The notes under the pieces: generated by a model
Databases searched by the model: none
What the model was told of the DNA's origin: nothing
Seen by the model: the letters and a program-made list of their open reading frames with translations, nothing else
Source: a virus
Virus record (IMG/VR): IMGVR_UViG_3300020171_000728
Location: 1-64,000 of that record
Direction: 5' to 3' (one strand)
DNA: 64,000 nucleotides
Translations under genes and position numbers: made by a program
Shown here: positions 1 to 64,000 of the stretch, piece by piece
Layout: every line of letters begins with the position of its first letter
Position numbering within the stretch: position 1 is the stretch's first letter

Positions 1-188
1 AGAGAACTGGGACTTAGGCGAATTAATTTCTTAACTATCCCCCGAAAAGGACAGAAGATAATATTAATTATTTTGGAGATTATTATTGAACATCCGAGTT
101 CTGGTTCTCTGTATTCTAAAAAAGACCATAGAGTCAAAAAAATGAAAACTATCAAGTTACAATCTATTTATTTCAGATAAGCCCACTT

Positions 189-677
189 TTGTGGTGGTGC
201 TTTTTATTTTTATATAGATACAATATGACTAGTCAAGAGAAAAATGCTTATTTAGCTGGGATAGTTGATGGAGAGGGCACTATTACTATTTTTAATCATC
301 AACAATATAAAAGAAAAACAAAACAATATAAACCATGTATTTCTATAGCTAATACAGATGAAAATTTAATGATTTATATTTCTAAAAATTATAGTGAAAA
401 ATATCATGTATTACGATATGAAGGTGAAAAAAATAAAACTTGTTATGTTTGGATGATTAGATCTTTAGATAATATACAGAATATTCTTGATAGAATTATG
501 CCATATTTGATTATCAAAAAGCAACATGCTAAAATTCTATATAAATACATAATGACTAGAAAAAAAGTTAGATTATATAATAAAAATGCACCATATTCTG
601 AAATAGAATATAAATGTTATAAAAAAATTAAAAAACTTAATGAACGAAAACATGAACGAAAACGAAAAAATTTATAA
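189..677 (+). CDS. LAGLIDADG-family homing endonuclease (single motif)
   Basis: ORF translation has YLAGIVDGEGTITI (LAGLIDADG signature) near the N-terminus and a basic C-terminus; 162 aa. Confidence 0.55.
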   Translation: MWWCFLFLYRYNMTSQEKNAYLAGIVDGEGTITIFNHQQYKRKTKQYKPCISIANTDENLMIYISKNYSEKYHVLRYEGEKNKTCYVWMIRSLDNIQNILDRIMPYLIIKKQHAKILYKYIMTRKKVRLYNKNAPYSEIEYKCYKKIKKLNERKHERKRKNL

Positions 678-722
678 GTTATTCTATGGTTTGTAGCCAA
701 CAATATTATTAAAAATTATAAG

Positions 723-795
723 GTGGCGAATAGAAAAGATACTTCAATCCATAAAATTGTATTAAAATCTTTTTTTAATTGTTCCCCTTTTAAAT
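723..795 (+). ncRNA. candidate small RNA unit A (Y-RNA-like)
   Basis: Repeat unit starting GGTGGCGAATAG...GATACTTCA and ending in a T-run; non-coding spacing; next to a Ro60/TROVE-like gene. Confidence 0.25.
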
Positions 796-799
796 ATAT

Positions 800-940
800 A
801 AGATGGCGTAGATGGAAAATACTTCAACGGCTCTGGTTATTGTGGGTTCGAATCCTACCTCCCCGATAAACGGGGAGTGGTCTAATTGGCAAAGACACCA
901 GATTATAAGATTTTCATCGTTTGTTCCTCTTTTAAAATAA
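800..940 (+). ncRNA. candidate small RNA unit B with a tRNA-like module (YrlA-like)
   Basis: Contains GTGGGTTCGAATCCTAC (canonical T-arm: 5-bp stem, TTCGAAT loop) followed by a CCCCG-ATAAA-CGGGG hairpin; 5' end is homologous to units A and C. Confidence 0.3.
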
Positions 941-952
941 TTAATTATAAGG

Positions 953-1016
953 TGGCGTAATATGGAGATACTTCATAAAATTGATTTATTTAAGACTCCA
1001 TGTGCTTGTTCCCCTT
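953..1016 (+). ncRNA. candidate small RNA unit C (Y-RNA-like)
   Basis: GGTGGCGTAATATGGAGATACTTCA...TTGTTCCCCTT, homologous to unit A; overlaps the spurious N-terminal extension of the 981..2513 ORF. Confidence 0.25.
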
Positions 1017-1025
1017 AAAAAAATA

Positions 1026-2513
1026 ATGACAAAATTCAATACTCAAAAAAATAAAATAAAAGAAGCATTAAAAAGACCACATGCAATTAAAAACCTTGCG
1101 GGTGGTATCGCTTATAAAATGGATGATGAATTACGACTTTATACTCGTGTTCTTACTTCATTAGTAGGAGAAGATAAATTCTATAAATCAGGAGATAAAA
1201 GTGATAAAGCTATTTTAGTAAATCTTAAAAAAGTTGACCCATTATTTGTTGCTGGATTAGCTGTTTATGCCAGAGAAAAGTTTTATTTAAGAAGTATCCC
1301 TGTTATGTTATTATCTGAATTATCTGAAATAAGTAAAGGGAGTAAATTGGTTGGAAAAGCTATTGAAAGAATAATTCAAAGACCAGATGAATTAACTGAA
1401 ATGTTGGCTTATAGAATTAACAAATATGGAAGAACAATTCCACATCAAATTAAAAAAGGGCTTGCAAGAGCTTTTGGAAAATTTAATGAATATCAATTAG
1501 CAAAATATAATCGAGCAGGAAGTGTTAAATTGAAAGATGTTTTATTTATGGTTCATCCAAAACCAAAAGATAAAGAACAAGATGAATTATGGAAAAGATT
1601 GATTAATGGTGAAATGAAAATTCCAGATACTTGGGAAACTAAAATTTCAGGTAAAGGTTCTACCAAAGAAAACTGGGAAGAAATTCTAAAATCTGGTAAT
1701 ATGGGGATTATGGCAGTAATTCGAAATTTAAGAAATTTTGTAGAAAAAGAAGTAGATTTAAAACCAGCTATTGAATTGTTAACCAACAAAGAAATAATTC
1801 ATAAATCAAAACAATTTCCATTTAGATTCTTTAATGCTTACATGGCTTTAGAAGAAATTAAAGCACCAGCCGAAATTTTAGATGCAGTAACAGATGCTAT
1901 GGAATTTTCAATAGATAATGTTCCTAAATTAGAAGGAAAAACTCTTATTGCAGTTGACGATAGCGGTAGTATGAGTTCTCTTTTATCTAGTAGGGGAACT
2001 GCTGAATATAGACATATTGCTGCTTTATTATGTGCTATCTATCATAAAAAGAATCCTTACGGAACTACAATTGGTAAATATTCAAATGATTGGGAAGTAG
2101 TAACATTAAATTCCAGAGATAGTGTTTTATCTAATATGAGAAAATTATTCGGACGTGGTGGTACTACTAACACTTATAAAGTATTCGATTGGGTGGGTCA
2201 TCAAAAAGAACAATTTGATAGAATTATTCTATTATCTGATATGCAATCTTGGGATGATGAGTATAGGGGGTGGGCTGGGATTGTGGCTGAGGGGAGTGTT
2301 GAGGGTTCTTATATTAAATCAAAACATAGAGGATATGTATATTCAATTGATTTAGCAGGATACGGAACTTCAGATATTGATACGAAAAATCCTAAAATTA
2401 TTAAATTAGCAGGTTGGAATGAAAAAGTATTTAACTATATTCAAAAGAACGAAGAAGATAAAGGTAAAGTAATTGAAGAAATTAGAAATATCGGAAAAGA
2501 TTTAATTGATTAA
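1026..2513 (+). CDS. rsr: Ro60/TROVE-like protein with C-terminal von Willebrand A domain (MIDAS DxSxS)
   Basis: About 495 aa; C-terminal IAVDDSGSMSS is a classic vWA MIDAS motif; size and vWA position match Ro60 (Rsr) orthologues; the adjacent tRNA-like small-RNA array matches the known rsr/Y-RNA arrangement. Start taken as ATG 1026, not the listed 981, which overlaps RNA unit C. Confidence 0.5.
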   Translation: MTKFNTQKNKIKEALKRPHAIKNLAGGIAYKMDDELRLYTRVLTSLVGEDKFYKSGDKSDKAILVNLKKVDPLFVAGLAVYAREKFYLRSIPVMLLSELSEISKGSKLVGKAIERIIQRPDELTEMLAYRINKYGRTIPHQIKKGLARAFGKFNEYQLAKYNRAGSVKLKDVLFMVHPKPKDKEQDELWKRLINGEMKIPDTWETKISGKGSTKENWEEILKSGNMGIMAVIRNLRNFVEKEVDLKPAIELLTNKEIIHKSKQFPFRFFNAYMALEEIKAPAEILDAVTDAMEFSIDNVPKLEGKTLIAVDDSGSMSSLLSSRGTAEYRHIAALLCAIYHKKNPYGTTIGKYSNDWEVVTLNSRDSVLSNMRKLFGRGGTTNTYKVFDWVGHQKEQFDRIILLSDMQSWDDEYRGWAGIVAEGSVEGSYIKSKHRGYVYSIDLAGYGTSDIDTKNPKIIKLAGWNEKVFNYIQKNEEDKGKVIEEIRNIGKDLID

Positions 2514-2518
2514 AATAA

Positions 2519-2588
2519 GCGGGTGGAAGGTATGGTAATCTTATCGGCCTCATAAACCGAATAAATGAGTTCAATTCTCATACCCGCA
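2519..2588 (+). tRNA. tRNA-like gene, anticodon CAT (Met/Ile2-type), non-canonical arms
   Basis: Hand fold: acceptor GCGGGTG/TACCCGC (7 bp, one G-U); T-arm TGAG-TTCAATT-CTCA; anticodon loop with U33, CAT at 34-36, A37; D-arm and the anticodon-stem closing pair are imperfect. Confidence 0.4.
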
Positions 2589-2598
2589 ACATAAAAAT

Positions 2599-2751
2599 AT
2601 GAAAAAAAATACAAAAATATATGGTCTTGGTTTTATTATAGCAATATTAATAGGAATGTATGGAGCAATGGAAAGCTATTGGGGTATTATTCCATTGATA
2701 ATTTTATGGTTTATCTTAGCTGATTTGATAAATAATAGATTTGATGTATGA
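2599..2751 (+). CDS. small hydrophobic membrane protein (50 aa)
   Basis: ATG..TGA ORF MKKNTKIYGLGFIIAILIGMYGAMESYWGIIPLIILWFILADL..., two predicted TM segments; not in the ORF track, which has a 60-aa cutoff. Confidence 0.3.
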   Translation: MKKNTKIYGLGFIIAILIGMYGAMESYWGIIPLIILWFILADLINNRFDV

Positions 2752-2786
2752 TATTTAAAGGTCGAAGTAAATAAATCAAAACAAAT

Positions 2787-3248
2787 ATGAAATTTAATTT
2801 AGGTGAAAGAGTAAAAGTAATCAATGACCATTATCACATATACGATTCTAATCGAGCTTATAATCCAACCATTGTAAACTCAATGGGTTGTATAATTATT
2901 TATTATCCCGTTAATGCTCCATTCAAATTATATGGGTGGCATACACAAGGAGAAAATAGATATATGATTCGTTTAGATGATGGTCAAAGTTGTCTTGTAA
3001 GAGAACGAGATTTAGAATTAGTTAATCAAACAAATAAAAAAGGAGTTATTATGAAACTAAATTTAATGATGAGGCGGCTATTAAATGCCGATGTTAAAAA
3101 GTTAATTAAAGCAGGTCTTATGAATGGCGACCTTCTTTTAACAGAAGAAGGTAAAAATGCTGTTTATGCAATATTAGTTGAGACTTATAAAAAAGAGTTA
3201 GTTGAGATTGCAAAAGAAATTATAGATGAAGAAAAAGAAGAAAAATAA
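2787..3248 (+). CDS. hypothetical protein
   Basis: 153-aa ORF preceded by the AAAGGTCGAAGTAAA upstream motif. Confidence 0.4.
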   Translation: MKFNLGERVKVINDHYHIYDSNRAYNPTIVNSMGCIIIYYPVNAPFKLYGWHTQGENRYMIRLDDGQSCLVRERDLELVNQTNKKGVIMKLNLMMRRLLNADVKKLIKAGLMNGDLLLTEEGKNAVYAILVETYKKELVEIAKEIIDEEKEEK

Positions 3249-3283
3249 AGGTCGAAGTAAAAAAATATATAAAAAATAAAATT

Positions 3284-4105
3284 ATGAAATATTTTTCAGA
3301 TGAAAATTGGCAAAGTGAAGATGGAGATTTTAAGACTGGGAAATTAATTAAACATATTATTATTGGTTTATTCTCTCTGATTATCTTTTTTGGTGCATGG
3401 GGAACAGTTGGTGCTGGACAAAGAGGAATTCTATTGCAATTCGGAGCAGTTAAAGACAAGGTATTTGATGAAGGATTATATTTTAAAATTCCTTTTGTTC
3501 ATAAAGTGCAGATAATGGATGTTAAGATACAAAAAGCCGAAGTTCCAGTTTCTGCCGCATCTAAAGATTTACAGATAGTTACTTCTGTTATCGCTATTAA
3601 CTATCATTTAGTTCCAGAATCGGTTAATAAAGTATGGCAGGATGTCGGTAAGTCATATAAAGAAAGAATTATTGATCCATCAATTCAAGAAACAGTTAAA
3701 GCGACTACGGCTAAATATACAGCAGAAGAATTAATTACGAAACGAGAAATTGTTAAAGAAGATATTAAAAATAATATTTACGAGAGATTAATAACTCGTC
3801 ATATTTTTGTAGATGAATTTAACATTGTTGAATTTGATTTTTCTGCAGCATTTAATGAAGCTATTGAAGCCAAAGTAACTGCCGAACAATTAAAACTTAA
3901 GGCTGATAGAGATTTAGAAAGAATTGAAGTAGAAGCAGAACAAAGAATTGCTGATGCGAGAGGCAAAGCCGAATCTATTAGAATTGAAGCTATAGCTCTT
4001 AGAGAAAATGCACAAGTAGTCGAATTGCGTTGGATCGAGAAATGGAATGGAAATGTTCCTCAATATTGGGGACAAGCTACACCATTTATTGGATTAAGCA
4101 AATAG
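3284..4105 (+). CDS. SPFH/band-7 (prohibitin/HflK-like) membrane protein
   Basis: N-terminal TM helix, then the characteristic SPFH core (GQRGILLQFGAV...) and a coiled-coil E/A/R-rich C-terminus. Confidence 0.6.
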   Translation: MKYFSDENWQSEDGDFKTGKLIKHIIIGLFSLIIFFGAWGTVGAGQRGILLQFGAVKDKVFDEGLYFKIPFVHKVQIMDVKIQKAEVPVSAASKDLQIVTSVIAINYHLVPESVNKVWQDVGKSYKERIIDPSIQETVKATTAKYTAEELITKREIVKEDIKNNIYERLITRHIFVDEFNIVEFDFSAAFNEAIEAKVTAEQLKLKADRDLERIEVEAEQRIADARGKAESIRIEAIALRENAQVVELRWIEKWNGNVPQYWGQATPFIGLSK

Positions 4106-4112
4106 TTAATAA

Positions 4113-4145
4113 GTTTAGAGGGGGTTTCATCGACCCTCTCTAAAC
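4113..4145 (+). other. 12-bp stem-loop (GTTTAGAGGGGG / CCCTCTCTAAAC) between the SPFH and pilin-like genes, no U-tract
   Basis: Near-perfect inverted repeat 8 nt after the SPFH stop and 8 nt before the pilin ATG. Confidence 0.5.
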
Positions 4146-4152
4146 TCACAAG

Positions 4153-4467
4153 ATGAAAAACATAAAACAAAAAGGATTTACTTTGATTGAATTATTAGTA
4201 GTCGTAGCAATGATTGGTATTTTGGCAACAATAGCTTTAGCTTCTTTGAATTCAGCTAGAACAAAAGCAAAATGCGCAAGTGGGGATGAAGAAGCATGTT
4301 CGGTATTTTCACAAGAAGAAATAGATGAACTGACAAATAAAAAAACCAAACCAAAAGATGAAACTAACTTAGATAGAGCAAAAAGAATTTGCCCTGATGG
4401 CATATTAGAATTTACAGGAAATCCAGATGATACTTGGGGATATGATTTTGAGGTAAAATGTAAATAA
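4153..4467 (+). CDS. type IV pilin/pseudopilin-like protein (prepilin-type N-terminal methylation motif)
   Basis: N-terminus KQKGFTLIELLVVVAMIGILA matches the class III signal peptide G|FTLIE plus hydrophobic helix; 104 aa with two Cys pairs. Confidence 0.6.
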   Translation: MKNIKQKGFTLIELLVVVAMIGILATIALASLNSARTKAKCASGDEEACSVFSQEEIDELTNKKTKPKDETNLDRAKRICPDGILEFTGNPDDTWGYDFEVKCK

Positions 4468-4534
4468 TATTATAATGCATAAAATAAAAAAAATAAAAAA
4501 TAAGTGGCAAATAATTTTATAAAATCGTTAGCTA

Positions 4535-5725
4535 AGAAAACGCAACGGTCTTTAGCTGTTGCTTTAGAATGGTATTGACTTTCTTTAATAGACACATTAA
4601 AATTATATCAATGAAAGTAATAGAATACAAGTTGTATCCCAACAAAGCCCAATTAAGTAGACTTGAAATCACACTTGAACAAGCTAGGCTTTTGTATAAT
4701 GAGGCTTTGGAACGAAGAATATCAAGCTGGAAAGAAAAACAAGAAAGTCTTAACTATTATGACCAAGCTAAATACTTCAAGGGTAAATATCCAATATCTG
4801 CAATGCTCACCCAATGCGTCTTAAAAAGATTGGACACTACATACCAAAGGTTTTTTAAGAAAAACAGCAACTTCCCAAGATTTAAGTCAAAAGATAGATT
4901 TCGTAGTATAGACATAAGACAGTGGGGATTAAATGCTTCTTTAAAAGAAGGAAAGCTAAGGTATGACAAAATGCTAATCAGAACGTCTAATCATAGGGAA
5001 TTAGAAGGAATACAAAAAACAGGAAGAGTTGTTAAAAGAGCTGATGGTTGGTATCTACAGGTAATTTGTGAAGTAGCCAGTTTACCTTTAAAAAAAGAAA
5101 TAAAAACAGCTATTGGATTAGATATGGGATTAAAATATTTGGTTGCTGATAGCGAAGGAAATACAACTAAAGCCCCTCAAATATTTAGAAAGACAGAAGC
5201 AAAGTTAGCTAAACAACAAAGAATAGTAAGCAGGCGGGTGAAAGGAAGTAGTGGAAGGAAAAAGGCAAAAGAAATTATTGCCAAAACACACCTTAAAATA
5301 TCAAGACAACGAAAAGATTTTTTGCATAAAGTTTCACATAAGTATGCCCAATATGATTTAGTTGCAGTAGAGAAATTAAATATTAGAGGAATGTTAAGAA
5401 ATCATCATTTAGCGAAAAGTATTTCTGACGCAAGTTGGAATATACTTCTACAGCTAATACGCTACAAAGCTGGGAACGCTGGTAGCTATTTTGTAGAAGT
5501 TAATCCAAGATATACAAGTCAGAAATGCAACGGTTGTGGGGCGATTGTTCAAAAATCGCTTAGTATCAGGACTCATATTTGTCCTGAATGTTCTCTGATA
5601 ATAGACAGAGACTACAACGCTTCGTTAAACATTTTAAGGTCAGGTATTGACCTTGGTAGAGAGATGGGATTACCCATTTCGTTGAAACCAGAAGCCACTA
5701 GGTCTTTAGCCTAGTGGTAGTTCAC
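4535..5725 (+). mobile_element. IS200/IS605-family (IS1341-like) element carrying tnpB only
   Basis: TnpB ORF flanked by subterminal hairpins with an identical TCTTTAG loop: GCAACGG-TCTTTAG-CTGTTGC (4542-4562) and CCACTAGG-TCTTTAG-CCTAGTGG (5695-5717); no tnpA. Confidence 0.5.
4611..5714 (+). CDS. tnpB: TnpB (OrfB) RNA-guided nuclease-like transposon protein
   Basis: MKVIEYKLYPNKAQ N-terminus; RuvC-like core (IGLDMGLK); C-terminal zinc finger CNGCG...CPECS; 367 aa from ATG 4611. Confidence 0.75.
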   Translation: MKVIEYKLYPNKAQLSRLEITLEQARLLYNEALERRISSWKEKQESLNYYDQAKYFKGKYPISAMLTQCVLKRLDTTYQRFFKKNSNFPRFKSKDRFRSIDIRQWGLNASLKEGKLRYDKMLIRTSNHRELEGIQKTGRVVKRADGWYLQVICEVASLPLKKEIKTAIGLDMGLKYLVADSEGNTTKAPQIFRKTEAKLAKQQRIVSRRVKGSSGRKKAKEIIAKTHLKISRQRKDFLHKVSHKYAQYDLVAVEKLNIRGMLRNHHLAKSISDASWNILLQLIRYKAGNAGSYFVEVNPRYTSQKCNGCGAIVQKSLSIRTHICPECSLIIDRDYNASLNILRSGIDLGREMGLPISLKPEATRSLA

Positions 5726-5919
5726 ATTTCACAAAAGCATATGGATATTACCCATATAGAATAATATTTAGATTTGGTATTTTTAATATCAATAAATTTC
5801 CGCAACCAGGTGAAGTGTTGCATAAAGGGCTTTATAAGGGATTTATTCTTCAATATCAATTCAGACATCCGTTCACTATATTAAAAGAATATTTAGAAAG
5901 AAAAAAATATTAAACAATT

Positions 5920-6324
5920 ATGGCAAAAACAAAAAAAGCACCAATATATTTTGTAAATATCATTAAGGAAGCAGATGATGAGTTTGAGAATGGATTGCAC
6001 GGTATCGGATTATCATTAAGTTGGGTTAATCAGAATCAGGGCAAATCATTTGATGACATACTTAGTGGATTTGATGAAGCAAAACAAAAAGAAATTAAAG
6101 CATGTATAAAATTTAGGTCGGTATCATACGAATATGCATGGACTAAATTTAGATTAAAAAATATTAATAATGAATGGGGAATGGCAGAAACATTGGACTA
6201 TGTTCCAGATAAAAAGATGATTAAAATGAGTGATGGATTAATGAAAACATTAGAAAAATTTGCCAATAAGATAAAAACTAAATTTAATGGAATAGATATA
6301 ACATTTGGACCAACAAAAAAATGA
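5920..6324 (+). CDS. hypothetical protein
   Basis: 134-aa ORF whose stop overlaps the methyltransferase start (ATGA). Confidence 0.35.
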   Translation: MAKTKKAPIYFVNIIKEADDEFENGLHGIGLSLSWVNQNQGKSFDDILSGFDEAKQKEIKACIKFRSVSYEYAWTKFRLKNINNEWGMAETLDYVPDKKMIKMSDGLMKTLEKFANKIKTKFNGIDITFGPTKK

Positions 6325-7073
6325 AAAAGAAAACATCTAACATAGATAGTTTTGTCAATAAAATTATTAACGGAAATTGTTTAAAATTATTAGCAAAAAT
6401 ACCAGATAATTCAATAGATTTGTGCTTAACTGACCCACCGTATGATATTGATTTTTCAAAATATGAAACATTATCAGATAAAGGTGGAAGAAAATTTCAT
6501 CATACAGAAAAATTAAAATGGAATACTGTAGATTTGAAATCATTATCAAAAATACTATTTAAAGAATTGGATAGAATTATTAAACACAATGGTTCAATTA
6601 TAATCTTCGGTCCCCAAGAATGGGGATATTACTACTATAAACCAGCTATTGATAATAACTTTGATTTAAAATGTCAATTAGTGTGGGTTAAAAAAAATCC
6701 TATACCACAATTCAGAAAGAAAAATTATCGTTCAACACATGAAAATATTGTATGGTTTGCTAGATATGAAAAAAATAAATGTCCTTTTACATTTAATTTT
6801 ATTAACCAACAAGAAATGAAAAATGTTTTTACAACACCAATATTACAAGGGGAAGAAAGGTGGGATCATCCAACACAAAAACCATTATCACTAATTGAAA
6901 AGCTAATTACAATCCATAGTAATGAAAATGATATTATTTTTGACCCATTCTCTGGAAGTGGGACAACCGCAGTAGCAAGTCAAAATCTTAAACGTAAATT
7001 TATTGGGATAGAAATAGATTCAAAATATTTTAAAATGTCAAATGATAGACTCGCACAAAAACCAATGCTATAG
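6321..7073 (+). CDS. DNA methyltransferase (N6-adenine or N4-cytosine, beta-class motif order)
   Basis: Motif IV LTDPPYD near the N-terminus and motif I FDPFSGSGTT near the C-terminus. Confidence 0.8.
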   Translation: MKKKTSNIDSFVNKIINGNCLKLLAKIPDNSIDLCLTDPPYDIDFSKYETLSDKGGRKFHHTEKLKWNTVDLKSLSKILFKELDRIIKHNGSIIIFGPQEWGYYYYKPAIDNNFDLKCQLVWVKKNPIPQFRKKNYRSTHENIVWFARYEKNKCPFTFNFINQQEMKNVFTTPILQGEERWDHPTQKPLSLIEKLITIHSNENDIIFDPFSGSGTTAVASQNLKRKFIGIEIDSKYFKMSNDRLAQKPML

Positions 7074-7133
7074 AGATATTGACAAATCAATTTTGGTTCT
7101 TTATAATAATAGAATAAATAATATGAAATAAAA

Positions 7134-7907
7134 ATGGAAAAAAAAGATATTATTATTGGAGGCGGACAAGTCGGTTATGCATTAAATGAAATTCTTGGCT
7201 TTGAATATGATATAGATACATATGATATTAAGAACCATAATATAAATTTTGAAAATAGTTATAGAGTAATGCATGTCTGTTTTCCATATAATGAAAAATT
7301 TGTTAAAGAAGTAAAAAAGTATTTTATAAGATTTAATCCAAAAGTTATTATAATTCATAGCACAGTTAAGGTTGGAACTACACAAAAATTGATTGAAGTT
7401 TTGAAATGTAAATCTACTATACATTCTCCTGTTCGTGGTCAACATCACCAACTAATTGATTCTATAAAAATATTTACAAAATTTATAGGGATTGATTATC
7501 CAAATTATAAAGTTGACGAGATAAGTTTATATGATTTTATACAAGAATATTTCAAAAAAGTATCAATCCATACAGTAATTTATAAAAATAGTCGTATGAC
7601 TGAATTAGCAAAAATGCTTTGTTTATTCCAATACGGAATGCATAATGTAGTGGCGAATGAAGCAAAAAAAATATGTAAACAATTTAATTTAGAATATGAT
7701 AAAACCGTATTATTTTGGAACGAGACATACAATCAGGGATATGATATTTTCAGAACAGATTTTCAAGACTATCACAGACCGCTTTTAAATCCTAATATTA
7801 AAAATGGTTTCGGTGGGACATGTGTATTCCCTGTAAATAAAATGTTATATGAACAAACAAAGAATCAATTAATAAAAAACATACTAAAGTATGGACAAAA
7901 AAAATGA
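7134..7907 (+). CDS. hypothetical protein with N-terminal Rossmann-like GGGQVG dinucleotide-binding motif
   Basis: IIIGGGQVGYAL glycine-rich loop; no further recognisable motifs. Confidence 0.3.
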   Translation: MEKKDIIIGGGQVGYALNEILGFEYDIDTYDIKNHNINFENSYRVMHVCFPYNEKFVKEVKKYFIRFNPKVIIIHSTVKVGTTQKLIEVLKCKSTIHSPVRGQHHQLIDSIKIFTKFIGIDYPNYKVDEISLYDFIQEYFKKVSIHTVIYKNSRMTELAKMLCLFQYGMHNVVANEAKKICKQFNLEYDKTVLFWNETYNQGYDIFRTDFQDYHRPLLNPNIKNGFGGTCVFPVNKMLYEQTKNQLIKNILKYGQKK

Positions 7908-8029
7908 TAATGCACCAATGTGCACAAATAATGGTATAACTTTATGCCAAGTTCATTATCTAGGGATAAGAACCAAAGAAGAGCGATTTAGGAAAATGTT
8001 TTCCTATCTAGTGAATCAAAAGTAAAATT

Positions 8030-9118
8030 TTGAAAATAAAATGTAATCAAAAACAATTAAATATCGGTCTCGGTATGGTGAAGAATATTGTTGGAAAAAA
8101 TATACCAATATTGGGCTGTATATTGCTTTCCGCTAGTAATAATAAGTTACAACTTGCGACTACTAACCTTGAGATATACATGCAACATTCTCTATCTGCT
8201 GAAATTGAAAAAGAAGGACAAATAGCAATTCCGACTAAATTATTAAGTGATTTCGTAGAAAAATTACCAGATGGGGATATACACTTAGAACTTAATAAAG
8301 ATATTCTTGAAATAAAGTGTAAAGGATTTAAATCCAAAATCAATGGATTAGATGCGAAAAATTTCCCAGTTGTACCAGAAGAGCCTACAAGTGAATTTGT
8401 AAGTATGAAGAATAATATACTTAAAGATGCATTACAGAAAGTTGTAAATATGGCATCAAAATCAGAAGCAAGACCAGAAATTGGCGGTATCTTTGTTAAT
8501 TCTAAAGAAGGAATAATCAATTTTGTGGCAACTGATAGTTTTAGATTGAGCGAACAAAGCATTGAATCATCTGTTAATCTTGGCTCATTTATCTTGCCAC
8601 AGCAATCAACTTACGAACTAATAAAAATATTAAATACGAATGAAGATAAAGAAATAAAAATATTTTTAACTTCAGGTCAAGCATTATTTGACAATGGAAA
8701 TACTCAATTATTTGCTAGATTAATAGATGGGCAGTATCCAGATTACAAAGGCATTATCCCTAAAGATTTCCAAGCGAATATTGTTGTTGATAGAAATGAC
8801 TTAATAAATAATATCACAATCGCAAGCCTATTTAGTGAAAAAACAAATGAAATTGAATTAGATATAGATTCAAATCAATCAATAATAAAAGTGAGTTCTG
8901 CTAGTTCTGACAAGGGACAAAATGAATCTGAATTAAAAGCAGATATAGACGGCATATCTTCAAAAATATATTTTAACTATCAATATATTTTAGATGGATT
9001 AAATAATATATTTAGTGATAAAGTGAATATATCTATTGAGAAAGATTCACTTAAAACAATAATTTCACCTATTGGTGATAAAAGTTATATATATTTAGCG
9101 ATGCCATTAAAGAAATAA
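8030..9118 (+). CDS. dnaN: DNA polymerase III beta subunit (sliding clamp)
   Basis: TTG start; conserved DnaN blocks ATDSFRLS, QYPDYKGIIP, FNYQYILDGL and C-terminal AMPL; 362 aa. Confidence 0.8.
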   Translation: MKIKCNQKQLNIGLGMVKNIVGKNIPILGCILLSASNNKLQLATTNLEIYMQHSLSAEIEKEGQIAIPTKLLSDFVEKLPDGDIHLELNKDILEIKCKGFKSKINGLDAKNFPVVPEEPTSEFVSMKNNILKDALQKVVNMASKSEARPEIGGIFVNSKEGIINFVATDSFRLSEQSIESSVNLGSFILPQQSTYELIKILNTNEDKEIKIFLTSGQALFDNGNTQLFARLIDGQYPDYKGIIPKDFQANIVVDRNDLINNITIASLFSEKTNEIELDIDSNQSIIKVSSASSDKGQNESELKADIDGISSKIYFNYQYILDGLNNIFSDKVNISIEKDSLKTIISPIGDKSYIYLAMPLKK

Positions 9119-9126
9119 GCAATAAT

Positions 9127-9154
9127 AAAAAGCCTCTAAAAATGAGGCTTTTTA
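9127..9154. terminator. bidirectional rho-independent terminator
   Basis: AAAA-AGCCTC-TAAAAAT-GAGGCT-TTTTT between convergent dnaN (+) and the holin-like gene (-). Confidence 0.7.
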
Positions 9155-9166
9155 TTATTCTTATAA

Positions 9167-9466
9167 CTATCCTCGCAATCCATTGAGAATAGCCATCACA
9201 GGGGCTTGTAGTCCCTTCAAAACGGTCTTGAAGACACCATATGTAGCTGTCAAACTTAATACAAAGAAACCTACAAAATCAACAAATCCACTAATTTCTA
9301 CATTTTCAAATACAAACACATAAAAAGAAACAGATAACAGAGTAACAACAAATGCTGTGATTTGTTTTCTCAAATCTGTTTTTGCCAATGTAGGAATGAG
9401 CTTAAATAATTCTACGACAATCGAAGATATTACACCGATTATCGCTACTGGAATAATAATATCCAT
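9167..9466 (-). CDS. small membrane protein, holin candidate
   Basis: 99 aa with 2-3 predicted TM helices, immediately downstream of a CHAP-domain lysin gene. Confidence 0.4.
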   Translation of the reverse strand: MDIIIPVAIIGVISSIVVELFKLIPTLAKTDLRKQITAFVVTLLSVSFYVFVFENVEISGFVDFVGFFVLSLTATYGVFKTVLKGLQAPVMAILNGLRG

Positions 9467-9513
9467 TTTTTTGTCCTTTCCTAATTTTTATTCGACCTTT
9501 TAAAATTTGAATC

Positions 9514-10074
9514 CTAATAAATAAATCCTATAACATTCCAATCTAATGGCAATATTCGTTTTGTGACAATTCCAAATCCTGTGACATTCTGTTCAATTAC
9601 AGTGAATGAATCTTCTGTTATTTCTAAAACATAAGCAACATGCCCATATGGATGTTTTACATCTTCAACCATTATAGCATTCTTCCTGGGTATATTCCCA
9701 GTCGCAAAATCAGCATCTAGTGCTTTTTCCAACCACGTTTCTGCGTTTCCTGTCCATGGGACATCACGATAATATCTTACTAATCCTGTGCAATAGCCAT
9801 TTTCAATTTGACCTACTGGTTCTTCTTTTTGAGCAATAATCGCCCCGAGAATACTGTGTTGTGGTAATGGCATTGTTTCCTGTGAAACCTCAAGTTGCAT
9901 TCTATAAATTTCATTAAATGAATCTACAGAATTTTCAATGTAGTTGCTCGCATTGTCGGAATGTATTGGACAAATTAAGAAAAAAAGAATCAATAAGTAT
10001 TTGGATAGTTTTGTACGAATAAATAAATCTCCACATCGTAAATTATAGAATTTACGAGATAATATGTCAAGCAA
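9514..10074 (-). CDS. CHAP-domain peptidoglycan hydrolase (endolysin candidate) with N-terminal hydrophobic segment
   Basis: Cys (GYCTGLVRYY) and His (HPYGHVAYV) spaced as in CHAP amidases/peptidases. Confidence 0.55.
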   Translation of the reverse strand: MLDILSRKFYNLRCGDLFIRTKLSKYLLILFFLICPIHSDNASNYIENSVDSFNEIYRMQLEVSQETMPLPQHSILGAIIAQKEEPVGQIENGYCTGLVRYYRDVPWTGNAETWLEKALDADFATGNIPRKNAIMVEDVKHPYGHVAYVLEITEDSFTVIEQNVTGFGIVTKRILPLDWNVIGFIY

Positions 10075-10076
10075 AT

Positions 10077-11165
10077 TTATTGATTATTAATGAGTTTAAA
10101 TGTTCTAGCGAAATTCACTATTCTGATAAGTTGTTTTCTCTCATCGCTTGCTCCGACTTGTTCTCTAATTTGTTTTTCGGATTTATCAGTAAATGATTGA
10201 ATTTCTTGTTCTGTAGCTTCTCGACAGAGCAACTCATGATGAATATTAATAATAAGATTTTTCTTTTCTTGTGTCATACTAGTTATATTTGGCTGATCAT
10301 ACAGAAAAGTAATATTGAATAATGGTTGCCCATAATTCTCGAACCACTTGCCTGTACCATCTTCACCAAAGTCATCTCCATATGAATTAATATATTTAAT
10401 ATATCTTAATCCATTATTTGGGTCAATTCCATATCCGCAAAAATAAATACAATGTCTTCCGTATCCCGAAACAAATCCACCGAATTGCCAAATGATTTGT
10501 CTGACATCTTCCCAGTTTTGTTCAGTCATAGGAAACAATGTTGGAAGTGCAACATATTTTCTTGATTTATATGTTGATGCGTTTTTTATACTTTCTGGGG
10601 TTTGCTTTTTCTCTCTCATAAAATCTTCATCTGGATTTCCTGTATTATATCTTGTTTTTTCGGGATATGAAGGTATAAATGTTTCTTCACAAACGCCCTT
10701 ATTCACAACTATATCAGCACCTGACCTTATAAATGCCCCACCATCTGGCAACAAATAAATCTGTGAGTAAATATCTTTAGCTGATAAATCTTTTAATAAT
10801 TGCAAAACTTCTTTATTGGTTGTTTCAAGTTTTGCAAATTCATAAAATTCTTGTCTATTTGGTTTTCTATCATATTCCTTAACAAATGAATTTTCAATCA
10901 TTTCGATAATATCAATGGCTTCAGCATATTTAGCCCATCCTTGCCCGCAGCAACTAAGGCTAGATCCCTGGTGCTCTCTTTTAAATCTTATTCTGATGGA
11001 TTTTTCAACATCAAAACCATCCTCAAATGAAGGACAATTTTTATCAGGAACATATGCAATATCACCCAATGTGATATCTCGACTATCTGTGGGGTTTTCG
11101 TAACACCCACAATATCCTTTTTGATATTCTTTTGGAACTGGGTTTAACATTTTTTTCTCTCCCAT
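10077..11165 (-). CDS. hypothetical protein, possible papain-like cysteine peptidase
   Basis: QGSSLSCCGQGWA resembles the C1 peptidase active-site Cys context; otherwise unassigned. Confidence 0.3.
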   Translation of the reverse strand: MGEKKMLNPVPKEYQKGYCGCYENPTDSRDITLGDIAYVPDKNCPSFEDGFDVEKSIRIRFKREHQGSSLSCCGQGWAKYAEAIDIIEMIENSFVKEYDRKPNRQEFYEFAKLETTNKEVLQLLKDLSAKDIYSQIYLLPDGGAFIRSGADIVVNKGVCEETFIPSYPEKTRYNTGNPDEDFMREKKQTPESIKNASTYKSRKYVALPTLFPMTEQNWEDVRQIIWQFGGFVSGYGRHCIYFCGYGIDPNNGLRYIKYINSYGDDFGEDGTGKWFENYGQPLFNITFLYDQPNITSMTQEKKNLIINIHHELLCREATEQEIQSFTDKSEKQIREQVGASDERKQLIRIVNFARTFKLINNQ

Positions 11166-11195
11166 TAAGTTGACTGTAAACTGTTAATCTTTCTT

Positions 11196-11423
11196 TTATT
11201 CTTTTGCTTGTGCCCCCTGGTGCACTTCATTCGAAATGGACTTGTCCATTTCCTTTTTTCCATCAATTAATTCTTTAAGCATTTCTTCTTTGCCTTGCAT
11301 CTTAACAATTTCATTTGTAAGTTGATTCCGCATATTCTCAATATTTTGTAATTCTTGAATTTTTCTATTAATTAATTCTTTTATTTCTTTTTGTTTTGTT
11401 TCTAAATTTTTATTTTGTTCCAT
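11196..11423 (-). CDS. small coiled-coil protein (start at internal Met)
   Basis: MEQNKNLETKQKEIKELINRKIQELQNIENMRNQL...; the AAAGGTCGAAAGAAATAAT motif lies 24 nt upstream of this ATG, inside the listed longer ORF. Confidence 0.3.
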   Translation of the reverse strand: MEQNKNLETKQKEIKELINRKIQELQNIENMRNQLTNEIVKMQGKEEMLKELIDGKKEMDKSISNEVHQGAQAKE

Positions 11424-11488
11424 ATTTTTATTTTTTATATTATTTCTTTCGACCTTTACCAATAGATGCCATAATAATTCTATGCAAT

Positions 11489-14400
11489 TTATAATGTATA
11501 CCAACTTCCTCCAGCTTTACCTCTGAATTGACCCAATGCTGTATCATAATATATTGTTCCATCTGGGACACTAGCAGGAGCAGAAGCCAATTGAAGAAGA
11601 CTAAATGGTTTTAAAGTTCTTAAGTTACCAACCCCACCATCTGCTAACATTGGAACTCCACCCCATGCAATACTAGCACCTGTATTTTTAATATCAAAAG
11701 AACCAGTATATAAATGAAAATCACCATTGACATTTAGTGCTGCAGTAGTTCCAGCTGGCGAATTAATACTAACCTTGGTTGGTGTAATTGTTAATGCGTT
11801 TGAAGTGCTTGAGTGATGGTCGCTAGCCCCAATACTTGTATGAGAAGCATGTGTATGACTTTGAGCGTGGTGTGCGTTTACATTTCCTACATGAGCTACA
11901 ATGTCTGTGCCATCTACTGTGCCATCTACTACAATATTGCCAGAAAGATAAAGATGTTGCCATTTTGCTGTTGATTTTCCTAAATCTGTAGCAGTGGCTG
12001 GATAACAGACTCCCTCTGAAATATATACTATTGTCGAATTTATTCCATCGGCTTTCCATGCTCCTAACTGAAGATAAGGGTCTGCTGCTGGTGGATCAGT
12101 AGCTATTATCCAAGCAATTTCAGCTGGAGATGCAAGATTTTCAAACCAATGGATCCCCCTATCAGCTGCAGCAATTTCTATATATTCATCTTCTGAAACA
12201 TCATAAGCAATCATTTTATGACTCCATCCACTAGAATTTAATTCAATTCTATCTCCAGAAGATGCTGTTTTAAATACTGTACCTATAAAAGTTCCAGCAG
12301 TAATAGTGCCAAATGTCCCATATGCTGCCGCAAGTTCTCCTGAAAAATATGCACTTCCTGTTGTAGCATCAATAGAAAAAGTGGTTGCACCAGCAGTTGC
12401 TCCAATAATCCCCTTACGATACACAGCAACACCAGATCCACTAGTAATTGCGCCAGTAGATGTATCCCATGCAATATCACCAGCTTTTAATGCCCCAGCA
12501 TAGTTAGTAGTTCCAAAATCAAAATCTGATAGTATTTTTTTGGTAGCAGTGTTCATTCTGGCATTTATAACATCTTTAATAAGATTACTAGATGAATCAA
12601 AACCATTAATTGCTAGCATTCCCCCCACAGCACCACTACTACTTCCACTTAAAGTAGAAAGATTTGTAACTATTTCAACTTCAGAAGATGTATCGGTAGT
12701 TGGCTCTAAATCTGTTAAGATTATTTGGTTTTCAGCACTTAAATAGATTTCATAAGCATCTCCATTTGCAACACCATTGGGAACAGATGGTGAAAAAGTA
12801 ATAGTATCTGTGATAGCGACAAAATCAGTGATAGTTCTGATTAGTCCAGCATTATTACCACTTCTAAATTTAATTTCATAACCATTCCAATGGTCATCAA
12901 CTTCTGTTCTGACCGCATCAACCAATGTTGTAGTAGAGCCAGAATCGGCAGTTCCTGTAACATTTAAACTTCCAGTGCCTCTGTCATGGGTTTGTCGTAA
13001 TACAAATTTATGGATTTCATAAGGACAAACTGCATCTGTGGTATCAAAGGGGTCAGAAGAATCAATGTGGACAACACTTGGAGTATTTCTTGTGATAATA
13101 TGTTTTTCAGCACTTCCGCCAGATGGATTCACCCATAAAACATTGCCCTTATATGCATCACTATTTGAGCTCGTATTAGTTGAACTTACCATAAAGGAAT
13201 ATCCATCTGTCACGCTTCCTGTTCCAGTTTCAACCGCAGCACCACCAGTATCTTTTGTACACCAGCAATTCTTTTCATCAACATATAAATAATATTTATA
13301 TGCCGTATTCATAACCCCAGTGTTTCCACTAGCAATAACTCTTCGAACATCACTTGGTAGTGTAAATGTTCCAGCTGTCCAATTAACTTGTGTGCTTGCC
13401 GTATTAGTCGCTGGGGCGAATGACACATCTTCACTTACCCAATGTTGTACGCCAGAATGGATTCGCGTTCCATCAATTCTGCATAATATATCCCCAAACC
13501 ATCTAAGTTGTTTATCTACATATTCTCTATCGGTTTCGACTTGAGTTGTTAAATCTGGTCGAGGTGTTGCTAATTCTAAAACTGCCTCATGCTCTCTTAG
13601 TATTATTTTCTGAATAATCATTCTATTTGGAAATAATGTAGTATCTTTAATATCTCGGATGTTCACAACCTGCCCAGGTTCAAATGTTAAAATATCGTAA
13701 TGAGCATCAGAAACAATTACACTTGCCTCAGCTTTGGCATCTTTATTTTCTTTTAATCTAGCATCAGCATATAAAGTAGCCTGTGTGTCTGTTGTGAGTT
13801 GTGTGTCAGTTATGCGGTCTGCTACAATATCATAGTTTGTTTGTGAGGTTGAATCTTCTTTTATTAAGCGAACTCTTTCACCCTCCACTCCTTTTTCATT
13901 CCAAAAGAAAACCTTATTAACAACTCCTTCAATATTTTTTCTCATTTCCAAACTAATAAGATGTTTATTTAAGAATAATGTATGGTCAGCAGTAGTAGAT
14001 AATTTTTTTATTTTAAATTTTCCTTCGTCGTTAATCCACCAATACCAGAATGCATTAGCGGTATCATTCTTAGGTAAAAACTTGGCAATTTCTCTGATTG
14101 ATTCTAAATGTTTTAAATTGAAATATCTATATGGTATTGAACCAATAGTTGATGTATCTTCTACATAATTCGTATCGGGGCTAGCTCCACCAGGGAAATA
14201 AGTTGTGGCAGCAATCATCGATGGAGCGTAACTACTATGTAATGTATTAATGCTATCTCTATAATGGTCAACTATTGTTTTAATATGGTTATCTATGTCA
14301 TTTAAAGAAACTTCATAGGCTAAATCCGAACCAGTTCTAAGATAGTCATTACTAAGTTTTGAAATAGCACCAAGGCAAGTAACACCAGATTGTTCTTGAT

Positions 14401-14950
14401 TTTCTTGTATGATTGGGTCAATGCTAACTATATAACCATAATATACCAATCTAGGAGTATGGCTATATTTGTTTTTAAAATAAATTTTAATCTTTTTATT
14501 GAAATCTATATCACTAGATAATTCATCAATTTTTTGAGCGAATATTAAAGTTAATGGCCCAGAGCCACCAAATAATGTTTTTTCAATATTAATTTCACCA
14601 GTAATTTCTGTAAGAGTTCTAATATATACATTAGAAGCATTATATAGTTTATAAATAACTTGGTTTGGTGCTGGAGATGGACTTGGGCTTGGAGAAGGGC
14701 TTATAGATGGTGATATAGATGAGCTGATACTTGGAGATAATGATGGGCTTAAAGAGGAAGATAAACTTGGAGATAAAGAAGGAGATATTGACACACTGGG
14801 TGATACTGATGGAGAAATGCTTGGGGACAAACTTACACTTGGGCTTGTTGATGGACTGATAGATGGTGACAATGAAGAACTTGGAGATACAGACAGTGAT
14901 ATGCTCGGACTTATGCTTGGTGATATTGATGGTGATAAACTGATGGCCAT
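11489..14950 (-). CDS. tail fibre / receptor-binding protein with N-terminal about 100-aa SPS[ILV] repeat
   Basis: 1153 aa; follows the tape measure and distal tail genes; Ser/Thr/Gly-rich beta-type C-terminal repeats; N-terminus shares the SPSISPS repeat with the 1919-aa protein. Confidence 0.6.
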   Translation of the reverse strand: MAISLSPSISPSISPSISLSVSPSSSLSPSISPSTSPSVSLSPSISPSVSPSVSISPSLSPSLSSSLSPSLSPSISSSISPSISPSPSPSPSPAPNQVIYKLYNASNVYIRTLTEITGEINIEKTLFGGSGPLTLIFAQKIDELSSDIDFNKKIKIYFKNKYSHTPRLVYYGYIVSIDPIIQENQEQSGVTCLGAISKLSNDYLRTGSDLAYEVSLNDIDNHIKTIVDHYRDSINTLHSSYAPSMIAATTYFPGGASPDTNYVEDTSTIGSIPYRYFNLKHLESIREIAKFLPKNDTANAFWYWWINDEGKFKIKKLSTTADHTLFLNKHLISLEMRKNIEGVVNKVFFWNEKGVEGERVRLIKEDSTSQTNYDIVADRITDTQLTTDTQATLYADARLKENKDAKAEASVIVSDAHYDILTFEPGQVVNIRDIKDTTLFPNRMIIQKIILREHEAVLELATPRPDLTTQVETDREYVDKQLRWFGDILCRIDGTRIHSGVQHWVSEDVSFAPATNTASTQVNWTAGTFTLPSDVRRVIASGNTGVMNTAYKYYLYVDEKNCWCTKDTGGAAVETGTGSVTDGYSFMVSSTNTSSNSDAYKGNVLWVNPSGGSAEKHIITRNTPSVVHIDSSDPFDTTDAVCPYEIHKFVLRQTHDRGTGSLNVTGTADSGSTTTLVDAVRTEVDDHWNGYEIKFRSGNNAGLIRTITDFVAITDTITFSPSVPNGVANGDAYEIYLSAENQIILTDLEPTTDTSSEVEIVTNLSTLSGSSSGAVGGMLAINGFDSSSNLIKDVINARMNTATKKILSDFDFGTTNYAGALKAGDIAWDTSTGAITSGSGVAVYRKGIIGATAGATTFSIDATTGSAYFSGELAAAYGTFGTITAGTFIGTVFKTASSGDRIELNSSGWSHKMIAYDVSEDEYIEIAAADRGIHWFENLASPAEIAWIIATDPPAADPYLQLGAWKADGINSTIVYISEGVCYPATATDLGKSTAKWQHLYLSGNIVVDGTVDGTDIVAHVGNVNAHHAQSHTHASHTSIGASDHHSSTSNALTITPTKVSINSPAGTTAALNVNGDFHLYTGSFDIKNTGASIAWGGVPMLADGGVGNLRTLKPFSLLQLASAPASVPDGTIYYDTALGQFRGKAGGSWYTL

Positions 14951-14963
14951 AATTTTTTATATA

Positions 14964-15755
14964 TTATAAATAAGTAGGATTTTCTAAAAATTCTTCTAAC
15001 TGTTCCTTGTTATTGTTTCTTTTTCCATATATTTTATGAAATTCTACATGTGCTTTTTCTGATAAAGTTATTCCATTGTCGATAGCAAAGCGAAGTTCTG
15101 GGTATTGAGCAAAGTTTTGTATGTGATGAGCATTTAATTTACTACCAATAGTTCCATACTTCTAACAAGTAAAACCATCTCTTGCAAATACTGCTTCTCG
15201 CCATAATCTATATTCTATACTGTTTCTAATTCTTAAATTTTCAGGAGTAATACAATTTTCCCCCTTCCAATGTGGGCTTTTATTTCCACGAGGCACATTG
15301 GCTTTAATATTTGCTTTATGTTCTGCTAAGAATTTTTTACCACTTAATGTTCGACTAACCTTTATTGAAATATTTTTTCTAAAACATGGGTCTTGCCATT
15401 TTTTTAACATTGTCTCACTAATTGCTTTTTTATGTTTATCTGATGTTTGAAAACCCTTTCTTGTATTATTAATGTTTCTTTCCCATCTTCCTATATTATT
15501 TTTAAAATAACAATCTTGACATAATCCACCACTTTTCTTTTTATTATAAGTTTGTCTTTCTTTGCCACATTTTATACATTTAATAATACGAGGACCACCT
15601 TTATAATTTGGATTTTTGAAACCATTATAGTCTCTATTTTGTGCAACTCTTTTCAAAGATTTCAACATCTTCTTGCGAATTTTTGGATTAGCCCATTGCT
15701 TTTTTGCTGCATTAACATAATTTATAGTATTTTTTACTTTTTGCCCTAATATCAT
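14964..15755 (-). CDS. HNH homing endonuclease interrupted by one in-frame TAG (pseudogene or stop-codon readthrough)
   Basis: The listed 197-aa ORF ends ...[11 protein letters not shown]; the same frame continues [17 protein letters not shown]...ENPTYL-TAA, completing an HNH motif (C..C....HH). Confidence 0.5.
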
Positions 15756-15767
15756 TGTAGTAAAATG

Positions 15768-16535
15768 TTATAGAAAATGGGGATTATAAGATATCTTCAA
15801 ATCATATTGAAATGCACCAGAATCTGTTATGGTCACTAAAAATGAATTTGTATTTGTTATAAATTCTGGGAAAACCCCAGTAAAGTCCACATTTATCCCA
15901 TCAACCTGAACAGTTTCATTTAAGCAATTAATTACTAAACTTTCGCTAACAGTAAAACTCCTACTAATTTGTATCCAATCACTGCTTGTTGTATTTTCAA
16001 ATTTGATTGCTGTCATATCTGTTTCCGAATCTATATCGACTGTTAATGTGGGAAATGGACCCATAGAACCAGTCATATTGATAGTGCTTGAATATGTTGC
16101 GGTTGTTTTATTAAGATAACTTTGACTACTTGTGGTTGGAGTTGTGCCCCAGGGTTCACATAAAAACTCAATAGTAAATGGAACTTGGCTTATATACCAT
16201 GCTTCTTCTGGGACATCCATTGATTGAACAGTAGCCTTATAACGAATAGTTCCACTACCATAATCAATATCTAAATTCTTTTCTTGTCCATGTATATTTT
16301 CTTTCATGGTGTCAATAGCTATTCTTAAATTTGCTGCCGTATCTGATTTAACCCATCCAGTAATAGTAATAATTTTTCGTGTAAAACGAGTATCTACAAC
16401 ATCAAAACTACCTCTTCTAAGGTTTGGTTTAGTGTCTAAAACTCTTTCGCCTATTTGTCTGTGGGTTATTGTCCTTGTTATGTAGGTAGAATCCTGAAGA
16501 TCAAATGAATTGTAACTTATGTTATTTATTGCCAT
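15768..16535 (-). CDS. distal tail protein (Dit-like), by position
   Basis: 255 aa immediately downstream of the tape measure gene. Confidence 0.35.
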   Translation of the reverse strand: MAINNISYNSFDLQDSTYITRTITHRQIGERVLDTKPNLRRGSFDVVDTRFTRKIITITGWVKSDTAANLRIAIDTMKENIHGQEKNLDIDYGSGTIRYKATVQSMDVPEEAWYISQVPFTIEFLCEPWGTTPTTSSQSYLNKTTATYSSTINMTGSMGPFPTLTVDIDSETDMTAIKFENTTSSDWIQISRSFTVSESLVINCLNETVQVDGINVDFTGVFPEFITNTNSFLVTITDSGAFQYDLKISYNPHFL

Positions 16536-16549
16536 ATTTTTTTATATTA

Positions 16550-19027
16550 TTAAGCTCCCATTCTTGCCCATTTTGCTTTTTGTCCCATAGCTTGTGATAC
16601 GGCATCAGCTATTCTTTGAATATCTGCTTTTTCACGTATTATAGGATTCTGAATATTTATAGTAATTGCTGATTGGTTTGATGGAATAATAGTTTCGCCA
16701 CCATGAACTATCGCTGGTTGTGGAGCACCTACTGGTCCAGGGACAACACCTCCTTCAGCATATTGAGACGGATTATTCCACGCATTTATAATACCACTAG
16801 AACCAACTGGTGTAGTCAACCCTTTCCATATAGAGCTCCATCCAAATTCAGTTTCTTGCATCCCTCGGTTCAACTCAGCTTGTCCTTCTCGAATTGATTT
16901 CATATATCTTTGATACTGTTCAAGAGTAATTTCTCCTCTTTCATATCTACTCTGAACATCTTTCATCATTTTGCTCCAATCCTTAGATGCATCACTTAAA
17001 CCATCAATATCATTTTTAAGTCCAGTTATTTGGTCTCTAATTTTTTGAAGTGCATAAAGTGCTCCAGTAACAACAATAGCAATAGCAATTGGAGTAGATA
17101 TTGTTGTTGATAAACCGATCCATGCGGTTCTTATTGCGGCAAAACTTCGCAATATTTTAACTTGCATTACAACAAATGCTAAATGAATTTTCCCAGTAGC
17201 AGTTATTATAGACGTTACAATTCCAGGAACCCATGTAATAAGTAAATATGTTGTTATGCCACCAAATATTGATTTAATACTATCTGGTAATTTATTAAAT
17301 TCATCTAAAACTCCTTTTGAAAATGCCAGACCAATATTTCTACTTGCCTCATATACTTCTGTCCAATTTGGCATATGGTCAATTAATTTACTCCACGATT
17401 CACCTATTAAGCCAACACCATCTATTATATCATTGCCTAAATTTCTAAAAAACTTTTTTATTGTTTCAAATGTATCTCTCCATGTTTCCCATTGACTCAA
17501 CCAAAAAATATAATCCTTCCATGTCATTTTCATTTTATCAACCGCAACTGATACAGCCATTGCTTCCGTATTCATCAAATCAGCAATAGTTTGTGACATA
17601 TCTTCTTGTCCACTTTCTTTGTCACTCAAATACCTATTCCAATCTTCATTTTCTCTTTTAATTCGTTTCTTTAAATCTTTTATTTTAATTTGGTCTGCCC
17701 ATAAACCCTTAGATTGTTCTCTTTTTAATTCTTCATTTAAATCTTCTAATCTTCTTTGATGTTGAATTCTTTGTTCTTCTGTTTGTTTTTTATCTTTACC
17801 CGACATTGAATCCGTAACTTCTGTATGAACTTTTCCTATGCTTTTCATTGCATCATTAGCTCCCTGCATTCCCTTCATTACATTTTTAAATCCATTGGCA
17901 TATCTATCCCATGCCCCAGTAAGTTTTAGAACCGTATAAGTAAGGATAGCAATACCAGCTGTTATCCCCATAGAAATCAAAGCAAATTTTGAAAGTGACA
18001 TAGTAGCAAGTCCAGATGCTATACTTAATCCAGCAAGCATTGCTTTAATACCAGCAAATCCAGCAGTAAGCATAGGAAGAATTGCTCCAACCGTAGCAAG
18101 AATAGCTAAAAGCCCAGTCATCACAGCAGTAGTCATTATAGTCATTCCAACAACACCACTCATATGTTCTACTAAAAATTGTAAAGCTTTAGATAATTTT
18201 GATACTAAATCCGCAAAAGGACCTATAATTGGTTTTAATGCATCACCAAGAACTTTTTTAAGATCAAAAACAGCAGCCGAAACTCTTCCAAATGATCCTA
18301 CTAATAATTGCTGTGCATTTTCTGTCATTCCAGTATATCTTTCAGATTCTTTGATTATAACATTAGCAGCAGAATAAGCTTTTTCTAATTTAGTTAATTG
18401 TGAAGCAGTTTTGCCAGTTGCTTTGGATGCATCTTCAATAGCAAGATTAAACAATCCTTGAATAAGTGTTGCATCAGCCAATTGCTCACGATTATATCTC
18501 ATTCCTTCTGATGTTCTTAATATAGCATCTGCATAACCATATTGAGCTTCTCTTGCTACAACAGCTCTATCCATCAATGCATCTATTGCCCTTTCCGTAG
18601 TCTTTATGTCTAATCCGGTTCCCATTATATTTCTTACTATCATTGCTGCTTTATTAAATGGGATTAGTCCACTATCTGTCATTTTTTGAACCAGTTGTTC
18701 TGCTTCTCCAAAATCTCTTCCCCATGCATTTGCCTCAGCACTCAATCCAAGCATTGCTTCTTCTGCTTGCATTGCTGCTTGAGTAAAATTGCTTATACCT
18801 GTAACCATTACAACAGATGCTGTTCCAACAACCAAACTTAAATATCTAAATCTATTACCAAGGCTTTCTAGCGTCCCCATTGTTGATGACATTCCATGTT
18901 GCATTTTTGTATTGGCTTTTGTTGTTTTTTCTCCCAATGCAGTGATGTCTTTTTTAGCTTGCTGAATTGTTTTCTTGCCCTTTACGCCGTATTCAATTGT
19001 AATCTTAACATTATTATCTGTTGCCAT
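16550..19027 (-). CDS. tail tape measure protein
   Basis: 825 aa; helical with a central cluster of TM helices and a C-terminal peptidase-like region; sits between the frameshifted chaperones and the distal tail gene. Confidence 0.7.
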   Translation of the reverse strand: MATDNNVKITIEYGVKGKKTIQQAKKDITALGEKTTKANTKMQHGMSSTMGTLESLGNRFRYLSLVVGTASVVMVTGISNFTQAAMQAEEAMLGLSAEANAWGRDFGEAEQLVQKMTDSGLIPFNKAAMIVRNIMGTGLDIKTTERAIDALMDRAVVAREAQYGYADAILRTSEGMRYNREQLADATLIQGLFNLAIEDASKATGKTASQLTKLEKAYSAANVIIKESERYTGMTENAQQLLVGSFGRVSAAVFDLKKVLGDALKPIIGPFADLVSKLSKALQFLVEHMSGVVGMTIMTTAVMTGLLAILATVGAILPMLTAGFAGIKAMLAGLSIASGLATMSLSKFALISMGITAGIAILTYTVLKLTGAWDRYANGFKNVMKGMQGANDAMKSIGKVHTEVTDSMSGKDKKQTEEQRIQHQRRLEDLNEELKREQSKGLWADQIKIKDLKKRIKRENEDWNRYLSDKESGQEDMSQTIADLMNTEAMAVSVAVDKMKMTWKDYIFWLSQWETWRDTFETIKKFFRNLGNDIIDGVGLIGESWSKLIDHMPNWTEVYEASRNIGLAFSKGVLDEFNKLPDSIKSIFGGITTYLLITWVPGIVTSIITATGKIHLAFVVMQVKILRSFAAIRTAWIGLSTTISTPIAIAIVVTGALYALQKIRDQITGLKNDIDGLSDASKDWSKMMKDVQSRYERGEITLEQYQRYMKSIREGQAELNRGMQETEFGWSSIWKGLTTPVGSSGIINAWNNPSQYAEGGVVPGPVGAPQPAIVHGGETIIPSNQSAITINIQNPIIREKADIQRIADAVSQAMGQKAKWARMGA

Positions 19028-19215
19028 TATTTTTTACTTATACTTTGTTTTTTTTGTTCCCTATTTTTGAATTGATTTTCTATATTGATAATTTTCAAGA
19101 ATGTATCAATTTTATCCCATGGTTGAGAATACAATTCGTCAATTGTCCACCCGAACTCTTTACAAATAAAATATTCTATGTATGCGGGTGGTGTATTTTT
19201 GCCACTTTGTAGCAT
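19027..19215 (-). CDS. tail assembly chaperone -1 frame extension (gpT-like part of a G/GT pair)
   Basis: 62-aa ORF in the -1 frame relative to the upstream 109-aa ORF; it begins 5 nt after the A_AAA_AAG slippery heptamer. Confidence 0.45.
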   Translation of the reverse strand: MLQSGKNTPPAYIEYFICKEFGWTIDELYSQPWDKIDTFLKIINIENQFKNREQKKQSISKK

Positions 19216-19220
19216 TAAAA

Positions 19221-19550
19221 CTACTTTTTTAAGACTTGTTTGCTTTTTTTTTCAGATACTTCAAAAAATTGAGCTATTTTATTTAATAGAATAGTTAAAT
19301 CTTTTACTGGCAATATATCAAAACTGTCTTCAGTAATTGGCAAACTATCACTTTTTTCATCCACAAAATTCCATTCTTTTATCATTAAACGAAGTGAAAC
19401 TATTCCACGTTTGAATCCAGATGTTTCTTTTTCTAATTCTTTCATCTGTCCGAATAACAATCCCTTATATAACTTCACTTCACTTCCTGGGAAAGATGGA
19501 AGTTCTACTGTTTCTATTTCTCTTGTATCTTTTAGGACTACGTTTGTCAT
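19221..19550 (-). CDS. tail assembly chaperone (gpG-like)
   Basis: 109 aa directly upstream of the tape measure; ends ...VLKK on the slippery site. Confidence 0.45.
   Translation of the reverse strand: MTNVVLKDTREIETVELPSFPGSEVKLYKGLLFGQMKELEKETSGFKRGIVSLRLMIKEWNFVDEKSDSLPITEDSFDILPVKDLTILLNKIAQFFEVSEKKSKQVLKK
19224..19230 (-). promoter_or_regulatory. programmed -1 ribosomal frameshift heptamer A_AAA_AAG
   Basis: Minus strand reads ..GTC TTA AAA AAG TAG; A AAA AAG is the dnaX-type slippery site, and a -1 shift reads into the 19027..19215 ORF. Confidence 0.55.
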
Positions 19551-19669
19551 ATGTCTTTAACCAAAATAAGCCCATCTACTTATTTAAATAGATAAATAAG
19601 CCAATGGACTCAATTTGACTTGTGTTAGACTCGAAGTCTGTTATTAAACTTTTAAACTTAAATGTTTCA

Positions 19670-20647
19670 TTAATATGAAGATTTGGTATTTGTAATAATC
19701 ACTTCAATTGATTTTACTGCTGTAGCATCATATTCAGCTACAAAACTTGGATTTTCTGTAACAAATCCTGCGATTGAAGTATCTATTGTTCTATCACTGA
19801 AATGAACTTTTGGCAATCCAATAAATATTTCCTCAAAATCACCACCTGCAATAGCAGGACCAATCATTTGGACAATCAATGCTCGTTTTGTCAAATTCTG
19901 ATAATATCCTTGCTGTGTGGCATCTTCGAAGAATAATGTATAATCTCCTTCAACTTCAAATTGCCCCGCTGCAACATGGTCAACATTAGCAGATCCACTT
20001 ACATAATGTGCTTCTGCATTATTATTTATTCTCAATGAGAATGCTGTCAAATCAGTTGCTGTTGCTGTTCCCGCTACAACTTCTGCTTTCAATGTAGCAT
20101 AAGTTTCTCCAAGATATAATTTATAATCCTTGAATCCCATTATTGTTTCTTCTGTAATTGATTTTGAAGCAGTTCCTGTTGCAGGCATTTTAGATAGGAT
20201 TGATGTTGCTAATGTAGCTAACCCATCAGAAACAGAAAATTCTAAAGTATTTACTGTTCCATATGCGAATTCTCTCACCGCTACTCCATCATAATGAACC
20301 AATGTAACTGTTTTAGGTGCATTGGTAGTTTTTCTAGTAATAGTATGGATATGAGCAGAACCAGCTCCAGATGTGCTAGTAACAGCACCCAATGCTGGTA
20401 TAATCAGATAAGGTGCATTCTCAGCATCTACCAAAATTTCAATATCTCCCTCGCCTCTTGTTGGCCCAGATATAGATCCACCAACTCTTTCTCTAATTCC
20501 TCTTGCAGCTTCATCTACTAATGGTTCTTGAACACCTCTAAGATTACAAGTTGTAAATGGTAAATATTTAGTTGCAGGAACACCTTGTCCTGGAGTGGAT
20601 TCAAATCCGATCCCCAAATAATTTTCTCGCCCAGTTTTTACTGACAT
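19670..20647 (-). CDS. major tail (tube) protein candidate
   Basis: 325 aa, Ala/Thr/Gly-rich, abundant-protein-like; upstream of the chaperone and tape measure genes; preceded by a strong SD (AAGGAGAG) and the AAAGGTCGG motif. Confidence 0.4.
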   Translation of the reverse strand: MSVKTGRENYLGIGFESTPGQGVPATKYLPFTTCNLRGVQEPLVDEAARGIRERVGGSISGPTRGEGDIEILVDAENAPYLIIPALGAVTSTSGAGSAHIHTITRKTTNAPKTVTLVHYDGVAVREFAYGTVNTLEFSVSDGLATLATSILSKMPATGTASKSITEETIMGFKDYKLYLGETYATLKAEVVAGTATATDLTAFSLRINNNAEAHYVSGSANVDHVAAGQFEVEGDYTLFFEDATQQGYYQNLTKRALIVQMIGPAIAGGDFEEIFIGLPKVHFSDRTIDTSIAGFVTENPSFVAEYDATAVKSIEVIITNTKSSY

Positions 20648-20687
20648 TTTTTTAATCTCTCCTTTTTTTAATTTTCTAACCGACCTT

Positions 20688-21518
20688 TTATACTAATTTT
20701 TTAATAACATTTGCACACCAATCTGAATTATTATTTATTTCATCCTCGCTTATTCTAAAAACAATATAACCGTTGTTTACTAAGTCTCTAAAAATTCTTT
20801 TATCTCTTTTTTTAACATATGGTAATGAATGCCAATAGTTTCCATCTGCATAAACTGCTATATTTGGTTTAATAAAAAAATCAGGAATAGTTCTTAAAAA
20901 TGAAATAGATTTATATCTTTCAAAATTTATTTTATATTTTGTTAATGATAATCTTAATTTTTTCTCTATCCCAGTTTCTTTGTTTTCACGTTTAGACCAT
21001 GTTGCCATTTTTAACATTTGATTATCCCTGTATTCTGGATTTTTCCATCTTTTGATACTTGCAAGTTTCATTTTAGTTGTATCTGCAACCTTCCAATGTT
21101 TGCCTTTGTTCACACCAATTCTTCCTGTTAAAGTTTGACTAATCCTTTGTCTTTCTATCGGATTTGAAAATCTCAATATATTTGCTTGTCGTATTTTTTC
21201 TATTGTTTCTGGTGAATTAATATATCCAAGTCTCTTTTTTCTTTCTATTCTAGCATTACTCATTCTTTTCCTAACTTCTGGTCTTTTTGATGGACTCCTA
21301 TCGCCAGTTAAATCTGGTCTTTTTCTTCCTTTGTTAGCCTCACTTATTCTTCTTCGAGTTTCTATTGATGGCGGTCCGTTTTTACGACCAGTTAATGTTT
21401 TTCTAATTTTTTCTTTCCGTTCTTCTGACACTATTCCGCCTTTATTAGAATGTTCATGCGTTTGATAATATATTTTTAATCCTTTTGATATTTTTTTACG
21501 AGTTTTTTCTGATACCAT
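20688..21518 (-). CDS. homing-endonuclease-like protein: NUMOD3 repeats plus C-terminal Vsr/DUF559-like nuclease domain
   Basis: Repeated ...SKRPEVRKRMS / ...ISEANKGRKRPD NUMOD3-like motifs; C-terminus AVYADGNYWH...YIVFRISEDEI resembles the PD-(D/E)xK Vsr-like fold. Confidence 0.5.
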   Translation of the reverse strand: MVSEKTRKKISKGLKIYYQTHEHSNKGGIVSEERKEKIRKTLTGRKNGPPSIETRRRISEANKGRKRPDLTGDRSPSKRPEVRKRMSNARIERKKRLGYINSPETIEKIRQANILRFSNPIERQRISQTLTGRIGVNKGKHWKVADTTKMKLASIKRWKNPEYRDNQMLKMATWSKRENKETGIEKKLRLSLTKYKINFERYKSISFLRTIPDFFIKPNIAVYADGNYWHSLPYVKKRDKRIFRDLVNNGYIVFRISEDEINNNSDWCANVIKKLV

Positions 21519-21550
21519 GTCTTATTGACTTTTTTTCTCTCCTTTTTAAT

Positions 21551-21772
21551 TTATTTCGACTTTTTATATTTTCTATTTTCTTTTAAAATCTCTTTAGAAA
21601 AAATAGGTTCAATCTTTTCGACTTTTATTTGAACTTCTTTGATATGTGGATTATCTAACAATTTATTCGCAATTTTATCTGGTGCATCTTTAATCTCATT
21701 TGCATCAATAGTAAAAACAAAGTCAGAACTATCCCATGTGAGTCTTTTATGATAAGTATTTATTATTTGCAT
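21551..21772 (-). CDS. hypothetical protein
   Basis: 73-aa ORF. Confidence 0.25.
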   Translation of the reverse strand: MQIINTYHKRLTWDSSDFVFTIDANEIKDAPDKIANKLLDNPHIKEVQIKVEKIEPIFSKEILKENRKYKKSK

Positions 21773-21837
21773 ATTAGTATTTTGCTAACATGGATTTTAT
21801 CCAAGCTAACAATCTTTTATAAAACAAACTTATTTTT

Positions 21838-22062
21838 TTAGTCTTTTTTCTTTTTGTCATTTTCTTTTTGTTGTTTTTTTAATTGCATTAAAACTTCGGC
21901 TAATGGTTCTAGATTAAGTTCTAATGTTGAGAAATGATTACACCCATAACATTTTACGCTCAAAATAAAACTATCTTTTATCAATTTATATTTGAATTGT
22001 AATGCATTACATTGAGGACAACGAAACTCTTTATAATTTTTGTCTTTTTGACTTTTATTCAT
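21838..22062 (-). CDS. zinc-ribbon protein
   Basis: CPQCN...CYGCNHF two CxxC pairs; 74 aa. Confidence 0.3.
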   Translation of the reverse strand: MNKSQKDKNYKEFRCPQCNALQFKYKLIKDSFILSVKCYGCNHFSTLELNLEPLAEVLMQLKKQQKENDKKKKD

Positions 22063-22066
22063 AATT

Positions 22067-22531
22067 TTATCTGTTTAATATCCTTGTTACTGAAACTCTG
22101 ATAGATGCCTCGAGGGTTACGTTTTGCTCACGGACGCGGATTCCGTAGTTTATACTCCCAACATTTTCGATAAATAGATTGTCAGCCAATTCTAAATCAT
22201 TTCTTAAAGCATAAATAATAGTGTTTGGCAATGGCGTTCCATTTGAATCTTTTTCTTCTGCTATTTTTGTTAAGAACTGCATTCCAACCATTTCATTTGG
22301 GGCTCTTTTTAATTCCGTTAAAGCATTTATTATTACAAAAATATCTACATCGTGGGTATATTTATCTCGGCTCGTATCTGCTACTTCTATATTTGTGGCA
22401 ACTGGAGTTATTGCAATGCATGGCAATGAAGATAAATTGACTAGGTTGGGGTCGTCAATAAAGTAAGTTCTAATACGATTCCCAAGTTGAGTTTTCAATC
22501 TTGTTTGTAATGTTGTTAAAATATTATACAT
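22067..22531 (-). CDS. hypothetical virion protein (head-tail region)
   Basis: 154-aa ORF in the structural block. Confidence 0.3.
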   Translation of the reverse strand: MYNILTTLQTRLKTQLGNRIRTYFIDDPNLVNLSSLPCIAITPVATNIEVADTSRDKYTHDVDIFVIINALTELKRAPNEMVGMQFLTKIAEEKDSNGTPLPNTIIYALRNDLELADNLFIENVGSINYGIRVREQNVTLEASIRVSVTRILNR

Positions 22532-22593
22532 AGTTCATATAAAGGTCAAATAATTGATTTATACTGTGTGCACCACTGTGCACTTAATCCTTC

Positions 22594-23046
22594 TTACTTC
22601 TTTTTAATAATCCCAACTATCCAATCGAGAAAGGCATCTATTATGAGATGAAGTCTAGTTTTGTCTATTCTTAGCATAACTCTTTGGGGAACTCTTTTAA
22701 AACCAAGCTGATGTTCTTGAAAATATGGAACAGGATTATCAATAGTCATTGTATTCTTTTCTATACTACTTCTGAATCCACCTTTCATTGCTCCTGTTCT
22801 AACAAGTGGTGGCATATCACCATACCCTTCTCGTTTTTTAATAGCAATAGTTGATTTTTTTAATGGTTTCCATGGAACTTTAAATGTTTCTCCCTGACTC
22901 TTAAAGTTTTCCATTATAGCAGCCATCATTATTTTTGATGAATTTTGTAATGGCTCTCTTGGTCTTTCTAAACTGGAAGATATATTGTTTAGCTTCTGGA
23001 TTAATTGCTTATCACCAGTCACATTTATTTTTATATCAATAGCCAT
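22594..23046 (-). CDS. virion morphogenesis / tail completion protein (Mu G-like)
   Basis: About 150 aa; composition and order resemble the Mu G / Phage_tail_S family; placement between head and tail modules. Confidence 0.35.
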   Translation of the reverse strand: MAIDIKINVTGDKQLIQKLNNISSSLERPREPLQNSSKIMMAAIMENFKSQGETFKVPWKPLKKSTIAIKKREGYGDMPPLVRTGAMKGGFRSSIEKNTMTIDNPVPYFQEHQLGFKRVPQRVMLRIDKTRLHLIIDAFLDWIVGIIKKK

Positions 23047-23130
23047 AATGATTAAAACTTGCTTGTAGATAGTGAAATTCGCCCATATTCACCCACCAGA
23101 ACAATTTTTATACAAAAGTTATACAATACC

Positions 23131-24090
23131 CTAACTAGTGGGCGAATCGGGGTCAGTGGCTTTAAAAATTTCATCTCCTACGTTAAATAATTCTCCAACA
23201 TCATTTTTTCCGAGGGAGTAATCATTGCTCCCACTTGCCTCTCCAATCGATGTTCCACCTAATGCATTTCCATCTATATCTCGTAATAATAATTTACCAT
23301 CTACAATCTTATCTAACATATCTTCGGCTCTTACAATCTTTCTTTCACCAGATTTTCCTATTTCTATATCAGCCTCCATACCATATTCTTTACTTAATAA
23401 GAGTCCGCCAGCCAATAATGTAATAATATGTTGAAAAACCTTTGGTTTGGCGCTAAATGGAAGAGAATATGTAGATGCAACAGTAGATTCTGCTTGATTT
23501 TCAGCTTCATCTCTGTAGCGAGAAATCAACTCATCTGGAATATAGTAATTATCCTCAAAACCTGCTTCCTGTCTGATTTTATAAATAGAAGTATAATGTT
23601 CAGAATCTCTCGCCTTTGTAGCAATCGCATCACTTAAAGATGTAGTATCTAATGTTGTTGAGTTATAATATACCGCCTTATACCAAGATGTAGAAGTTCC
23701 ATTAGCATCTTCAAACATTGTTCCATCTGGGCTATCAATTGCAATATCTACTGGGCTACCTTCGCTTGACAAATGTTCATAAGTTCCATCTTCTGTCGCA
23801 CAACGATAAAATTTTCGTTGATTAAATAATATTTGAGTGATTGGTTCCCCTTTAGAATGAGCGAATTTTGTAGCATCTGTTGTAATTGTCACTAAATCAG
23901 CAGAAATGGCTGAAATCTTTTTTATTTCAGCAGTGTCATTCCCACGATATCCCAAAACCACATAATCATTCACAGCAAAATGGCTTGCATTTCCACAAGA
24001 TAATATGGTTTGTCCGATAGCTTCATCTGCTGAGAATTCAGTTAATTCTCCAAAAACTATTTCCTCTGTGGGGGCTTTTAAAATTTCCAT
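23131..24090 (-). CDS. hypothetical virion structural protein
   Basis: 319 aa, acidic, Thr/Ser-rich; first gene downstream of the 1919-aa repeat protein. Confidence 0.3.
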   Translation of the reverse strand: MEILKAPTEEIVFGELTEFSADEAIGQTILSCGNASHFAVNDYVVLGYRGNDTAEIKKISAISADLVTITTDATKFAHSKGEPITQILFNQRKFYRCATEDGTYEHLSSEGSPVDIAIDSPDGTMFEDANGTSTSWYKAVYYNSTTLDTTSLSDAIATKARDSEHYTSIYKIRQEAGFEDNYYIPDELISRYRDEAENQAESTVASTYSLPFSAKPKVFQHIITLLAGGLLLSKEYGMEADIEIGKSGERKIVRAEDMLDKIVDGKLLLRDIDGNALGGTSIGEASGSNDYSLGKNDVGELFNVGDEIFKATDPDSPTS

Positions 24091-24157
24091 TATTTATATT
24101 AATAATACTTACATTGATTTATTGGGTCAAATATGTTTAATTCTAAATAAACTAACT

Positions 24158-27100
24158 TCATTGTCTGGTTAATAAGGTAGTATGGCCATCTCTGGTTAAT
24201 AAGGTAGTATGGCCATCTCTGGTTAATAAGGTAGTATGGCCATCTCTGGTTAATAAGGTAGTATGGCCACCTATTGAAACAGATGGACTGACACTTGGTG
24301 AAATACTTGGACTCAATGATGGGGATATACTTACAGATGGAGAAACAGAAGGACTGAGAGATGGAGACAATGATGGGCTAAGTGATGGTGATAAACTTAC
24401 TGATGGACTTACGCTTGGCGAGATTGATGGACTTATAGAGAGACTGATGGATGGTGATAACGATGGGCTTATGCTGGGTGATATTGAGGGGCTTAATGAT
24501 ACTGATGGACTTACCGATGGAGATATTGAAGGTGAAATACTTGGAGATAATGATGGGGACAAGCTTGGACTTAAACTGGGTGAAATACTTACACTGGGCG
24601 ATACTGATGGGCTGATTGAGGGTGATAATGAAGGCGAAATACTTGGGCTTATACTAAGAGAAATAGAGGGACTGATAGATACTGAAGGTGAAACTGAGGG
24701 GCTGATTGAAGAACTCAAACTTGGACTAATCGATGGAGAAATACTAGGAGAAATAGATGAACTAATACTGGGTGATATTGAGGGTGAAATACTGACCGAT
24801 GGTGATACACTTGGTGAGATTGATGGACTAATCGATGGAGATATACTGGGAGATATAGATGGCGATATTGATGGAGAAAGAGATGGACTTATGCTAGGGC
24901 TAATACTAATAGAGGGGCTTACAGAAGGACTAATGCTCAGAGAAATCGATGGACTAATGCTTGGGGATATTGATGGTGAAATTGAAACGCTTGGGCTTAC
25001 TGATGGGCTGATTGAGGGTGATAATGAAGGCGAAATAGAGGGGCTTAATGATGGACTAATAGATGGGCTAATAGATGGGCTAAGAGATGGACTTATTGAA
25101 ACACTTGGACTTACTGATGGAGAGATTGATGGTGAGATTGAGGGAGAAATAGAGGGGCTTAAACTTAGGGATATTGAAGGAGAGATTGAAACACTAGGAC
25201 TTACAGATGGTGATATGCTAGGGGATATACTAGGAGAAATAGAAGGACTAATACTTGGGCTTATTGAAGGGCTTAAGGAAGGAGATACAGAAGGTGAGAT
25301 AGAGACACTTGGACTTACTGACGGGCTAATAGACGGTGAGATACTCGGACTAACTGATGGCGAAACCGATGGGCTAAGAGACGGACTGATTGAAACCGAA
25401 GGACTAACTGATGGCGAAATACTGGGCGAGAAAGAAGGGGATATACTCGGACTAATAGAAGGTGAAACACTCGGAGATAAAGATACTGATGGACTCACAC
25501 TTGGGCTAATGGAAGGTGAAATACTGGGAGAAATAGATGGTGATATGCTCGGACTGATTGACAAAGAAATACTGGGAGATATAGAGGGTGAGATTGATAC
25601 TGATGGTGAAACACTTGGGGAAATACTGGGGGATATGCTTGGGCTAATAGAAACCGAAGGAGATACAGAAGGACTGATAGAAGAGCTTATGCTTGGTGAA
25701 ATTGAAGGAGATAACGATTCACTTGGGCTTACACTCGGAGAAATACTTGGACTTAAACTTGGTGACAAGGAAGGACTTAAACTTGGACTTAAAGATTCAC
25801 TCGGTGAAACACTTGGGGATATACTAGGACTCAATGATTGGGATAACGATGGTGATAATGACGGAGATAACGATTTAGAAGGACTAACAGATGGAGAAAT
25901 GCTAGGCGATATAGATGGCGACAATGATTCAGATGGTGATACTGACTGACTTATACTGGGAGAAATACTCGGAGAAATACTTGGACTTATTGAAGGACTC
26001 AAAGAGGGACTTAAACTTGGAGATATTGAGACGCTCGGACTAACACTCGACGAGATACTTTGCGAAAGCGAAGGAGATAAACTTGGACTTAATGATGGTG
26101 ACAATGATTGACTTGGACTTGTAGAAAGACTTAAACTTGGTGACAAACTTAGTGATATACTAGGACTTATAGACGGACTTAAACTCGCACTTGGAGATAC
26201 ACTTTGGCTAATAGAAGGGCTTATGCTTGGACTTAAACTAGGTGAAAGTGAGGGTGATAATGACTGACTAGGACTAACTGAAGGGCTTATGCTTGGGCTT
26301 ATGCTTGGGCTGATGCTTTGACTGATTGACGGACTAATACTTGTGCTTGGACTAACAGAAGTCGAGATACTTGGCGAAATACTTGGACTTATGCTTGGAG
26401 ATAACGATGGACTTATTGACTGACTTGGCGATACTGAAGGAGAAATACTTGGACTAATTGACTGACTTATCGAAGGACTTAAACTTGGGGATATAGATTG
26501 ACTAGGACTGACTGATGGACTAATTGAAGGGCTAATACTTGGACTAATACTAGGGCTTATTGAAGGCGAAATTGATTGGCTTGGACTTACTGATGGGCTG
26601 ATACTTGGCGACAGTGACTGACTAAGCGATGGTGACAAAGAAGGACTTAAAGATTGGCTAGGTGAAACTGATGGTGATATACTTTGCGAAATAGACGGTG
26701 ACAATGATGGAGACAAAGAAGGACTTAAACTTGGAGAAATGCTAGGGCTAATACTGGCACTTGGCGACACCGACGGACTTATGGAGGGTGATAAGGAAGC
26801 CGATAAAGATGGCGAAATACTTGGCGAGATTGATTGACTTGGACTTACTGATGGACTGATTGATGGACTTATGCTTTGGCTAAGTGATTGACTTAAACTT
26901 GGAGAAATACTTGGCGATAACGAAGGCGAAAGAGATGGACTTAATGAAGCAGATGGACTTACAGATGGAGAAATACTCGGACTTAATGAAGGTGATAAAC
27001 TTTGAGACAATGACGGAGATAAACTTTGACTAATTGAAGGGCTAATTGATGGACTCAAAGACGCTGAAGGTGATACAGATGGTGAGATTGACTGAGAAAT

Positions 27101-29917
27101 ACTTTGACTAATTGATGGACTAATTGATGGACTTAAACTAGCACTAGGACTAACTGATGGCGAAATACTAGGACTGATTGATTGACTAATACTTGGACTT
27201 AAACTAGGTGACAATGAAGCTGACGGAGATACAGATGGACTTATCGAAGGACTTATCGATTGAGATAAACTTAGTGATAAGCTTGGCGACAATGACTGAC
27301 TAGGACTAACTGACGGAGAGATACTAGGACTTAAACTAGGCGAAATACTTGGAGATATACTTGGCGAAATTGATTGGCTTGGACTTTGCGAAGGACTTAT
27401 TGAGGGACTAATCGAAGGCGATAAACTTGGACTAATACTTGGCGATATACTTTGGCTAGGAGAAACTGACGGTGAAATACTTGGAGATAAACTAGGACTA
27501 ATACTGGGACTTATCGAAGGTGAAAGCGATTGGCTAGGTGAAACAGATGGACTTATAGATAGCGATATAGACGGACTTAGTGAGGGAGATAAACTAGGTG
27601 AAAGTGATTGCGATGGACTCACAGATGGGCTGATACTAGGACTAATAGATGAACTTAAACTTGGACTAATAGATTCTGAAATGGACGGACTAAGTGAAGG
27701 AGAAATACTGGAACTTGGACTTACGGACGGACTTATTGATGGACTAATACTTTGACTAATTGAAGGGCTTAATGATGGACTTAATGAGGCACTAGGAGAA
27801 ACAGATGGACTTATAGAAGGACTTACACTCTCTGAAAGAGATGGTGACAATGAAGGACTTAACGATGGGCTTAGAGAAGGCGATAAACTTTGTGATGGTG
27901 AGACAGACGGAGAGATTGATGGACTTAAACTTTGACTAATACTAGGACTTAGAGACGGACTTAAAGACTGACTTGGGCTTACAGATTGACTTATTGAGGG
28001 ACTTATTGACGGACTTAGGGAAGAAGACAAAGAAGGCGAGAGTGATGGACTCAATGAAGGCGACAATGATACTGAAGGACTAACAGATGGAGAAATAGAG
28101 GGAGATAAACTTTCCGATAAAGATGGACTTAAACTAGGACTTAATGATTGACTTGGACTTACAGATGGACTAATTGAAGGTGAAATACTTTGAGAAATAC
28201 TAGGACTTATACTAGGACTTAAACTTGGCGAGATAGATGGACTTATTGATTGACTTGGCGAAACTGAAGAACTAATACTAGGACTAATACTTTGGCTAAT
28301 ACTAGGCGAAATAGATTGAGAGATACTAGGAGACAGGGACGGAGAAATCGATACACTAGGGCTAACTGATGGACTGATACTTGGGCTTAATGATGGGCTT
28401 AGAGATGGGCTAATAGACGGACTAATAGAAGGGTCTGTATATGTTATTGCAAGATAAGGTATTGCATTAAAAGTACTCTCAAGACTTTCATAATTTCCAT
28501 TGGTTTGTGAATTATTAGTTGAATGAATTTTTATACCATAATTTGTTGAGACACCATCTTTCCAATCTTTGTATAATTGTGTAATATCAACTTCTTTCCA
28601 TCCAGATGAATTCAATGGTGGAAGACTTCCTCTATTAGTCGCATCTTCTGTTGGTAAATTTGTTCTAGTTAATGTAGCACCGGCCCAATCACTAGTAACT
28701 CTACGAACTTGTGCAAGTGGATCACTATTAGATGGTCCATTAACATAAATTCTTAAAACAACACTAGAAACATATACAGAAGCAGGTCCACTAGTAATAT
28801 CAAACTTTAGATAACTATGATACCAATCAGCCCATCCACCAAAGTTATTGATGGGGTCAGTATTATTGGGACCAGGTAAATAAGTAGTTCCATAATAAGT
28901 ATCATCATTTGTTAGAATAATATCAAATCCTGGTGAAGGACTTACAGAAGGCGAAATGCTTGTTGAAGGGCTTAAAGATGAAGACGGTGATACAGAAGGA
29001 CTGATGCTTGGAGAAAGCGAAACAGACGGAGAAACCGAAGGGGAAATAGAAGGGCTAATACTTGGACTTAAACTTGGAGACAAAGACGGTGAAAGTGATA
29101 CACTCGGAGAAACTGAAGGACTAATAGATAAACTTATAGATGGAGAAATACTTAAAGAAATACTTGGTGAGATAGATGGACTGATACTCGGTGAGATAGA
29201 AGCACTTGGACTTACACTTGGGCTAATAGATGGTGAAATAGAAGGACTAATACTTGGAGATACAGATAGTGAAATGCTTGGTGATATAGAGGGCACTATT
29301 CCTGCTTCCCAAGCCAGTCCTCTCATTCCATTAGCACCAAAGTTAAAACTATCAAGGACAGTTGAAGAAAAACCAGAAAATTTCCAAACATATTCACTTC
29401 CTCCCCACCCACCTTGGCTACTCATTAAATTATTATCACCCCAAGCTAAACCAGAACACGCCAGTGATTTTGTAAAACTATCAGTAATAGTAGATGTTAA
29501 TCCTGAATGTTTACGGTGAGAGGATGGATCAGCTCCAGTGACGGAATAAAGATTAGAACCATCATAACAAATACCTCTCGCATTAAAGGCAAAACTATCA
29601 AGAACTGTAGTAGAAAATCCAGAACGCTTCTTTATACCAAGGGTTTCATTTGAAGTCCAAAGATTTCCACTAATCCAAGCAAGTCCTCTTGCATCAACAG
29701 AAGAAATAGAATCAAGAATTGTAGAACTAAATCCTGAATGTTTTGTTATTTTATCTGTAGCAGCTCCACTATTTAAAAGAAATCCAGCAGGATCCCAACC
29801 AAGACCAGACACGTCCGAATCTGGTGCTACAAAACTATCAAGGCAAGTAGTGCTAAACCCAGAGAATTTAAAACATTTATCAACATCAGATGTATTAGCG
29901 TATAAATAATTAGCCAT
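24158..29917 (-). CDS. giant Ser-Pro repeat (mucin-like) protein: N-terminal 5x about 40-aa repeats, SPS[ILVQ] tracts, one globular domain, about 1400 aa of SPS[ILVQ] repeats, C-terminal 4x GHTTLLTRD
   Basis: Uninterrupted 1919-aa ORF. N-terminus has five KxSGFS(S/T)T(I/V)LDSF units. Residues about 330-490 form a non-repetitive beta-rich domain. About 75% of the protein is SPSISPSVSPSQS-type repeats. The final 36 aa are encoded by a 27-bp x4 tandem repeat. Confidence 0.7.
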   Translation of the reverse strand: MANYLYANTSDVDKCFKFSGFSTTCLDSFVAPDSDVSGLGWDPAGFLLNSGAATDKITKHSGFSSTILDSISSVDARGLAWISGNLWTSNETLGIKKRSGFSTTVLDSFAFNARGICYDGSNLYSVTGADPSSHRKHSGLTSTITDSFTKSLACSGLAWGDNNLMSSQGGWGGSEYVWKFSGFSSTVLDSFNFGANGMRGLAWEAGIVPSISPSISLSVSPSISPSISPSISPSVSPSASISPSISPSISPSISLSISPSISLSISPSVSPSVSLSPSLSPSLSPSISPSISPSVSPSVSLSPSISPSVSPSSSLSPSTSISPSVSPSPGFDIILTNDDTYYGTTYLPGPNNTDPINNFGGWADWYHSYLKFDITSGPASVYVSSVVLRIYVNGPSNSDPLAQVRRVTSDWAGATLTRTNLPTEDATNRGSLPPLNSSGWKEVDITQLYKDWKDGVSTNYGIKIHSTNNSQTNGNYESLESTFNAIPYLAITYTDPSISPSISPSLSPSLSPSISPSVSPSVSISPSLSPSISQSISPSISQSISPSISSSVSPSQSISPSISPSLSPSISPSISQSISPSISPSVSPSQSLSPSLSPSLSESLSPSISPSVSPSVSLSPSLSPSLSPSLSSSLSPSISPSISQSVSPSQSLSPSLSPSISQSLSPSISPSVSPSQSLSPSLSPSLSPSLSPSLSESVSPSISPSVSPSASLSPSLSPSISQSISPSISPSVSPSSSISPSLSPSISESISPSLSSSISPSISPSVSPSQSLSPSLSPSLSPSISLSISPSVSPSQSLSPSISPSISPSLSPSISPSVSPSQSISPSISPSLSPSISPSISPSQSPSQSISPSISPSISPSLSPSISPSVSPSQSLSPSLSLSLSQSISPSISPSVSPSASLSPSLSPSISQSISPSISPSVSPSASLSPSISPSISQSISQSISPSVSPSASLSPSISPSISQSLSPSLSQSLSPSLSPSISPSVSPSASLSPSLSPSLSPSISPSLSQSLSQSISPSISPSVSPSQSISPSISPSLSASLSPSISPSVSPSASISPSISPSLSPSLSPSLSPSISQSISPSVSPSQSLSPSLSPSLSQSLSPSISPSVSPSQSISPSISPSISPSISPSISPSVSPSQSISPSLSPSISQSISPSISPSVSPSQSISPSLSPSISPSISPSISTSVSPSTSISPSISQSISPSISPSISPSVSPSQSLSPSLSPSLSPSISPSISQSVSPSASLSPSISPSISLSLSPSLSLSTSPSQSLSPSLSPSLSPSLSQSISSSVSPSVSISPSLSPSLSPSISPSISPSISPSISQSVSPSESLSPSISPSISPSVSPSKSLSPSLSPSLSQSLSPSISPSVSPSESLSPSLSPSLSPSLSPSISPSVSPSESLSPSISPSISSSISPSVSPSVSISPSISPSISPSVSPSVSISPSISPSISLSISPSISPSISPSISPSISPSVSPSVSLSPSVSPSISPSISPSFSPSISPSVSPSVSISPSLSPSVSPSVSPSISPSISPSVSPSVSISPSVSPSLSPSISPSISPSISPSISPSISPSVSPSVSISPSISLSLSPSISPSISPSISPSVSPSVSISPSLSPSISPSISPSLSPSISPSLSPSISPSVSPSVSISPSISPSISPSISLSISPSVSPSISISPSISPSLSPSISPSISPSISPSISPSISPSVSPSVSISPSISPSISSSISPSISPSISPSLSSSISPSVSPSVSISPSISLSISPSISPSLSPSISPSVSPSVSISPSLSPSLSPSLSPSISPSISPSVSPSVSLSPSISPSISPSLSPSISLSISPSISPSVSPSVSLSPSLSPSLSPSLSPSVSPSVSISPSLSPSISPSVSPSVSIGGHTTLLTRDGHTTLLTRDGHTTLLTRDGHTTLLTRQ

Positions 29918-31688
29918 TTTTACTTAAAAGTTTAGCTACATTTAATAGGTCTATCCTTACCCAATGAGAACAAACATATTCCCAATGTGCCCAAACCTTA
30001 AATCTGTTATTTTTTGCTTTTTGACAAAAATAGAAATCTAAACCTAATTCTTGAATTCCATCTTCCGACCATTTTCTTTCAAATGGTGCTTTTACTTTTT
30101 CTAAAACCCTACGAGCTATTAACATACATCCACTTCCAATAGCATCGACCTCTTTTAATCCACCTCTTTTTTCTATTGGAACTTGTTTATATCCATCTTC
30201 TACTCTATCCATAACAACCCAATACATATCATCTTCATGCCATTGAGGACATACACCACCTATTACATCTTTATCTAATTCTACTAAATCCAAAATGTTT
30301 TTTGTAGGGATAATATCGCTATCTATCATTAAGAGATAATCATAATCGGTTTCCAAAAATTCTTTAACTATCAAATTACGATTATTATCTATTGTTTTTC
30401 TTGCTGGTGTTCTTGTTTTAGTTTCATATCTTGGGTCATCTTCTAACATTCTCATATAATAATGCAATGACGGGTGTATATTCCATTCATTAGGTATAGC
30501 TACATAAACTTTTTTCTTATTTTGTAAATTTTGAATCATACCCTTATTGTTATATTTAGTATTCAAATATTCTATATTTTTTTTCGCTATCTGTTCCATA
30601 TTTGGGATAGTTTTAATAGTGGTTCTGTGATGATGGGTTACTATAATAGATGTATTTAAACACAATTTATATCCTTCTTTCTTTATTCTAGTACAATAAT
30701 CATTATCATCTCCCATCCCAATTTCTATATTTTCATCCAATAAACCAATTTTATTTATAACTTCTCTTTTTATTAAACAACAAAAGAAAGCTAAATATTC
30801 TCCTGTCCATTTTTCTTTATAATGACCAAAATACTGTTCTTGATCAATAGCAGATGAAAGAGGTCCAACCGCTCCAACTTCAGTATTTTCAGCACTTTCT
30901 TTTAACATATCCAACCATCCTTCAGAAACTTCAGTATCATTATTCAAAAGAACTACATCATTTTTAGATACTTTTAATCCTTGATTAGTTGCAACAACAA
31001 AACCTTGATTAGTATCACTATCTATTATTATAATTTCTGGAAGTCTGTTTAGTTCTTCAAGATATTTACTAGTTCCATCCGTCGAACCATTGTTAATAAT
31101 GATTAGATTATAATTTTTAGTATTTTTTTGAACACTTTTAATACATTTTTGAGTATATTCAAGCTGGTTAAAAACTGGAATTATTATATCTATTGTTTTA
31201 TTCATAATTTTAGTAGCTTCAATGATAATATCTCTTCCTTCTTTTTCTGTTTCTATTGAATTAATTTCTAATTCTGGAAATCCTTCAAGATATTTTTCAA
31301 TAATTTGTTTATTAAATCCCCACCCATGTTGATTATTTTCATAACCTTGTCCTCCGTAAATAAAACGCAATGCTATATCAAGATTTCCTTTCTTCAATTC
31401 AGACATAGCATAATCTAAATCGGGCAACATTAATACTAATTTTCCTCCTGGTTTCAGAATCCGAATCCATTCTTTTAATACTGGTATTATTTCATTTTTA
31501 TTAAAATGTTCTAATAAATTTGAAGAATAAACTAAATCATAACTTTCATCATCTTTGGGTATTTTTCTAGCATCAGCAATAATGGTAGGATTAACATCTT
31601 TATGAAGGTCTAAATAATCAAATTGATAACCACCAATAACTTTTTTATCTTGACCACAGCCAATATCAATCGCTTTTAAATTACTCAT
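29910..31688 (-). CDS. fusion protein: class I SAM methyltransferase + GT2 glycosyltransferase + C-terminal GT-like domain
   Basis: IDIGCGQDKK (MTase motif I), LKPGGKLVL; then IIIPVFNQ...INNGSTDGT...NNDTEV (GT-A DxD region). Confidence 0.55.
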   Translation of the reverse strand: MSNLKAIDIGCGQDKKVIGGYQFDYLDLHKDVNPTIIADARKIPKDDESYDLVYSSNLLEHFNKNEIIPVLKEWIRILKPGGKLVLMLPDLDYAMSELKKGNLDIALRFIYGGQGYENNQHGWGFNKQIIEKYLEGFPELEINSIETEKEGRDIIIEATKIMNKTIDIIIPVFNQLEYTQKCIKSVQKNTKNYNLIIINNGSTDGTSKYLEELNRLPEIIIIDSDTNQGFVVATNQGLKVSKNDVVLLNNDTEVSEGWLDMLKESAENTEVGAVGPLSSAIDQEQYFGHYKEKWTGEYLAFFCCLIKREVINKIGLLDENIEIGMGDDNDYCTRIKKEGYKLCLNTSIIVTHHHRTTIKTIPNMEQIAKKNIEYLNTKYNNKGMIQNLQNKKKVYVAIPNEWNIHPSLHYYMRMLEDDPRYETKTRTPARKTIDNNRNLIVKEFLETDYDYLLMIDSDIIPTKNILDLVELDKDVIGGVCPQWHEDDMYWVVMDRVEDGYKQVPIEKRGGLKEVDAIGSGCMLIARRVLEKVKAPFERKWSEDGIQELGLDFYFCQKAKNNRFKVWAHWEYVCSHWVRIDLLNVAKLLSKNG

Positions 31689-32152
31689 TTTATTATATCT
31701 TTGGGTAAATATTTTTTAATATCAAAGGGTTTTGTTTTGTTTATACCTATTTCTTCATTATCTGGATCAATTGCATTTTTTTCTTTTTGTGTTAAGACTT
31801 CTCCTTTAATTGCTTTAGCACAAATTTTAATAACTTTTTCTTGGTCGGTAATTTGTTCTACTTGTGGGCTAGAAAATTTCTTACCAAATTCATCGGCCTC
31901 TATTTCATTAATTTCCCAACATTGTCCAGTTGCTATAGCTTTATCAACTAAAGTATTATCATAAACAACAGCTAGTTTAGTGACATAAGTCCCTTTTTCA
32001 TCTTGTCCCTTTTCTGTCTCATCGCTTTCTACAAGCCATTGTGTTTTAGTATCGGTTAAACCAATAGGATAACCTCCACTATAAGAAGTACCACCTTCTG
32101 TTTTTGTATAATAAATTTTTGCTTTAATTATTTTGCTCATTATTCTATCCAC
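31685..32152 (-). CDS. hypothetical protein
   Basis: 155-aa ORF. Confidence 0.3.
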   Translation of the reverse strand: MDRIMSKIIKAKIYYTKTEGGTSYSGGYPIGLTDTKTQWLVESDETEKGQDEKGTYVTKLAVVYDNTLVDKAIATGQCWEINEIEADEFGKKFSSPQVEQITDQEKVIKICAKAIKGEVLTQKEKNAIDPDNEEIGINKTKPFDIKKYLPKDIIK

Positions 32153-32805
32153 TTTTTATAGACAGCATCTACGTCATCTATAAGATGCTCATAGGTACGT
32201 CTATCAAGTGTTTTTTTACTATTTAAACTATATAAATTATATTTTTCAATAGCTTCTTTTAATGATTGGATTGTGTAATGTTTTATTCTTAAATCAGATT
32301 TAATAACTTGTCCAGTTAATCCCTTAATCATTCCTGAATGCCCCGAATATTGTATTGAATCATCCCAATAAATTTTAGATTGATTTCTAAATAACCTAAC
32401 TTGACCATTTTCGGAGAATTGTTTCCAATTTCTATCAATGCGATAATATTTTTTTGAATTAACAAATGGGAATATCCTAAAACAAAAACCAGATACTTTG
32501 TTATTTAATAATTTAATTAACTCCGTTTTAGCTTTTTCTTCAAAAACTTCATCGGCATCCATCCATAAAATCCATTCTGGATTTAATTTTTTAACCATTT
32601 CTAATGCTAATTTTTTATCTTTTCCATCATGTAATCCTTCTGTCTTTTCAATGGTAACATTCTTATATTCTTTTAATATTTCTAATGTCTTATCTGTCGA
32701 ACCATTATCAACAATACAAAAATGATTAACAAAAAGGAGATTGTCTAAACATCTTCTAATATTCTTTTCCTCATTTTTAACTCTTAATTGGCAAACTAGT
32801 TTCAT
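32140..32805 (-). CDS. GT2 family glycosyltransferase
   Basis: QLRVKNEEKNI...VDNGSTDKT and a downstream DAD(E) motif. Confidence 0.5.
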   Translation of the reverse strand: MKLVCQLRVKNEEKNIRRCLDNLLFVNHFCIVDNGSTDKTLEILKEYKNVTIEKTEGLHDGKDKKLALEMVKKLNPEWILWMDADEVFEEKAKTELIKLLNNKVSGFCFRIFPFVNSKKYYRIDRNWKQFSENGQVRLFRNQSKIYWDDSIQYSGHSGMIKGLTGQVIKSDLRIKHYTIQSLKEAIEKYNLYSLNSKKTLDRRTYEHLIDDVDAVYKKWIE

Positions 32806-33116
32806 AATTTTTAATTCTTATATAGCCCATTAAGTACGGAAAAAAGAGAAAGGGGTTCTACAAAACTCTTCTATCCGCAGTAAATAAATTTACTAAAGCG
32901 AATAGACTTTGTCCATTTCATAACTTAATTATTTATATAATAAATTATTAAATAAAAAATCACGTTCAATTTGAAATAAACAGAAGTTTATTTCGCAATT
33001 TATCATAATAATAAACAATAAGAACGTGAATCCGTTTCAAAAAAGTTGTCTACTAATTGCTATTTTGACTTAATTTTATTATACAATCTTAAACTATTGG
33101 GTCAAATATTAAAAAA

Positions 33117-33143
33117 CCCACTAGGATAATAGTGGGCTTTTAT
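33117..33143 (-). terminator. hairpin terminator-like element (CCCACTA-GGATAA-TAGTGGG) with flanking A/T runs
   Basis: 7-bp stem; A6 on one side and CTTTTAT on the other; sits next to a TTGACCC promoter-like element and a GTGCAC palindrome. Confidence 0.4.
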
Positions 33144-33179
33144 GTGCACCAATGTGCATTATATTGAATTTTTGTTGAC

Positions 33180-33707
33180 TTGTCTTTTTGTTTTTGGTAT
33201 ACTTGTGTTATGAACATCAATAATCTTCTTGTCATAAACAATGTCGCTCCTGAATCTATTAATCGAATCTTCCGTAAGATTAGAATTGACCAAAAAACTG
33301 GTTGTTGGAATTGGAATGGTTCTCTTAATAATGGATATGGTGAAATTCGGATTAATAAAAAAATTTATAAAGTTCATCGTTTTATGTATGCTTGGCTTGT
33401 CGCTTCTATTCCAAAAGGTAAGGGAAAAAATATTCCTGTACTTGATCACATTTGTAACAATAGACAATGCTGTAATCCATCTCACCTTAGACTTGTTTCT
33501 GATACCGAAAATATCCTTAGAGGAGATGGAATAACCGCACGAAAAGCACGACAAACTCATTGTAAGAATGGACACTTATTACCTCCTGTTATCAATGGAC
33601 ATAGACGTTGTATGATTTGCCATCGTGCTTGGAATCGTAGAAATTATGCCAAAAATCCTATGAAATTTATACTAAAGGTTAGAGAGAGACGACTCCGACT
33701 CAAGTAA
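33180..33707 (+). CDS. HNH homing endonuclease (NUMOD4/HNH_3-type)
   Basis: CWNWNGS...NGYG...HRFMYAW...DHICNNRQCCNPSHL; a plus-strand gene embedded in the minus-strand glycosyltransferase block. Confidence 0.6.
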   Translation: MSFCFWYTCVMNINNLLVINNVAPESINRIFRKIRIDQKTGCWNWNGSLNNGYGEIRINKKIYKVHRFMYAWLVASIPKGKGKNIPVLDHICNNRQCCNPSHLRLVSDTENILRGDGITARKARQTHCKNGHLLPPVINGHRRCMICHRAWNRRNYAKNPMKFILKVRERRLRLK

Positions 33708-34652
33708 TTTATTTAAATCCTCCTCACTCCATCCAGGAATTGGCCAAAACCTTTTTATAAGCCATGAAAGTGGCTTTTTTTGTTTAGGTAATTTACCTAA
33801 CCAAATTTGTTTTCTTACATTTGCCTTTGTTCTTTGAACATCTCTACCACTTTGAGGATAAGGAAAGCTAAAATTACCGCCTTGCGTCCTAAACATATGG
33901 GCGTACCAAGTTTTATGATTGACCATTACTTTTCCGCCAGATAACCAAGTCTTAACAGCTACTTCGATCCCTTGATTTCCCCAACTACCAAATTCTTCAT
34001 CACAAATATTTAATTCCCAATACTTATCTCTTGTACACACAAAACAAGAACCTTGTAAACTCATTGTTTCTGTAAATCCTGTTTTCTTATCTGTTAAATA
34101 TGGTTCTCTATGTTTATAATCCTCAAAATACTGAAAATGTGGCTCACTATCAAAACTATAAGAGGTGCTATTCACATGTGCTCTTGGTTTCCAAATCATC
34201 TTTCTCCTAATCTTTGTGCTACCACATCTCTCACATTTTTCTGGTGTTGGTCCTTGATACTTTTTCCAATTACAATCTCGGCAATTCCAGCTAAAGGCGT
34301 GAAGGTTTTTCATCACAGGAACCATCGTCCAATCATCTTTCATTTCTTCAATCATCTTTCTATCAAATCCTTTATCAAATGAGCAATGAGCATCACATTT
34401 CATGACAAATTTAGATTCAGAAAGATTAACTCCCAAATTTGTGGCCGCTCGTTGCCCCACCGCCTCAGGAACATAAATTACATTCACTCTCTCATGCTGT
34501 GGAATACCAGGATCAGTCCACGCTCCATCCAATACTGCGATTATTTCTGTATCTGCTTCTATATTTTCTAAAACATCTTGTATAGTGCGAGCCAAGAACA
34601 TTTCCGACCTTGCTGGTATAACGATACTAAGTTCGTGTTTATTTTTATTCAT
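33672..34652 (-). CDS. GT2-like glycosyltransferase with Cys4 insert (paralogue of 38462..39274)
   Basis: LSIVIPARSE...VLDG N-terminal GT-A signature; CRDCNW...CERCGS zinc-ribbon insert; C-terminus shares KTW..GGK.M.N..TW.AH with 38462..39274. Confidence 0.5.
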   Translation of the reverse strand: MNKNKHELSIVIPARSEMFLARTIQDVLENIEADTEIIAVLDGAWTDPGIPQHERVNVIYVPEAVGQRAATNLGVNLSESKFVMKCDAHCSFDKGFDRKMIEEMKDDWTMVPVMKNLHAFSWNCRDCNWKKYQGPTPEKCERCGSTKIRRKMIWKPRAHVNSTSYSFDSEPHFQYFEDYKHREPYLTDKKTGFTETMSLQGSCFVCTRDKYWELNICDEEFGSWGNQGIEVAVKTWLSGGKVMVNHKTWYAHMFRTQGGNFSFPYPQSGRDVQRTKANVRKQIWLGKLPKQKKPLSWLIKRFWPIPGWSEEDLNKLLESESSLSNL

Positions 34653-35241
34653 ATATTTGAAAATATTCTGTCCAATACTCCCTTTCTCTATTTATTTTTA
34701 CATTACACTTAAGACAAAGGGTATTCAAATTATTTTCTTTACAATTACTTTTATCAAAATCTATATGATTTACACATAGTACTCTATTTAATTCTTCTAA
34801 TTCTTCTCTTTCTGTTTTACCGCATAAACAACAAATGAAATTATCTCTTGTCCTAATCTTTAATTTTAGTTCAGAATTAAATTCTTTTGGATATGGATTA
34901 TTAGAAAGACCATCTCGCCAATTTGGATTATTTTTTCCGCTCTTTGCTTTACTCATTTTTTCTCTGACTTCTAGACGATTTACTGCTATTTTTATCGATT
35001 TTTTCTGTTTTGCCTTAGTTATTTTAGATGCTTTTTTACCTAATCTAAATTGTCTTATTTTCTCTCTGACTTCTGGTCTTTTTGATGGATTATCTTCACC
35101 CATACATTTACCCTTGCGATTTCGTCTAATTTTCTCTTTAGCTTTTTTAGATTGTTTTTTACCCAACATCGCTTTATAACCTCTATGACCTTTTATAAAC
35201 CAGCTTTTATTTATTCCATTTTTTGGTATTCCAGTTGGCAT
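34645..35241 (-). CDS. HNH homing endonuclease with NUMOD3 repeats
   Basis: NPSKRPEVREKI and NRLEVREKMSKAKSGKNNPNW (NUMOD3); C-terminal CCLCGK...CVNHID...NL..LC..CN HNH motif. Confidence 0.6.
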   Translation of the reverse strand: MPTGIPKNGINKSWFIKGHRGYKAMLGKKQSKKAKEKIRRNRKGKCMGEDNPSKRPEVREKIRQFRLGKKASKITKAKQKKSIKIAVNRLEVREKMSKAKSGKNNPNWRDGLSNNPYPKEFNSELKLKIRTRDNFICCLCGKTEREELEELNRVLCVNHIDFDKSNCKENNLNTLCLKCNVKINREREYWTEYFQIYE

Positions 35242-35242
35242 G

Positions 35243-35968
35243 TTATTTTATATTAAATAATTTTCGTAAATTCCATCCTGGTATTTCGCTAATATCAACC
35301 TCTCTAAAATTTGTTGGCTTATGCTTAAAACTTTCTAATGTTATCTTCGGAGCTGAAAATGTTCCTCTATGACGAATATCTACATTTGGATATTCTGACT
35401 TTCTTTTTATATGATCTTCATCACTAACTCCTCCATTTCTTCGTTTCTTTGTGCCGGGTTCATAACCAAACTTTCTTGCCCATCTCGGTTCACGACTTCG
35501 TATCTTATCTAATCCCCATTTTTCTATAAGTTCTAATCTATGTTTATAATGTTTAATTGCTAATTCACGATTGCAACATAAACTTGATAGAGAAGTCAAT
35601 TCATCATATGAAATTGCTTTATCATATCCATACCACCATCTCCAGTTATTTACATTATAGTAATAAATATCATCTCTTTCTGGAGTAAAATCAAAATGTG
35701 AAGATCCATATAGCAAATCATGTTCTAAAAAGAAAACATAATCAGCTGTACTAGCTTCAAGTGCCATTAAAATCTGTTCAGCCATTGTTGGATAACTTCT
35801 TAATCTATCTTTTAAAACAATATTTTTGCCAAAATTCATTGGCTTAAGTGTAACAGAAACTATTTTATTTTCATCAAAAACTTTTCTAATTTGTTCTTGA
35901 CAAATATTTAATATTTTTTTATCAAGACGATTATCAGAATAGTATATTGCTCCAATAGTTTTATTCAT
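35243..35968 (-). CDS. hypothetical protein (paralogue of 37576..38214), possibly a nucleotide-sugar transferase
   Basis: Shares IYY(S/T)..R...F...I...SV..KP..FG.NI and a D/E-x-D-C-LY block with 37576..38214. Confidence 0.3.
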   Translation of the reverse strand: MNKTIGAIYYSDNRLDKKILNICQEQIRKVFDENKIVSVTLKPMNFGKNIVLKDRLRSYPTMAEQILMALEASTADYVFFLEHDLLYGSSHFDFTPERDDIYYYNVNNWRWWYGYDKAISYDELTSLSSLCCNRELAIKHYKHRLELIEKWGLDKIRSREPRWARKFGYEPGTKKRRNGGVSDEDHIKRKSEYPNVDIRHRGTFSAPKITLESFKHKPTNFREVDISEIPGWNLRKLFNIK

Positions 35969-35980
35969 AATTTCATATAT

Positions 35981-36565
35981 TTATTCCTTTATCCATAACC
36001 ATGAAAAATATTTATCAGGATCACCGTGTTTTGCTGTTTCTATTCCTCCATATAAATAAAAATTATCTATCTCAAACATTTTAACATAAGCATCAACAAC
36101 AGATTTCACATGACAAACTACATTACTTGAAGTAGGTAGAGTATTAAAATAATCATGTCCAGAAACTACTCCACCAATTCTTACTTTTTTTGACCATTCA
36201 TAAATATCAGAGGCAGTATGTCTAAAATTGTGATCGCCATCTATGTATACGAAATCTAAACTACTATTTTTAAAATCTTCCAGTGCATCCATTGAAGTTT
36301 TTCTAATAATAGAACAATTTTCAAATGGAATTAGAATTTTCTTAGCATCCTCATAATAACTATCTTGAACATATTGGACTTTTTGAGTCCGACCTTGTCC
36401 GGAGAATCCCATCCAAGGGTCTATGGTATATATTTTTAATCCTGCCTTACAGAACTCTTTTGTAAATTCACCTTTGTGAGTTCCTATCTCTACTCCTACT
36501 CTATATCCTATTTCCTTAAATAATATAGGCAGATCATTTCTTGATTTTAATTCTTCAATTTTCAT
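35981..36565 (-). CDS. class I SAM-dependent methyltransferase (TylF/Methyltransf_24-like)
   Basis: GVEIGTHKGEFT...YIDGDHNF...VVSGHDY blocks. Confidence 0.5.
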   Translation of the reverse strand: MKIEELKSRNDLPILFKEIGYRVGVEIGTHKGEFTKEFCKAGLKIYTIDPWMGFSGQGRTQKVQYVQDSYYEDAKKILIPFENCSIIRKTSMDALEDFKNSSLDFVYIDGDHNFRHTASDIYEWSKKVRIGGVVSGHDYFNTLPTSSNVVCHVKSVVDAYVKMFEIDNFYLYGGIETAKHGDPDKYFSWLWIKE

Positions 36566-37128
36566 ATTTTTGATGGACTTAATGATGCTTTTGGTAATAA
36601 TTCTGATAAATCTTTAAAATTACTTAACACTGTTGTTCGTGGATATATCTTCGAATCCCAACGATACTTAAAAAATGGGAAATACTCAGCGTATTTATAA
36701 TACCAATCATTCTTATCATCCGTATCATGAACTACAACATAGTCAGCGTTATTTGCAACTCGCTTCATTTCTTCTCTTCTTCTTGGTCCAGGATTGTGGT
36801 CTATAAAAACTACTCCCCAATGTTCTGAAATATCTATCTTATCCCATTCATTATTTTCAACTAAAATTCTTTGATGATAACTGTAATCATTGTTTGATTC
36901 TCTCTTATCTTCATAATTCCAGGTGTTAAAAAATTCTTTTTTATTCTCATACGAAACCAATTTTCTTTTTGTGTCATAACAAGCCCAATGAAGATATGGA
37001 GTTGAAAATAATCCTGTTCCTAACTCTAAAATTGGACCATCTGATAAACTTAATACTTTCATAAGAATAGGTAAATGAGAACCTCCTCCTATGTGACTAT
37101 GTGCTTTTATTGTGCTATATTTGCTCAT
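36562..37128 (-). CDS. methyltransferase-like protein (Methyltransf_24-like?)
   Basis: ILELGTGLFST glycine loop and VFIDH..G block; weak. Confidence 0.3.
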   Translation of the reverse strand: MSKYSTIKAHSHIGGGSHLPILMKVLSLSDGPILELGTGLFSTPYLHWACYDTKRKLVSYENKKEFFNTWNYEDKRESNNDYSYHQRILVENNEWDKIDISEHWGVVFIDHNPGPRRREEMKRVANNADYVVVHDTDDKNDWYYKYAEYFPFFKYRWDSKIYPRTTVLSNFKDLSELLPKASLSPSKI

Positions 37129-37147
37129 TGTAAATATTTATTATGAA

Positions 37148-37579
37148 TTAAATAGTGTGATAGAGTAACTCCCCTTGTTTTCTCGCTTTAATAGCGTCTT
37201 TTATGTTAATAAAATGACCCAAAGATATATTTTTATTATTAATTTTTATTTGTGACAACCATTTTTTATCTTTTTTAATCCACGACACTCCTTTATATCC
37301 TGATGTATTATGCTTCCACATTCCTGTATTCATTTTGTTCTGACTTCTTGTAACAGCCCTTAAATTTTTTCTTCTATTATCTAAAGTATTTCTATTTATA
37401 TGGTCAGTTTGTAAATTGTCTGAAGTATTATTTATAATCCTATGCATATAAATTCTTCCGTCTTTTTCATCTCTCATTGCATAACCGTGACTAAAATACC
37501 ATTTTTTACTATTTAATAAAATAAAATCTCTATCATCTACTAATACGAATTTTCCTTGTGAAAGTAATATCTTTTTCAT
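37148..37579 (-). CDS. HNH endonuclease with AP2 DNA-binding domain (homing endonuclease)
   Basis: YMHRII...DHINRNTLDNRRKNLR (HNH_3) followed by GYKGVSW.KK.KKW.SQI (AP2). Confidence 0.65.
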   Translation of the reverse strand: MKKILLSQGKFVLVDDRDFILLNSKKWYFSHGYAMRDEKDGRIYMHRIINNTSDNLQTDHINRNTLDNRRKNLRAVTRSQNKMNTGMWKHNTSGYKGVSWIKKDKKWLSQIKINNKNISLGHFINIKDAIKARKQGELLYHTI

Positions 37580-38214
37580 ATATTATTAAAATATTTTTTA
37601 TGGATTGTTTCTGCTTTACCCCAGTATTCTAATTTTGTTACTGGAGATATGCTCCTGTCTAAACTTGTCTTCGTACCTATTCCATCTCCTGTTAAAAAAG
37701 TAATCACAGGACTGCCCTCCCATCTGTCTTCTTTATCAAATATCTTATAAATTACTTTTTTAGGGTCTTCTGATTGGCTTAAAGCGTTTTCTAATCGCTC
37801 TATCCAATACTTTCTACAACACATTTGAGCACCTTCCATTCTTGGTTTTTTCCAAAACTTATTTCTATTCTTCCAGTAAGCCCAAACAGGACTATAACGA
37901 TAAACAATATTTTTCTCTGGCGGTATAAAGGTAAAATATTCTGGTGGATATAAACAATCTGATTCAGCAGCAATACAAAACTCTGTCTTAGCTTCCTTCA
38001 ATCCTATTAACAGTTGTTTCCACTCATTAAGGTATGACTGACCAATATCTCCAACACATATATTGTGTCCAAAATCTATAGGTTTTTGAGAGACACTAAT
38101 AATTGGTAAATCTCCACAGTGTTTTAAAATGTTCTCTTGAATTCTTTTTTCAAAAGATTCTTTTTCACGATTTGAAGTATAATATATACAAGTTACTAGA
38201 TCTTTATTTTTCAT
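37576..38214 (-). CDS. hypothetical protein (paralogue of 35243..35968)
   Basis: See the paralogue comparison at 35243..35968. Confidence 0.3.
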   Translation of the reverse strand: MKNKDLVTCIYYTSNREKESFEKRIQENILKHCGDLPIISVSQKPIDFGHNICVGDIGQSYLNEWKQLLIGLKEAKTEFCIAAESDCLYPPEYFTFIPPEKNIVYRYSPVWAYWKNRNKFWKKPRMEGAQMCCRKYWIERLENALSQSEDPKKVIYKIFDKEDRWEGSPVITFLTGDGIGTKTSLDRSISPVTKLEYWGKAETIHKKYFNNI

Positions 38215-38219
38215 ATATA

Positions 38220-38420
38220 CTATTTTCTATAATGAAAATATCCATCATAAAACTCTTTTTTTTTATATTTTTGTATACTCATTTCATATAAACATTCATC
38301 ATCCTCAGAATGGTCTCCATTTTCTCTTCCACAATATAAACACTGTTTGCCAGATTTTATTTTCTGTAAATTTTCCTTCATTTTTTCTAATGATAATTTA
38401 TTTAATTTATGTTTTTCCAT
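38220..38420 (-). CDS. small Cys-rich protein
   Basis: 66 aa with CLYCG...DDEC. Confidence 0.25.
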   Translation of the reverse strand: MEKHKLNKLSLEKMKENLQKIKSGKQCLYCGRENGDHSEDDECLYEMSIQKYKKKEFYDGYFHYRK

Positions 38421-38461
38421 TTTATTATATCTTGATTTTATTTTTTTTCAAATAATCATAA

Positions 38462-39274
38462 TTATATTTTCCATTTAGGTCTAATTTCTTTTTTATAATA
38501 ATTACCCCATACACCAAGAGAATACTTCCAACTAGCTTCTCTATTTGAAGGATTTTCTGGACTGCCTTCCTGATGAGTTCGAGAAAATGATCTATGTTTA
38601 TGCGCAAACCATGTATTCTTGTTTAACATCAACTTCCCACCTGCCTGCCATGTTTTCATTGTAACTTCTACTGAATCTTGGTATGTTGGACCATATCCCT
38701 CAGTCTGCAACTCCCCTCCACAAACCTCGTCAAACCACTTACGTGGTATTATCCACATACTTCCTTGCATAGCAGTAGTTTCATCAACCATAATATCTTT
38801 TCGTTCCTTATCTCGACTTCTCCAACGTTGACCAGCAAACTTTTTAACACCATTTCCACAATCTTGAATTACAAGTTTTTCATAATCTATATAAGGTATG
38901 TCCATTAATTCCCATTTTACAGGATCTAAGAAATAACGTCTGGCTGTCATAATCTGATTAGGTTCACACGATTCGGTTAAAATTCTATCATACCCTTTCC
39001 CAAATGCACAATGCTCATCTAGCCTCATGAAAAACTCTCCATTTGAAACATCTATTCCTGCATTGATAGCACCTCTCATCCCTCTATTTTGACCAAGATG
39101 TACTATTTTTACTCTACTATCATTTATTAACTCAAAATCAGGCCAGTAACCATCTAAAACCTGAATGATTTCCAATTGGTCACCCAATTCTGAATTCTCT
39201 AAAAGTGAACCAATTGTTTTCTGTGAAAGTGGGTCCTTATATGATGGGATAACTACACTTAATTTTATATTCAT
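38462..39274 (-). CDS. GT2-like glycosyltransferase (paralogue of 33672..34652)
   Basis: LSVVIPSYKD...VLDG; shared C-terminal block with 33672..34652. Confidence 0.5.
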   Translation of the reverse strand: MNIKLSVVIPSYKDPLSQKTIGSLLENSELGDQLEIIQVLDGYWPDFELINDSRVKIVHLGQNRGMRGAINAGIDVSNGEFFMRLDEHCAFGKGYDRILTESCEPNQIMTARRYFLDPVKWELMDIPYIDYEKLVIQDCGNGVKKFAGQRWRSRDKERKDIMVDETTAMQGSMWIIPRKWFDEVCGGELQTEGYGPTYQDSVEVTMKTWQAGGKLMLNKNTWFAHKHRSFSRTHQEGSPENPSNREASWKYSLGVWGNYYKKEIRPKWKI

Positions 39275-39479
39275 AATATTTTATCCGATTGTGTTATTAA
39301 TGTCTATCCTGTGCTCACACATCACGCGTAGTGATGTTTTTATACAAAACTGATACAATATATATACTTAATACTAAAATGGTCTCTAGGACTCACATAT
39401 TCTTGAATCTTTTAGGATACTTATGATGATTAGGAGAGACTTTTCACCACAAATAGCTAAAAGTAAATATGTTAGGTCT

Positions 39480-39713
39480 TTAATTGACTTTCTTTGATGA
39501 GATACTTAATTCTTTTTTTTCGGCTAATGTTAATTGTTTTACATCTAATTCTTCAACACAAATATTATCATTGTCTTTTGCCCAGTTAGGAACCTTGGTA
39601 TACATTTTAGATGTACCATGTTCTATATTGGGATCTGGTGAAAAATTTGATGGTGATGTAATCCTATATACTGTTTTTGTAGTTTTTATAGTTTTTACAG
39701 TTTTTGTTTTCAT
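39480..39713 (-). CDS. stand-alone copy of a 55-aa domain also found inside the 920-aa glycosyltransferase
   Basis: KTVYRITSPSNFSPDPNIEHGTSKMY...WAKDNDNICVEEL matches ETVYRITSPSNFSPDPHIENGTSKIY...WAKNNGNICVEEL in 39722..42484; about 140 bp is about 85% identical at the DNA level (39540-39700 vs 40920-41060). Confidence 0.35.
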   Translation of the reverse strand: MKTKTVKTIKTTKTVYRITSPSNFSPDPNIEHGTSKMYTKVPNWAKDNDNICVEELDVKQLTLAEKKELSISSKKVN

Positions 39714-39721
39714 AATGGTTT

Positions 39722-42484
39722 TTAATTTTTTATTTTTTCTTGAACGACCTTTGATGTCTTTAATTGACTTTTTTTATGTTTTTCTATTATAGCAATTATT
39801 CTATTAGATGTTCGCCCATCCCCAAAAGGATTTTCGCCGAACACAATATTCTTAGAAATAAACTTTTTAATATTTTTTAGGATATTATCCTTTTTTAAAT
39901 CTTTTACTAAAATGCCATAACCTTTCTCTATTAATTCCTGCCTTTCTGTTTCTTTTCTTAAAATAATTACTTTCTTTTTAAATGAGGGGCATTCCTCTAA
40001 AACGCCTCCACTGTCACTTATAACATATTCACAAAATTTCAGATGCCATAGAAAATCTTTATAACTCATTGGGCTAACTGTTTCTAATCCAATCTTCATT
40101 ATCATGTCTTGAACATTTGGATTTGGATGAGCGGGCAATACTACTTTAATTGTTTTTGAAAGTTCTTTTAATGCTAAAAATATTTGCTCCATATCATCTC
40201 CAAAACTTTCTCTACGATGAATTGTTGCTAAAACATATTTTTCTTCGATGGGTCGTTTTTTTGGCAATATTTTTTGAATCATTTTCAGTGCATCAACAAC
40301 TGTGTTACCTACCAAATATGCTCTACCTTGCAAATTTTCATTTTTTAAATTATCAATGGCTTGCTTGGTTGGGGCGAACATAATATCAGCCATTCTGTCT
40401 ATTTGGGTTCTAAACATCTCTTCGGGAAATGGATTATTTTTGTATGTTCGCAATCCAGCCTCAATATGAACTAATGGAATTTTATTAACAAAAGCGACAA
40501 ATGCTCCAGCGAGCGCTGATGATGTATCGCCCTGAACCCAAATCCTATCAAAATTATTTTCTTTAATAATTCTATCCAATTCAATAATACACATTGAAAA
40601 GAATCCTGTCAAACTTTGATTCTCTGTCATTAAATCAAAATTTACATCTGGTTCAATTTCGAAACATTCAAATGCCTCATTAGATAATTCTTTATGTTGT
40701 CCTGTGTGAATAACAAATGGATTCATTTTTAGAATCAGAGGAGCGGATTTGATAATATCGGGTCTTGTTCCAACGATAAAACAATCTTTGTTGTTTTTTT
40801 CTCTCATAACATTTCCTTTTTCAATCCCCTTTGGTCCATCTTTTATATGAGCATTTTTATTTGCCATATTATTTATTTGTGTTCTATAATCTTTATCATC
40901 GGCTGGGTCTAATTTATTAATATTCAATTCTTCAACACAAATATTCCCATTATTTTTAGCCCATTCTGGAATATCAAAGTATATTTTAGATGTTCCATTC
41001 TCTATATGTGGATCTGGTGAAAAATTTGATGGTGATGTTATCCTATATACAGTTTCAATAATAATCATATCAGGCTTATTGTTAATATCATCAATACGAT
41101 CCATTTCTATCGAATAATTTTTATATTTTGAAACAGATTTATTATCATCAATCATATCTAGTAAGCCTATTTCAACACCATCATAAAAAGCTGATATAAT
41201 ATTCGGTGCAGAATATTGGAATTGTGTCCATCCATGTAATAATTTATTATTAGAATATTGACTAATTTTTTCTTTAATTTTTTGTCGTTTAATAACAATG
41301 GCACTTCCACCGACATATTTACTAAAATAAATTTTACTATTTTCAAATTCAATTGATTTTAAATCTTTCATCCATTCTTCAAAATTATTATAACTTTCAT
41401 GCCTGATAGGATGTTTTGCTTGAACAATATCTATATTATTTAAACGCACAACCATTAACAACTCTTTCAACCAATTTTTAGAAACAATCGTATCGTTATC
41501 TACCTTTGCAACATAGGCATCATTGCATGTTAAATTAAAAAATTGGTCCATACTTGCGGCTACTCCTTTATTCTTATGATTAAATATAACCTTAATCTTT
41601 GGATTTTTAATAGTTTTTAACCATTTTTTTGTTGCTTTATTTGACTTATTATCAATGATATAAATCTTAAACTTACCTTCGGTTTTTAATAATGATTTTA
41701 ACGCTATTTTCGTGTAAGCAAGACGGTTATAAACTAAGAACAAGATAGGAATAGTCTTATTATATTTAGAATATTTCTTATATAATTTCATTTTGTTCTT
41801 GTGTATATATTCACCACCCCCACCTATCTCATTTGCTGTTTTACTAACAAAATGATGAATACGGCTAGAAAATATTTCCATTAATTCAAATCCATTTTCC
41901 CATAGACGATACAAATAATCAGTATCTTCATAATAAGCCATTTTAAATCTTTCATCAAAATATCCAACTTTTTTAAAAATATATCTTGGCAAAACAAAAC
42001 AACATCCAAACTTGCTTGTTTTCTTCATTCCATCTACTATTTTACTATTATAAAAATCTTCTGGTATTACATCCCCATCACTTGCGATTGGCGTGGTTAA
42101 CCCAATATTTTTATCTTTGAATGGTTTAATTAGATTTTTCAACCAGTTATCTGAAACAACAATATCATTATTAATAATTGCAATATAATCCGCATTAGAT
42201 GCTTTTAATCCTTGATTCCATGCGGGTCCAACACCTCTATTTGTTTTATTCTTAATATACTTAAATTTAATTTTATTTTGTTCTAAATATTCTTTAATCC
42301 ATTTTTCAGACCCATCTGTGGAATTATTGTCAATAATAATTATCCTAAATAATATTTTGGTGCATTTAATTATACTTTCCAAACATTGTTTTGTATACTC
42401 TAAATTATTTAAAATAGGTATAACAATATCCACATCTTTTTTTATTTCTTTTTTATTCATATAATTACCACAATTTTGGGTCAT
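39722..42484 (-). CDS. multidomain glycosyltransferase: GT2 + GT2 + repeated 55-aa module + UDP-N-acetylglucosamine 2-epimerase (WecB-like)
   Basis: N-terminal VDIVIPILNN...DNNSTDGS (GT2); second domain ILFLVYNRLAYTK...IDNKSN; C-terminal 380 aa with GTRPDIIK..., HTGQH..., HIEAGLRTY... typical of non-hydrolysing UDP-GlcNAc 2-epimerases. Confidence 0.6.
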   Translation of the reverse strand: MTQNCGNYMNKKEIKKDVDIVIPILNNLEYTKQCLESIIKCTKILFRIIIIDNNSTDGSEKWIKEYLEQNKIKFKYIKNKTNRGVGPAWNQGLKASNADYIAIINNDIVVSDNWLKNLIKPFKDKNIGLTTPIASDGDVIPEDFYNSKIVDGMKKTSKFGCCFVLPRYIFKKVGYFDERFKMAYYEDTDYLYRLWENGFELMEIFSSRIHHFVSKTANEIGGGGEYIHKNKMKLYKKYSKYNKTIPILFLVYNRLAYTKIALKSLLKTEGKFKIYIIDNKSNKATKKWLKTIKNPKIKVIFNHKNKGVAASMDQFFNLTCNDAYVAKVDNDTIVSKNWLKELLMVVRLNNIDIVQAKHPIRHESYNNFEEWMKDLKSIEFENSKIYFSKYVGGSAIVIKRQKIKEKISQYSNNKLLHGWTQFQYSAPNIISAFYDGVEIGLLDMIDDNKSVSKYKNYSIEMDRIDDINNKPDMIIIETVYRITSPSNFSPDPHIENGTSKIYFDIPEWAKNNGNICVEELNINKLDPADDKDYRTQINNMANKNAHIKDGPKGIEKGNVMREKNNKDCFIVGTRPDIIKSAPLILKMNPFVIHTGQHKELSNEAFECFEIEPDVNFDLMTENQSLTGFFSMCIIELDRIIKENNFDRIWVQGDTSSALAGAFVAFVNKIPLVHIEAGLRTYKNNPFPEEMFRTQIDRMADIMFAPTKQAIDNLKNENLQGRAYLVGNTVVDALKMIQKILPKKRPIEEKYVLATIHRRESFGDDMEQIFLALKELSKTIKVVLPAHPNPNVQDMIMKIGLETVSPMSYKDFLWHLKFCEYVISDSGGVLEECPSFKKKVIILRKETERQELIEKGYGILVKDLKKDNILKNIKKFISKNIVFGENPFGDGRTSNRIIAIIEKHKKSQLKTSKVVQEKIKN

Positions 42485-43238
42485 TTAAATGTTCTTCACA
42501 CTCTTTTCTAATTTGTTCCTCTGTAATATTATGATGCTGTATAGTCATTCTTTTTTCTAAATTATTTTTACTTTGTCGTTCTTTTCTACCAGCTATTCGT
42601 CTTTCTATTGCAATATCAACATCAACCATTGCCCAATGTGCTCCAAGAAAATTATCAATGGAAATAATAACATCTTTATTTTCTCTATAACGATCATTAC
42701 CTATACCTAAAACAATATTTACTTGAGGTTTAAAAACAATCGGTTTGTTGTATAATGCGTTCATCCCTTCTGTGATATTTGTATCACCATGACACCTTTG
42801 TGTTTTTATTGATAGATTTGCATCTAAATCTGTGTCTGTAATATGCCTATATGTTTGCCACATTTGTGCATATAAAAGATTGCCTTTCTGTTTTGATAAA
42901 AATTCTTTTGGTTCTTCATCTCTACATGGCCATATAAATTCATCTGAATCTACAACATATACCCAATCGCAATCTAATTTCTTTGTGATTTCATTAATTT
43001 TATTTACTTTTAGTATATCATCCATCATATCAGGAAATGTAAAATCTTCAATTTCAACATTAGAATATTGGGAACATATTTCCCTAGTATTGTCATTAGT
43101 ATCCGCATCTAATAATAAGTGTATCTTGTCAACATATTTATAGTGATTCAAAAAGAAAGGAGCTAACTTTTCTTCATTATACCACATTGTTACAATTTCA
43201 ATTTTCATTTGTTTTTTATATCTTTTTTGTTTGCCCAT
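42465..43238 (-). CDS. glycosyltransferase-like protein (GT-A fold, MWYNEE family)
   Basis: IVTMWYNEEKLAPFFLNHY...DADTNDNT resembles GT-A nucleotide-sugar transferases. Confidence 0.35.
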   Translation of the reverse strand: MGKQKRYKKQMKIEIVTMWYNEEKLAPFFLNHYKYVDKIHLLLDADTNDNTREICSQYSNVEIEDFTFPDMMDDILKVNKINEITKKLDCDWVYVVDSDEFIWPCRDEEPKEFLSKQKGNLLYAQMWQTYRHITDTDLDANLSIKTQRCHGDTNITEGMNALYNKPIVFKPQVNIVLGIGNDRYRENKDVIISIDNFLGAHWAMVDVDIAIERRIAGRKERQSKNNLEKRMTIQHHNITEEQIRKECEEHLNDPKLW

Positions 43239-43774
43239 ACCAAAGAAAATACAGGTTCAGATATTTTATTAAATGTTTCATCAATGGCTTTTTTAACACC
43301 ATCATGTTTTATATTTTCTCTATAGTATTTATCATAATCATGAAAGGCTATTGTGCCATTTTCTTTTAATTTGGGTAAACATACCCTAATATCTTCTTTA
43401 ATGCTTTTATAATCATGCATACCATCTATAAAAATAAAATCAAATTTAATATCTATTTGTGGAACAATTTCTTCTGATTTGCCGATATATGTTGTAATGT
43501 TTTTCCAACCTAAAATATTAGATCTAAATTGTTCAAGTGTTGTAAATTTATCTAATTGAGTTATTCCCTCTCCATCTGCCATAAATGTATCAACACTATA
43601 AACTTGTTTAGCAACTTCGGCCATACATATAGTTGTTTTCCCCATAAAACTACCTATTTCCAAACACACTTTATCCATTGCTAATTCTTGTAATTGAATA
43701 CATTCTTTTTTATCATAAATAAAGCCATGTATTTCTTCCCATTTTCTTCTTTTGATTGTATATTTTTCATTCAT
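43205..43774 (-). CDS. class I SAM-dependent methyltransferase (TylF/Methyltransf_24-like)
   Basis: CLEIGSFMGKTT...FIFIDGMHDY...GTIAFHDY. Confidence 0.55.
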   Translation of the reverse strand: MNEKYTIKRRKWEEIHGFIYDKKECIQLQELAMDKVCLEIGSFMGKTTICMAEVAKQVYSVDTFMADGEGITQLDKFTTLEQFRSNILGWKNITTYIGKSEEIVPQIDIKFDFIFIDGMHDYKSIKEDIRVCLPKLKENGTIAFHDYDKYYRENIKHDGVKKAIDETFNKISEPVFSLVWANKKDIKNK

Positions 43775-44654
43775 ATTTTTTATCCTTTTTAATATCTTCC
43801 CTATAATTACTAGGGTCCCATGTTAATCTATTTTTTTCTATTTCTTTAATTGTTAATTTTTTATCATAAATTTCTATATCTTTTTCTGATAATCTTGGTA
43901 ATTTATGTTTTTTAAATAATGTTAAATTTCCTTGAGAAAATTTTTCTTTTTTTGTTTTTAAATATTCCCTTTCTATTGGTATAATCATTCCACAATATTT
44001 ACAATATCTATTTACTTGATCTTGAAAATCTTTAGGTTCTTTTTTCCACCAATCTTTTTCAACTGGATAACCACCGGGGCCATCTAAAATAGAATCTATC
44101 GCATATGCTATTTCACAGAAAAATGCACCTTTTGGAGAAATAGTTGGACACCATGTTTTTTGTACCCAACAATCATCAATAAGTTGTTTCCTATATTTTT
44201 TATCTTTTATAACATCTTTGATAGCTATTGTCATGGGTTGATGCCTACATGTGCCTTGTTGATAGTCATTATGTTCATTGTAAGCAGTAAAACTAAATGT
44301 TTGAGCAATTAATTCTTTATACTCCTCATATTTAATACCTCCTGTAGTAAATAACTCAAATTTCTTTTTAAGTCCCATTTCTTGTATAATCAAACATATT
44401 TCCTTAAATTGTGGATGTAATGTTGGTTCACCGCCAATAATTCCAATTCTACTTGGCCATCCTTCCAATGAATCAAGAGCTTTTTTAAAGAAATCTAAAT
44501 CCATAAAAAATCTTTGGTCTTGTCTAGTGTGTCTAATATACCGCGAGCAATATATACAATCCTTATTGCATATATTTGTTATATCAATTTGACACAACCA
44601 TGCTTTTTGAATTGGTTTCATATTATTTATTGTATAAATTATCAAAATATTCAA
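43767..44654 (-). CDS. radical SAM enzyme with SPASM-like C-terminal Cys cluster
   Basis: ITNICNKDCIYCSRY contains the CxxxCxxC radical SAM motif; GGEPTLHP glycine-rich SAM-binding motif; C-terminal C...C...CKYCG cluster. Confidence 0.6.
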   Translation of the reverse strand: MNILIIYTINNMKPIQKAWLCQIDITNICNKDCIYCSRYIRHTRQDQRFFMDLDFFKKALDSLEGWPSRIGIIGGEPTLHPQFKEICLIIQEMGLKKKFELFTTGGIKYEEYKELIAQTFSFTAYNEHNDYQQGTCRHQPMTIAIKDVIKDKKYRKQLIDDCWVQKTWCPTISPKGAFFCEIAYAIDSILDGPGGYPVEKDWWKKEPKDFQDQVNRYCKYCGMIIPIEREYLKTKKEKFSQGNLTLFKKHKLPRLSEKDIEIYDKKLTIKEIEKNRLTWDPSNYREDIKKDKKYE

Positions 44655-45279
44655 ATTCTTTTAAATTTAATATTTCTTTACGATTTATATCTAAATCCTT
44701 ATAAGTCATATTATCAATATCATTAATTGAATAATTAAGCATATCTTCTGGCTTACCTCTTGTAATAACTCCAACTCCATAATCTTCATTCACAACAAAA
44801 ATATTTAAATCATTTTGTGTCGACCTTAATCTAATAATAGTTTTCCACACATTACCACACCAAAGACCATTCCAACCATCCATTTTTTCTGCTTTTTCTA
44901 TTGGTATAGTCGCACTAACTTTTGTAGTAGGGCTACAATCATGTATAATAATTACACCACCATTATTTAGGTATTGTAAACAATTATTAAAATCTTTTAA
45001 TGATTGTTTATATGTATGCATTCCATCAATAAAAGCAACATCTATGCCATTCTTAATACAAACATCAGAATGTTCTTCAAAAAAAGTATCACTAGTCATC
45101 TTAAAAAACTGACTTGTTATATTATCACATAAATGAGCTATTTGAGACTTTGGATCTATAGCTATTTTTCTTTTTATTTTGATAGGAAAGAAAGTTATAC
45201 CACCTTCTACACCAACTTCTATGTATGTTTTTGCCTTTATTCTATCTATTACTGATTGTATAATATCTAATCTATTCAT
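44623..45279 (-). CDS. class I SAM-dependent methyltransferase (TylF/Methyltransf_24-like)
   Basis: YIEVGVEGG...VAFIDGMHTY...VIIIHDC. Confidence 0.5.
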   Translation of the reverse strand: MNRLDIIQSVIDRIKAKTYIEVGVEGGITFFPIKIKRKIAIDPKSQIAHLCDNITSQFFKMTSDTFFEEHSDVCIKNGIDVAFIDGMHTYKQSLKDFNNCLQYLNNGGVIIIHDCSPTTKVSATIPIEKAEKMDGWNGLWCGNVWKTIIRLRSTQNDLNIFVVNEDYGVGVITRGKPEDMLNYSINDIDNMTYKDLDINRKEILNLKEFEYFDNLYNK

Positions 45280-45332
45280 TTTGTTTTATGTTTTTAAATA
45301 TTGTATGTTTAGAAAATGTAATCATAATAATT

Positions 45333-46127
45333 TTATTTACAATATAAATTCATTCCTTCTTTATATTTTTTAAAATTCTCTAAAATTAAATAGTGAGATT
45401 CATCTTTCATTTTTCTAACATTTTGATATAAATACTTACCACTATTATTAATCAATTCCTTATAATCTTCTGGACAATTTGGGAATATTTCACAATGATA
45501 CATTTTAACACCACAATCAGAATGTCTGCAAATATATTTAAATTTAAAACCAGATAGTTCAACTCTTTCTTTGTAATCAAGGTCTTCCCATAAAAAAGGA
45601 CCATACTCTTCGTTCCAATAACCTATCTTATTAATAACTTTTCTACTAATCATCATAACACAACCAGTGAAGGTTTCACATAAACCTATTCCGTTTACAC
45701 TCTCCATAACTTTTCTTCTATTTGCCATAGTAACAAACCCCAAATCTAAAGATGTTAAAACATTTTCATATTTTATAAGCCATTCTTTATCTACAAAAAC
45801 AACATCATCATCTACTTTTATAACATAATCACCTGAACATTGTCTGAATATATGATTGAGATTTTTGGGATAATGATTATCTTTTAAATAATATACCTTT
45901 AATCCTTTAATTTCTTTTAAAAAGTTTAAGTCTTCTTCTTTGGGATAATACATAACATCTCTAAATCGTTCATCATCCACTACGCCCATATGTATATTAA
46001 CTATTCTATCACCAAAATTACATTTCAAAAGTGATTTTATACATTCTCTAAAAAATGGGTATCTTTGAATAGGTGCTACTATTACAATATCATGAGTTGT
46101 TTTTTTTAATGACATTTTATTTATCAA
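45333..46127 (-). CDS. GT-A-fold glycosyltransferase candidate
   Basis: HDIVIVAPIQRYPF...IKVDDDVVF (DxD) architecture. Confidence 0.4.
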   Translation of the reverse strand: MINKMSLKKTTHDIVIVAPIQRYPFFRECIKSLLKCNFGDRIVNIHMGVVDDERFRDVMYYPKEEDLNFLKEIKGLKVYYLKDNHYPKNLNHIFRQCSGDYVIKVDDDVVFVDKEWLIKYENVLTSLDLGFVTMANRRKVMESVNGIGLCETFTGCVMMISRKVINKIGYWNEEYGPFLWEDLDYKERVELSGFKFKYICRHSDCGVKMYHCEIFPNCPEDYKELINNSGKYLYQNVRKMKDESHYLILENFKKYKEGMNLYCK

Positions 46128-46836
46128 GAATAAGTTTCCATCCTCTTTTTATATATTCATCGAAAAGATTAAAACGTTCTTTATTGTGTTCTTTATTTAC
46201 AAGCCAGGATGCCACAGAATCACATCCATATTCCATTGCTTTTTTAGGGTCTGACCCCCATAAAGACTTATTTTTAATCGGATGTGGCGGAACATATGTC
46301 GGAATATTACCAAAAATCTGTGCATTAGCTGAAAGTTGTATATCTTCACCATTATTATGTTCAAGTATATCGTCAAACCACATATATTTTAGATTTTCTG
46401 TTCTTAAAAACCATGAATGTCCTCCAAAATCCACAAGAATTTCATTGTCTGATGGGTCTCCCCAACCTGGACAATGTTGTTTATTACTTTCTATATCAAC
46501 TATTCTACCATTTGTCACGCAAATACAATCGTGTTTTTTGATAGTATCAATGCAATTTAAATGCCAATCCTTACCAGGTACAGTGTCATCATCATAAAAT
46601 GCCACATATTCAGTATCCACCAATAGGCCAATAGCAAATCTTAAATGGAATTTCATATTCTTTGAAGAATATATTACATGGTCTATTTCCTTAGGATAAT
46701 TAAATTTTACTCCACCTTCATTTTGAACAACAATGATTTTTGAAGAAATAGTTTGATTCTTAATAGCTTCAAGTTGTTCTTGAAAATATTCTGGTCGTTT
46801 GTATGTTTGTAAAATAGTAGTTATATTTATTTTCAT
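46117..46836 (-). CDS. GT-A-fold glycosyltransferase candidate
   Basis: INITTILQTYKRPEY...AFYDDDT (DxD). Confidence 0.4.
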   Translation of the reverse strand: MKINITTILQTYKRPEYFQEQLEAIKNQTISSKIIVVQNEGGVKFNYPKEIDHVIYSSKNMKFHLRFAIGLLVDTEYVAFYDDDTVPGKDWHLNCIDTIKKHDCICVTNGRIVDIESNKQHCPGWGDPSDNEILVDFGGHSWFLRTENLKYMWFDDILEHNNGEDIQLSANAQIFGNIPTYVPPHPIKNKSLWGSDPKKAMEYGCDSVASWLVNKEHNKERFNLFDEYIKRGWKLILDK

Positions 46837-46838
46837 AT

Positions 46839-47807
46839 TTAATTCATATAAATATCATCCCATTTATATCCACTTTTTCCTGTTTCAATAACATTTAAAA
46901 GATTTTTAACTAGTGGCTTGTAATCAAAATATCTAAGAATAAATGCTTGCCCTCTTTTTGCAATCATTTTTCTTTCTCTTTCATTTTTAAGATAATATTG
47001 TATTTTTTCTTCCATTTCTTCAACTGTATCAAACCAATCTAAATGATAACCTCTTTTAAATATTTTGTCTATATTCCCAAAATTATGACACAAATAAAAT
47101 GTTCCACATGCCATATAGTTCCCTAGTCGGTCAGAAGACCATTTTACTGTATGGTTGAAACTATTAACACCAATTCCGATTTTTGTGCTATTTATCGCAT
47201 ATAAATATTCTGGGTCTCCTAGCCAACCAGACAAACCATACACCCTAGCATTTTTATATTTCAAAAGTTTATCAATCACTTCATTTCTCAAGTCATTATT
47301 CCCTGTAGATTTAGTCCCAGTCCATAAAATATCAGATTCCCATTCTGGCAAAGGTTTAATATCTTTATAATAATCAGAATCTGTAAAAGCGATTATAGAA
47401 CAAACTCCTTTCATATTAGGAAGTAAATGTTTTTTAAGATAATCTCCACCGAATGTTCCAAAAAAATAATCAATATGTTTATTATGTGCTAAGTCATGTT
47501 CTGTTGGTTCGATGCGAACATCTGCCGCCCATTTTACAAAAACTGCACCAGGGTGCATACTCCTTAACTGTTCTATCGTTTCTGGTAATATTCTCTCACA
47601 TTTTCCAAACCAAAAAATATCTGGCTTAATTTGCTCAGATATTTCTAATAATCTTTGATTAGGTTCAGGCTCAGCTCTGTAATCAATTCTTGTTACTTTA
47701 TATCCATTGGCTTCAAGCCCATTCGCAAAAACTTGGTCACCGCAATAAGGGCTTGCCTGATGAATATGTCTTGGGTTGTATACCCCGACTGTAATAGCTT
47801 TTTTCAT
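46839..47807 (-). CDS. glycosyltransferase-like protein (possibly GT-B/CgeB-like)
   Basis: 322 aa, Rossmann-like alternating pattern; weak. Confidence 0.3.
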   Translation of the reverse strand: MKKAITVGVYNPRHIHQASPYCGDQVFANGLEANGYKVTRIDYRAEPEPNQRLLEISEQIKPDIFWFGKCERILPETIEQLRSMHPGAVFVKWAADVRIEPTEHDLAHNKHIDYFFGTFGGDYLKKHLLPNMKGVCSIIAFTDSDYYKDIKPLPEWESDILWTGTKSTGNNDLRNEVIDKLLKYKNARVYGLSGWLGDPEYLYAINSTKIGIGVNSFNHTVKWSSDRLGNYMACGTFYLCHNFGNIDKIFKRGYHLDWFDTVEEMEEKIQYYLKNERERKMIAKRGQAFILRYFDYKPLVKNLLNVIETGKSGYKWDDIYMN

Positions 47808-47820
47808 ACTTTAAAAGTAT

Positions 47821-48087
47821 TTATCGATAGATTACATATGCCTTAGGCGATGTGCCTGTAAGCGTTGCGTATAAACCAGTTGCCGCTTTAACCCCTGGTT
47901 GTGTTATTGTAAAAATTTCAGTTGTATTGGCAGCAGCTTTTAATGTTGCTAAAACACTACCGCTTCCATCAGAACTATCATCTACTGCCACGCTGGCAGC
48001 GTCAGAACCAGCTGTAAGAATTATGGAAGATAAACGTGTATTCCCAGTAACTACAAGTCCAGATGTTGTTTTTTCTACACTAATCAT
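47821..48087 (-). CDS. small Ser/Thr/Ala-rich protein
   Basis: 88-aa ORF, beta-rich composition. Confidence 0.25.
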   Translation of the reverse strand: MISVEKTTSGLVVTGNTRLSSIILTAGSDAASVAVDDSSDGSGSVLATLKAAANTTEIFTITQPGVKAATGLYATLTGTSPKAYVIYR

Positions 48088-48751
48088 TTTTATTCTCTCC
48101 TTTCATTAACTCAATTTGTTTTAAAAAATCTACTTGATTTATTATCGGTGGATCGCCTATGTGCCCGATTTCTATAGATGGATCGCAATAAATTTTATAA
48201 CCCCCCTTTTTGGCTTTTTGACAGAATCTCATATCCACCGACCAATGTTTTCCTTCTGAATCATAATCCGTCCAAAACCATGGATATTTTATTTTTTTGA
48301 AAACTTCTGTTTTAATAAGTAGAACAGAAGAACCTATCGCATCAACTTCGCAAAATTTATTTGGAAGAATCGGGAAATACTGTTTATCTCTTTTGGCGTA
48401 TACGCATGGAGCAAAATCTCCTCTACGTTTAAATGCCAATACTCCTATAATGTCTTTGTCATGTTCATTTAATCTAAAATAAACATCTGGCGGAATTGTC
48501 ATATCGTCATCGATCATTAAAATCTTTTCATACTCGTAATCAGTGTCTTCTAATACTTTTTGAACAATTTGATTACGAGCAAAATCTATCATTACTCTTG
48601 GCAACCAAACAACTTTTGTATTTTCAGGAATTCCTATTGTCATTAATGAACTAGCAAATCTATAATCTACTGTTCCTAATGTTGGTATTCCTATAACTAA
48701 TTTTGATTTTATTTTTTGTCTCATAGACTGTTTGTCTTGAGGTCTCTCCAA
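48080..48751 (-). CDS. GT2 family glycosyltransferase
   Basis: LVIGIPTLGTVDYRF...ILMIDDDMTIPP (DxD). Confidence 0.5.
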   Translation of the reverse strand: MERPQDKQSMRQKIKSKLVIGIPTLGTVDYRFASSLMTIGIPENTKVVWLPRVMIDFARNQIVQKVLEDTDYEYEKILMIDDDMTIPPDVYFRLNEHDKDIIGVLAFKRRGDFAPCVYAKRDKQYFPILPNKFCEVDAIGSSVLLIKTEVFKKIKYPWFWTDYDSEGKHWSVDMRFCQKAKKGGYKIYCDPSIEIGHIGDPPIINQVDFLKQIELMKGENKND

Positions 48752-48838
48752 TCTTATAACACAACCTATAATAAGAAGTAGGTTAGCGTGTTATAAGATA
48801 ACTCAAGGATTATTTAATAACTATTAATCACTAAAAGA

Positions 48839-49465
48839 TTATGGAGTCGATGCAAAACCAAGTCTCCAGTTACCCCAAGCAACAAATCCACGCCAGTCGC
48901 AACCATAATACCATTTCTTCCTTAAGAAGGCTGATTCCGTATCACCAATAAGGTTTTGGAATTCAGGTGCCCTTCTCATTTGAAGAATAATTGGATTCAT
49001 GACATGCGTAGTATCAAATAGATACCAAGCGTCTGCATCTGTCAAATAAGGACTGATAACTAAGTCAAGAGAACCCTTCAACACGTTTATAGCCAATTTT
49101 GTTGTAGTTGTTCCTTCTTCTGGATAATAAGTGGACTTAAGGATTTCCTTAGCTTCCCACTCATTAGCAGGAGCGACAACTAATACATTTGGTCTAACGT
49201 GAGCTGGCTTTCCCTTGTCATCTTTGAAGTTAACCATTGCCGTGATAGCTGTTTGAAGAGCTGTTGCACTCAAGGCACTGCTACCAAGATTAGATTGTGT
49301 TCCTGAATCTCCTTCACTGTGATTAGTTGCGTAAAAAGCTTTAGCGTCATAACAACTAACTGTCTTATTCTCAAAGTGAGAACCAGAACTACCAGTTGTA
49401 TTTTCGCCTTGCAGTATTAAACCAAAAACCAATTCATCAAAGAATCTTTTGGCTTCAACAGCCAA
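48839..49465 (-). CDS. major capsid protein, exon 2 (Mu gpT-like C-terminal part)
   Basis: 208-aa ORF in the capsid position after the protease/scaffold and decoration genes; continues the N-terminal fragment at 50257..50640 across an endonuclease-containing gap; the true 5' boundary is unknown. Confidence 0.5.
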   Translation of the reverse strand: MAVEAKRFFDELVFGLILQGENTTGSSGSHFENKTVSCYDAKAFYATNHSEGDSGTQSNLGSSALSATALQTAITAMVNFKDDKGKPAHVRPNVLVVAPANEWEAKEILKSTYYPEEGTTTTKLAINVLKGSLDLVISPYLTDADAWYLFDTTHVMNPIILQMRRAPEFQNLIGDTESAFLRKKWYYGCDWRGFVAWGNWRLGFASTP

Positions 49466-50256
49466 TTCTTTAACACGGATTTTGATTTGTCCATATTGCC
49501 TATTGTCTCATGCCTGGACATTTCTGCCAGGACTCCGATTACTCGGAGGTTCAGATTATATCTTACACTCAAGTTTATATTCAGGATAAACCTTGAGTAT
49601 TTCTGCGCTTAATGGTGATTTACTTAACATTTGATACTTTAAATCAATTTTATAATACATTGATGGTGGAATAAATGGTTTAATAAGTTGAATAAACTTT
49701 AAACCCTCTTTTACTCCACAATATAAAGCAAATTGATTTCTAAGTTTGAAAATGTGCCATGAAATGTCCCATTTTCTTTCGAAATAATTTTGAATTAGAT
49801 TTTGTTCTTTCAGTGTGAATCCACCTGTATAAAGCAATATTTTTCTATCACCTTTTTTACCGTTTTTTCTATCACTTCTTGAAAATCTAAAACTTCCATC
49901 ATCCATATACCAAATAGCTAATGAGAGAGGAGTTAATTTGGAAAGTATTCTTTGGTCTATTTTCTTTTTACCAGATTTATAGAACACATTCCTGCGTAAA
50001 TGAGTAAAGTATGGATATACTGTAGTTCTAAACCCAACTTGTTCAAATCTCTTATCATTAAAGCCACAACCAACAGTTCTTTTAAATTGTTTAGTTTTCC
50101 ACAATTTTGAAACTATCGTATGTAGCCATTCAGAGTATTCTTTGTGCTGAATACACTGAATATGTTCGAGTCTTGAATTTCTATTTTTATTAGGTAGAGG
50201 ACTAAGATAACCATCACCCATTAAAATGCCATAGGCAATTTCCTCTTTCGTAAATC
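49466..50256 (-). other. candidate group I intron interrupting the major capsid gene
   Basis: About 790 bp between the two capsid ORF fragments, carrying a free-standing double-motif LAGLIDADG ORF; exact splice boundaries not determined. Confidence 0.4.
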
Positions 50257-50260
50257 TCAT
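49556..50260 (-). CDS. double-motif LAGLIDADG homing endonuclease (intron-encoded)
   Basis: Two LAGLIDADG motifs, ILMGDGYL and IWYMDDGSF; 234 aa; its start codon overlaps the stop of the capsid exon-1 ORF (ATATGA). Confidence 0.6.
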   Translation of the reverse strand: MRFTKEEIAYGILMGDGYLSPLPNKNRNSRLEHIQCIQHKEYSEWLHTIVSKLWKTKQFKRTVGCGFNDKRFEQVGFRTTVYPYFTHLRRNVFYKSGKKKIDQRILSKLTPLSLAIWYMDDGSFRFSRSDRKNGKKGDRKILLYTGGFTLKEQNLIQNYFERKWDISWHIFKLRNQFALYCGVKEGLKFIQLIKPFIPPSMYYKIDLKYQMLSKSPLSAEILKVYPEYKLECKI

Positions 50261-50640
50261 ATAATCGTTGCACCTTCCCCCCGCCAGGGGCTTGGCTCAG
50301 AGTAATCCCGAAGGACTTCCTCTGAATTCACAGAATTTATAGACGAGCAATAATAAGGCTTCTCGTCTTCAATCGCATCTCTATCAACTGAGATTGTGCT
50401 TTCCCAGCTGTAGTTTGATACAGTAAAGTAGTATTCAGTCAAATCTTCCTCTTTTCTTTCATCTTTCCATTCTTTCATTTTCGGAACGGCTCCAAGCCAT
50501 GGGTATGTTTCTTCAGACTTTTTGGATTCTAACGTGGTAGTAATCCTGTCATAGTCAGCAGTTGCTGTCTCATACGCGCCCATGAACTCAGTTCTCATTC
50601 CAGCTGTTAATAGTTTGGGGATATCGCCTTTTGTAATCAT
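50257..50640 (-). CDS. major capsid protein, exon 1 (Mu gpT-like N-terminal part)
   Basis: ETYPWLGAVPKMKEWKDER matches the conserved Y.WLG..P.mreW..eR block of Mu-like major head subunits; the ORF stops right at the endonuclease start. Confidence 0.5.
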   Translation of the reverse strand: MITKGDIPKLLTAGMRTEFMGAYETATADYDRITTTLESKKSEETYPWLGAVPKMKEWKDERKEEDLTEYYFTVSNYSWESTISVDRDAIEDEKPYYCSSINSVNSEEVLRDYSEPSPWRGEGATII

Positions 50641-51053
50641 TATTTCGTGGCTAGATCAATTCTGATACGAACAGTTGAGCTACTTGGGACATCTACGACA
50701 TATCCTGCCAAAATCGAGTTGGTGCTTGATGCAGCAACCGTTTGGTCATCTTCGATATACATAGCTGTTCCGATATCCGTTTGTGATGCTGAAGCCTTTG
50801 TGAATACATAGGTTCCAGTTTTATACAAACGAACAGCTTTAGCTCCGTCTGTTGCGCTACCTGAATTGTCTGATTTTTCTACTGATACGCCTAAAAACGT
50901 ATAAGCTCCGGCATCGGAGCCAGGTGAGGCATATCCAGTCCCTAAATCAACAACTAATGCTCCCTTATAGATAGTAGCACTTCCTTTGACTGGGTAACTT
51001 ACAATTTCTCCGTCTTGTCTCTTAGTGTCATAATTAGCACTAAGTGCGGTCAT
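50640..51053 (-). CDS. capsid decoration/stabilisation protein candidate (DUF2190-like)
   Basis: 137 aa, Gly/Ala/Ser/Thr-rich beta protein between the scaffold and capsid genes. Confidence 0.35.
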   Translation of the reverse strand: MTALSANYDTKRQDGEIVSYPVKGSATIYKGALVVDLGTGYASPGSDAGAYTFLGVSVEKSDNSGSATDGAKAVRLYKTGTYVFTKASASQTDIGTAMYIEDDQTVAASSTNSILAGYVVDVPSSSTVRIRIDLATK

Positions 51054-51073
51054 ATATTTATATTGTAATGAAC

Positions 51074-53167
51074 TTAAAACAAAGTTGATTTATCTTCTTT
51101 AGCCTTATTAGCTGCCTTTCGAGCATATTTCCATGCTTCACGAGTTTGATTTTCATCTAAACCCATGTTGCCATAGAAATCTTTAACATCCTGAGGAACA
51201 CCTTTATTCTTTTTCTTTTTCAACTTAGCAATTTCTTGTGTTCCTTTTTCCTCAAAATCAACTATTTTAGGCTGTTTATCTAAGAAAGAAGTTAAAATCT
51301 TTTTGATGTCGACCTGCTCATCTCCGAGATTTACCTCTGACTTCGATGTTAAGAGCGAAATTACGACTTCTTTTTGAGCGGGGACTACTTTCCCTTTCCC
51401 AAGATATTCATAATACACCCTTTCGGCTTCAGCAAGATCAACTTTATGCTCACTGACTACCGCTTCAGAACGATTTTTAAGTTCAGCATCGGACTTTACT
51501 CCTAATGCTTTACTTATTTTGTCTTCCAAAGATTTTACTTCGACTTTAATGTCTTTACTTATTGTTTTACTTTTTTTAATTTTTTTCATTGTTTTATTTT
51601 CTTTTGTCTTTTCATCGACCTTTTTTTCTACTTTATTTTCACTTACATCCTTTTTTAATTCTTCCTTACATATTTTAGCAGCTTCAGCCATGGTCTTACC
51701 ATCTTTCATTTCTCTTCCGATACATTTGCTATATGCAGATTTTTTAACAACTTTCTTTTTCTTTTTCTTTTTTGGTTTTTCTTCTTGTTCTTCTTCCTGT
51801 CCCTCTTCATCCTGCTTTTCTATTTTCTTTTTTTCTTTCTTTTCTTCTTTATTCTCTTCTTTCTTTTTCATTTTTTTCTTTTTTCTTTCTTCTTCTAATT
51901 CTAATTTTATTTCTTTGGTAATTTGTTTTTTCAAATCATTTTTAAATAATTCTATCATATCTTCTGTTGTTGGTTTTGTATCAGACAAAGAAATAATATT
52001 TTTATCACTAAATTCTTCTGACAATTCCGTGAATCCACTCATTCCTTTAATATATGGTTCAGCAACCAATGCGGCATGAAGTAATGTTGGACCTACTTGT
52101 TCCCCACTTTTTTTATTCATATAATCTTCATCAATACTAGCCGAAACACATTTGATTAAACCATCTCTGATTTTTTGAGCAACTTTTTCATCTTTAATCT
52201 CACAAATTATGTCAAGACCATCTTCTGTAGGAATTAGGTCAACAACCTCTCCAGCATTTTTAATTGGGTCAGAAGTATGTGAAAGAGGAACATAAACATG
52301 TTCAATTGTTTTATCTTTAAAATTCTTAGCAATTGTGTTTATAGAATCTTTATTGATATCTAATATTCCACCATCTGCATCCCAATGATACCACTTACCA
52401 GTTTTTAGAAGTTGCTTTCTAAATTTATTTCCATCCAATTCAATAGTATCAGTATTATTAATCTCATAAACATTTTCGGATTTATCTGACAATCCAAGTA
52501 TATTAGATTTGATATCTTTTATTTTCTTTACATTTTTAATTTTATTTTTTTTCATTTCTTCTAATTTAATAGCTTTTTCAACATACCAGTTAATTGCCCT
52601 AGCTTTTACATTAGCAGGAATAGAAACTAATGATGCTTCAAAAAGCTCTAATCTTGTTATTTTTCTAACAAATTTATCTGGGTTCATAAACATCCGATAT
52701 CTCAAGCTACCCTCATCTTCATCTTTATCGCCTTCTTTCTTTTTCTTTGGATTAATTTCTTCTATAGCTTCTTTAATAACTTTTCCTTTAATAGAAAATT
52801 TAGAGATAATTCCTTCTTGAACTTTCGTCCATATTTTACCCTCAGATTTTGATAATTTAATTTTAACCCAAAGACCATTCTTATCAAAATCAGTTTCTAA
52901 TATTTTACCAATAGGGCGATCCATATTATGGTTAAATAAAACTGTAGAATATTTTAAAAGGTCATTTTTTGAATGCTTAATAGCCTCATCTGTAATTATT
53001 GTATTACCTGAGTCAATATCTGAAGTCATTATATATCCCTCAATAATATAATCACCTTTTTGTATTTTTTTATCTTTCTTAACAACTTTTATGCTTTTTT
53101 CAACACTTTCAATACTGTGATAATTTTTCACAATATCAGCATCAAAGCTAAATTGTATAATTTTCAT
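51074..53167 (-). CDS. prohead protease - scaffold fusion with long K/E-rich linker
   Basis: N-terminal about 250 aa protease-like region; central EEERKKKKMKKKEENKEEKKEKKK charged coiled-coil; C-terminal helical scaffold-like region; position between portal and capsid. Confidence 0.45.
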   Translation of the reverse strand: MKIIQFSFDADIVKNYHSIESVEKSIKVVKKDKKIQKGDYIIEGYIMTSDIDSGNTIITDEAIKHSKNDLLKYSTVLFNHNMDRPIGKILETDFDKNGLWVKIKLSKSEGKIWTKVQEGIISKFSIKGKVIKEAIEEINPKKKKEGDKDEDEGSLRYRMFMNPDKFVRKITRLELFEASLVSIPANVKARAINWYVEKAIKLEEMKKNKIKNVKKIKDIKSNILGLSDKSENVYEINNTDTIELDGNKFRKQLLKTGKWYHWDADGGILDINKDSINTIAKNFKDKTIEHVYVPLSHTSDPIKNAGEVVDLIPTEDGLDIICEIKDEKVAQKIRDGLIKCVSASIDEDYMNKKSGEQVGPTLLHAALVAEPYIKGMSGFTELSEEFSDKNIISLSDTKPTTEDMIELFKNDLKKQITKEIKLELEEERKKKKMKKKEENKEEKKEKKKIEKQDEEGQEEEQEEKPKKKKKKKVVKKSAYSKCIGREMKDGKTMAEAAKICKEELKKDVSENKVEKKVDEKTKENKTMKKIKKSKTISKDIKVEVKSLEDKISKALGVKSDAELKNRSEAVVSEHKVDLAEAERVYYEYLGKGKVVPAQKEVVISLLTSKSEVNLGDEQVDIKKILTSFLDKQPKIVDFEEKGTQEIAKLKKKKNKGVPQDVKDFYGNMGLDENQTREAWKYARKAANKAKEDKSTLF

Positions 53168-53290
53168 AATTTTTCTTACTCTCCTATTGTTTGTTTATAA
53201 TAAAACTAATTTTATAAAAGGGTCAAATAAATAATTATTTATAAATAATTATTTTTTATAAATTCCCAATACGTGAAGTCCAAATCACTT

Positions 53291-53701
53291 TTATTTTACT
53301 TTACTTTTCGCTGAACATGAATGATAACTTTGCTGTTTATCATAATCTTGTGGTGTTAGATTGCAATGTTCTTCTTTTCTCTTTTCCCAATAACTATCCG
53401 ACAAAAGGAAATCAGACATTGCCCCTTCTAATTCTCGTTTTGCTCCTACAATATATTCCCTAAAAACAGTATCTCCCAAAAAATCAAATCTAATGTTTTC
53501 AAGTATCTCATAAGCATTTGTAATCTGGCTTCTAACAACACTTGCTCTTATCTTTGCGATTTTAATTTCTCGCCCTTTTTGTTTATATGCCCTATCCATT
53601 AACTCTATTTTAGAAAATGGTCTTGGCATTGGCATTTCTATTTTTCCAATAGTTTTTTTAGTCATAATTTTCATTTCTTCCAAATGAACTTTGAACTTCA
53701 C
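53291..53701 (-). CDS. hypothetical protein
   Basis: 136-aa ORF. Confidence 0.3.
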   Translation of the reverse strand: MKFKVHLEEMKIMTKKTIGKIEMPMPRPFSKIELMDRAYKQKGREIKIAKIRASVVRSQITNAYEILENIRFDFLGDTVFREYIVGAKRELEGAMSDFLLSDSYWEKRKEEHCNLTPQDYDKQQSYHSCSAKSKVK

Positions 53702-53752
53702 ATATTGAGAGGGGAGGTTGTTTTTTTACCTCCCCATTAATTAGCATAGAAA

Positions 53753-53935
53753 TTACTCATAGCGTTCGCCATATTCCTTCACGGCGCACTCGTAGCATAA
53801 TCCGTTGATATGCTTACCAGAAATCTCTGGCAGGCAAAAGGACTGGTCAGAACAATTTTTACAGGTTTCCGTTTTATTGGAAACATCGTCTATACAACCA
53901 ACTAAAATGTCGCAATGTCCGCAAACTATTATCAT
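53753..53935 (-). CDS. small Cys-rich (zinc-ribbon-like) protein
   Basis: CGHCD...C...CKNC...C...CYEC in 60 aa. Confidence 0.3.
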   Translation of the reverse strand: MIIVCGHCDILVGCIDDVSNKTETCKNCSDQSFCLPEISGKHINGLCYECAVKEYGERYE

Positions 53936-54207
53936 ATCTCTACTCCTTCCTTTCTCAGAAGTTCAATCATTAAAAGTTCATTTCCTATCTCACCTTTGAA
54001 ATAGAATGTGTGCTTATCAAGGTCAAACCTGACCTTACATCCGCACTCATCAGCCAGTCTTTGTATCATCATTACAAGTGCATTTTCTTCCATCTTTACA
54101 CCTCTTCTTGAAATCTTGACAAAATCTTCCTTCTTGGAACGGATAGGCAACCACTTCGTTTTTAACATCGCAAATAAAAGTTCCGAATGTGCGATAGAAA
54201 TGGTCAC
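53932..54207 (-). CDS. small hypothetical protein
   Basis: 91-aa ORF; overlaps 54050..54238 in another frame. Confidence 0.25.
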   Translation of the reverse strand: MTISIAHSELLFAMLKTKWLPIRSKKEDFVKISRRGVKMEENALVMMIQRLADECGCKVRFDLDKHTFYFKGEIGNELLMIELLRKEGVEI

Positions 54208-54239
54208 AACTTACGCATCTATGTTCGAAGTTAGGCATA

Positions 54240-54437
54240 TCACTCCTCCTTTATTATCCAAATAGTAGTATGACATTCGTCTTTTTCCATTTCGATATCA
54301 ACTATTATCCGTTTCGGTTGTCTGCATTGCTTGCAACAGACAAGAGCATTATGTATTTCTAATAGCGCCATCTTTCCATCATAAATATTTATCATACCCT
54401 TAATACTTTTCATTTTTACCTCCCACAATGTTGACAT
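54240..54437 (-). CDS. small Cys-containing protein
   Basis: 65 aa with CCKQCRQ. Confidence 0.25.
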   Translation of the reverse strand: MSTLWEVKMKSIKGMINIYDGKMALLEIHNALVCCKQCRQPKRIIVDIEMEKDECHTTIWIIKEE

Positions 54438-54634
54438 ATTCGTTTATGTTTTGTTGTTTTGAGGCAACTATTATGATAGCGACATTCTAAGCAAAATGTG
54501 TCCTGTCCACTGTAGTTCAAACAATATTCCATTTCACAAACAGGGCAAGACGCTTTTAGGTTCTCATATTCGCTTCGTTCCCGTCGTGTCATCTGCCTCG
54601 CGATAGCCCAGCAAGCGTCATTAAGTTTGCTCAT
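54416..54634 (-). CDS. small zinc-finger protein
   Basis: CPVCE..C...CLEC...C...CQHCG in 72 aa. Confidence 0.3.
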   Translation of the reverse strand: MSKLNDACWAIARQMTRRERSEYENLKASCPVCEMEYCLNYSGQDTFCLECRYHNSCLKTTKHKRICQHCGR

Positions 54635-54868
54635 ATTCTACCTCTATAACGGTTAAGTGTATGGGTGAATAACCTTTACAATTGCTATTCTCTTCACTGT
54701 GCTGACATTCTGGACATCTGCCCCATCCGTCTACATAAAACGGTGCTTCGGGGCGGAATACTTGATAAAAGCATCGTTTCATTGGCTTCTCCTTTCTATG
54801 CTTATTTTCATTGCTTTATTCGGCAACGGTTTTTAAGGAACTACTAACCCAATCATTTTCAACTTTTA

Positions 54869-55156
54869 TCAAAAATACTTTCCAATAATAAATCCTGCTA
54901 ATCCCAAACAAATTGAAATAAGGGCGGTCATCGTTATCCAAAATAGTTTGGAACTTTTTATTTTTTCTTTTATTTTAATATCCTCCTTTTCAAGGGCAAT
55001 AATCCCTCCCTTGTTAATGGCTGATTTTTCCTCGTGCTTTGTCATTCTTCCGTTCGTTATGTCTAAACGCCTATGGACACCAGTAAAACCAGTCGCCATT
55101 TTTTCAGTTAGGTTATTAATTTTTTCTAATAATAATTCAAGTGTTATTTGGGACAT
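54869..55156 (-). CDS. small protein with C-terminal TM helix
   Basis: 95 aa, coiled-coil N-terminus, hydrophobic C-terminal 25 aa. Confidence 0.3.
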   Translation of the reverse strand: MSQITLELLLEKINNLTEKMATGFTGVHRRLDITNGRMTKHEEKSAINKGGIIALEKEDIKIKEKIKSSKLFWITMTALISICLGLAGFIIGKYF

Positions 55157-55158
55157 AC

Positions 55159-55485
55159 TTATATAATATCTAAGTCATCTCTTTTATAATGTTTTAATTT
55201 TCTATTTTTCAATTCATTAACAATTATAGAATGGATACTTACAATCATTTTATTTTTTTCTATTTGATGCAAATAGTGATGTGCATCTAATAACCCTTTA
55301 TCAGTTAATAGTGTTATAGATTTTTTTATTTTTTTTGTATGTGTTTCTCCAAGGTGAGGAACATCATTTTTATCCCAGCAAATATTTCTATACTGATTTT
55401 TCTTTAATTTCCATCTTTTGCTTGGACCTGATACTCTCCTAACTCTACCTTTTTCACGAATGCACTTGTCAAATTTAATTGGCAT
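55159..55485 (-). CDS. hypothetical basic protein
   Basis: 108-aa ORF. Confidence 0.25.
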   Translation of the reverse strand: MPIKFDKCIREKGRVRRVSGPSKRWKLKKNQYRNICWDKNDVPHLGETHTKKIKKSITLLTDKGLLDAHHYLHQIEKNKMIVSIHSIIVNELKNRKLKHYKRDDLDII

Positions 55486-55591
55486 TTATATATCTCTTTA
55501 ATCATCATTATAAACTATGGGTATTAATGGTTTACCACATTTTGAACAATATTCTCGACCTTTCTTGTTTTTAGCCCCACAGAATTTACAC

Positions 55592-57244
55592 TTAATTTTT
55601 CCCTCTTTTGAATTTTTCATAAATATATTGATAACCAATATCAAAACAATTTTTTATAGTCTTAGGACTATCGTCTAATTTCAATATCTGTTTTTTAATT
55701 TCCATAGGTGTCACTGGAGCTGAAATACCCAAAGCATTAGAGGCTTGTATTTTTCCTTTTTCAAAAGCATCCAAAGCATCCAAAGCTTTAGTTATTTTTT
55801 TCTCTTTTTTCTTTTCTTCTTTAATCTTTACATCGTTGTTTTTTGGCTTTTCTTTCGGTTCTTCCTTTAATTTGTCTTTCGGTTCATCTTTTGGTTCGTC
55901 AATTTTTGGCTCTTCAGTATCAAGTTTTTTAATTACTGGTTTCTTTTCAGACCATTCTAATTCCATCTTCTTGCCAATTTTTTTAGTTACCTCTTCAATA
56001 AAGTCTGATGGGATTTCAATTTCTTTTCTACTAAGAATCTTATCAAATACACGTGCTAACAATATTTGCACTTCATCTGTTAAATTCTCAAGTTTAATTT
56101 GTGGATAAGATTGAGATGCAAAGTTCCAATCAATTAATGGTGCAACCGCATAAGTATTTAATGTTGTTTCCATTTGCCTCATAATAGAATGTATAGCCAT
56201 GCCAAGATATTTAGATTGTTCAGTTCCTTTCCCATATGGATAAGCATATTTTACTTGAGATACTATTTGTGTCAAAGCAGAAATAGACATCTGGTCATTA
56301 TGATGAGAAATCAATGGTAATACATCAAACCCTCCCGTAGCCCTATTTATTTCTAATTCTAATCCTTGTGGTAATGTGATTCTTGAATTAACTCCAATAG
56401 TATCTACTGTATTCTCGGCAGCAGTTCTTTCGGCAGAAGTAAGGTTCTGGTTAATTTTTAATATCTTTAATCCCAACGCTTCTATCTCAGCTTTTTTATG
56501 AGCGATATAATAAAGTTTATGTTTCTTGTCATAATGATAATAAGCAGCTTTTAAAATAGATTCTCCATAGAGCCAATGCTTTTCTTTTTGAAACGTATAT
56601 AAGATACACTTGTCAGGAGGAATATTTACATCAACAGTTCTTTTCCCAAATGAACATGATTGATGAGCCCCATTAAAACCACCATGCTCATCTGCCCTTA
56701 AAGAAATTGTTGAAACATCTCTTGGTGCTAATTTTCTCCAACCTATCTTCCCACTATATGGACCATCCTTAATAATATGAGCAACCTTTTCATATAATCT
56801 AAATCCCTCGAATATAGCCCTTGTCATATCTGCTACAATAAATTGCAACGGAGTAGTCATGCCACCCATATACTCTGGGCCCATAAATACTGTTTCTATA
56901 AATTCCTTTTCTCCTTTATCATTTTTACCAGGTATAATAGTAATTGGAGTCGATTGAATCGGTAAAGAAAGCAATCTAACAATTGCTTGTATCTCGCCAT
57001 CGTTCTGTTGCATTGAAATATAAGTTTCAGGACCTAAGTCATCAGGATTTTCTTCATCGTCATAAGAGCCAATAACGCCAGAGCGAGATAAGCCAAGTTC
57101 TTCCATGAACTCCTGAACCGTTAAAACCTTTTTTCTATCTAAGTCATCATCCCTAGGAATTTGTGGTTCTGGTTTTACATTTCTTGTGAGGAAATTATAC
57201 CATGCCATATAAATAAAAATAAACACAATTAGACAAAGGGTCAA
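55592..57244 (-). CDS. portal protein candidate (Mu gp29/DUF935-like)
   Basis: 550 aa at the head of the minus-strand head module, followed by protease/scaffold and capsid genes; acidic C-terminal tail (EPKDEPKDKLKEEPKEKPK). Confidence 0.45.
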   Translation of the reverse strand: MTLCLIVFIFIYMAWYNFLTRNVKPEPQIPRDDDLDRKKVLTVQEFMEELGLSRSGVIGSYDDEENPDDLGPETYISMQQNDGEIQAIVRLLSLPIQSTPITIIPGKNDKGEKEFIETVFMGPEYMGGMTTPLQFIVADMTRAIFEGFRLYEKVAHIIKDGPYSGKIGWRKLAPRDVSTISLRADEHGGFNGAHQSCSFGKRTVDVNIPPDKCILYTFQKEKHWLYGESILKAAYYHYDKKHKLYYIAHKKAEIEALGLKILKINQNLTSAERTAAENTVDTIGVNSRITLPQGLELEINRATGGFDVLPLISHHNDQMSISALTQIVSQVKYAYPYGKGTEQSKYLGMAIHSIMRQMETTLNTYAVAPLIDWNFASQSYPQIKLENLTDEVQILLARVFDKILSRKEIEIPSDFIEEVTKKIGKKMELEWSEKKPVIKKLDTEEPKIDEPKDEPKDKLKEEPKEKPKNNDVKIKEEKKKEKKITKALDALDAFEKGKIQASNALGISAPVTPMEIKKQILKLDDSPKTIKNCFDIGYQYIYEKFKRGKN

Positions 57245-57345
57245 ATATTTAATTTACTTGACTTTACTTAATTTGACTTGACAAGTAAATATTCAATGAT
57301 ATTATAACATTAATAACCAACAATAATCAATTAAATAAATTAAAT

Positions 57346-57540
57346 ATGTCATTAATCGAATGGAAAGCATATAGGAACATTAGAATCAAAGAGGATAAAG
57401 ATTCAATCAAATCAGTATCACAAAAACTTGGCATAGACATAATGCTCGCAAGAGAAATTCTTAATGGAACATACGACCATCAAACAAGAGAATGGGAAAG
57501 AATGGGAAAAAACAAATTAATAAAAGAAAAATTAATATAA
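57346..57540 (+). CDS. hypothetical small protein
   Basis: 64-aa ORF downstream of a TTGACA-N17-TATTAT promoter-like element. Confidence 0.3.
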   Translation: MSLIEWKAYRNIRIKEDKDSIKSVSQKLGIDIMLAREILNGTYDHQTREWERMGKNKLIKEKLI

Positions 57541-57607
57541 CTTATTTACAAACTCTATAAAATAGCCAACAAACTCTTTTATCGGGAAGATAAATAAGAA
57601 AACAACG

Positions 57608-57946
57608 ATGGATAAGACTCTCAACAAACAAGAAGTAATGTCAATGTTAAACAATAGCATTGATAGCGAGTCATTAAATATTAATGGCAATACAACAAGT
57701 GGAACAATATGCAGTCAAACAGTAGGGGGAAATAGTTCACAATTCTTTTCTGCTTGGGACTATTGGAATAATTATTACTATCCATATATATACCCATCAT
57801 ATCCAGTCTATATCCAAGAAAGAGCAAAAGATAGCAGCAAACAAGCATTTGAAATAGTTAAAATGCTTAATGATAAAAAGAAACTAAATATCAAAACAGT
57901 AAAAGACTTCATAGATATTATGGATTTGTTGATTAAAGTCCTATAA
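57608..57946 (+). CDS. hypothetical protein
   Basis: 112-aa ORF. Confidence 0.3.
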   Translation: MDKTLNKQEVMSMLNNSIDSESLNINGNTTSGTICSQTVGGNSSQFFSAWDYWNNYYYPYIYPSYPVYIQERAKDSSKQAFEIVKMLNDKKKLNIKTVKDFIDIMDLLIKVL

Positions 57947-58000
57947 TATTATAAAAGAAAGCAACAAAGTCGCTTTTGGCGTATTTGAGAAAATTTTTTC

Positions 58001-58136
58001 AGTAGAAAAATGACTTTGTCATTTTAGTAGAAAAATGACTTTGTCATTTTAGTAGAAAAATGACTTTGTCATTTTAGTAGAAAAATGACTTTGTCATTTT
58101 AGTAGAAAAATGACTTTGTCATTTTAGTAGAAAAAC
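58001..58136 (+). repeat. 5.5 tandem copies of a 25-bp iteron AGTAGAAAAATGACTTTGTCATTTT, each with an AAATGAC/GTCATTT inverted repeat
   Basis: Perfect direct repeats read directly in the sequence. Confidence 0.9.
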
Positions 58137-58476
58137 GGGATAAGGTTGAAAAACCATATTCTGTTTTTTTTGGCGTTTTTGTGAATATTCTCTTAGTGTG
58201 GAGGGAACTTGACAAAAAGGCAACTTCGTTGTTGAAAATAAGCGAGTTTGTGGAAATTTTCTCAGTGGGGAATGGGGGTAGAGGGGGAATTTTTTTTCTT
58301 TCTCTTTTTTTTTCTGATGTCGTTTGATAACAATAACAATCTCCGCAAGGTTTCACGCGGAACATAAAAAAACGCTTTTAGTTTCACCGATGTTTCACTA
58401 TAAAAAAAAAATATGTCAAGCGTTATCGGTTCGGGCTTGTTTAATATCCTATTGACAAAAAGATTTTTTCGTGTCT

Positions 58477-58485
58477 GTGGATAAC
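58477..58485 (-). promoter_or_regulatory. DnaA-box consensus (TTATCCACA)
   Basis: TGTGGATAA on the plus strand is the reverse complement of the 9-mer consensus. Confidence 0.4.
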
Positions 58486-58680
58486 TTCGTTTGACAACGC
58501 CAGTGCAAATGTTAAAATGTAAGCGGTAGGGATCGGGTCTGATATACTCGCTAACTATAGTACCTTGACAAAACAAAAAAAACAAGACGAAGCGATAAGT
58601 GATCAGAAAGTTAAAAAGCGAAGCAAGCGGACGGCAAGCGATCAGAAGTTTTTGATCTCGCTTGTTTCGTATAAAGTTTT

Positions 58681-58893
58681 ATGGATAAAAAAAAACACGG
58701 CACAAAAAAACAAAGGATCAGGTACTTAGAGTTAGAGAGAAAAGCAAGACAAGCGTACGCGGCAAGCATAATCAAAGGGACGGGGCTTGCAGATATAGCT
58801 TGTTTCCTTACTCATGAAGAAGAGACGGAGATCTTCAAGTTAGACGCGGCGATCTTTGGAGATCTGTTGCAATGGGAAAAGGGGGGGTTATGA
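58681..58893 (+). CDS. hypothetical protein in GC-richer segment
   Basis: 70-aa ORF. Confidence 0.25.
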   Translation: MDKKKHGTKKQRIRYLELERKARQAYAASIIKGTGLADIACFLTHEEETEIFKLDAAIFGDLLQWEKGGL

Positions 58894-59118
58894 TCTGGAG
58901 TTATATGGATCACAAGAGAAAAGAAAAGAGGCGGCGGCTGTTGCGGTATATCATAGCGGCGGGGGTTATGTTTTTGGCGGTGGAGGTGTTTTGTATGCTG
59001 TTGCGGTGGTCTGTTTGGCAGTATAACGCGATCATTAGATAGTTTTGATCGCTTGCCGTTTCGTCTTGTTTGTTATCTTATGCCGTCAGTCCGCTGATCC
59101 GCTGTTATCAGTTAAATA

Positions 59119-59544
59119 ATGGCTGTTATTATTATGAATAAAAAGACAAAAGAAGTCAAGACGGTTTCAAAAGTCAAGGCGGTAGAAGTCAGGGATTTAT
59201 CCCTTGCGGGGTTGCTCCGATCACACATAGGCGATTTCCAAAAAGAGCGAAAGGCATCGGCTTGCTTATACAACGGGAGCAGGAAGGCGCCAAGATGGGC
59301 GGGGTCTATCACGGGCGGGGGGGTTTTTACTCTTTCCCACTATAGTACCCCGATCCTAAAGATCGGGCTGTCCGATCAAAAAGCGGAGTTAGTTAAGTTG
59401 CCGGAGGCACGGCTTGCGAAAGGATATAGCAACGGGGATCTCCGCGGGATAAACACAACGCTGGAAGTTTTGAAGCCAAAGAACGCCGCGAAGGCGATCA
59501 AGCGGCAAGGGTACACCTCGTTCGTTTCAGTAAGTAGTTTATAA
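59119..59544 (+). CDS. hypothetical protein in GC-richer segment
   Basis: 141-aa ORF. Confidence 0.3.
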   Translation: MAVIIMNKKTKEVKTVSKVKAVEVRDLSLAGLLRSHIGDFQKERKASACLYNGSRKAPRWAGSITGGGVFTLSHYSTPILKIGLSDQKAELVKLPEARLAKGYSNGDLRGINTTLEVLKPKNAAKAIKRQGYTSFVSVSSL

Positions 59545-59679
59545 AAGTTTTGATCGTTATCTTTTATGATAACGGCGGCGGGTTGGCGGGATAAGATAAC
59601 AGAAGAGGGCAGAAGCCAAAAGCGATTATTATATGATCGCTTTTTAGGATTGGGGAAGTTTATGCAATCGCTGATTTTT

Positions 59680-59737
59680 GGTTTCACGGGGTTTCACGGT
59701 TTCACGGGGTTTCACGGTTTCACGAGGTTTCACGGGG
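59680..59737 (+). repeat. six tandem copies of GGTTTCACG(G) (9/10-nt units)
   Basis: Direct repeats read directly, followed by GGGGGCAGGGGGACAGG. Confidence 0.85.
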
Positions 59738-59980
59738 GCAGGGGGACAGGATTGCAAAACGCTAATTACTAATTACAATTAAGAATTAAAATTAGGAATT
59801 GAAATCAGTAATTAGAGGTGCAGAATTAAGATTTGTAATTAAGTAATTATGATTAAGAATTAAATTTTGCAATTGAAATGATAGATTAACAATTACTTGT
59901 TATCTGCCATTTACATTGCAAGAGGAAGCAATTAGTGCGATAAAAGCAATTGAATGCGTAAGCACATACAATTGAATGCA

Positions 59981-60021
59981 AAAGTTATCCACAGGCAAAA
60001 ATCGGTTTTTCGTGTTATAAT
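59981..60021 (+). promoter_or_regulatory. conserved 45-nt promoter-like element containing TTATCCACA (copy 1)
   Basis: AAAGTTATCCACAGGCAAAAATCGGTTTTTCGTGTTATAAT, followed by SD AAGGAGGTG and ATG 60047. Confidence 0.5.
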
Positions 60022-60046
60022 AAGAAAAAGAAAGGAGGTGAACATT

Positions 60047-60238
60047 ATGAGAAAACAATTGAATACATTAAATACAAAAGAAAACTTTATCAATGTATTA
60101 GTAGATTGTGATGGATATAGTGAAGAAGATGCAATTGACTTCGCTGAAGAATATCACAATGACCTTGAGAAGTGGATAATAGATCGTGGTGGCGATGAAA
60201 GAGCAATTGAAGAATGTAGAAAATTTTGCGGGATTTGA
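60047..60238 (+). CDS. hypothetical small protein
   Basis: Start at the internal Met of the listed ORF, 7 nt after SD AAGGAGGTG. Confidence 0.4.
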   Translation: MRKQLNTLNTKENFINVLVDCDGYSEEDAIDFAEEYHNDLEKWIIDRGGDERAIEECRKFCGI

Positions 60239-60415
60239 CTTCTGACATTGCATCTAAGCAATTGGATGCAATAATGAGAAGTTAATTGAAACAAAAATAT
60301 TCGGAATATTTCGTTTCTAACAGCACATTGACAATTGAATACTAATCACCTCATCCGATCAGTTGCCAGATCAATTGTTATTAATTTAATTGGCGGCTGA
60401 AGAAAGGACAATTAT

Positions 60416-60706
60416 ATGTTTGATGAAGTTTTCAATGACATGGCGAAGTCCGCTGCAATGGAGATTGGATTGACAGAGGACGAAGCCGAGCGAGAAGTTG
60501 ACGAATTCAATTGTACTCATGATAGTGGTAGGTTTTGCGATGATTGCGGAGTGCAATTGAATGACGGAGTTAATTGTGCGGATTTTCTTTCGGATTACTG
60601 CAATGAGTGTTGGGATAAATTTCTTAAGGAGTATTTTCCCAATGTTAAAAAGGAATTAAAGCAGGAGACATTGAATAAGGAAATGAATGAAGAATTGGCG
60701 AAATAA
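60416..60706 (+). CDS. hypothetical acidic Cys-containing protein
   Basis: 96-aa ORF. Confidence 0.35.
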   Translation: MFDEVFNDMAKSAAMEIGLTEDEAEREVDEFNCTHDSGRFCDDCGVQLNDGVNCADFLSDYCNECWDKFLKEYFPNVKKELKQETLNKEMNEELAK

Positions 60707-61157
60707 ATAACAATAGCAATTGATCAGATGAGGGGATTATGACGGATTGCCTTGTTTAGCTGATTGTTGAGCCAATTGTTGACATATTCAATTGCGAATA
60801 TGTAATTGAATATGGGAGAATAAGTGCACCAATGTGCACACCGACAATTAGAGAAAGCAATTAAATGAAAAAAACAAAAATTAAAAAGAAAAAACCAATT
60901 AATGAATTATATCATAGAATTGGCAGGTATTTAGAAAAAAAGCAATTGGGATTCTGTTTTCTTCCCAATGGAGAATTTGTAAGTAGAGAGCAATGCGAAA
61001 AATACGGATACAAATTCAATTAGAAAACGACTTCGTTGTTTTCATAAAATATTTCTCGACAATTGGCTTAACAAGGTAATCAATTGAAAATCAAGCAAGC
61101 AATTGCAGATTTTAAATGCGTGTGATTGCGAGTGCACAATTGGTGCACACGATGAGA

Positions 61158-61209
61158 AGCAATTAGATAAAGCAATTAAGTGCAGCAATTAAGAGTAGCA
61201 ATTATACTC
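61158..61209 (+). repeat. four tandem 13-bp units each starting AGCAATTA
   Basis: AGCAATTAGATAA AGCAATTAAGTGC AGCAATTAAGAGT AGCAATTATACTC. Confidence 0.8.
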
Positions 61210-61738
61210 TTGGATTTTCTAATATCCATCCGACAACGAAAGAAGCAATGTCTTTTACTTCGACATGATTCAATCTAAACCATTCGCCTCTTACTCTTTG
61301 ATTTTTGTAATTGTTGTGCAAATAGCGTTCTAATGATTGTGGGTCAGGTAACATTGTGCTAAATATCAATCGTATTCTAAATGGATTTCCTGTTTGCATT
61401 GCGGAAATACGGCTTCTTACATCTGTAGCAAAACCAATTTTATAATAATCACTTTTACATTGAATAATATAAATAAAATCTCTTTTTAATTCAGAATGTC
61501 CAATTTTCAATTGATTTCTTCTATAAGCAATTCGGCAAGCATCATTGCAGAATAAGCGGGCTTTCTTTCCAATTATTTGTTTTATTTCTTTATTACATTG
61601 TAAACATTTACTTACGGTTAAATTGCTTTTCTTTGGAACGGTAAGACGATTGTATTTGATACGGCAATTAGTTGAACAAAACTTTGATGTTGCCCTAATT
61701 GGTTCGTATTCTTTCCCACATTGTAAACATTTATTCAT
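61202..61738 (-). CDS. GIY-YIG (T5orf172/MUG113-type) nuclease domain protein with two N-terminal zinc ribbons
   Basis: CLQCGK...CSTNC and CLQCNK...CNDAC; then FIYIIQCKSDYYKIGFATDVRSRISAMQTGNP (GIY-YIG T5orf172 signature). Confidence 0.55.
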   Translation of the reverse strand: MNKCLQCGKEYEPIRATSKFCSTNCRIKYNRLTVPKKSNLTVSKCLQCNKEIKQIIGKKARLFCNDACRIAYRRNQLKIGHSELKRDFIYIIQCKSDYYKIGFATDVRSRISAMQTGNPFRIRLIFSTMLPDPQSLERYLHNNYKNQRVRGEWFRLNHVEVKDIASFVVGWILENPRV

Positions 61739-61858
61739 TGATTTTCACCACCTTTCTTTTATAAATATTACCAAATGGATGAGCAGATGTCAAGGGTTTT
61801 TCAATTGATTTACATTGGTTTCGTGAAACATAGAGCCAAATAATTCAATTGGTGGCAA

Positions 61859-61898
61859 AAGTTATCCACTTTAGATTTTTCGGTTTTTATGATAGAAT
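61859..61898 (+). promoter_or_regulatory. diverged copy 2 of the 45-nt promoter-like element (TTATCCACT, then TTATACACA)
   Basis: AAAGTTATCCACTTTAGATTTTTCGGTTTTTATGATAGAAT...GGTTATACACAGG. Confidence 0.4.
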
Positions 61899-62206
61899 AA
61901 GGTTATACACAGGAAGCAAAAAATGAGCAGATAGAAGCACATTGACAACAAAACAAATAAATAATTGGCAGGTAGGCAATCGGCATGTAATAGTGTGTAA
62001 TTGCCATCGGGGGAGTATAGAGATTACAGTAATCAATTGGCTTGGTTAAGCCAATCGTTTAAATCCGTACTCTAAAATCAATTAAAAATCCCACCAAAAA
62101 GGGTGAATTGCGAGTGAATTGTGAGTTTTTCGCAATTATCGGGGCAAATCAATGGCATAGTTAAGCCATTGGTATCCCAAATCGTGGGGGTTTATCAAGC
62201 CAACAA

Positions 62207-62809
62207 TTGAATGGCATAGATAAGCCAATTGAAAAGTTGCTAATCTGTAGAAAAACTATGTTAATTAAAATTTTTAAGGAGTTCGGGCGACAATCGGAGC
62301 TGAAGTCATTGTGTAGGAGTGAGGTTAAAGATTTTCTCAATGACAATCGGTTACAGGATGGCACAGTTAAGCGAGTAATTGAATTGCTTGGGTCTAATCT
62401 TCCGATGATTACCATAAAAAAGAAGCCATACAGAGCCAAAAACGGGGATTTGATGGCGTTTCTGGCGGGATATGGGGCGGGGGGTTGTGAGGGCGACAAA
62501 CTGGGGGGGACGGGGGCAGAGGGCGACAAGATGGAGGGCGGAAGCACAAGCGGAAGCGACAAGATAGCCAAAGCAAGAGCCAAAGCAAGGGAGCTGGAAA
62601 GGGACGGGGAAGATGAAGAAGGAGTTATCATTCAATGTAAGTTCTTACGGAAGAGTTACATTGGGGAGGGGATGATTATTAAAATGGGCGGCAAAATCAA
62701 GGAATTGAAAGGGGAAGGAAGAAGTTTTGAACAGACATTGCTTGCGTTAAAGCGGGGTTGTAGCATTACTATACGATATGTTGATGATTACAATTGGGGG
62801 GTTTTATAA
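62207..62809 (+). CDS. hypothetical protein with Gly/Asp-rich central tract
   Basis: 200-aa ORF; central purine-rich DNA encodes GAGGCEGDKLGGTGAEGDKMEGG. Confidence 0.3.
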   Translation: MNGIDKPIEKLLICRKTMLIKIFKEFGRQSELKSLCRSEVKDFLNDNRLQDGTVKRVIELLGSNLPMITIKKKPYRAKNGDLMAFLAGYGAGGCEGDKLGGTGAEGDKMEGGSTSGSDKIAKARAKARELERDGEDEEGVIIQCKFLRKSYIGEGMIIKMGGKIKELKGEGRSFEQTLLALKRGCSITIRYVDDYNWGVL

Positions 62810-62995
62810 GATGGCGGGCAATTATAATGATTATTACCTGCCAATTATTTATTTGTAAATCTGTGGGGGCTAATTGATATTATTCACTTTTAGATTTTAA
62901 TTGAATGTGGGTGGATATTTTGTCAATTGACCAAATGGGGGAATTGTGGTGTTTGTGTTTTTTGTGTAATTAGTTCTTAATACCTAGTAAAATCA

Positions 62996-63253
62996 ATGAA
63001 ATACGATATTAAAGTAAACCAATTGGATACTCATATCAGAGTTTACACATTGGAAGATGGTAAATTGCCAGAGAAAATAAAGGTTGATTTATATTTGTCT
63101 AATAATCAATGGAGAGTTAATTGGTCGGCTTGTGGAGACCAAGACATTGAATTTGCCGATGAATTTATGGCAGTAATGAAGAAAGCAATTAAGATAATGA
63201 TAGAATTGAATTTAGAGTTATGGGATAAAGCAATCAAAGATGCGGGGTTATAA
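62996..63253 (+). CDS. hypothetical small protein
   Basis: 85-aa ORF. Confidence 0.3.
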   Translation: MKYDIKVNQLDTHIRVYTLEDGKLPEKIKVDLYLSNNQWRVNWSACGDQDIEFADEFMAVMKKAIKIMIELNLELWDKAIKDAGL

Positions 63254-63299
63254 TTAGTTTATGCATTGCCAATCATAAAATTATACTAGGTTAATTGAT

Positions 63300-63515
63300 A
63301 TGGTTGGCAAACATAAGGGAATTATTGATGGGCGGCAATCGGATGATAATCGGGTGATAATTGGGCGGCAATTAGTTCCTTGCAAAAAGCAAACAACGGA
63401 AGGAAGTATGTCGAAGCATTTTCAATGGTGGAAATGTGGGGATGACTGTCCCCGACCTTCTCAATGCATTAAATGCTATGCGATGCAATGTTGTTTGCTT
63501 TTTGGGGGGAGTTAA
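63300..63515 (+). CDS. small Cys-rich protein
   Basis: 71 aa with CGDDCPRPSQCIKCYAMQCC. Confidence 0.25.
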   Translation: MVGKHKGIIDGRQSDDNRVIIGRQLVPCKKQTTEGSMSKHFQWWKCGDDCPRPSQCIKCYAMQCCLLFGGS

Positions 63516-63779
63516 TTGGGCGGGCGAGTGCACATTGGTGCACATCAAATTAAGAGTTTAATTAGTGAGTTAGGCACTTTTACAATTATGAAAAAATATA
63601 ATTTACTAATTGCAATTTATGAAAAAGTATTTTGCAATGTATGTAATTCAGAAAAAACTAAAAAAACATATAAACCATTGCAAAGTAGTAATGGCGAAAT
63701 ATACAAATTAACAAAAGAACAATGTTTAAAATACATTGATACTTACTTAATAAACGATTATAAAATTGTAGAAATATAA
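63516..63779 (+). CDS. hypothetical small protein with CxxC
   Basis: 87-aa ORF. Confidence 0.3.
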   Translation: MGGRVHIGAHQIKSLISELGTFTIMKKYNLLIAIYEKVFCNVCNSEKTKKTYKPLQSSNGEIYKLTKEQCLKYIDTYLINDYKIVEI

Positions 63780-63862
63780 ATCAATTACCATTTAGAATAG
63801 ATAATTGTATATCCTAACAATACATTTATCTATTCAACATTGGTGCACATCAATTGATACAA

Positions 63863-63903
63863 AAAGTTATCCACAGGAGAAAATCAGTTTTCTATGATAT
63901 AAT
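63863..63903 (+). promoter_or_regulatory. copy 3 of the 45-nt promoter-like element containing TTATCCACA
   Basis: AAAAGTTATCCACAGGAGAAAATCAGTTTTCTATGATATAAT, followed by SD AAGAGGAGGTG and ATG 63943. Confidence 0.5.
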
Positions 63904-63942
63904 AAAAGAGTAAAAAACAAATAAAAAGAGGAGGTGAAAAAT

Positions 63943-64000
63943 ATGAAAAAAGCAATTAAAAATGAAAAGGGATTTTTCAAAAACTATAAACAAACTAAAA
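63943..64000 (+). CDS. hypothetical protein, 5' partial at window end
   Basis: ATG 7 nt after a strong SD; MKKAIKNEKGFFKNYKQTK..., truncated by the window edge. Confidence 0.35.
   Translation, partial: MKKAIKNEKGFFKNYKQTK

What the first reader, a model, noticed from the sequence alone, without database searches (positions are those of the whole stretch)
48839..50640. Major capsid gene (Mu gpT-like) apparently split by an intron carrying a double-motif LAGLIDADG homing endonuclease
Seen: the N-terminal capsid fragment (50257..50640) contains the ETYPWLGAVPKMKEWKDER block and stops exactly where a 234-aa ORF with two LAGLIDADG motifs begins (ATATGA overlap). The capsid reading frame resumes as a 208-aa ORF about 790 bp downstream (48839..49465). 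Established: LAGLIDADG enzymes are the typical cargo of group I introns, and phage structural genes are known intron targets. Inference: a self-splicing intron in an essential virion gene.
Basis: partly seen in the sequence, partly recalled or inferred. Interest (0 to 1): 0.65.

Follow-up and report, generated by a model that had tools for sequence, protein, structure and literature searches.

The report
Self-splicing intron inside phage capsid gene
The major capsid gene of this phage is interrupted by an 863-base group I intron that carries its own I-SceI-like homing endonuclease; this is a known kind of selfish element in a new host gene family, with one oddity: its 5' splice site lacks the almost universal U·G pair.

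Summary
Two Mu gpT-like capsid fragments flank a 234-aa double-motif LAGLIDADG ORF on the minus strand. Uninterrupted relatives (82-93% identical) place an 863-nt insert at 50361..49499. Removing it restores a 312-aa capsid reading ...DRDAIEDE|QYGQIKIRV..., identical there to the closest intact homologues. The insert has a group I core: P1 and P10 guide, P3-P9.1, the P3/P7 pseudoknot and a terminal G. Across seven independent alleles, 94.8% of cells pair and 15 of 44 pairs show compensatory changes (0 of 500 shuffles; slid controls 26-46%). Rfam misses it in a wide scan and gives two sub-threshold half-hits in a narrow one, because the ORF sits between P7 and P3'. ORF-less relatives score 62-83 bits. 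Exon 2 is under strong purifying selection (dN/dS 0.05), and identity to a relative falls away from the junction as homing would leave it. Capsid-gene group I introns are already documented (LittleE, Tuc2009), so this is a new member of a known kind. The open point is that the window and two close relatives have no U at the 5' splice site in any in-frame reading, whereas six sister alleles have canonical U·G. Splicing itself was not tested.

The parts
50362..50640 (-). Capsid exon 1 (93 codons, ATG 50640 to GAG 50364..50362). The last 7 nt, AGACGAG (50368..50362), form the 5' strand of P1.
   Evidence: Pfam PF10124; alignment to intact capsids; empty-site alignment; coordinates.
49499..50361 (-). 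Group I intron, 863 nt. The boundary is ambiguous by 1 nt because of a G on each side. An alternative 5' boundary lies 3 nt upstream, at 50364.
   Evidence: Empty-site comparison with L006, L007 and L008; Rfam half-hits; covariation; fold z-score -3.2.
50341..50352 (-). Internal guide sequence UAUUG-CUCGUCU. CUCGUCU (50347..50341) pairs with the exon 1 end AGACGAG (P1). UAUUG (50352..50348) pairs with the exon 2 start CAAUA (P10).
   Evidence: A 12-nt contiguous complement to the ligated junction was reached in about 1 of 20,000 shuffles.
50261..50335 (-). 5' half of the ribozyme core: P3 5' strand UUCUGUG (50335..50329), P4 (50325..50320 with 50302..50297), P5 (50316..50305), P6 and P6a (50296..50272), J6/7, and P7 5' strand GAUUAU (50266..50261).
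   Evidence: Rfham-independent and Rfam evidence: Rfam RF00028 hit 50395..50070, 27.1 bits; RNAalifold; pair counts; coordinates.
49556..50260 (-). Homing endonuclease ORF, 234 aa, monomeric double-LAGLIDADG and I-SceI-like. The AUG directly follows the P7 5' strand and overlaps the stop of the exon 1 read-through frame (ATGA). The last ~17 codons encode P3', P8 and J8/7, and the stop UAA lies inside P7'.
   Evidence: Pfam PF03161, E 3.9e-34; PDB I-SceI 1r7m, E 2.6e-11; relatives 63-64% identical in the same intron of other capsid genes.
49499..49607 (-). 3' half of the ribozyme core: P3' CGCAGAA (49607..49601), P8 (49600..49594 with 49571..49565), J8/7 AAGAU, P7' AUAAUC (49559..49554), P9 CUCCGA-GUAA-UCGGAG (49548..49533), P9.1 CCUGG/CCAGG (49531..49513), and a tail ending in the terminal G (49499).
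   Evidence: Rfam RF00028 hit 49666..49532, 23.6 bits; covariation; coordinates; identical 3' end in L201.
48839..49498 (-). Capsid exon 2 (219 codons plus stop). It begins CAAUAUGGA (Q-Y-G).
   Evidence: dN/dS is 0.049 against L201.

Best explanation
The Mu gpT-like major capsid gene is interrupted by a mobile group I intron. Shown: the insert lies exactly where intact relatives have contiguous coding sequence. It contains a guide sequence complementary to both exon ends. It has a conserved P3-P9.1 core with the P3/P7 pseudoknot, supported by compensatory substitutions. It ends in G. Inferred: after transcription the RNA folds, an external guanosine attacks the 5' splice site held in P1, the exons are ligated after the terminal G, and a 312-aa capsid protein is translated. 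The intron encodes an I-SceI-like double-LAGLIDADG endonuclease between P7 and P3'. Its Shine-Dalgarno-like stretch (P6 3' strand and J6/7) and AUG (at the end of P7) are buried in the folded ribozyme, and its 3' end encodes P3', P8, J8/7 and P7'. Translating the ORF and folding the ribozyme should therefore be mutually exclusive. Inferred: during co-infection the enzyme cuts intronless capsid alleles at the exon junction, and repair copies the intron together with adjacent exon sequence. The most likely splice junction is GAG|CAA (or GA|G...G|GCAA, which gives the same mRNA).
For: Fragments contiguous on intact capsids. Clean empty site in L006-L008. In-frame 312-aa product whose junction region is identical to the closest intact homologues P0017 and P0018. 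A 12-nt P1+P10 guide. Rfam group I half-hits flanking the ORF at E 1e-4 and 1e-3, with ORF-less relatives sharing the 3' signature scoring 62-83 bits against a threshold of 50. RNAalifold recovers P1, P3, P4, P5, P8, P9 and P9.1 unaided. Pair counts: three alleles give 97.2% paired and 14 of 49 compensatory; seven alleles give 94.8% paired and 15 of 44 compensatory; 0 of 500 shuffles match either; slid controls give 26-47%. The ORF-deleted fold has z = -3.2. The same intron and endonuclease occur in at least eight further gpT-capsid contigs (L016, L019, L085, L108, L141, L174, L200, L201), giving seven full-length alleles with the window plus the two partial contigs L085 and L201. Exon 2 has dN/dS 0.049 at dS 0.84 within the intron-bearing lineage. 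The window and L085 differ by compensatory changes in P4 and P6a. 90 nt around the 3' junction are identical to L201, then identity falls to about 80-85%. The endonuclease matches PF03161 and I-SceI.
Against: No transcript data were examined, so splicing is inferred. Rfam's curated threshold is not reached in the window (27.1 and 23.6 bits against 50), and a 3.5-kb scan found nothing. No in-frame reading puts the conserved U at the last exon position: the cleavage-site pair would be G-C, A-U or C-G. In the Anabaena intron the -1 position must be a pyrimidine opposite a guide G, and reversing the pair abolishes the reaction (PMC12355055). The exon 1 reading frame stays open through P1-P7, so ribosomes could disturb folding.
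Confidence: 0.88

Rival explanations
1. The intron is real, but it splices at the site homologous to its sister alleles. The 5' cut falls after GAC (50365|50364), with a C-G pair opposite the conserved guide G, and the 3' cut after AGG. This gives a 311-aa capsid reading ...IED|QYG..., one residue shorter.
For: The guide motif YUC-G-UC aligns with the six canonical alleles, so the window's G corresponds to their wobble G. The intron would then begin GAG, as the sisters begin GAA or GAG. Experiments on the Anabaena intron tolerate Y at -1 opposite G but not a purine. The product is still in frame.
Against: It deletes a residue from a stretch that is identical (DRDAIEDEQYGQIK) in the closest intact homologues, and whose length is conserved down to 30% identity. 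The exon part of P1 would be only 4 bp, against 7 in the sisters. P10 would sit 3 nt from the cleavage-site nucleotide instead of next to it. At the DNA level it requires a replacement rather than a pure insertion relative to L007.
Confidence: 0.3
2. It is a decaying intron. The ribozyme has lost its U·G pair and splices poorly or not at all, so this capsid allele is a pseudogene or belongs to a defective phage.
For: No canonical U·G solution exists in the window, and there is no transcript evidence. The window sub-lineage is represented by single contigs.
Against: Exon 2 has dN/dS 0.049 at dS 0.84 between two intron-bearing alleles. The window and L085 differ by compensatory rather than disruptive changes in P4 and P6a. 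The same unusual junctions recur in three independent samples. The endonuclease ORF and all neighbouring virion genes are intact.
Confidence: 0.08
3. It is not an intron. A free-standing homing endonuclease gene split the capsid gene into two separately translated polypeptides, or the insert is an intein or a group II intron.
For: Phage genes split by free-standing endonuclease genes are known (my own knowledge). The wide Rfam scan was negative.
Against: The structured, covarying RNA core and the guide sequence would have no role in that case. Exon 2 has no plausible start codon or ribosome-binding site at its true beginning. Stop codons and a frame change exclude an intein. There was no group II hit, and only about 160 nt lie outside the ORF.
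Confidence: 0.03

Closest known systems
Group I introns in phage major capsid genes: mycobacteriophage LittleE gp13 (RT-PCR verified) and lactococcal phage Tuc2009 (PMC3706429)
   Same: A self-splicing-type intron of about 0.8 kb interrupts the most highly expressed virion gene. It carries a homing endonuclease gene, and closely related phages have the uninterrupted gene.
   Different: The host capsid family here is Mu gpT-like. The endonuclease is LAGLIDADG and co-oriented with the gene, whereas LittleE has an oppositely oriented HNH. LittleE has U at the last exon position; the window does not. No splicing data exist here.
I-SceI and its host intron (yeast mitochondrial 21S rRNA group I intron); Pfam LAGLIDADG_2
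   Same: A monomeric enzyme of about 235 aa with two LAGLIDADG motifs, encoded inside a group I intron. It matches by sequence (E 2.6e-11 to PDB 1r7m; PF03161 E 3.9e-34).
   Different: The PDB match covers only the C-terminal half. The host is a phage protein-coding gene rather than organellar rRNA. The ORF sits between P7 and P3' and overlaps core helices. The target site is unrelated.
ORF-less phage group I introns sharing the AAGAUAUAGUCYGA-N-CUCCNAGUAAUNGGAG signature (IMG/VR loci L021, L023, L028 in an HK97-type capsid gene; L026 in the large terminase)
   Same: The same J8/7-P7'-P9 sequence and the same core. A small extra hairpin lies between P7 and P3', where the window carries its ORF. 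All interrupt virion genes. They pass Rfam RF00028 at 62-83 bits.
   Different: They have no internal ORF (L021, L023 and L028 have an HNH ORF upstream instead), different host genes, and are about 210-255 nt long.
Sister alleles of the same intron in gpT capsid genes (L016, L019, L108, L141, L174, L200)
   Same: The same host gene, an endonuclease 63-64% identical, and the same core helices with compensatory changes.
   Different: They splice between the D and E codons with a canonical U·G pair and a short P1 loop. The window sub-lineage (with L085 and L201) has the junction one codon downstream at the DNA level, no U·G pair, and a 14-nt P1 loop that supplies a 5-bp P10.

Membership tests
Group I intron (Rfam RF00028) | P1 helix formed by an internal guide sequence and the end of the 5' exon | tested here: met
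   AGACGAG (50368..50362) pairs with CUCGUCU (50347..50341), 7 of 7 Watson-Crick. P1 covaries among the alleles.
Group I intron (Rfam RF00028) | U at the last exon position forming a U·G wobble pair with the guide | tested here: not met
   No U·G helix of 5 bp or more can be drawn in the window. The candidate pairs are G-C, A-U or C-G. Six sister alleles do have U·G.
Group I intron (Rfam RF00028) | Terminal guanosine (omega G) at the 3' end, plus P10 pairing with the 3' exon | tested here: met
   The intron ends ...AAUAGG (49499). CAAUA of exon 2 pairs with UAUUG directly next to the P1 guide.
Group I intron (Rfam RF00028) | Conserved core P3-P9 including the P3/P7 pseudoknot, supported by covariation | tested here: met
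   Seven alleles give 94.8% paired and 15 of 44 pairs compensatory, with 0 of 500 shuffles as high and slid controls at 26-46%. P3 and P7 are 100% paired. The three-allele test gives 97.2%.
Group I intron (Rfam RF00028) | Score at or above Rfam's gathering threshold (50 bits) | tested here: not met
   Two separate half-hits score 27.1 and 23.6 bits, and a wider scan found nothing. The 649-nt ORF segment between P7 and P3' splits the match. ORF-less relatives score 62-83 bits and L024 scores 53.
Group I intron (Rfam RF00028) | Guanosine-dependent self-splicing | not testable with these tools
   This needs in vitro transcription and splicing, or RT-PCR.
LAGLIDADG homing endonuclease (Pfam PF03161, I-SceI type) | Significant match to the family profile | tested here: met
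   118.5 bits against a cut-off of 25, E 3.9e-34, covering profile positions 2-168 of 168. I-SceI chains match at E 2.6e-11.
LAGLIDADG homing endonuclease (Pfam PF03161, I-SceI type) | Two LAGLIDADG motifs, each with a catalytic acidic residue | tested here: met
   GILMGDGY (residues ~11-18) and IWYMDDGS (residues ~116-123), read directly from the translation.
LAGLIDADG homing endonuclease (Pfam PF03161, I-SceI type) | Site-specific cleavage of the intronless allele (homing) | not testable with these tools
   Only indirect support is available: a co-conversion-like identity gradient against L201 and patchy presence among close relatives.
Mu-like gpT major capsid protein (Pfam PF10124) | Full-length, contiguous match of the joined exons to the family and to annotated major capsid proteins | tested here: met
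   Both fragments hit PF10124. The joined protein aligns in one piece over 99-100% of its length to capsid proteins of FP_Mushu, Villandry, Casadabanvirus and others. 243 homologues score E<1e-30.

The most novel reading that the evidence does not exclude
The window, L085 and L201 represent a natural, functional group I intron sub-lineage whose 5' splice site has no U·G wobble pair. Cleavage would occur at a fully Watson-Crick P1 after a purine (G-C or A-U), one codon downstream of the site used by its sister introns. That would be a case of both splice sites sliding while the mRNA stays unchanged. It would be a rare natural exception to one of the most conserved rules of group I catalysis, occurring in a gene that needs very efficient splicing.
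Probability: 0.4. Interest if true: 0.6.

Novelty: new member of a known kind. Interest (0 to 1): 0.4.

Why it matters
Annotation pipelines would call this capsid gene as two fragments plus a hypothetical protein. Recognising the intron restores a single 312-aa major capsid protein. It also shows that Mu gpT-like capsid genes of uncultured phages are a recurrent target of mobile introns: at least nine contigs, the window included, carry this intron, and one relative carries a second intron at another site. The family gives a natural comparison between canonical U·G alleles and alleles without it in the same ribozyme. That makes the role of the cleavage-site wobble pair, and the possibility of splice-site sliding, directly testable. 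The endonuclease is a candidate new rare-cutting specificity of the I-SceI type.

Tried and rejected
- **Rfam on 48000..51500 at E<=1 and on the whole window at gathering threshold:** no intron hit. Only a 981-nt scan gave the two half-hits.
- **blastn of the region against GenBank phages:** no match.
- **Endonuclease search in IMG/VR by peptide patterns:** only one distant locus. An exact 22-mer from J6/7-P7 gave nothing.
- **P3' placed directly after P7 (UAAAUU with GAUUUA):** rejected. It is not conserved in L016 or L019, whereas CGCAGAA, just before P8, covaries at three positions.
- **An 11-bp long-range helix inside the ORF (UUAAUGGGUGAU with AUCACCAUUAA):** not conserved in the sister alleles, so treated as chance.
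- **Rfam's own P1 (UCAGUUGAU with GCGAUUGAA):** rejected, because it lies entirely in exon sequence that intronless alleles share.
- **Alternative 5' splice sites after a U (AUU|, GCGAU|, CCU|):** rejected. Either no guide complement exists, or the product loses or replaces the conserved EDE residues.
- **Automated P1 survey with fixed geometry:** informative only for the 79 of 123 loci with at least 6 of 7 positions paired. The non-U·G calls other than the window and L085 were not verified.
- **Exon 1 dN/dS against L085:** meaningless, because L085 has a second insertion within exon 1.
- **Literature search for natural non-U 5' splice sites:** found nothing on natural exceptions, only the Anabaena mutagenesis study.
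Full report
**1. The observation**

On the minus strand, the ORF listing gives three abutting ORFs:

| ORF | Length | Pfam family |
|---|---|---|
| 50640..50257 | 127 aa | Mu-like_gpT, E 4.9e-22, profile positions 4-87 |
| 50260..49556 | 234 aa | LAGLIDADG_2, E 3.9e-34, full-length |
| 49465..48839 | 208 aa | Mu-like_gpT, E 4.8e-29 |

The ATGA stop/start overlap and both LAGLIDADG motifs (GILMGDGY and IWYMDDGS) are visible in the sequence. Upstream lie a cement-like protein, a prohead protease/scaffold fusion and a portal protein. Downstream lies a block of glycosyltransferases. The setting is a phage head-gene module.

**2. The fragments are two halves of one gene**

A hypothetical joined protein aligns by tblastn as a single piece over 99-100% of its length to annotated major capsid proteins of many phages, including FP_Mushu, Villandry and Casadabanvirus. 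A multiple alignment shows that homology in the first ORF stops at ...DRDAIEDE (residue 93). It resumes at QYGQIKIRVKELAVEAK, upstream of the TTG chosen by the ORF finder.

IMG/VR holds uninterrupted capsid genes 82-93% identical to the joined protein (L006, L007, L008). At the DNA level these read ...GCGATT GAA GAY GAN CAR TAT GGA... without a break. The window has the same sequence interrupted between GAAGACGAG and CAATATGGA.

The insert is 863 nt, at 50361..49499. Removing it gives an open 312-aa frame of 93 + 219 codons. Of 243 homologues with E<1e-30 in the 5.8-billion-protein collection, nearly all are intact proteins of about 312 aa. The closest, P0017 and P0018, read DRDAIEDEQYGQIKIRVKELA, which is identical to the predicted spliced product.

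**3. The insert is a group I intron**

- **Guide sequence.** Ten nucleotides into the insert lies UAUUGCUCGUCU, the exact complement of the ligated junction AGACGAG|CAAUA. This is P1 plus P10 on one guide sequence. A junction-spanning complement that long appeared in about 1 of 20,000 shuffles.
- **Rfam.** RF00028 found nothing in a 3.5-kb scan or in the whole window. When only the insert was searched, it gave two half-hits. One covers P3-P6 and the R-like element GGUGCAACGAUUA (27.1 bits, E 1.2e-4). The other covers P8, the S-like element AAGAUAUAAUCU and P9 (23.6 bits, E 1.3e-3).
- **Homologous copies.** The endonuclease has relatives 63-64% identical (P0002-P0004). All lie in gpT capsid genes split in the same way (L016-L019). 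A 20-nt core pattern retrieved further alleles (L085, L108, L141, L174, L200). A fragment search retrieved L201.
- **Unbiased fold.** On ORF-deleted constructs, RNAalifold recovered P1, P3, P4, P5, P8, P9 and P9.1 without guidance.
- **Pair counts on my full model, including the pseudoknotted P7:**

| Alignment | Cells paired | Pairs with compensatory change | Shuffles as high | Slid controls |
|---|---|---|---|---|
| 3 alleles | 97.2% | 14 of 49 | 0 of 500 | 31-47% paired, 0-3 compensatory |
| 7 alleles | 94.8% | 15 of 44 | 0 of 500 | 26-46% paired, 2-5 compensatory |

P3 is 100% paired with three covarying positions. P7 is 100% paired, and the window's GAUUA/UAAUC is a double change from the GACUA/UAGUC of the others.

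- **Thermodynamics.** The ORF-deleted RNA folds at -74 kcal/mol against -58.7 ± 4.8 for shuffles, z = -3.2.
- **Positive control.** ORF-less phage introns sharing the window's J8/7-P7'-P9 signature score 62-83 bits on RF00028, above the 50-bit threshold. In L021, Rfam itself places an insertion between P7 and P3'.

The window falls below the Rfam threshold because about 650 nt of ORF sit at that position.

**4. Anatomy (coordinates)**

| Element | Window coordinates (minus strand) |
|---|---|
| P1 | 50368..50362 with 50347..50341 |
| P10 guide | 50352..50348 |
| J1/3 | AUAAA; there is no P2 |
| P3 | 50335..50329 with 49607..49601 |
| P4, P5, P6, P6a | 50325..50272 |
| P7 | 50266..50261 with 49559..49554 |
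| P8 | 49600..49565 |
| P9 | 49548..49533 |
| P9.1 | 49531..49513 |
| Terminal G | 49499 |

The endonuclease AUG (50260) directly follows the P7 5' strand. A purine-rich GGGGGAAGGUG stretch (P6 3' strand and J6/7) lies about 10 nt upstream. The last ~17 codons encode P3', P8 and J8/7, and the stop codon lies inside P7'. I infer that folding of the ribozyme and translation of the ORF exclude each other.

The exon 1 frame runs 34 codons into the intron, through P1-P7, and stops at the ATGA overlap. This may couple endonuclease translation to capsid translation on unspliced RNA. The feature is not conserved: L016 stops earlier, and L019 is an in-frame fusion.

**5. The gene is functional and the intron appears mobile**

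Between the window and L201, both of which carry the intron, exon 2 has dS 0.84 and dN 0.041, a ratio of 0.049. The window and L085 differ in P4 and P6a by compensatory changes. Both the protein and the ribozyme are therefore under selection.

The last 51 nt of the intron plus the first 38 nt of exon 2 are 100% identical between the window and L201. Identity then falls to about 80-85%. That is the gradient homing with co-conversion would leave, although functional constraint on the target site could contribute to it. The endonuclease's closest solved relative is I-SceI.

**6. The anomaly**

Six alleles have a textbook 5' splice site. The exon ends ...GA(N)GAU and is followed by G. The U pairs with a guide G that lies 7 bp from the P1 base. 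The intron ends UUG, and exon 2 begins GAR/GAU-CAA-UAY-GGA.

The window has exon ...GAC-GAG, guide CUCGUCU, a 14-nt P1 loop, an intron ending ...AAUAGG, and exon 2 starting CAA-UAU-GGA. L085 shares the 5' side and L201 shares the 3' side. No canonical U·G helix can be drawn. Three readings are in frame:

| Reading | Junction | Cleavage-site pair | Product |
|---|---|---|---|
| (i) | GAG\|...GG\|CAA | G-C | IEDEQYG, 312 aa |
| (iii) | GA\|G...AG\|GCAA | A-U | same mRNA as (i) |
| (ii) | GAC\|GAG...GG\|CAA | C-G | IEDQYG, 311 aa |

Readings (i) and (iii) are favoured by four points. The product matches the closest intact homologues and the family-wide length of this motif. The insert is a pure insertion relative to L007. 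The 7-bp exon pairing is like that of the sister alleles. P1 and P10 are contiguous on the guide sequence.

Reading (ii) is favoured by two points. The guide (YUC-G-UC) and the intron start (GAG) align with those of the sisters. Experiments on the Anabaena intron require a pyrimidine at -1 opposite G, and reversing the pair abolished the reaction (PMC12355055).

I rate (i)/(iii) at about 0.55, (ii) at about 0.3, and poor or no splicing at about 0.1. Only cDNA sequencing and mapping of the intron's 5' end can decide.

**7. Comparison with what is known, and novelty**

Group I introns with homing endonucleases are well documented in phages, including in capsid genes. LittleE was verified by RT-PCR and N-terminal sequencing, and the same paper cites Tuc2009 (PMC3706429). 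LAGLIDADG enzymes occur in phages, often in inteins (PMC10448857).

This is therefore a new member of a known kind. The host gene family (Mu gpT-like capsid) is new for this element, and the intron belongs to a lineage that also interrupts HK97-type capsid and terminase genes in uncultured phages. Two features go beyond the ordinary: the position of the ORF between P7 and P3', overlapping the core, and the absence of the U·G pair in a sub-lineage that is still under selection.

**8. Verdict**

The finding is supported, with the boundaries corrected. Interest is moderate (0.4). The only route to a higher score is experimental confirmation that this ribozyme cleaves efficiently at a site that is neither U nor a wobble pair.

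Noticed in passing
L085:150-1100 (homologous site in the window ~50497..50453, intact): The closest relative's capsid gene carries a second insertion of about 0.95 kb between ...SEETYPWL and GAVPKMKEW.... It encodes a different double-LAGLIDADG ORF (IAGLFDAEGWF and LMGFWEGNGSA). The gpT capsid gene can therefore hold two introns. The window has this site uninterrupted.
   Followed up: partly
window 49460..49550 compared with L201:1-120: The last 51 nt of the intron and the first 38 nt of exon 2 are 100% identical between the window and L201, while the rest of exon 2 is about 80-85% identical (dS 0.84). This looks like a co-conversion tract from homing.
   Followed up: partly
window 61202..61738 (-): A 178-aa ORF has two N-terminal Cys-rich repeats and a C-terminal YIIQCKSDYYKIGFA...RVRGEWF motif that resembles GIY-YIG/T5orf172 nucleases. 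It may be a free-standing homing endonuclease gene.
   Followed up: no
window 39722..48751 (-): A run of glycosyltransferase-like genes lies directly downstream of the capsid gene (phrog_2456, phrog_841 and others; a 920-aa multi-domain protein at 39722..42484). L016 likewise has sugar-nucleotide metabolism genes after its capsid gene. This may point to glycosylation of the virion or the host surface.
   Followed up: partly
L021:3186-3440, L028:8353-8607, L023:1599-1845, L026:8992-9200: ORF-less group I introns with the same J8/7-P7'-P9 signature interrupt an HK97-type capsid gene (with an HNH endonuclease ORF just upstream) and a large terminase gene in IMG/VR contigs. They score 62-83 bits on RF00028.
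   Followed up: partly
window 50361..50257 (-): The exon 1 reading frame stays open for 34 codons through P1-P7 of the intron and ends in an ATGA overlap with the endonuclease start. In L019 the frames are fused into a 361-aa product. This may allow translational coupling, or interference of ribosomes with ribozyme folding.
   Followed up: no
window 51074..53167 (-): A 697-aa ORF combines an N-terminal Peptidase_S78 prohead protease domain with a long, highly charged lysine- and glutamate-rich region. It is probably a protease-scaffold fusion.
   Followed up: no
window 2518..2590 (+): A single tRNA-Met (CAU) gene, found by both ARAGORN and Rfam.
   Followed up: no
window 49575..49600 (-): Relative to its sister alleles, the window's P8 region has a 12-nt insertion (four extra codons, LECK, in the endonuclease C-terminus). 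The insertion supplies a new 3' strand (CUUGAGU) for P8, replacing a mutated one (CCUGAAU). It looks like a repair of the helix within dual-coding sequence.
   Followed up: no

What the first reader, a model, noticed from the sequence alone, without database searches (positions are those of the whole stretch)
57960..60050. Origin-like regulatory hub with iterons, DnaA-box consensus elements, a GTTTCACG tandem array, a GC-richer segment and an AT-rich tract
Seen: 5.5 perfect 25-bp direct repeats (58001-58136), each containing the palindrome AAATGAC..GTCATTT. TTATCCACA 9-mers lie at 58477 (-) and 59985 (+). Six tandem GGTTTCACG(G) units lie at 59680-59737, with further GTTTCAC copies at 58349 and 58378. 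A markedly more GC-rich stretch runs about 58650-59750, and an AATTAA-rich AT tract lies at 59760-59890. Several TTGACA-N17-TAAAAT-type promoter consensus elements are present (for example 58491-58524). This sits at the switch from the minus-strand structural block to the plus-strand small-gene block. Inference: iterons plus DnaA boxes plus an AT-rich tract is the classic architecture of a theta-type origin; alternatively it is a dense early-promoter and operator region.
Basis: partly seen in the sequence, partly recalled or inferred. Interest (0 to 1): 0.6.

Follow-up and report, generated by a model that had tools for sequence, protein, structure and literature searches.

The report
Phage early-gene control hub, origin unproven
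This 2-kb stretch is a real, conserved control region at the start of the early genes of an uncultivated phage family. The supposed origin "iterons" are a lineage-specific repeat and the DnaA boxes are promoter parts, so a replication origin is possible here but not shown.

Summary
Seven related lineages change what the elements mean.

- **25-bp array:** it exists only in the window lineage. It is a tandem amplification of the spot where the closest relative has a single terminator hairpin.
- **TTATCCACA boxes:** both belong to an exact 12-mer, AGTTATCCACAG, that sits beside early promoters. The 12-mer recurs at 63865 and four more times in the closest relative.
- **GC-rich segment:** it is an immediate-early operon of three small genes. 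Two adjacent long-range RNA helices bracket its mRNA; 35 of 59 pairs show compensatory changes.
- **GTTTCACG arrays:** all seven lineages with the operon's basic protein ORF3 carry the octamer array just after the operon terminator. Four of the seven also carry copies upstream of its promoter.
- **AT tract:** it is built of AATT-core motifs and opens a domain of at least 4 kb where CAATTG is over 20-fold enriched.

My best reading is an early transcription and processing hub (0.42). An iteron-type origin built on the GTTTCACG arrays, AATT tract and DnaA box stays a serious, non-exclusive rival (0.33).

The parts
57974..58003 (+). Copy 1 of a conserved ~30-nt element (GGCGtaTTTGaGAAAAttTTTTCAGT). 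Copies 2 and 3 lie at 58168-58197 and 58237-58266. Relatives carry two copies flanking their terminator.
   Evidence: the repeat finder family D4. Homologous sequence seen in L001, L021, L028 and L039.
57997..58135 (.). 25-bp x 5.6 perfect tandem array. Each unit is the end of the conserved element (TTTTAGTAGAAA) plus a palindrome with 8-bp arms. It is specific to the window lineage and sits where L001 has one terminator hairpin.
   Evidence: TRF. L001 matches 57978-58008 at 90% and then shows a single hairpin plus T-run. No match to the unit in viral or metagenome contigs.
58241..58319 (+). Most widely conserved non-coding block: GCGAGTTTGTGGAAATTTTCTCAGTGGGG, then a purine run, then a 25-30-nt polypyrimidine run. 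It resembles a terminator hairpin with G-U pairs. Function unknown.
   Evidence: Present in L001, L021, L028, L039, L017 and L009. Terminator-like hit at 58280-58305.
58350..58398 (+). Upstream cluster of three GTTTCAC sites, same orientation as the downstream array.
   Evidence: Also upstream of the promoter in L001, L028 and L038; replaced by other repeats in L021 and L041; absent in L039.
58475..58486 (-). AGTTATCCACAG, a DnaA-box consensus within a 12-mer, 6 nt upstream of the -35 of the operon promoter. It is the inverted partner of the copy at 59983-59994.
   Evidence: (I22). An exact TTATCCACA box sits next to the equivalent promoter in L001, L017, L028, L038 and L039; L041 has a one-mismatch copy (TTATGCACA) and L021 has TTATCCCAG, readable as a one-base deletion.
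58491..58518 (+). Near-consensus sigma-70-type promoter TTGACA-16-TAAAAT with TG upstream. It drives the immediate-early operon.
   Evidence: 11 of 12. Equivalent promoters read in L021, L028, L038 and L039.
58580..59071 (+). RNA helix 1: arms 58580-58608 and 59043-59071 (28 pairs) enclosing ORF1 and ORF2.
   Evidence: (I6).
58681..58893 (+). ORF1, 70 aa, helical, no Shine-Dalgarno. Weakly conserved in L001; L021 has an unrelated 33-aa ORF at this position.
58872..59042 (+). ORF2, a small single-pass membrane peptide. By eye, comparable hydrophobic peptides occur in L001, L021, L028 and L039 (a looser one in L017), and L021, L028 and L039 share a W-x-x-F-Q-A/V-V-M motif.
59072..59600 (+). RNA helix 2, directly abutting helix 1. 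Arms 59072-59094 and 59578-59600, extended by 59100-59139 and 59537-59577. It encloses ORF3 and partly covers its start region.
   Evidence: (I12).
59134..59544 (+). ORF3, a 136-aa basic protein (pI about 10) with a lysine-rich N-terminus. It belongs to a family with no Pfam or PHROG assignment and no significant fold match in PDB, and it is under purifying selection.
59618..59645 (+). Intrinsic-terminator hairpin (AAAAGCGAT...ATCGCTTTTT) ending the operon. An equivalent hairpin plus T-run was read in L001, L021, L028, L039 and L041.
   Evidence: Read.
58531..59635 (.). GATC cluster: 21 sites in 1.1 kb, while GATC looks under-represented in the rest of the window. It is specific to the window lineage.
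   Evidence: dinucleotide shuffles 3.6 +/- 1.8, maximum 9; relatives have 0-4. Maintained or increased in the variant allele L165.
59680..59737 (+). Array of six GGTTTCACG(G) units at 8-10-bp spacing. It is the conserved short-repeat array of the family, a candidate protein-binding site or iteron.
   Evidence: L001 has 3, L021 has 6, L028, L038 and L039 have 4 each (one degenerate in L038), L041 has 2, always 15-35 nt after the terminator. No arrays in portal relatives without an ORF3 homologue, only scattered single copies.
59757..59895 (.). AATT-core tract (AATTA, AATTAAG, CAATTG about every 7-13 bp), 20% GC.
   Evidence: A homologous tract occurs in the relatives.
59870..63851 (.). CAATTG-dense domain over the early genes, continuing past the window end. 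29 sites against 1.3 expected.
59983..60046 (+). Early-promoter cassette: AGTTATCCACAG (59983-59994), T-rich spacer, extended -10 TGtTATAAT (60013-60021), AGGAGG (60033-60038), then the ATG of the first early gene at 60047.
   Evidence: The same cassette lies at 63865 and, box positions in L001 coordinates, at 6675, 5390 and 3692, with a looser copy at 2630. It also occurs in L022/L023 and L028.

Best explanation
The region is the control hub at the head of the early-gene block of an uncultivated tailed-phage family. It is mainly a transcription and RNA-processing unit.

Shown:
- A near-consensus host-type promoter (58491-58518), with a DnaA-box-like 12-mer just upstream, heads a three-gene operon (ORF1, membrane peptide ORF2, basic protein ORF3).
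- The operon RNA can fold into two adjacent long helices of about 28 bp and about 50 bp. Each brackets coding sequence, and the operon ends at an intrinsic-terminator hairpin.
- An array of GTTTCACG sites follows, then an AATT-core tract, then a second promoter cassette carrying the same 12-mer, which heads the next early gene.
- The block to the right includes an ArdA anti-restriction gene just past the window end.
- The 25-bp array is a lineage-specific tandem amplification of the hairpin region that ends the upstream two-gene operon.

Inferred:
- The 12-mer binds host DnaA or a factor of the same specificity, and so modulates early promoters.
- The long helices are RNase III-type processing or stability elements. 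Because helix 2 covers the ORF3 start region, they may also gate its translation.
- The GTTTCACG sites flanking the operon are bound by a product of the module, most likely ORF3, for autoregulation or shut-off.

The hub may also contain the origin of replication (see the first rival). The two readings do not exclude each other.
For: - **Synteny.** L001 shows the same order of parts but lacks the 25-bp array. L021, L028, L038, L039 and L041 share the architecture.
- **Promoter cassette.** The TTATCCACA cassette is repeated before early genes at window 59985 and 63867, at four sites in L001, and in L022/L023 and L028. An exact box sits 6-19 nt upstream of the -35 of the operon promoter, in either orientation, in six lineages.
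- **RNA helices.** They occur in all seven lineages with different sequences. The tally is 390 Watson-Crick, 36 G-U and 9 A-C pairs, so they form on the plus-strand RNA. RNAalifold finds 59 pairs, 34 of them compensatory. In the pair count, 92.8% of cells are paired and 35 pairs change on both sides; 0 of 500 shuffles reach this, and slid controls give 4-8.
- **ORF3 is coding.** L028 against L039 gives 54 synonymous and 20 non-synonymous codon changes.
- **Terminator position.** A hairpin plus T-run lies between ORF3 and the array in the window, L001, L021, L028, L039 and L041.
- **Array goes with ORF3.** GTTTCAC arrays occur only in lineages with ORF3. In L001 all six copies read GTTTCACA, both upstream and downstream, which fits one binding protein for both clusters.
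- **Early block.** ArdA lies in L162, and strong AGGAGG ribosome sites occur only behind the cassettes.
Against: - No binding, transcript or cleavage data exist; every functional step is inferred.
- The downstream array lies about 250 bp upstream of the next -10 element, which is far for a simple operator.
- This reading does not explain the AATT tract, the CAATTG domain or the GATC cluster.
- In 64 of about 70 kb the only recognisable replication gene is dnaN, although not every ORF was scanned. An origin that recruits host factors must therefore exist somewhere, and this hub is the best candidate seen.
Confidence: 0.42

Rival explanations
1. The hub contains an iteron-type, host-DnaA-assisted origin of replication.

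- The GTTTCACG units, not the 25-bp repeats, are the iterons.
- ORF3 is the initiator encoded next to them and regulates itself through the upstream GTTTCAC sites.
- The AATT tract is the unwinding element.
- The DnaA box at 59985 helps to load the host helicase.

This would resemble P1 oriR (incC-repA-incA), pSC101 ori, or P4 ori and crr.
For: - The order is ORF3, terminator, octamer array, a 20%-GC tract, then a DnaA box within 90 bp.
- The octamer array after the terminator is in all seven ORF3 lineages and the AATT tract in all read that far; an AGTTATCCACAG box after the tract is seen only in the window and L001.
- A second cluster of the same motif lies upstream of the operon promoter in four of the seven lineages.
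- The motif co-occurs with ORF3.
- dnaN is the only recognisable replication gene in the window plus about 2.2 kb of flanks.
- The window lineage adds a cluster of 21 GATC sites. From my own knowledge this recalls oriC and P1 oriR.
- The cumulative GC-skew minimum lies at about 57-58 kb.
Against: - The skew minimum coincides with the transcription strand switch, so it says little.
- The boxes are single, more than 1 kb apart, and recur at other early promoters.
- No tandem pair of boxes is present, and I saw no repeated GAT trinucleotide run next to either box when reading the sequence.
- Unit spacing varies from 8 to 18 bp between lineages with no helical phasing.
- The AT tract is only in the least stable 1-5% of window positions depending on window size (about 1-2% at 60-100 nt), and it is made of conserved motifs rather than simply AT-rich DNA.
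- ORF3 shows no Rep-like winged-helix fold.
- The GATC cluster is not conserved in relatives and stops before the AT tract.
Confidence: 0.33
2. The hub is a host-factor docking or DNA-entry control region at the leading end of the genome, not an origin.

Host chromosome proteins would bind the first-entering early region: DnaA at TTATCCACA, and possibly ParB-like proteins at GTTTCACG, which equals 8 contiguous bases of the parS consensus. Binding would tether the region, time its expression or protect it. This is what Davison proposed for the T5 injection-stop region. It also parallels phi29, where parS and Spo0A sites are used by the phage. The hub might lie in or beside a terminal repeat.
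For: - The T5 first-step-transfer region has untranslated repeat regions with direct repeats, palindromes and DnaA boxes in distant inverted repeats. The author argues these are not for replication (bioRxiv 10.1101/866236).
- The phi29 genome carries parS sites and Spo0A boxes that serve the phage (PMC2731898).
- Here a 16-nt inverted pair containing the box lies 1.5 kb apart (I22).
- The block to the right holds small early genes including ArdA.
- The best viral structural neighbours of ORF3 include TreP, which from my own knowledge is a terminal-repeat-encoded protein of Staphylococcus phage A3R (E 4e-3, TM 0.50/0.61).
- The CAATTG domain starts at the hub and thins with distance.
Against: - Contig ends of relatives do not coincide at any homologous position.
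- A full parS with at most 3 mismatches occurs once in the hub (a second lies at 9874), which is not significant and is not conserved.
- The T5 boxes come in pairs 3 bp apart, which is not seen here.
- The TreP match is weak.
- No read data were available to map termini.
Confidence: 0.12
3. The 25-bp array on its own is a functional protein-binding array, such as a centromere of the F sopC type (tandem repeats, each with an inverted repeat) or an operator bank for a lineage-specific dimeric protein. It would then be more than an amplified terminator remnant.
For: - It has five perfect 19-bp palindromes at exact 25-bp spacing.
- Other lineages carry different short arrays at the same place: 10-bp GATATA-type repeats, about ten copies in L028 and L038, eight in L021, three to four in L039.
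- By eye the upstream 64-aa protein (57346-57540) looks like a helix-turn-helix protein, with no significant family match.
Against: - L001 has a 70%-identical copy of that 64-aa protein but no array.
- No partition ATPase was found among the window ORFs scanned.
- The palindrome occurs nowhere else in the window.
- Perfect identity of the copies indicates a very recent expansion.
Confidence: 0.1

Closest known systems
P1 plasmid-prophage replicon (oriR/incC - repA - incA) and pSC101 ori (own knowledge)
   Same: Short direct repeats lie on both sides of a small gene. A DnaA box sits next to an AT-rich stretch next to the repeats. The window lineage has GATC clustering. Replication would depend on the host replisome.
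   Different: - The units are 8 bp rather than 17-22 bp, and their spacing is irregular.
- The candidate initiator is 136 aa with no winged-helix match.
- The gene is transcribed toward, not away from, the main array.
- The box recurs at unrelated early promoters.
Satellite phage P4 ori and crr with octamer type I iterons TGTTCACC (own knowledge)
   Same: An octamer of similar sequence is repeated in two clusters separated by kilobases.
   Different: In P4 the octamers are bound by the large alpha primase-helicase. No such protein is encoded in the window. This comparison was not tested here.
Phage T7 left end: promoters A1-A3, RNase III sites, gene 0.3 anti-restriction (own knowledge)
   Same: Strong host-type promoters head the early block. 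Double-stranded RNA elements separate the early cistrons. An anti-restriction gene lies among the first genes. Arrays of short repeats lie nearby.
   Different: - T7 RNase III sites are local hairpins between genes. Here two helices are formed by sequences 430-500 nt apart and enclose whole ORFs, more like the stems that flank rRNAs in rRNA operons.
- T7 promoters carry no DnaA boxes.
Phage T5 injection-stop (iss) repeat regions (bioRxiv 10.1101/866236)
   Same: A non-coding hub in the early region holds direct repeats, palindromes and consensus DnaA boxes inside distant inverted repeats. It is conserved across relatives more strongly than the neighbouring ORFs.
   Different: - T5 has about eight boxes in pairs 3 bp apart, inside a 10-kb terminal repeat.
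- Here the boxes are single and tied to promoters.
- A terminal-repeat location is unknown for this phage.
- The T5 mechanism is itself only a proposal.
phi29 use of host Spo0J/parS and Spo0A boxes (PMC2731898)
   Same: A virulent phage genome carries consensus sites for host chromosome-origin proteins next to its early promoters.
   Different: The host factors differ, and only half-site resemblance to parS is seen here. No functional data exist.

Membership tests
Iteron-type theta origin (P1 oriR / pSC101 / F oriS kind) | Tandem iterons conserved among related replicons | tested here: inconclusive
   The 25-bp array is absent from L001 and every other relative, so it fails. GTTTCACG arrays are conserved in all seven ORF3 lineages, but the units are 8 bp at variable spacing of 8-18 bp.
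Iteron-type theta origin (P1 oriR / pSC101 / F oriS kind) | Adjacent gene for a Rep initiator (winged-helix fold) that binds the iterons | tested here: not met
Iteron-type theta origin (P1 oriR / pSC101 / F oriS kind) | DnaA box next to an AT-rich unwinding element | tested here: inconclusive
   The box at 59985 lies 90 bp from the 20%-GC tract. The same 12-mer also heads another early gene at 63865 and at further sites in L001 and other relatives. The tract is not among the 12 least stable segments of the window.
Iteron-type theta origin (P1 oriR / pSC101 / F oriS kind) | Replication actually starts there | not testable with these tools
   No read-depth data or replication assay was available. 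GC skew is confounded by the strand switch.
Chromosomal oriC-type origin | Cluster of several DnaA boxes within a few hundred bp, with a basal unwinding element of tandem boxes plus DnaA-trios | tested here: not met
   The boxes are single, at 58476, 59985 and 63867, each more than 1 kb from the next. No tandem pair exists, and I saw no trio repeats in the adjacent sequence.
Host-type (sigma-70-like) early promoter region | -35 and -10 elements at correct spacing, placed before early genes and conserved in relatives | tested here: met
   58491-58518 scores 11 of 12 with TG. An extended -10 lies at 60013-60021, followed by a ribosome site and ATG. The cassette recurs before early genes in the window, L001, L022/L023, L028 and L017. 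Transcription starts were not measured.
RNase III-type processing helices in phage early mRNA or rRNA operons | Double-stranded RNA of about 20 bp or more, supported by covariation, on the transcribed strand | tested here: met
   Helices of 22-28 bp and 37-55 bp occur in seven lineages. 35 of 59 pairs have changes on both sides, and 0 of 500 shuffles reach this. G-U outnumbers A-C 36 to 9. Caveat: the arms were taken from each sequence's own predicted fold.
RNase III-type processing helices in phage early mRNA or rRNA operons | Cleavage by RNase III | not testable with these tools
   No RNA-end data. No Rfam family matches the region.
T5-type injection-stop repeat region | Paired DnaA boxes 3 bp apart in distant inverted repeats inside a long terminal repeat | tested here: not met
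   A 16-nt inverted pair 1.5 kb apart holds one box per arm (I22). No paired boxes are present. Terminal-repeat status is unknown, and contig ends give no sign of termini.
ParB/parS centromere | 16-bp palindromic parS and a ParB gene | tested here: not met
   Only direct repeats of a half-site-like octamer are present. One 13-of-16 match at 58349-58364 is not significant. No ParB-like domain was found among the ORFs scanned; not all ORFs were scanned.

The most novel reading that the evidence does not exclude
The hub nucleates a sequence-marked domain over the phage's first-expressed anti-defence genes.

A module-encoded protein of a new fold (ORF3), or a hijacked host origin-region protein, would load at the GTTTCACG array and AATT tract. 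It would then occupy the CAATTG sites, which are over 20-fold enriched across at least 4 kb of early genes in every lineage that has the module. Occupancy would control replication start, silencing or protection of that domain. The long RNA helices that bracket ORFs would form a second, previously undescribed layer of early-gene control.
Probability: 0.15. Interest if true: 0.8.

Novelty: new variant of a known kind. Interest (0 to 1): 0.55.

Why it matters
This phage family comes from Antarctic saline-lake and marine-sediment metagenomes. It has no cultured member and no identifiable polymerase, helicase or primase in the 64-kb window. How it starts its early programme and its replication is therefore unknown.

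The hub gives concrete, testable handles:
- a DnaA-box promoter cassette that would couple early transcription or initiation to a host replication protein;
- a conserved octamer array paired with a new small basic protein;
- whole ORFs enclosed by long RNA helices with strong covariation;
- a hexamer-marked early domain.

I know of no described phage system that combines these four features. The case also shows that "iterons plus DnaA boxes plus an AT tract" read from one sequence can mislead.

Tried and rejected
**Searches that found nothing**
- Nucleotide search of INPHARED phages with 57000-61000: no match. The portal gives only distant hits of 33% identity or less.
- The 25-bp unit in viral and metagenome contigs: no match.
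- Conserved helix sequences in viral contigs: only L001's own contig.
- Genome collection scans for ORF3 and for the portal: nothing, so no prophage or host clue.
- dnaN search in viral contigs, meant to reach relatives' replication modules: nothing.
- Look-up of P0001's 70-kb contig: failed. Only about 0.8 kb to the right and 1.5 kb to the left of the window were recovered (L162, L164).
- Rfam at gathering and at permissive thresholds: nothing in the hub.

**Searches that were uninformative**
- GTTTCACG-N0-10-GTTTCACG in metagenome contigs returned 120 unrelated, GC-rich hits with no ORF3 homologue. That scan was wasted.

**Ideas tested and dropped**
- Exceptional instability of the AT tract: rejected.
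- Genome termini at the hub, judged from contig ends: no common end point.
- A full parS site: not significant.
- The phage methyltransferase as the CAATTG enzyme: its closest solved relatives are a DpnA-annotated adenine methyltransferase and CcrM, which says nothing about specificity.
- Stop-codon reassignment, suspected from in-frame-looking TGA in plus-strand repeat consensus sequences: rejected, because the 1919-aa ORF on the minus strand is intact under the standard code.
- A mobile element bounded by the 16-nt inverted repeat: rejected, because the repeat is the promoter cassette in two orientations, and relatives carry the box in either orientation.


Full report
**1. What the window is**

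The window is part of a low-GC (32%) tailed-phage genome.
- A late block on the minus strand runs from a CHAP-domain lysin (9514-10074) to the portal gene (55592-57244). It includes tail genes, a protease/capsid fusion and a large set of glycosyltransferases.
- A plus-strand block starts at 57346, runs off the window end and resumes at 1-9118. It contains a LAGLIDADG endonuclease, a Ro60-like protein, an SPFH protein, TnpB, a DNA methyltransferase and the clamp DnaN.
- DnaN is the only recognisable replication protein found.
- No close relative exists among deposited phages or in bacterial genomes.
- Nineteen IMG/VR loci carry related portals. Most ORF3-bearing contigs come from JGI and ENA metagenome assemblies whose environment the tools did not report; from my own knowledge of the JGI sample identifiers several are Antarctic saline lakes, and L039's record name marks it as a marine-sediment metagenome.

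**2.

All listed elements are present and non-random; details are in the observation check. There are two corrections.
- The divergent strand switch is at 57244/57346, about 0.7 kb left of the finding.
- The scan finds only one near-consensus -35/-10 promoter inside it. A second promoter, with an extended -10, is seen by reading the sequence.

**3. The 25-bp array is not conserved**

- L001 (portal 79% identical) is syntenic from window 57000 to 60743.
- At the array's position L001 reads TTTTCAGTAGAAAG, then one hairpin (ACAAGGTA...TACCTTGT), then a T-run. That is an ordinary terminator for the two upstream plus-strand genes.
- The window unit is that same left flank (TTTTAGTAGAAA) plus a short palindrome, copied 5.6 times without a mismatch.
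- Other lineages carry unrelated 10-bp GATATA-type arrays before a terminator at the same place: about ten copies in L028 and L038, eight in L021, three to four in L039.
- More distant portal relatives have yet other short arrays 1.7-3 kb from the portal.
- The place is therefore a hot spot for short arrays, but the 25-bp unit is a recent, lineage-specific expansion and cannot be a core origin element.

**4. The DnaA boxes are promoter parts**

- Both boxes sit in the exact 12-mer AGTTATCCACAG. A third exact copy lies at 63865.
- The plus-strand copies belong to a cassette: AATTGAA-n-CAAAAG, then TTATCCACAGG, then a T-rich spacer, then TGtTATAAT, then AGGAGGT and ATG.
- The cassette precedes early genes in the window at 59985 and 63867. 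With box positions in L001 coordinates, it lies at 6675, 5390 and 3692, with a looser copy at 2630. It also occurs in L022/L023 and L028.
- The minus-strand copy at 58476 lies 6 nt from the -35 of the operon promoter.
- An exact TTATCCACA box lies 6-19 nt upstream of the equivalent promoter, in either orientation, in L001, L017, L028, L038 and L039. L041 has a one-mismatch copy (TTATGCACA) and L021 has TTATCCCAG, readable as a one-base deletion; L011 has a one-mismatch copy.
- The 16-nt "inverted repeat" (I22) is simply this element in two orientations.
- A conserved site that is independent of orientation and distance, next to promoters, fits a monomer-binding factor such as DnaA acting on transcription. 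It does not form the box cluster expected of a DnaA-unwound origin.

**5. The GC-rich segment is an immediate-early operon inside a structured RNA**

- The promoter at 58491-58518 is followed by three genes: ORF1 (58681-58893), ORF2 (58872-59042, a membrane peptide) and ORF3 (59134-59544).
- ORF3 has ten homologues and is basic (pI about 10). Its substitutions are mostly synonymous, for example 54 synonymous against 20 non-synonymous codon changes between L028 and L039.
- ORF3 has no Pfam or PHROG family, no PDB sequence match and no convincing fold match.
- The operon RNA folds with two adjacent long-range helices:
  - helix 1: 58580-58608 with 59043-59071, around ORF1 and ORF2;
  - helix 2: 59072-59139 with 59537-59600, around ORF3.
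- The same two helices appear in all seven lineages with different sequences.
  - 34-35 of 59 pairs carry compensatory changes, 92.8% of cells are paired, 0 of 500 shuffles reach this, and slid controls give 4-8.
  - G-U pairs outnumber A-C oppositions 36 to 9, so the structure belongs to the plus-strand transcript.
  - Caveat: the arms were picked from each sequence's own predicted fold.
- A hairpin plus T-run ends the operon at 59618-59645 and was read at the equivalent place in L001, L021, L028, L039 and L041.
- High GC is peculiar to the window lineage: 45% against 27-35% in relatives.
- So is a cluster of 21 GATC sites. Shuffles give 3.6 +/- 1.8, and relatives have 0-4.
- The cluster persists in L165, a co-occurring variant. 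Its 141-nt left flank is identical and its roughly 250-nt right flank differs at only a handful of positions, while its ORF3 protein is 90% identical.
- Helices of this length are the substrate type of RNase III. That they are cut, and that helix 2 gates ORF3 translation, is my inference.

**6. The conserved short repeat is GTTTCACG**

- An array follows the terminator by 15-35 nt in every ORF3 lineage. Copy numbers are 6 in the window, 3 in L001, 6 in L021, 4 each in L028, L038 (one degenerate) and L039, and 2 in L041. Spacing ranges from 8 to 18 bp.
- A second cluster in the same orientation lies upstream of the operon promoter in the window, L001, L028 and L038.
- In L001 all six copies read GTTTCACA.
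- Portal relatives without ORF3 lack such arrays.
- This pattern fits one sequence-specific protein, plausibly ORF3, binding on both sides of its own operon.
- From my own knowledge, the octamer equals eight contiguous bases of the parS consensus and resembles the P4 type I iteron. A full parS is not significantly present.

**7. The AT tract and what follows it**

- The tract is 20% GC, yet only in the least stable 1-5% of window positions depending on window size (about 1-2% at 60-100 nt), and it is not among the window's 12 least stable segments.
- It is made of AATT-core motifs and marks the left edge of a domain dense in CAATTG.
  - The window has 29 sites in 59870-63851 against 1.3 expected (Poisson 6e-29). 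There are none in 57300-59740 and 0.31 per kb in the late block.
  - Density is 12-14 per kb over the first 1.5 kb and then falls.
  - Sites lie between genes and in all three reading frames, so selection acts on the DNA.
  - The same 5-11 per kb is seen in L001, L023 and L028, but not in L006 and L010, which lack the module.
- The block includes ArdA just beyond the window.

**8. Weighing the readings**

- The transcription and processing reading rests on direct sequence and comparative evidence for the promoters, cassette, operon, helices and terminator.
- It leaves the array, the tract, the CAATTG domain and the GATC cluster without a specific role.
- The origin reading explains four things economically: the gene-array-AT tract-DnaA box order, the second array at the promoter, the lack of phage replication genes, and the GATC cluster.
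- Against the origin reading: the boxes are tied to promoters, the octamer spacing is irregular, ORF3 shows no Rep-like fold, the tract is not unusually unstable, and the GC-skew minimum is confounded by the strand switch.
- A third reading treats the hub as a host-factor docking or DNA-entry region. It has precedents in T5 (10.1101/866236) and phi29 (PMC2731898). It has no direct support here, and contig ends give no sign of termini.
- I put these at 0.42, 0.33 and 0.12. The first two are compatible with each other.

**9. Verdict**

A revised origin case remains open. The hub is a new variant of known kinds of early control region. Two features seem unusual to me: whole ORFs bracketed by covarying long RNA helices, and the hexamer-marked early domain.

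Noticed in passing
window 59870-63851 (continues in L162); L001 1-6960; L023 3400-7459; L028 2700-6553: CAATTG is 20-30-fold enriched (5-11 per kb against about 0.3) across the early-gene block, starting at the AATT tract. Sites lie in all reading frames and between genes, and density falls with distance from the hub. The enrichment is absent from L006 and L010, relatives without the ORF3 module. No binding factor or methyltransferase could be assigned.
   Followed up: partly
window 58531-59635: 21 GATC sites lie in 1.1 kb (shuffles 3.6 +/- 1.8). The rest of the window has 49 in about 63 kb, against roughly 190 window-wide by my rough composition estimate. The cluster is specific to the window lineage. 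In the variant allele L165 I count eight GATC in ORF3 against six in the window.
   Followed up: partly
L165 1-800 against window 58987-59790: A co-occurring variant has a 141-nt left flank identical to the window and a roughly 250-nt right flank that differs at only a handful of positions (helix arms, terminator, GTTTCACG array, start of the AATT tract). Its ORF3 protein is only 90% identical. The ORF looks like an exchangeable cassette between conserved flanks.
   Followed up: partly
window 58241-59319 block at 58241-58319; L001, L021, L028, L039, L017, L009: An ~80-nt block (GCGAGTTTGTGGAAATTTTCTCAGTGGGG, a purine run, then a polypyrimidine run) is the most widely conserved non-coding sequence of the family. 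L017 expands the pyrimidine run to about 250 nt. Its function is unknown.
   Followed up: partly
window 981-2590: A Ro60/TROVE homologue (981-2513) is followed within 5 nt by a tRNA-like gene (2518-2590, called tRNA-Met). This may be a phage Ro plus Y-RNA-like pair.
   Followed up: no
window 4569-5714: A TnpB (IS605 OrfB / Cas12f-like) gene lies inside the phage's plus-strand block. Its guide RNA region was not examined.
   Followed up: no
window 24158-29917 (-), 24164-24269: A 1919-aa ORF is filled with 12-nt-period repeats and shows positive GC skew although it is on the minus strand. A perfect 27-bp x 3.9 tandem repeat lies at its 3' end.
   Followed up: no
window about 29900-47800 (-): At least ten glycosyltransferase-domain proteins and a radical-SAM protein sit inside the late block, next to the giant repeat protein. 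This suggests extensive virion glycosylation.
   Followed up: no
window 61202-61738 (-); L028 4218-4673 (-): A T5orf172/MUG113 endonuclease-like gene lies on the opposite strand inside the early block. An HNH_3 gene lies on the opposite strand at a similar position in the early block of the L028 lineage, which suggests a homing-endonuclease hot spot. A LAGLIDADG_1 endonuclease lies at 189-677 and a LAGLIDADG_2-family gene at 49556-50260.
   Followed up: no
whole window; 60033, 63900: Most of the 38 gene starts inspected lack a Shine-Dalgarno sequence and have A-rich leaders instead. AGGAGG occurs only three times, and the two I located (60033 and about 63900) follow TTATCCACA promoter cassettes.
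   Followed up: partly
L162 3863-4144 (about 230 nt past the window end): An ArdA anti-restriction gene lies in the early block.
   Followed up: no
L009 and L017, early operons (window orientation 2900-4000 and 2100-3300): More distant relatives carry long local hairpins between early genes, like T7 RNase III sites, instead of ORF-bracketing helices.
   Followed up: no
window 57253-57282: Three tandem copies of TTTACTTGAC overlap the 57278 promoter in the divergent region between the portal and the first plus-strand gene. In L021/L022, L002 and L003 this region carries a TTATCCACA box instead.
   Followed up: no

What the first reader, a model, noticed from the sequence alone, without database searches (positions are those of the whole stretch)
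59981..60021. 45-nt promoter-like element containing the DnaA-box 9-mer, repeated three times ahead of small ORFs with strong Shine-Dalgarno sites
Seen: AAAGTTATCCACAGG(C/A)(A/G)AAAATC(G/A)GTTTT...TG(T/A)TATAAT at 59981-60021 and 63863-63903, and a diverged copy at 61859-61898 that adds a second TTATACACA. The two intact copies are each followed about 10-25 nt later by AAGGAGGTG and an ATG. Inference: a family of co-regulated early promoters whose -35 region is overlapped by a DnaA-box-like site. This would allow repression or activation by DnaA or by a phage regulator with the same specificity.
Basis: partly seen in the sequence, partly recalled or inferred. Interest (0 to 1): 0.55.

Follow-up and report, generated by a model that had tools for sequence, protein, structure and literature searches.

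The report
DnaA-box promoters in a CPR phage
Three conserved promoters in a phage's small-gene region carry a perfect DnaA-binding site at a fixed distance from the -10 box; the same composite is a promoter type of Patescibacteria (CPR) bacteria, which points to the phage's host and suggests that the replication initiator DnaA takes part in transcription there.

Summary
Three co-oriented copies (59981, 61859, 63863) share one architecture: AAAGTTATCCACAGG, exactly 17 nt, then TGnTATAAT, with no TTGACA at -35. W1 and W3 are followed by a Shine-Dalgarno site and an ATG. A fourth, inverted box (58473-58486) lies 6 nt upstream of a canonical promoter.

A relative whose proteins are 51-59% identical keeps the box and -10 at the same syntenic positions, while the flanks have diverged.

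The main result is that the composite is not phage-specific. The exact pattern occurs in at least 119 metagenome contigs and in 47 stretches of reference genomes, 40 of them named Patescibacteria/CPR, with unrelated flanks. It is mostly intergenic, and A is enriched 7 nt after the TATAAT. The downstream genes are diverse: pilins, a membrane-protein gene next to 23S rRNA, and LexA-methylase fusions.

Box-to-(-10) spacing peaks at 17 nt and at 26-28 nt (the latter with TTGACA in between), one helical turn apart.

The 12-mer equals the E. coli oriC R1 DnaA box with its flanks. The window encodes no DnaA domain IV homologue.

Best reading: host-type extended -10 promoters whose upstream box recruits host DnaA in a face-of-helix-dependent, probably activating, way. 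The binding protein and the sign of the effect are untested.

The parts
59981..60021 (+). W1 composite promoter. AAA + box GTTATCCACAGG (59984-59995), 17-nt spacer CAAAAATCGGTTTTTCG, extended -10 TGTTATAAT (60013-60021). Predicted start at A 60028.
   Evidence: The ortholog in L122 at 8310 has 94% identity over AAAA+box and 100% over the -10, against 33-50% in the upstream flank.
60032..60238 (+). SD AAGGAGGTG (60032-60040) and a 63-aa ORF (ATG 60047, stop 60236-60238) driven by W1. No family match.
   Evidence: Ortholog at L121 4973-5158.
61858..61898 (+). W2 composite promoter, decayed copy. Box GTTATCCACTTT (61861-61872; DnaA core TTATCCACT, 8 of 9), 17-nt spacer, TGATAGAAT (61890-61898).
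   Evidence: The orthologs in L122 (9595) and in the metagenome relatives L132, L151, L153, L166 and L217 have the perfect box.
61902..61913 (+). Second box, GTTATACACAGG, lying over the predicted W2 start site. Its core TTATACACA fits TTATNCACA.
   Evidence: L122 has GTTATAACACAGG here (one extra base), so it is not conserved as a DnaA box.
61914..62809 (+). W2 transcription unit: about 350 nt of untranslated leader with three hairpin repeats (62030-62053, 62145-62168, 62204-62227), then a 183-aa ORF (62258-62809).
   Evidence: family D8; 59% identity to the L121 ortholog; no Pfam match.
63863..63903 (+). W3 composite promoter. AAA + box GTTATCCACAGG (63866-63877), spacer AGAAAATCAGTTTTCTA, TGATATAAT (63895-63903).
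   Evidence: Ortholog at L122 11293.
63928..64000 (+). SD GAGGAGGTG (63928-63936) and ATG 63943 of a 51-aa ORF that runs off the window end. An ArdA anti-restriction gene follows on contig L374.
58473..58518 (+). Inverted box (TGTGGATAA at 58476-58484; reads AGTTATCCACAG on the minus strand), 6 nt, then the canonical promoter TTGACA (58491-58496), 16 nt, TAAAAT with TG (58510-58518).
   Evidence: The same arrangement is found in L121 (CCTGTGGATAAC, 25 nt, TGCTATAAT).
59969..59974 (.). CAATTG 9 nt upstream of the W1 15-mer. The same is seen at 61846-61851 (W2) and 63851-63856 (W3). It is part of the 55-nt repeat family and of the CAATTG-rich domain.

Best explanation
W1, W2 and W3 are host-type sigma-A promoters of the extended -10 kind (TRTGnTATAAT). 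They lack a -35 hexamer. Instead they carry a consensus high-affinity DnaA box (A)GTTATCCACAGG at -44 to -33, always 17 nt from the TG.

The same composite is a promoter class of Patescibacteria (CPR) bacteria, so the window is most likely a CPR phage that copies a strong host promoter type for its small-gene (presumed early) region.

Proposed mechanism (inferred, not shown): host DnaA sits on the single R1-type box and contacts RNA polymerase from one face of the helix. This would work class-II-like at -39, or one turn further upstream at -49 when a TTGACA hexamer is present, and would help recruit polymerase. Phage gene expression would then start from host components alone and would be coupled to the host's DnaA pool.
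For: Promoter function:
- Extended -10; SD and ATG 10-24 nt after the -10 of W1 and W3.
- Box and -10 are 94-100% conserved against a relative whose proteins are 51-59% identical, while flanks are 17-50%.
- All 7 forward copies in the two phages have exactly the 17-nt spacing.
- Among 135 unique unrelated copies, positions that were not selected show A 82% just 5' of the box, T 71% at -17 (the TRTG motif) and A 77% at the seventh base after TATAAT, the expected start site.
- Only 25% of copies lie inside open frames of 100 codons or more, against 76% of random 38-mers from the same loci.
- 118 of 135 copies have a co-oriented ATG ORF starting within 250 nt.

Host-type element:
Of these, 40 are named Patescibacteria lineages, 3 are unclassified and 4 belong to other phyla.
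- The copies are chromosomal. Several lie between tRNA genes and 23S rRNA.
- The phage clamp's nearest named homologues are all Patescibacteria.

Helical phasing:
- The spacing histogram in IMG/VR has peaks at 17 nt (7 sites in 5 contigs) and at 26-28 nt (18 sites, with TTGACA 7 nt after the box). Other spacings have 0-4 sites.
- A reversed-sequence control box gives 7 contigs over all spacings, against 52 for the real box.
- CPR loci use TTGACA at 16-17 nt in promoters without the box, so the box is not the lineage's -35 element.

DnaA identity:
- The 12-mer equals E. coli oriC R1 with its flanks (CTTGTTATCCACAGGGC).
- R1/R4-type boxes in their oriC context bind DnaA with a KD of about 1 nM (PMC5835720).
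- A CPR DnaA (L133) keeps the PRQ and RDHTTxIHA DNA-contact motifs, and 1-mismatch boxes lie around its dnaA gene.
- Two of the three one-mismatch promoter boxes found without selection vary at the tolerated fifth position, TTAT[T/G]CACA.
- No DnaA domain IV homologue is encoded in the window.
Against: - No binding or transcription data exist for any of these sites.
- Extended -10 promoters can fire without an activator, so the box could be neutral or repressive.
- Each promoter has a single box, whereas E. coli DnaA prefers pairs of closely spaced sites (title of PMC11317965, listed).
- The 17-nt spacing in the metagenome and genome sets was imposed by the search pattern. Independent support for the spacing rests on the IMG/VR histogram (modest counts) and on the two phages.
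- In held CPR loci, other TTATCCACA sites show no peak at this spacing. Box promoters are a small minority of extended -10 sites there.
- The hosts of the IMG/VR contigs in the 26-28 nt class are unknown.
- 'Early' timing is inferred only from gene content (small ORFs, ArdA downstream) and from position.
Confidence: 0.48

Rival explanations
1. The promoters are the same and DnaA binds the box, but it acts negatively. DnaA bound next to or over the sigma region-4 position throttles otherwise strong extended -10 promoters, so expression rises when free DnaA is low. The boxes might alternatively serve mainly to titrate DnaA.
For: Repression is the classical DnaA mode at dnaA and nrd promoters (my knowledge). 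W2 has a second TTATNCACA box over the predicted start site. In other IMG/VR phages the inverted box lies inside the promoter spacer, 5 nt from the -10, which is a typical repressor position. Extended -10 promoters need no activator.
Against: Repressor sites seldom show two sharp positions one helical turn apart. In the 26-28 nt class the box lies wholly upstream of an intact -35 hexamer, where a monomer would not occlude polymerase. The element precedes genes expected to be highly expressed, such as pilins and an rRNA-operon gene. Three to five boxes are too few to titrate DnaA.
Confidence: 0.2
2. The box is recognised by something other than DnaA, and the identity to the DnaA box is coincidental or secondary. 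Candidates are the RNA polymerase alpha C-terminal domain (an UP-like element with proximal and distal subsites) or a CPR-specific transcription factor.
For: The two positions, with 16-mer centres near -40 and -50, are close to the proximal and distal UP subsites at -42 and -52 (my knowledge). The DNA upstream of the box is A-rich. The element is associated with rRNA-operon and pilin genes, which suggests a strength element.
Against: 12 of 12 bases match oriC R1. CPR DnaA keeps the base-contact motifs and uses the same box family at its own gene, so DnaA would be expected to bind anyway. UP elements are A/T-rich and degenerate, whereas this box is G/C-containing and nearly invariant. Only a small share of extended -10 sites carry it.
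Confidence: 0.2
3. A phage-encoded regulator with DnaA-like specificity controls the three promoters as a private early or middle regulon.
For: The phage copies share extra features that host copies lack: an A5-N4-T5 spacer motif and an upstream CAATTG. A 64-aa protein that looks like an HTH protein (57346-57540; my reading of the sequence, no Pfam match) is encoded just after the canonical promoter at 57278.
Against: The same box with the same spacing occurs at chromosomal genes of many CPR lineages. No DnaA domain IV homologue is found in the window or in L122. No small ORF near the elements has a family match.
Confidence: 0.06
4. The elements are not promoters. The boxes would be DnaA-dependent replication or DnaA-loading sites, and the TATAAT would be incidental AT-rich sequence.
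For: DnaA-box clusters are common at phage and plasmid origins. The nearby region 57970-59750 holds iteron-like repeats.
Against: The boxes are single and about 2 kb apart. Each lies at an identical distance from TGnTATAAT and upstream of a co-oriented gene. In the unbiased 15-mer set, which is dominated by clustered DnaA boxes, 0 of 130 sites have TGnTAnAAT at this spacing. The TSS-position A signal adds to this.
Confidence: 0.04

Closest known systems
DnaA-regulated promoters (E. coli dnaA and nrdAB, B. subtilis dnaA and sda, Caulobacter gcrA and ftsZ, phage lambda pR)
   Same: A TTATNCACA-type box lies next to a sigma-70-type promoter. The replication initiator acts as a transcription factor, and a phage promoter (lambda pR) responds to host DnaA. 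These points are from my knowledge; the DnaA review PMC5835720 covers box affinities.
   Different: Here there is a single perfect R1-type box in one orientation at one of two fixed positions (-39 or -49). It stands in place of the -35 hexamer, it is repeated as a class across a whole phylum and its phages, and the downstream genes are unrelated to replication. The known cases have variable positions, often several boxes, and are mostly repressive.
Class II and class I activator-dependent promoters (CRP/FNR type)
   Same: The activator site is centred about -40, the -35 hexamer is missing, and an alternative position lies one or more helical turns upstream when a -35 hexamer is present.
   Different: The site is asymmetric and monomer-sized rather than a dyad. 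The upstream position is -49 rather than -61.5. No activator has been identified.
Extended -10 (TRTGn) promoters of Gram-positive bacteria and reduced genomes
   Same: TGn and an upstream T (TRTG) precede TATAAT, and the -35 is weak or absent.
   Different: These carry an added invariant 12-13-nt upstream element.
Phage T4 middle promoters (MotA box replacing the -35)
   Same: In a phage promoter class, a non-sigma motif replaces the -35 element and is combined with a good -10.
   Different: The MotA box is centred at -30 and is read by phage-encoded MotA together with AsiA. Here the motif is at -39, is shared with host genomes, and no phage factor is evident.
UP element of rRNA promoters
   Same: An upstream element lies between -33 and -58 at strong promoters, including an rRNA-operon context, with two positions about 10 bp apart.
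   Different: UP elements are A/T-rich and degenerate. This element is a defined G/C-containing 12-mer.

Membership tests
sigma-70/sigma-A extended -10 promoter | TGn immediately 5' of a TATAAT-like hexamer | tested here: met
   TGTTATAAT, TGATAGAAT and TGATATAAT. The TG is conserved in all L122 copies.
sigma-70/sigma-A extended -10 promoter | Purine start site about 7 nt after the -10 | tested here: met
   A at 60028 (W1), A at 61905 (W2), G at 63910 (W3). A is 77% at this unselected position in 135 unrelated copies. This is a statistical signal only.
sigma-70/sigma-A extended -10 promoter | Mapped transcript 5' end | not testable with these tools
   No transcript data were available.
canonical sigma-70 promoter | TTGACA-like hexamer 16-18 nt upstream of the -10 | tested here: not met
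   Positions -35..-30 read AGGCAA, TTTAGA and AGGAGA. Promoters without the box in the same CPR loci do show TTGACA at 16-17 nt.
DnaA box (R1/R4 type) | 9-mer TTATCCACA | tested here: met
   Exact in W1 and W3; 8 of 9 in W2; exact in the inverted copy.
DnaA box (R1/R4 type) | Flanking bases as in oriC high-affinity boxes | tested here: met
   GTTATCCACAGG is identical to the E. coli oriC R1 context in the published oligonucleotide.
DnaA box (R1/R4 type) | Host DnaA with conserved domain IV contact residues | tested here: met
   The CPR DnaA in L133 has KPRQ and GGRDHTTAIHA motifs and is 40-43% identical to E. coli and B. subtilis domain IV. This is one CPR example, not the phage's actual host.
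DnaA box (R1/R4 type) | Bound by DnaA | not testable with these tools
   Needs EMSA, footprinting or ChIP.
DnaA-regulated promoter or origin | Two or more closely spaced boxes | tested here: not met
   Single boxes at W1 and W3. Only W2 has a second box, and it is not conserved.
Class II activator-dependent promoter | Site centred about -41.5 that replaces the -35, plus phase-locked alternative positions | tested here: met
   The centre is at -39. The second class is 10 bp upstream and has TTGACA.
Class II activator-dependent promoter | Activator-polymerase contact and activator dependence | not testable with these tools
   Needs in vitro transcription.
UP element | A/T-rich, degenerate sequence at -40 to -60 | tested here: not met
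   The box contains five G/C positions and is invariant. Only the 3-4 bases 5' of it are A-rich.
T4-type middle promoter | Phage-encoded activator and a motif at -30 | tested here: not met
   The motif is at -39 and is shared with host chromosomes. No candidate factor was found.

The most novel reading that the evidence does not exclude
Patescibacteria (CPR) have a phylum-wide promoter class in which a single consensus DnaA box, phase-locked at -39 (no -35 hexamer) or -49 (with TTGACA), recruits DnaA as a general transcription activator. It would drive strongly expressed genes (pilins, an rRNA-operon membrane-protein gene) and mobile-element genes, and CPR phages would have adopted it for their early genes. 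In these reduced genomes the replication initiator would then double as a major promoter-recognition factor.
Probability: 0.35. Interest if true: 0.8.

Novelty: new variant of a known kind. Interest (0 to 1): 0.62.

Why it matters
- Host assignment. The element gives an uncultivated 64-kb-plus phage a host, Patescibacteria, from two independent lines: the promoter class and the affinities of the clamp protein.
- A testable promoter architecture. Almost nothing is known about transcription signals in this phylum. The architecture can be tested in the few cultivable Saccharibacteria and in metatranscriptomes.
- A possible new role for DnaA.
- Practical uses. The 38-nt composite is a candidate strong promoter for CPR genetics, and it is a sequence signature for recognising CPR phages and mobile elements in metagenomes.

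Tried and rejected
- Megablast of 59000-64000 against GenBank phages found no match.
- The 15-mer alone in IMG/VR hit at least 120 contigs. These are mostly ordinary DnaA-box clusters, and none has the -10 at 17 nt, so they are uninformative as relatives.
- A protein-based search for relatives of the 183-aa ORF in IMG/VR returned only the contig already found.
- A phage DnaA-like regulator was sought by tblastn with E. coli and B. subtilis domain IV. Nothing was found in the window (best E-value 3).
- Pfam on 10 small ORFs around the elements gave nothing above threshold.
- Rfam on the whole window found only tRNA-Met.
- I considered that the box is the lineage's own -35 element. This is rejected because CPR loci show TTGACA at 16-17 nt, and the 26-28 nt class carries both the box and TTGACA.
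- I considered that AAAGGTCGA downstream of host copies is an unusual Shine-Dalgarno site. This is rejected because its distance to the ATG varies, and the one 16S 3' end that I read is not complementary to it.
- Look-ups for the 70-kb parent contig returned only short ENA and Logan fragments.

Full report
**1. Observation**

- W1: AAAGTTATCCACAGG (59981-59995), 17 nt, TGTTATAAT (60013-60021).
- W3: the same 15-mer (63863-63877), 17 nt, TGATATAAT (63895-63903).
- W2: AAAGTTATCCACTTT (61858-61872), 17 nt, TGATAGAAT (61890-61898), followed by GTTATACACAGG (61902-61913).

The 29-nt core pattern occurs twice, against 0 expected in shuffles. The repeat finder groups the three copies as one 55-nt family that also includes a CAATTG upstream. 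The 9-mer with one mismatch is not enriched on its own (31 observed, 24.7 expected).

A scan allowing 3 mismatches in the box finds no further forward copies. A fourth, inverted box (58473-58486) lies 6 nt upstream of the -35 of a canonical promoter, TTGACA-16-TGTTAAAAT.

W1 is followed by AAGGAGGTG and an ATG at 60047 (63-aa ORF). W3 is followed by GAGGAGGTG and an ATG at 63943. W2 is followed by about 350 nt of leader before a 183-aa ORF.

**2. Geometry**

With the -10 hexamer at -12..-7, the TG lies at -15/-14 and the 12-mer GTTATCCACAGG spans -44..-33 (the 9-mer spans -43..-35). The -35..-30 positions read AGGCAA, TTTAGA and AGGAGA, so there is no -35 hexamer. The box lies mostly upstream of the -35 position rather than on it.

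**3. Context**

The window is phage-like.
- Portal, protease/capsid and tail genes are on the minus strand. A sliding clamp, a transposase and tRNA-Met are on the plus strand.
- The elements lie in a plus-strand block of small ORFs without family matches (57.3-64 kb).
- A short contig that overlaps the window end shows that W3 drives a 51-aa ORF followed by an ArdA anti-restriction gene. This fits, but does not prove, early expression.

**4. Conservation in a relative**

A degenerate pattern search in IMG/VR found one syntenic relative, read as L121 and, in plus orientation, as L122. Its orthologous proteins are 51-59% identical.

It carries the composite at the orthologous positions of W1, W2 and W3. 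It also has a fourth copy further downstream, one copy with 27-nt spacing and TTGACA, and the inverted copy upstream of the orthologous canonical promoter. All forward copies of the 17-nt kind have exactly 17 nt.

For the W1/La and W3/Lc pairs, ungapped identity is 94-100% over AAAA+box, 89-100% over the extended -10 and 76-82% over the spacer. It is 19-50% upstream and 50-63% downstream. W2 is the decayed member: its orthologs in L122 and in several metagenome relatives have the perfect box.

**5. The element is not phage-specific**

The exact pattern GTTATCCACAGG-N17-TGnTATAAT occurs in the following sets:
- 5 IMG/VR contigs;
- 47 stretches of GTDB representative genomes. Of these, 40 are titled Patescibacteria/CPR (Saccharibacteria, Parcubacteria, Moran-, Nealson-, Azam-, Yanofsky-, Staskawicz-, Jorgensen- and Magasanik-bacteria, Minisyncoccales), 3 are unclassified and 4 belong to other phyla.

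The flanks are unrelated.

The copies behave like promoters.
- 25% lie inside open frames of 100 codons or more, against 76% of random 38-mers from the same loci.
- 118 of 135 unique copies have a co-oriented ATG ORF within 250 nt.
- Positions that were not selected are informative: A 82% immediately 5' of the box, T 71% two bases before the TG (TRTG), and A 77% at the seventh base after TATAAT.

The downstream genes fall into 58 clusters. They include:
- 22 copies of a membrane protein of about 226 aa with the MS-channel TM-helix domain;
- 7 pilins;
- LexA-DNA methylase fusions;
- stand-alone methylases;
- Bro-N proteins;
- a DeoR-type regulator.

In seven of the 19 loci scanned with Rfam, the membrane-protein gene is followed directly by the 23S rRNA gene. 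In several loci tRNA genes lie just upstream of the promoter. These are therefore chromosomal host promoters.

The phage clamp's nearest named homologues (45-46% identity) are all Patescibacteria. This is a second line of evidence for a CPR host.

**6. Spacing**

Because the collection searches fixed the spacing, I ran a variable-gap scan of IMG/VR. The distance from the box to TGnTATAAT has two peaks.
- 17 nt: 7 sites in 5 contigs.
- 26-28 nt: 4, 8 and 6 sites. In many of these a TTGACA-like hexamer lies 7 nt after the box and 17 nt before the TATAAT.

All other spacings have 0-4 sites. The two classes differ by one helical turn.

A reversed-sequence control box gives 7 contigs in total, against 52 for the real box. 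The inverted box shows a different pattern: a peak at 5 nt (box inside the spacer) and a broad hump at 20-25 nt.

In the unbiased 15-mer set, which is dominated by ordinary DnaA-box clusters, 0 of 130 sites have the -10 at 17 nt.

In CPR loci, extended -10 sites without the box show TTGACA at 16-17 nt (15 and 14 sites, against about 3 at other spacings). The lineage therefore uses the normal -35 element, and the box is an additional element.

Box promoters are a minority. Among 370 other extended -10 sites, only a handful carry near-consensus boxes at these offsets.

**7. Is it a DnaA box?**

- The 12-mer is identical to the E. coli oriC R1 box with its flanks (CTTGTTATCCACAGGGC in the published oligonucleotide).
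- R1/R4-type boxes in oriC context bind DnaA with a KD of about 1 nM, and box quality depends on the fifth base and the neighbouring bases (PMC5835720).
- A CPR dnaA gene held in L133 keeps the PRQ and RDHTTxIHA motifs. One-mismatch boxes lie upstream of it and in the dnaA-dnaN spacer.
- Of three one-mismatch promoter boxes found without selection at the 17-nt offset, two vary at the tolerated fifth position. The sample is small.
- The window encodes no domain IV homologue.

It would therefore be surprising if host DnaA did not bind these sites. Whether it is the functional reader is not shown.

**8. Mechanism**

Shown:
- a composite element with fixed geometry;
- conservation between the two phages;
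- distribution across a host phylum;
- promoter-like statistics;
- two helical-phase classes.

Inferred:
- DnaA occupancy;
- a positive, polymerase-contacting role (class-II-like at -39, one turn upstream at -49);
- early timing.

I put this at about 0.5. The rivals are:
- DnaA as a repressor or gate (0.2);
- a different reader, such as alpha-CTD or a CPR factor (0.2);
- a phage regulator (0.06);
- not a promoter (0.04).

The phage copies carry extra shared features that host copies lack: an A5-N4-T5 spacer motif and an upstream CAATTG. These may add a phage-specific layer of control.

**9. Comparison with known systems, and novelty**

DnaA as a transcription factor is known, and so are extended -10 promoters. 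I did not find this fixed composite described, nor its spread across Patescibacteria and their phages. Four full-text searches found only a mention of DnaA-box-like sequences at a Peregrinibacteria origin.

I rate it a new variant of a known kind. The idea of a phage-private regulon does not.

Noticed in passing
window 59870-63856; L122 8000-17000: CAATTG is massively enriched in the small-ORF region that starts at W1: 29 sites against 1.3 expected from base composition, and only 17 sites in the other 60 kb. CAATTA is also enriched. The same domain-specific enrichment starts at the W1 ortholog in the relative (14 sites in one kb). The sites lie inside and between ORFs. Their function is unknown.
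   Followed up: partly
window 60824-60839, 61132-61148, 63528-63543, half-site at 63843; L122 8280, 11250, 16860: GTGCAC-N4-5-GTGCAC palindromes recur between genes, in several cases (63843; L122 8280 and 11250) about 15-30 nt upstream of a box promoter. They have no T-run, so they are not classical terminators. They could be operator or RNA-processing sites.
   Followed up: partly
window 57972-58160: Six tandem 25-bp repeats (TTTTAGTAGAAAAATGACTTTGTCA), each containing the palindrome TGACTTTGTCA. They look like iterons. L121 has no such array at the equivalent place.
   Followed up: no
window 58350-58398 and 59681-59733; L121 about 6740-6810 and 5480-5530: GTTTCAC motifs (three copies, then six copies in an 8/10-bp tandem array GGTTTCACGG) bracket a higher-GC cassette of three ORFs that is driven by the promoter at 58491. 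The bracketing is conserved in the relative. It may be a binding array for a phage protein (replication or partition?).
   Followed up: partly
window 58569-58608/59043-59082, 59071-59094/59578-59601, 61953-61974/62835-62856: Long-range inverted repeats flank single ORFs or ORF pairs; the last pair is 22 nt and perfect. L121 has complementary segments at the equivalent places with different sequence. This suggests transcript-level stems (processing sites) rather than mobile-element ends.
   Followed up: no
window 61914-62257: The W2 transcript would begin with about 350 nt of non-coding leader that holds three related hairpins (62030-62053, 62145-62168, 62204-62227; e.g. ATGGCATAGTTAAGCCAT). 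They are conserved in L121. There is no Rfam match.
   Followed up: no
window 61202-61738 (minus strand): A T5orf172/MUG113-type gene, of homing-endonuclease kind, lies on the opposite strand between the W1 unit and W2. L121 has a different, co-oriented ORF there. W2, next to this insertion, is the only decayed box.
   Followed up: partly
L374 3863-4144 (about 280-560 nt beyond the window end): An ArdA anti-restriction gene is the second gene of the W3 transcription unit.
   Followed up: partly
CPR loci, e.g. L165, L190, L201, L174, L163, L124: A 9-mer, AAAGGTCGA (A 88-93% at each of the three positions before GGTCG; A 76% after it), lies 7-75 nt downstream of the -10 in 41 of the box-promoter copies, about 27 of them within 30 nt against roughly 1-2 expected. 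It is in the 5' UTRs of membrane-protein, pilin and surface-protein genes. Its distance to the ATG varies, so it is not a Shine-Dalgarno site. Unexplained.
   Followed up: partly
L163, L264, L174, L201, L255, L237, L280: In CPR chromosomes a gene for a protein of about 226 aa with the MS-channel TM-helix domain, with its own box promoter, sits inside the rRNA locus: after the tRNA genes that follow 16S rRNA (seen in L163) and directly before 23S rRNA.
   Followed up: partly
L163 3440-3460: The 16S rRNA 3' end of this CPR bacterium reads GGATCACTACATTT instead of GGATCACCTCCTTT, so it lacks the canonical anti-Shine-Dalgarno CCTCC. The phage in the window uses strong GGAGG sites, so its host should differ in this respect.
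   Followed up: no
L251, L162, L291: Box promoters drive fusion proteins of about 500 aa that combine a LexA DNA-binding domain, an S24 peptidase domain and an N6/N4 DNA methylase domain.
   Followed up: no
window 981-2590 and 4569-5714: A homologue of PHROG family phrog_850 (annotated RNA-binding protein), immediately followed by tRNA-Met, and a transposase (phrog_506) lie in the plus-strand block at the left end of the window.
   Followed up: no
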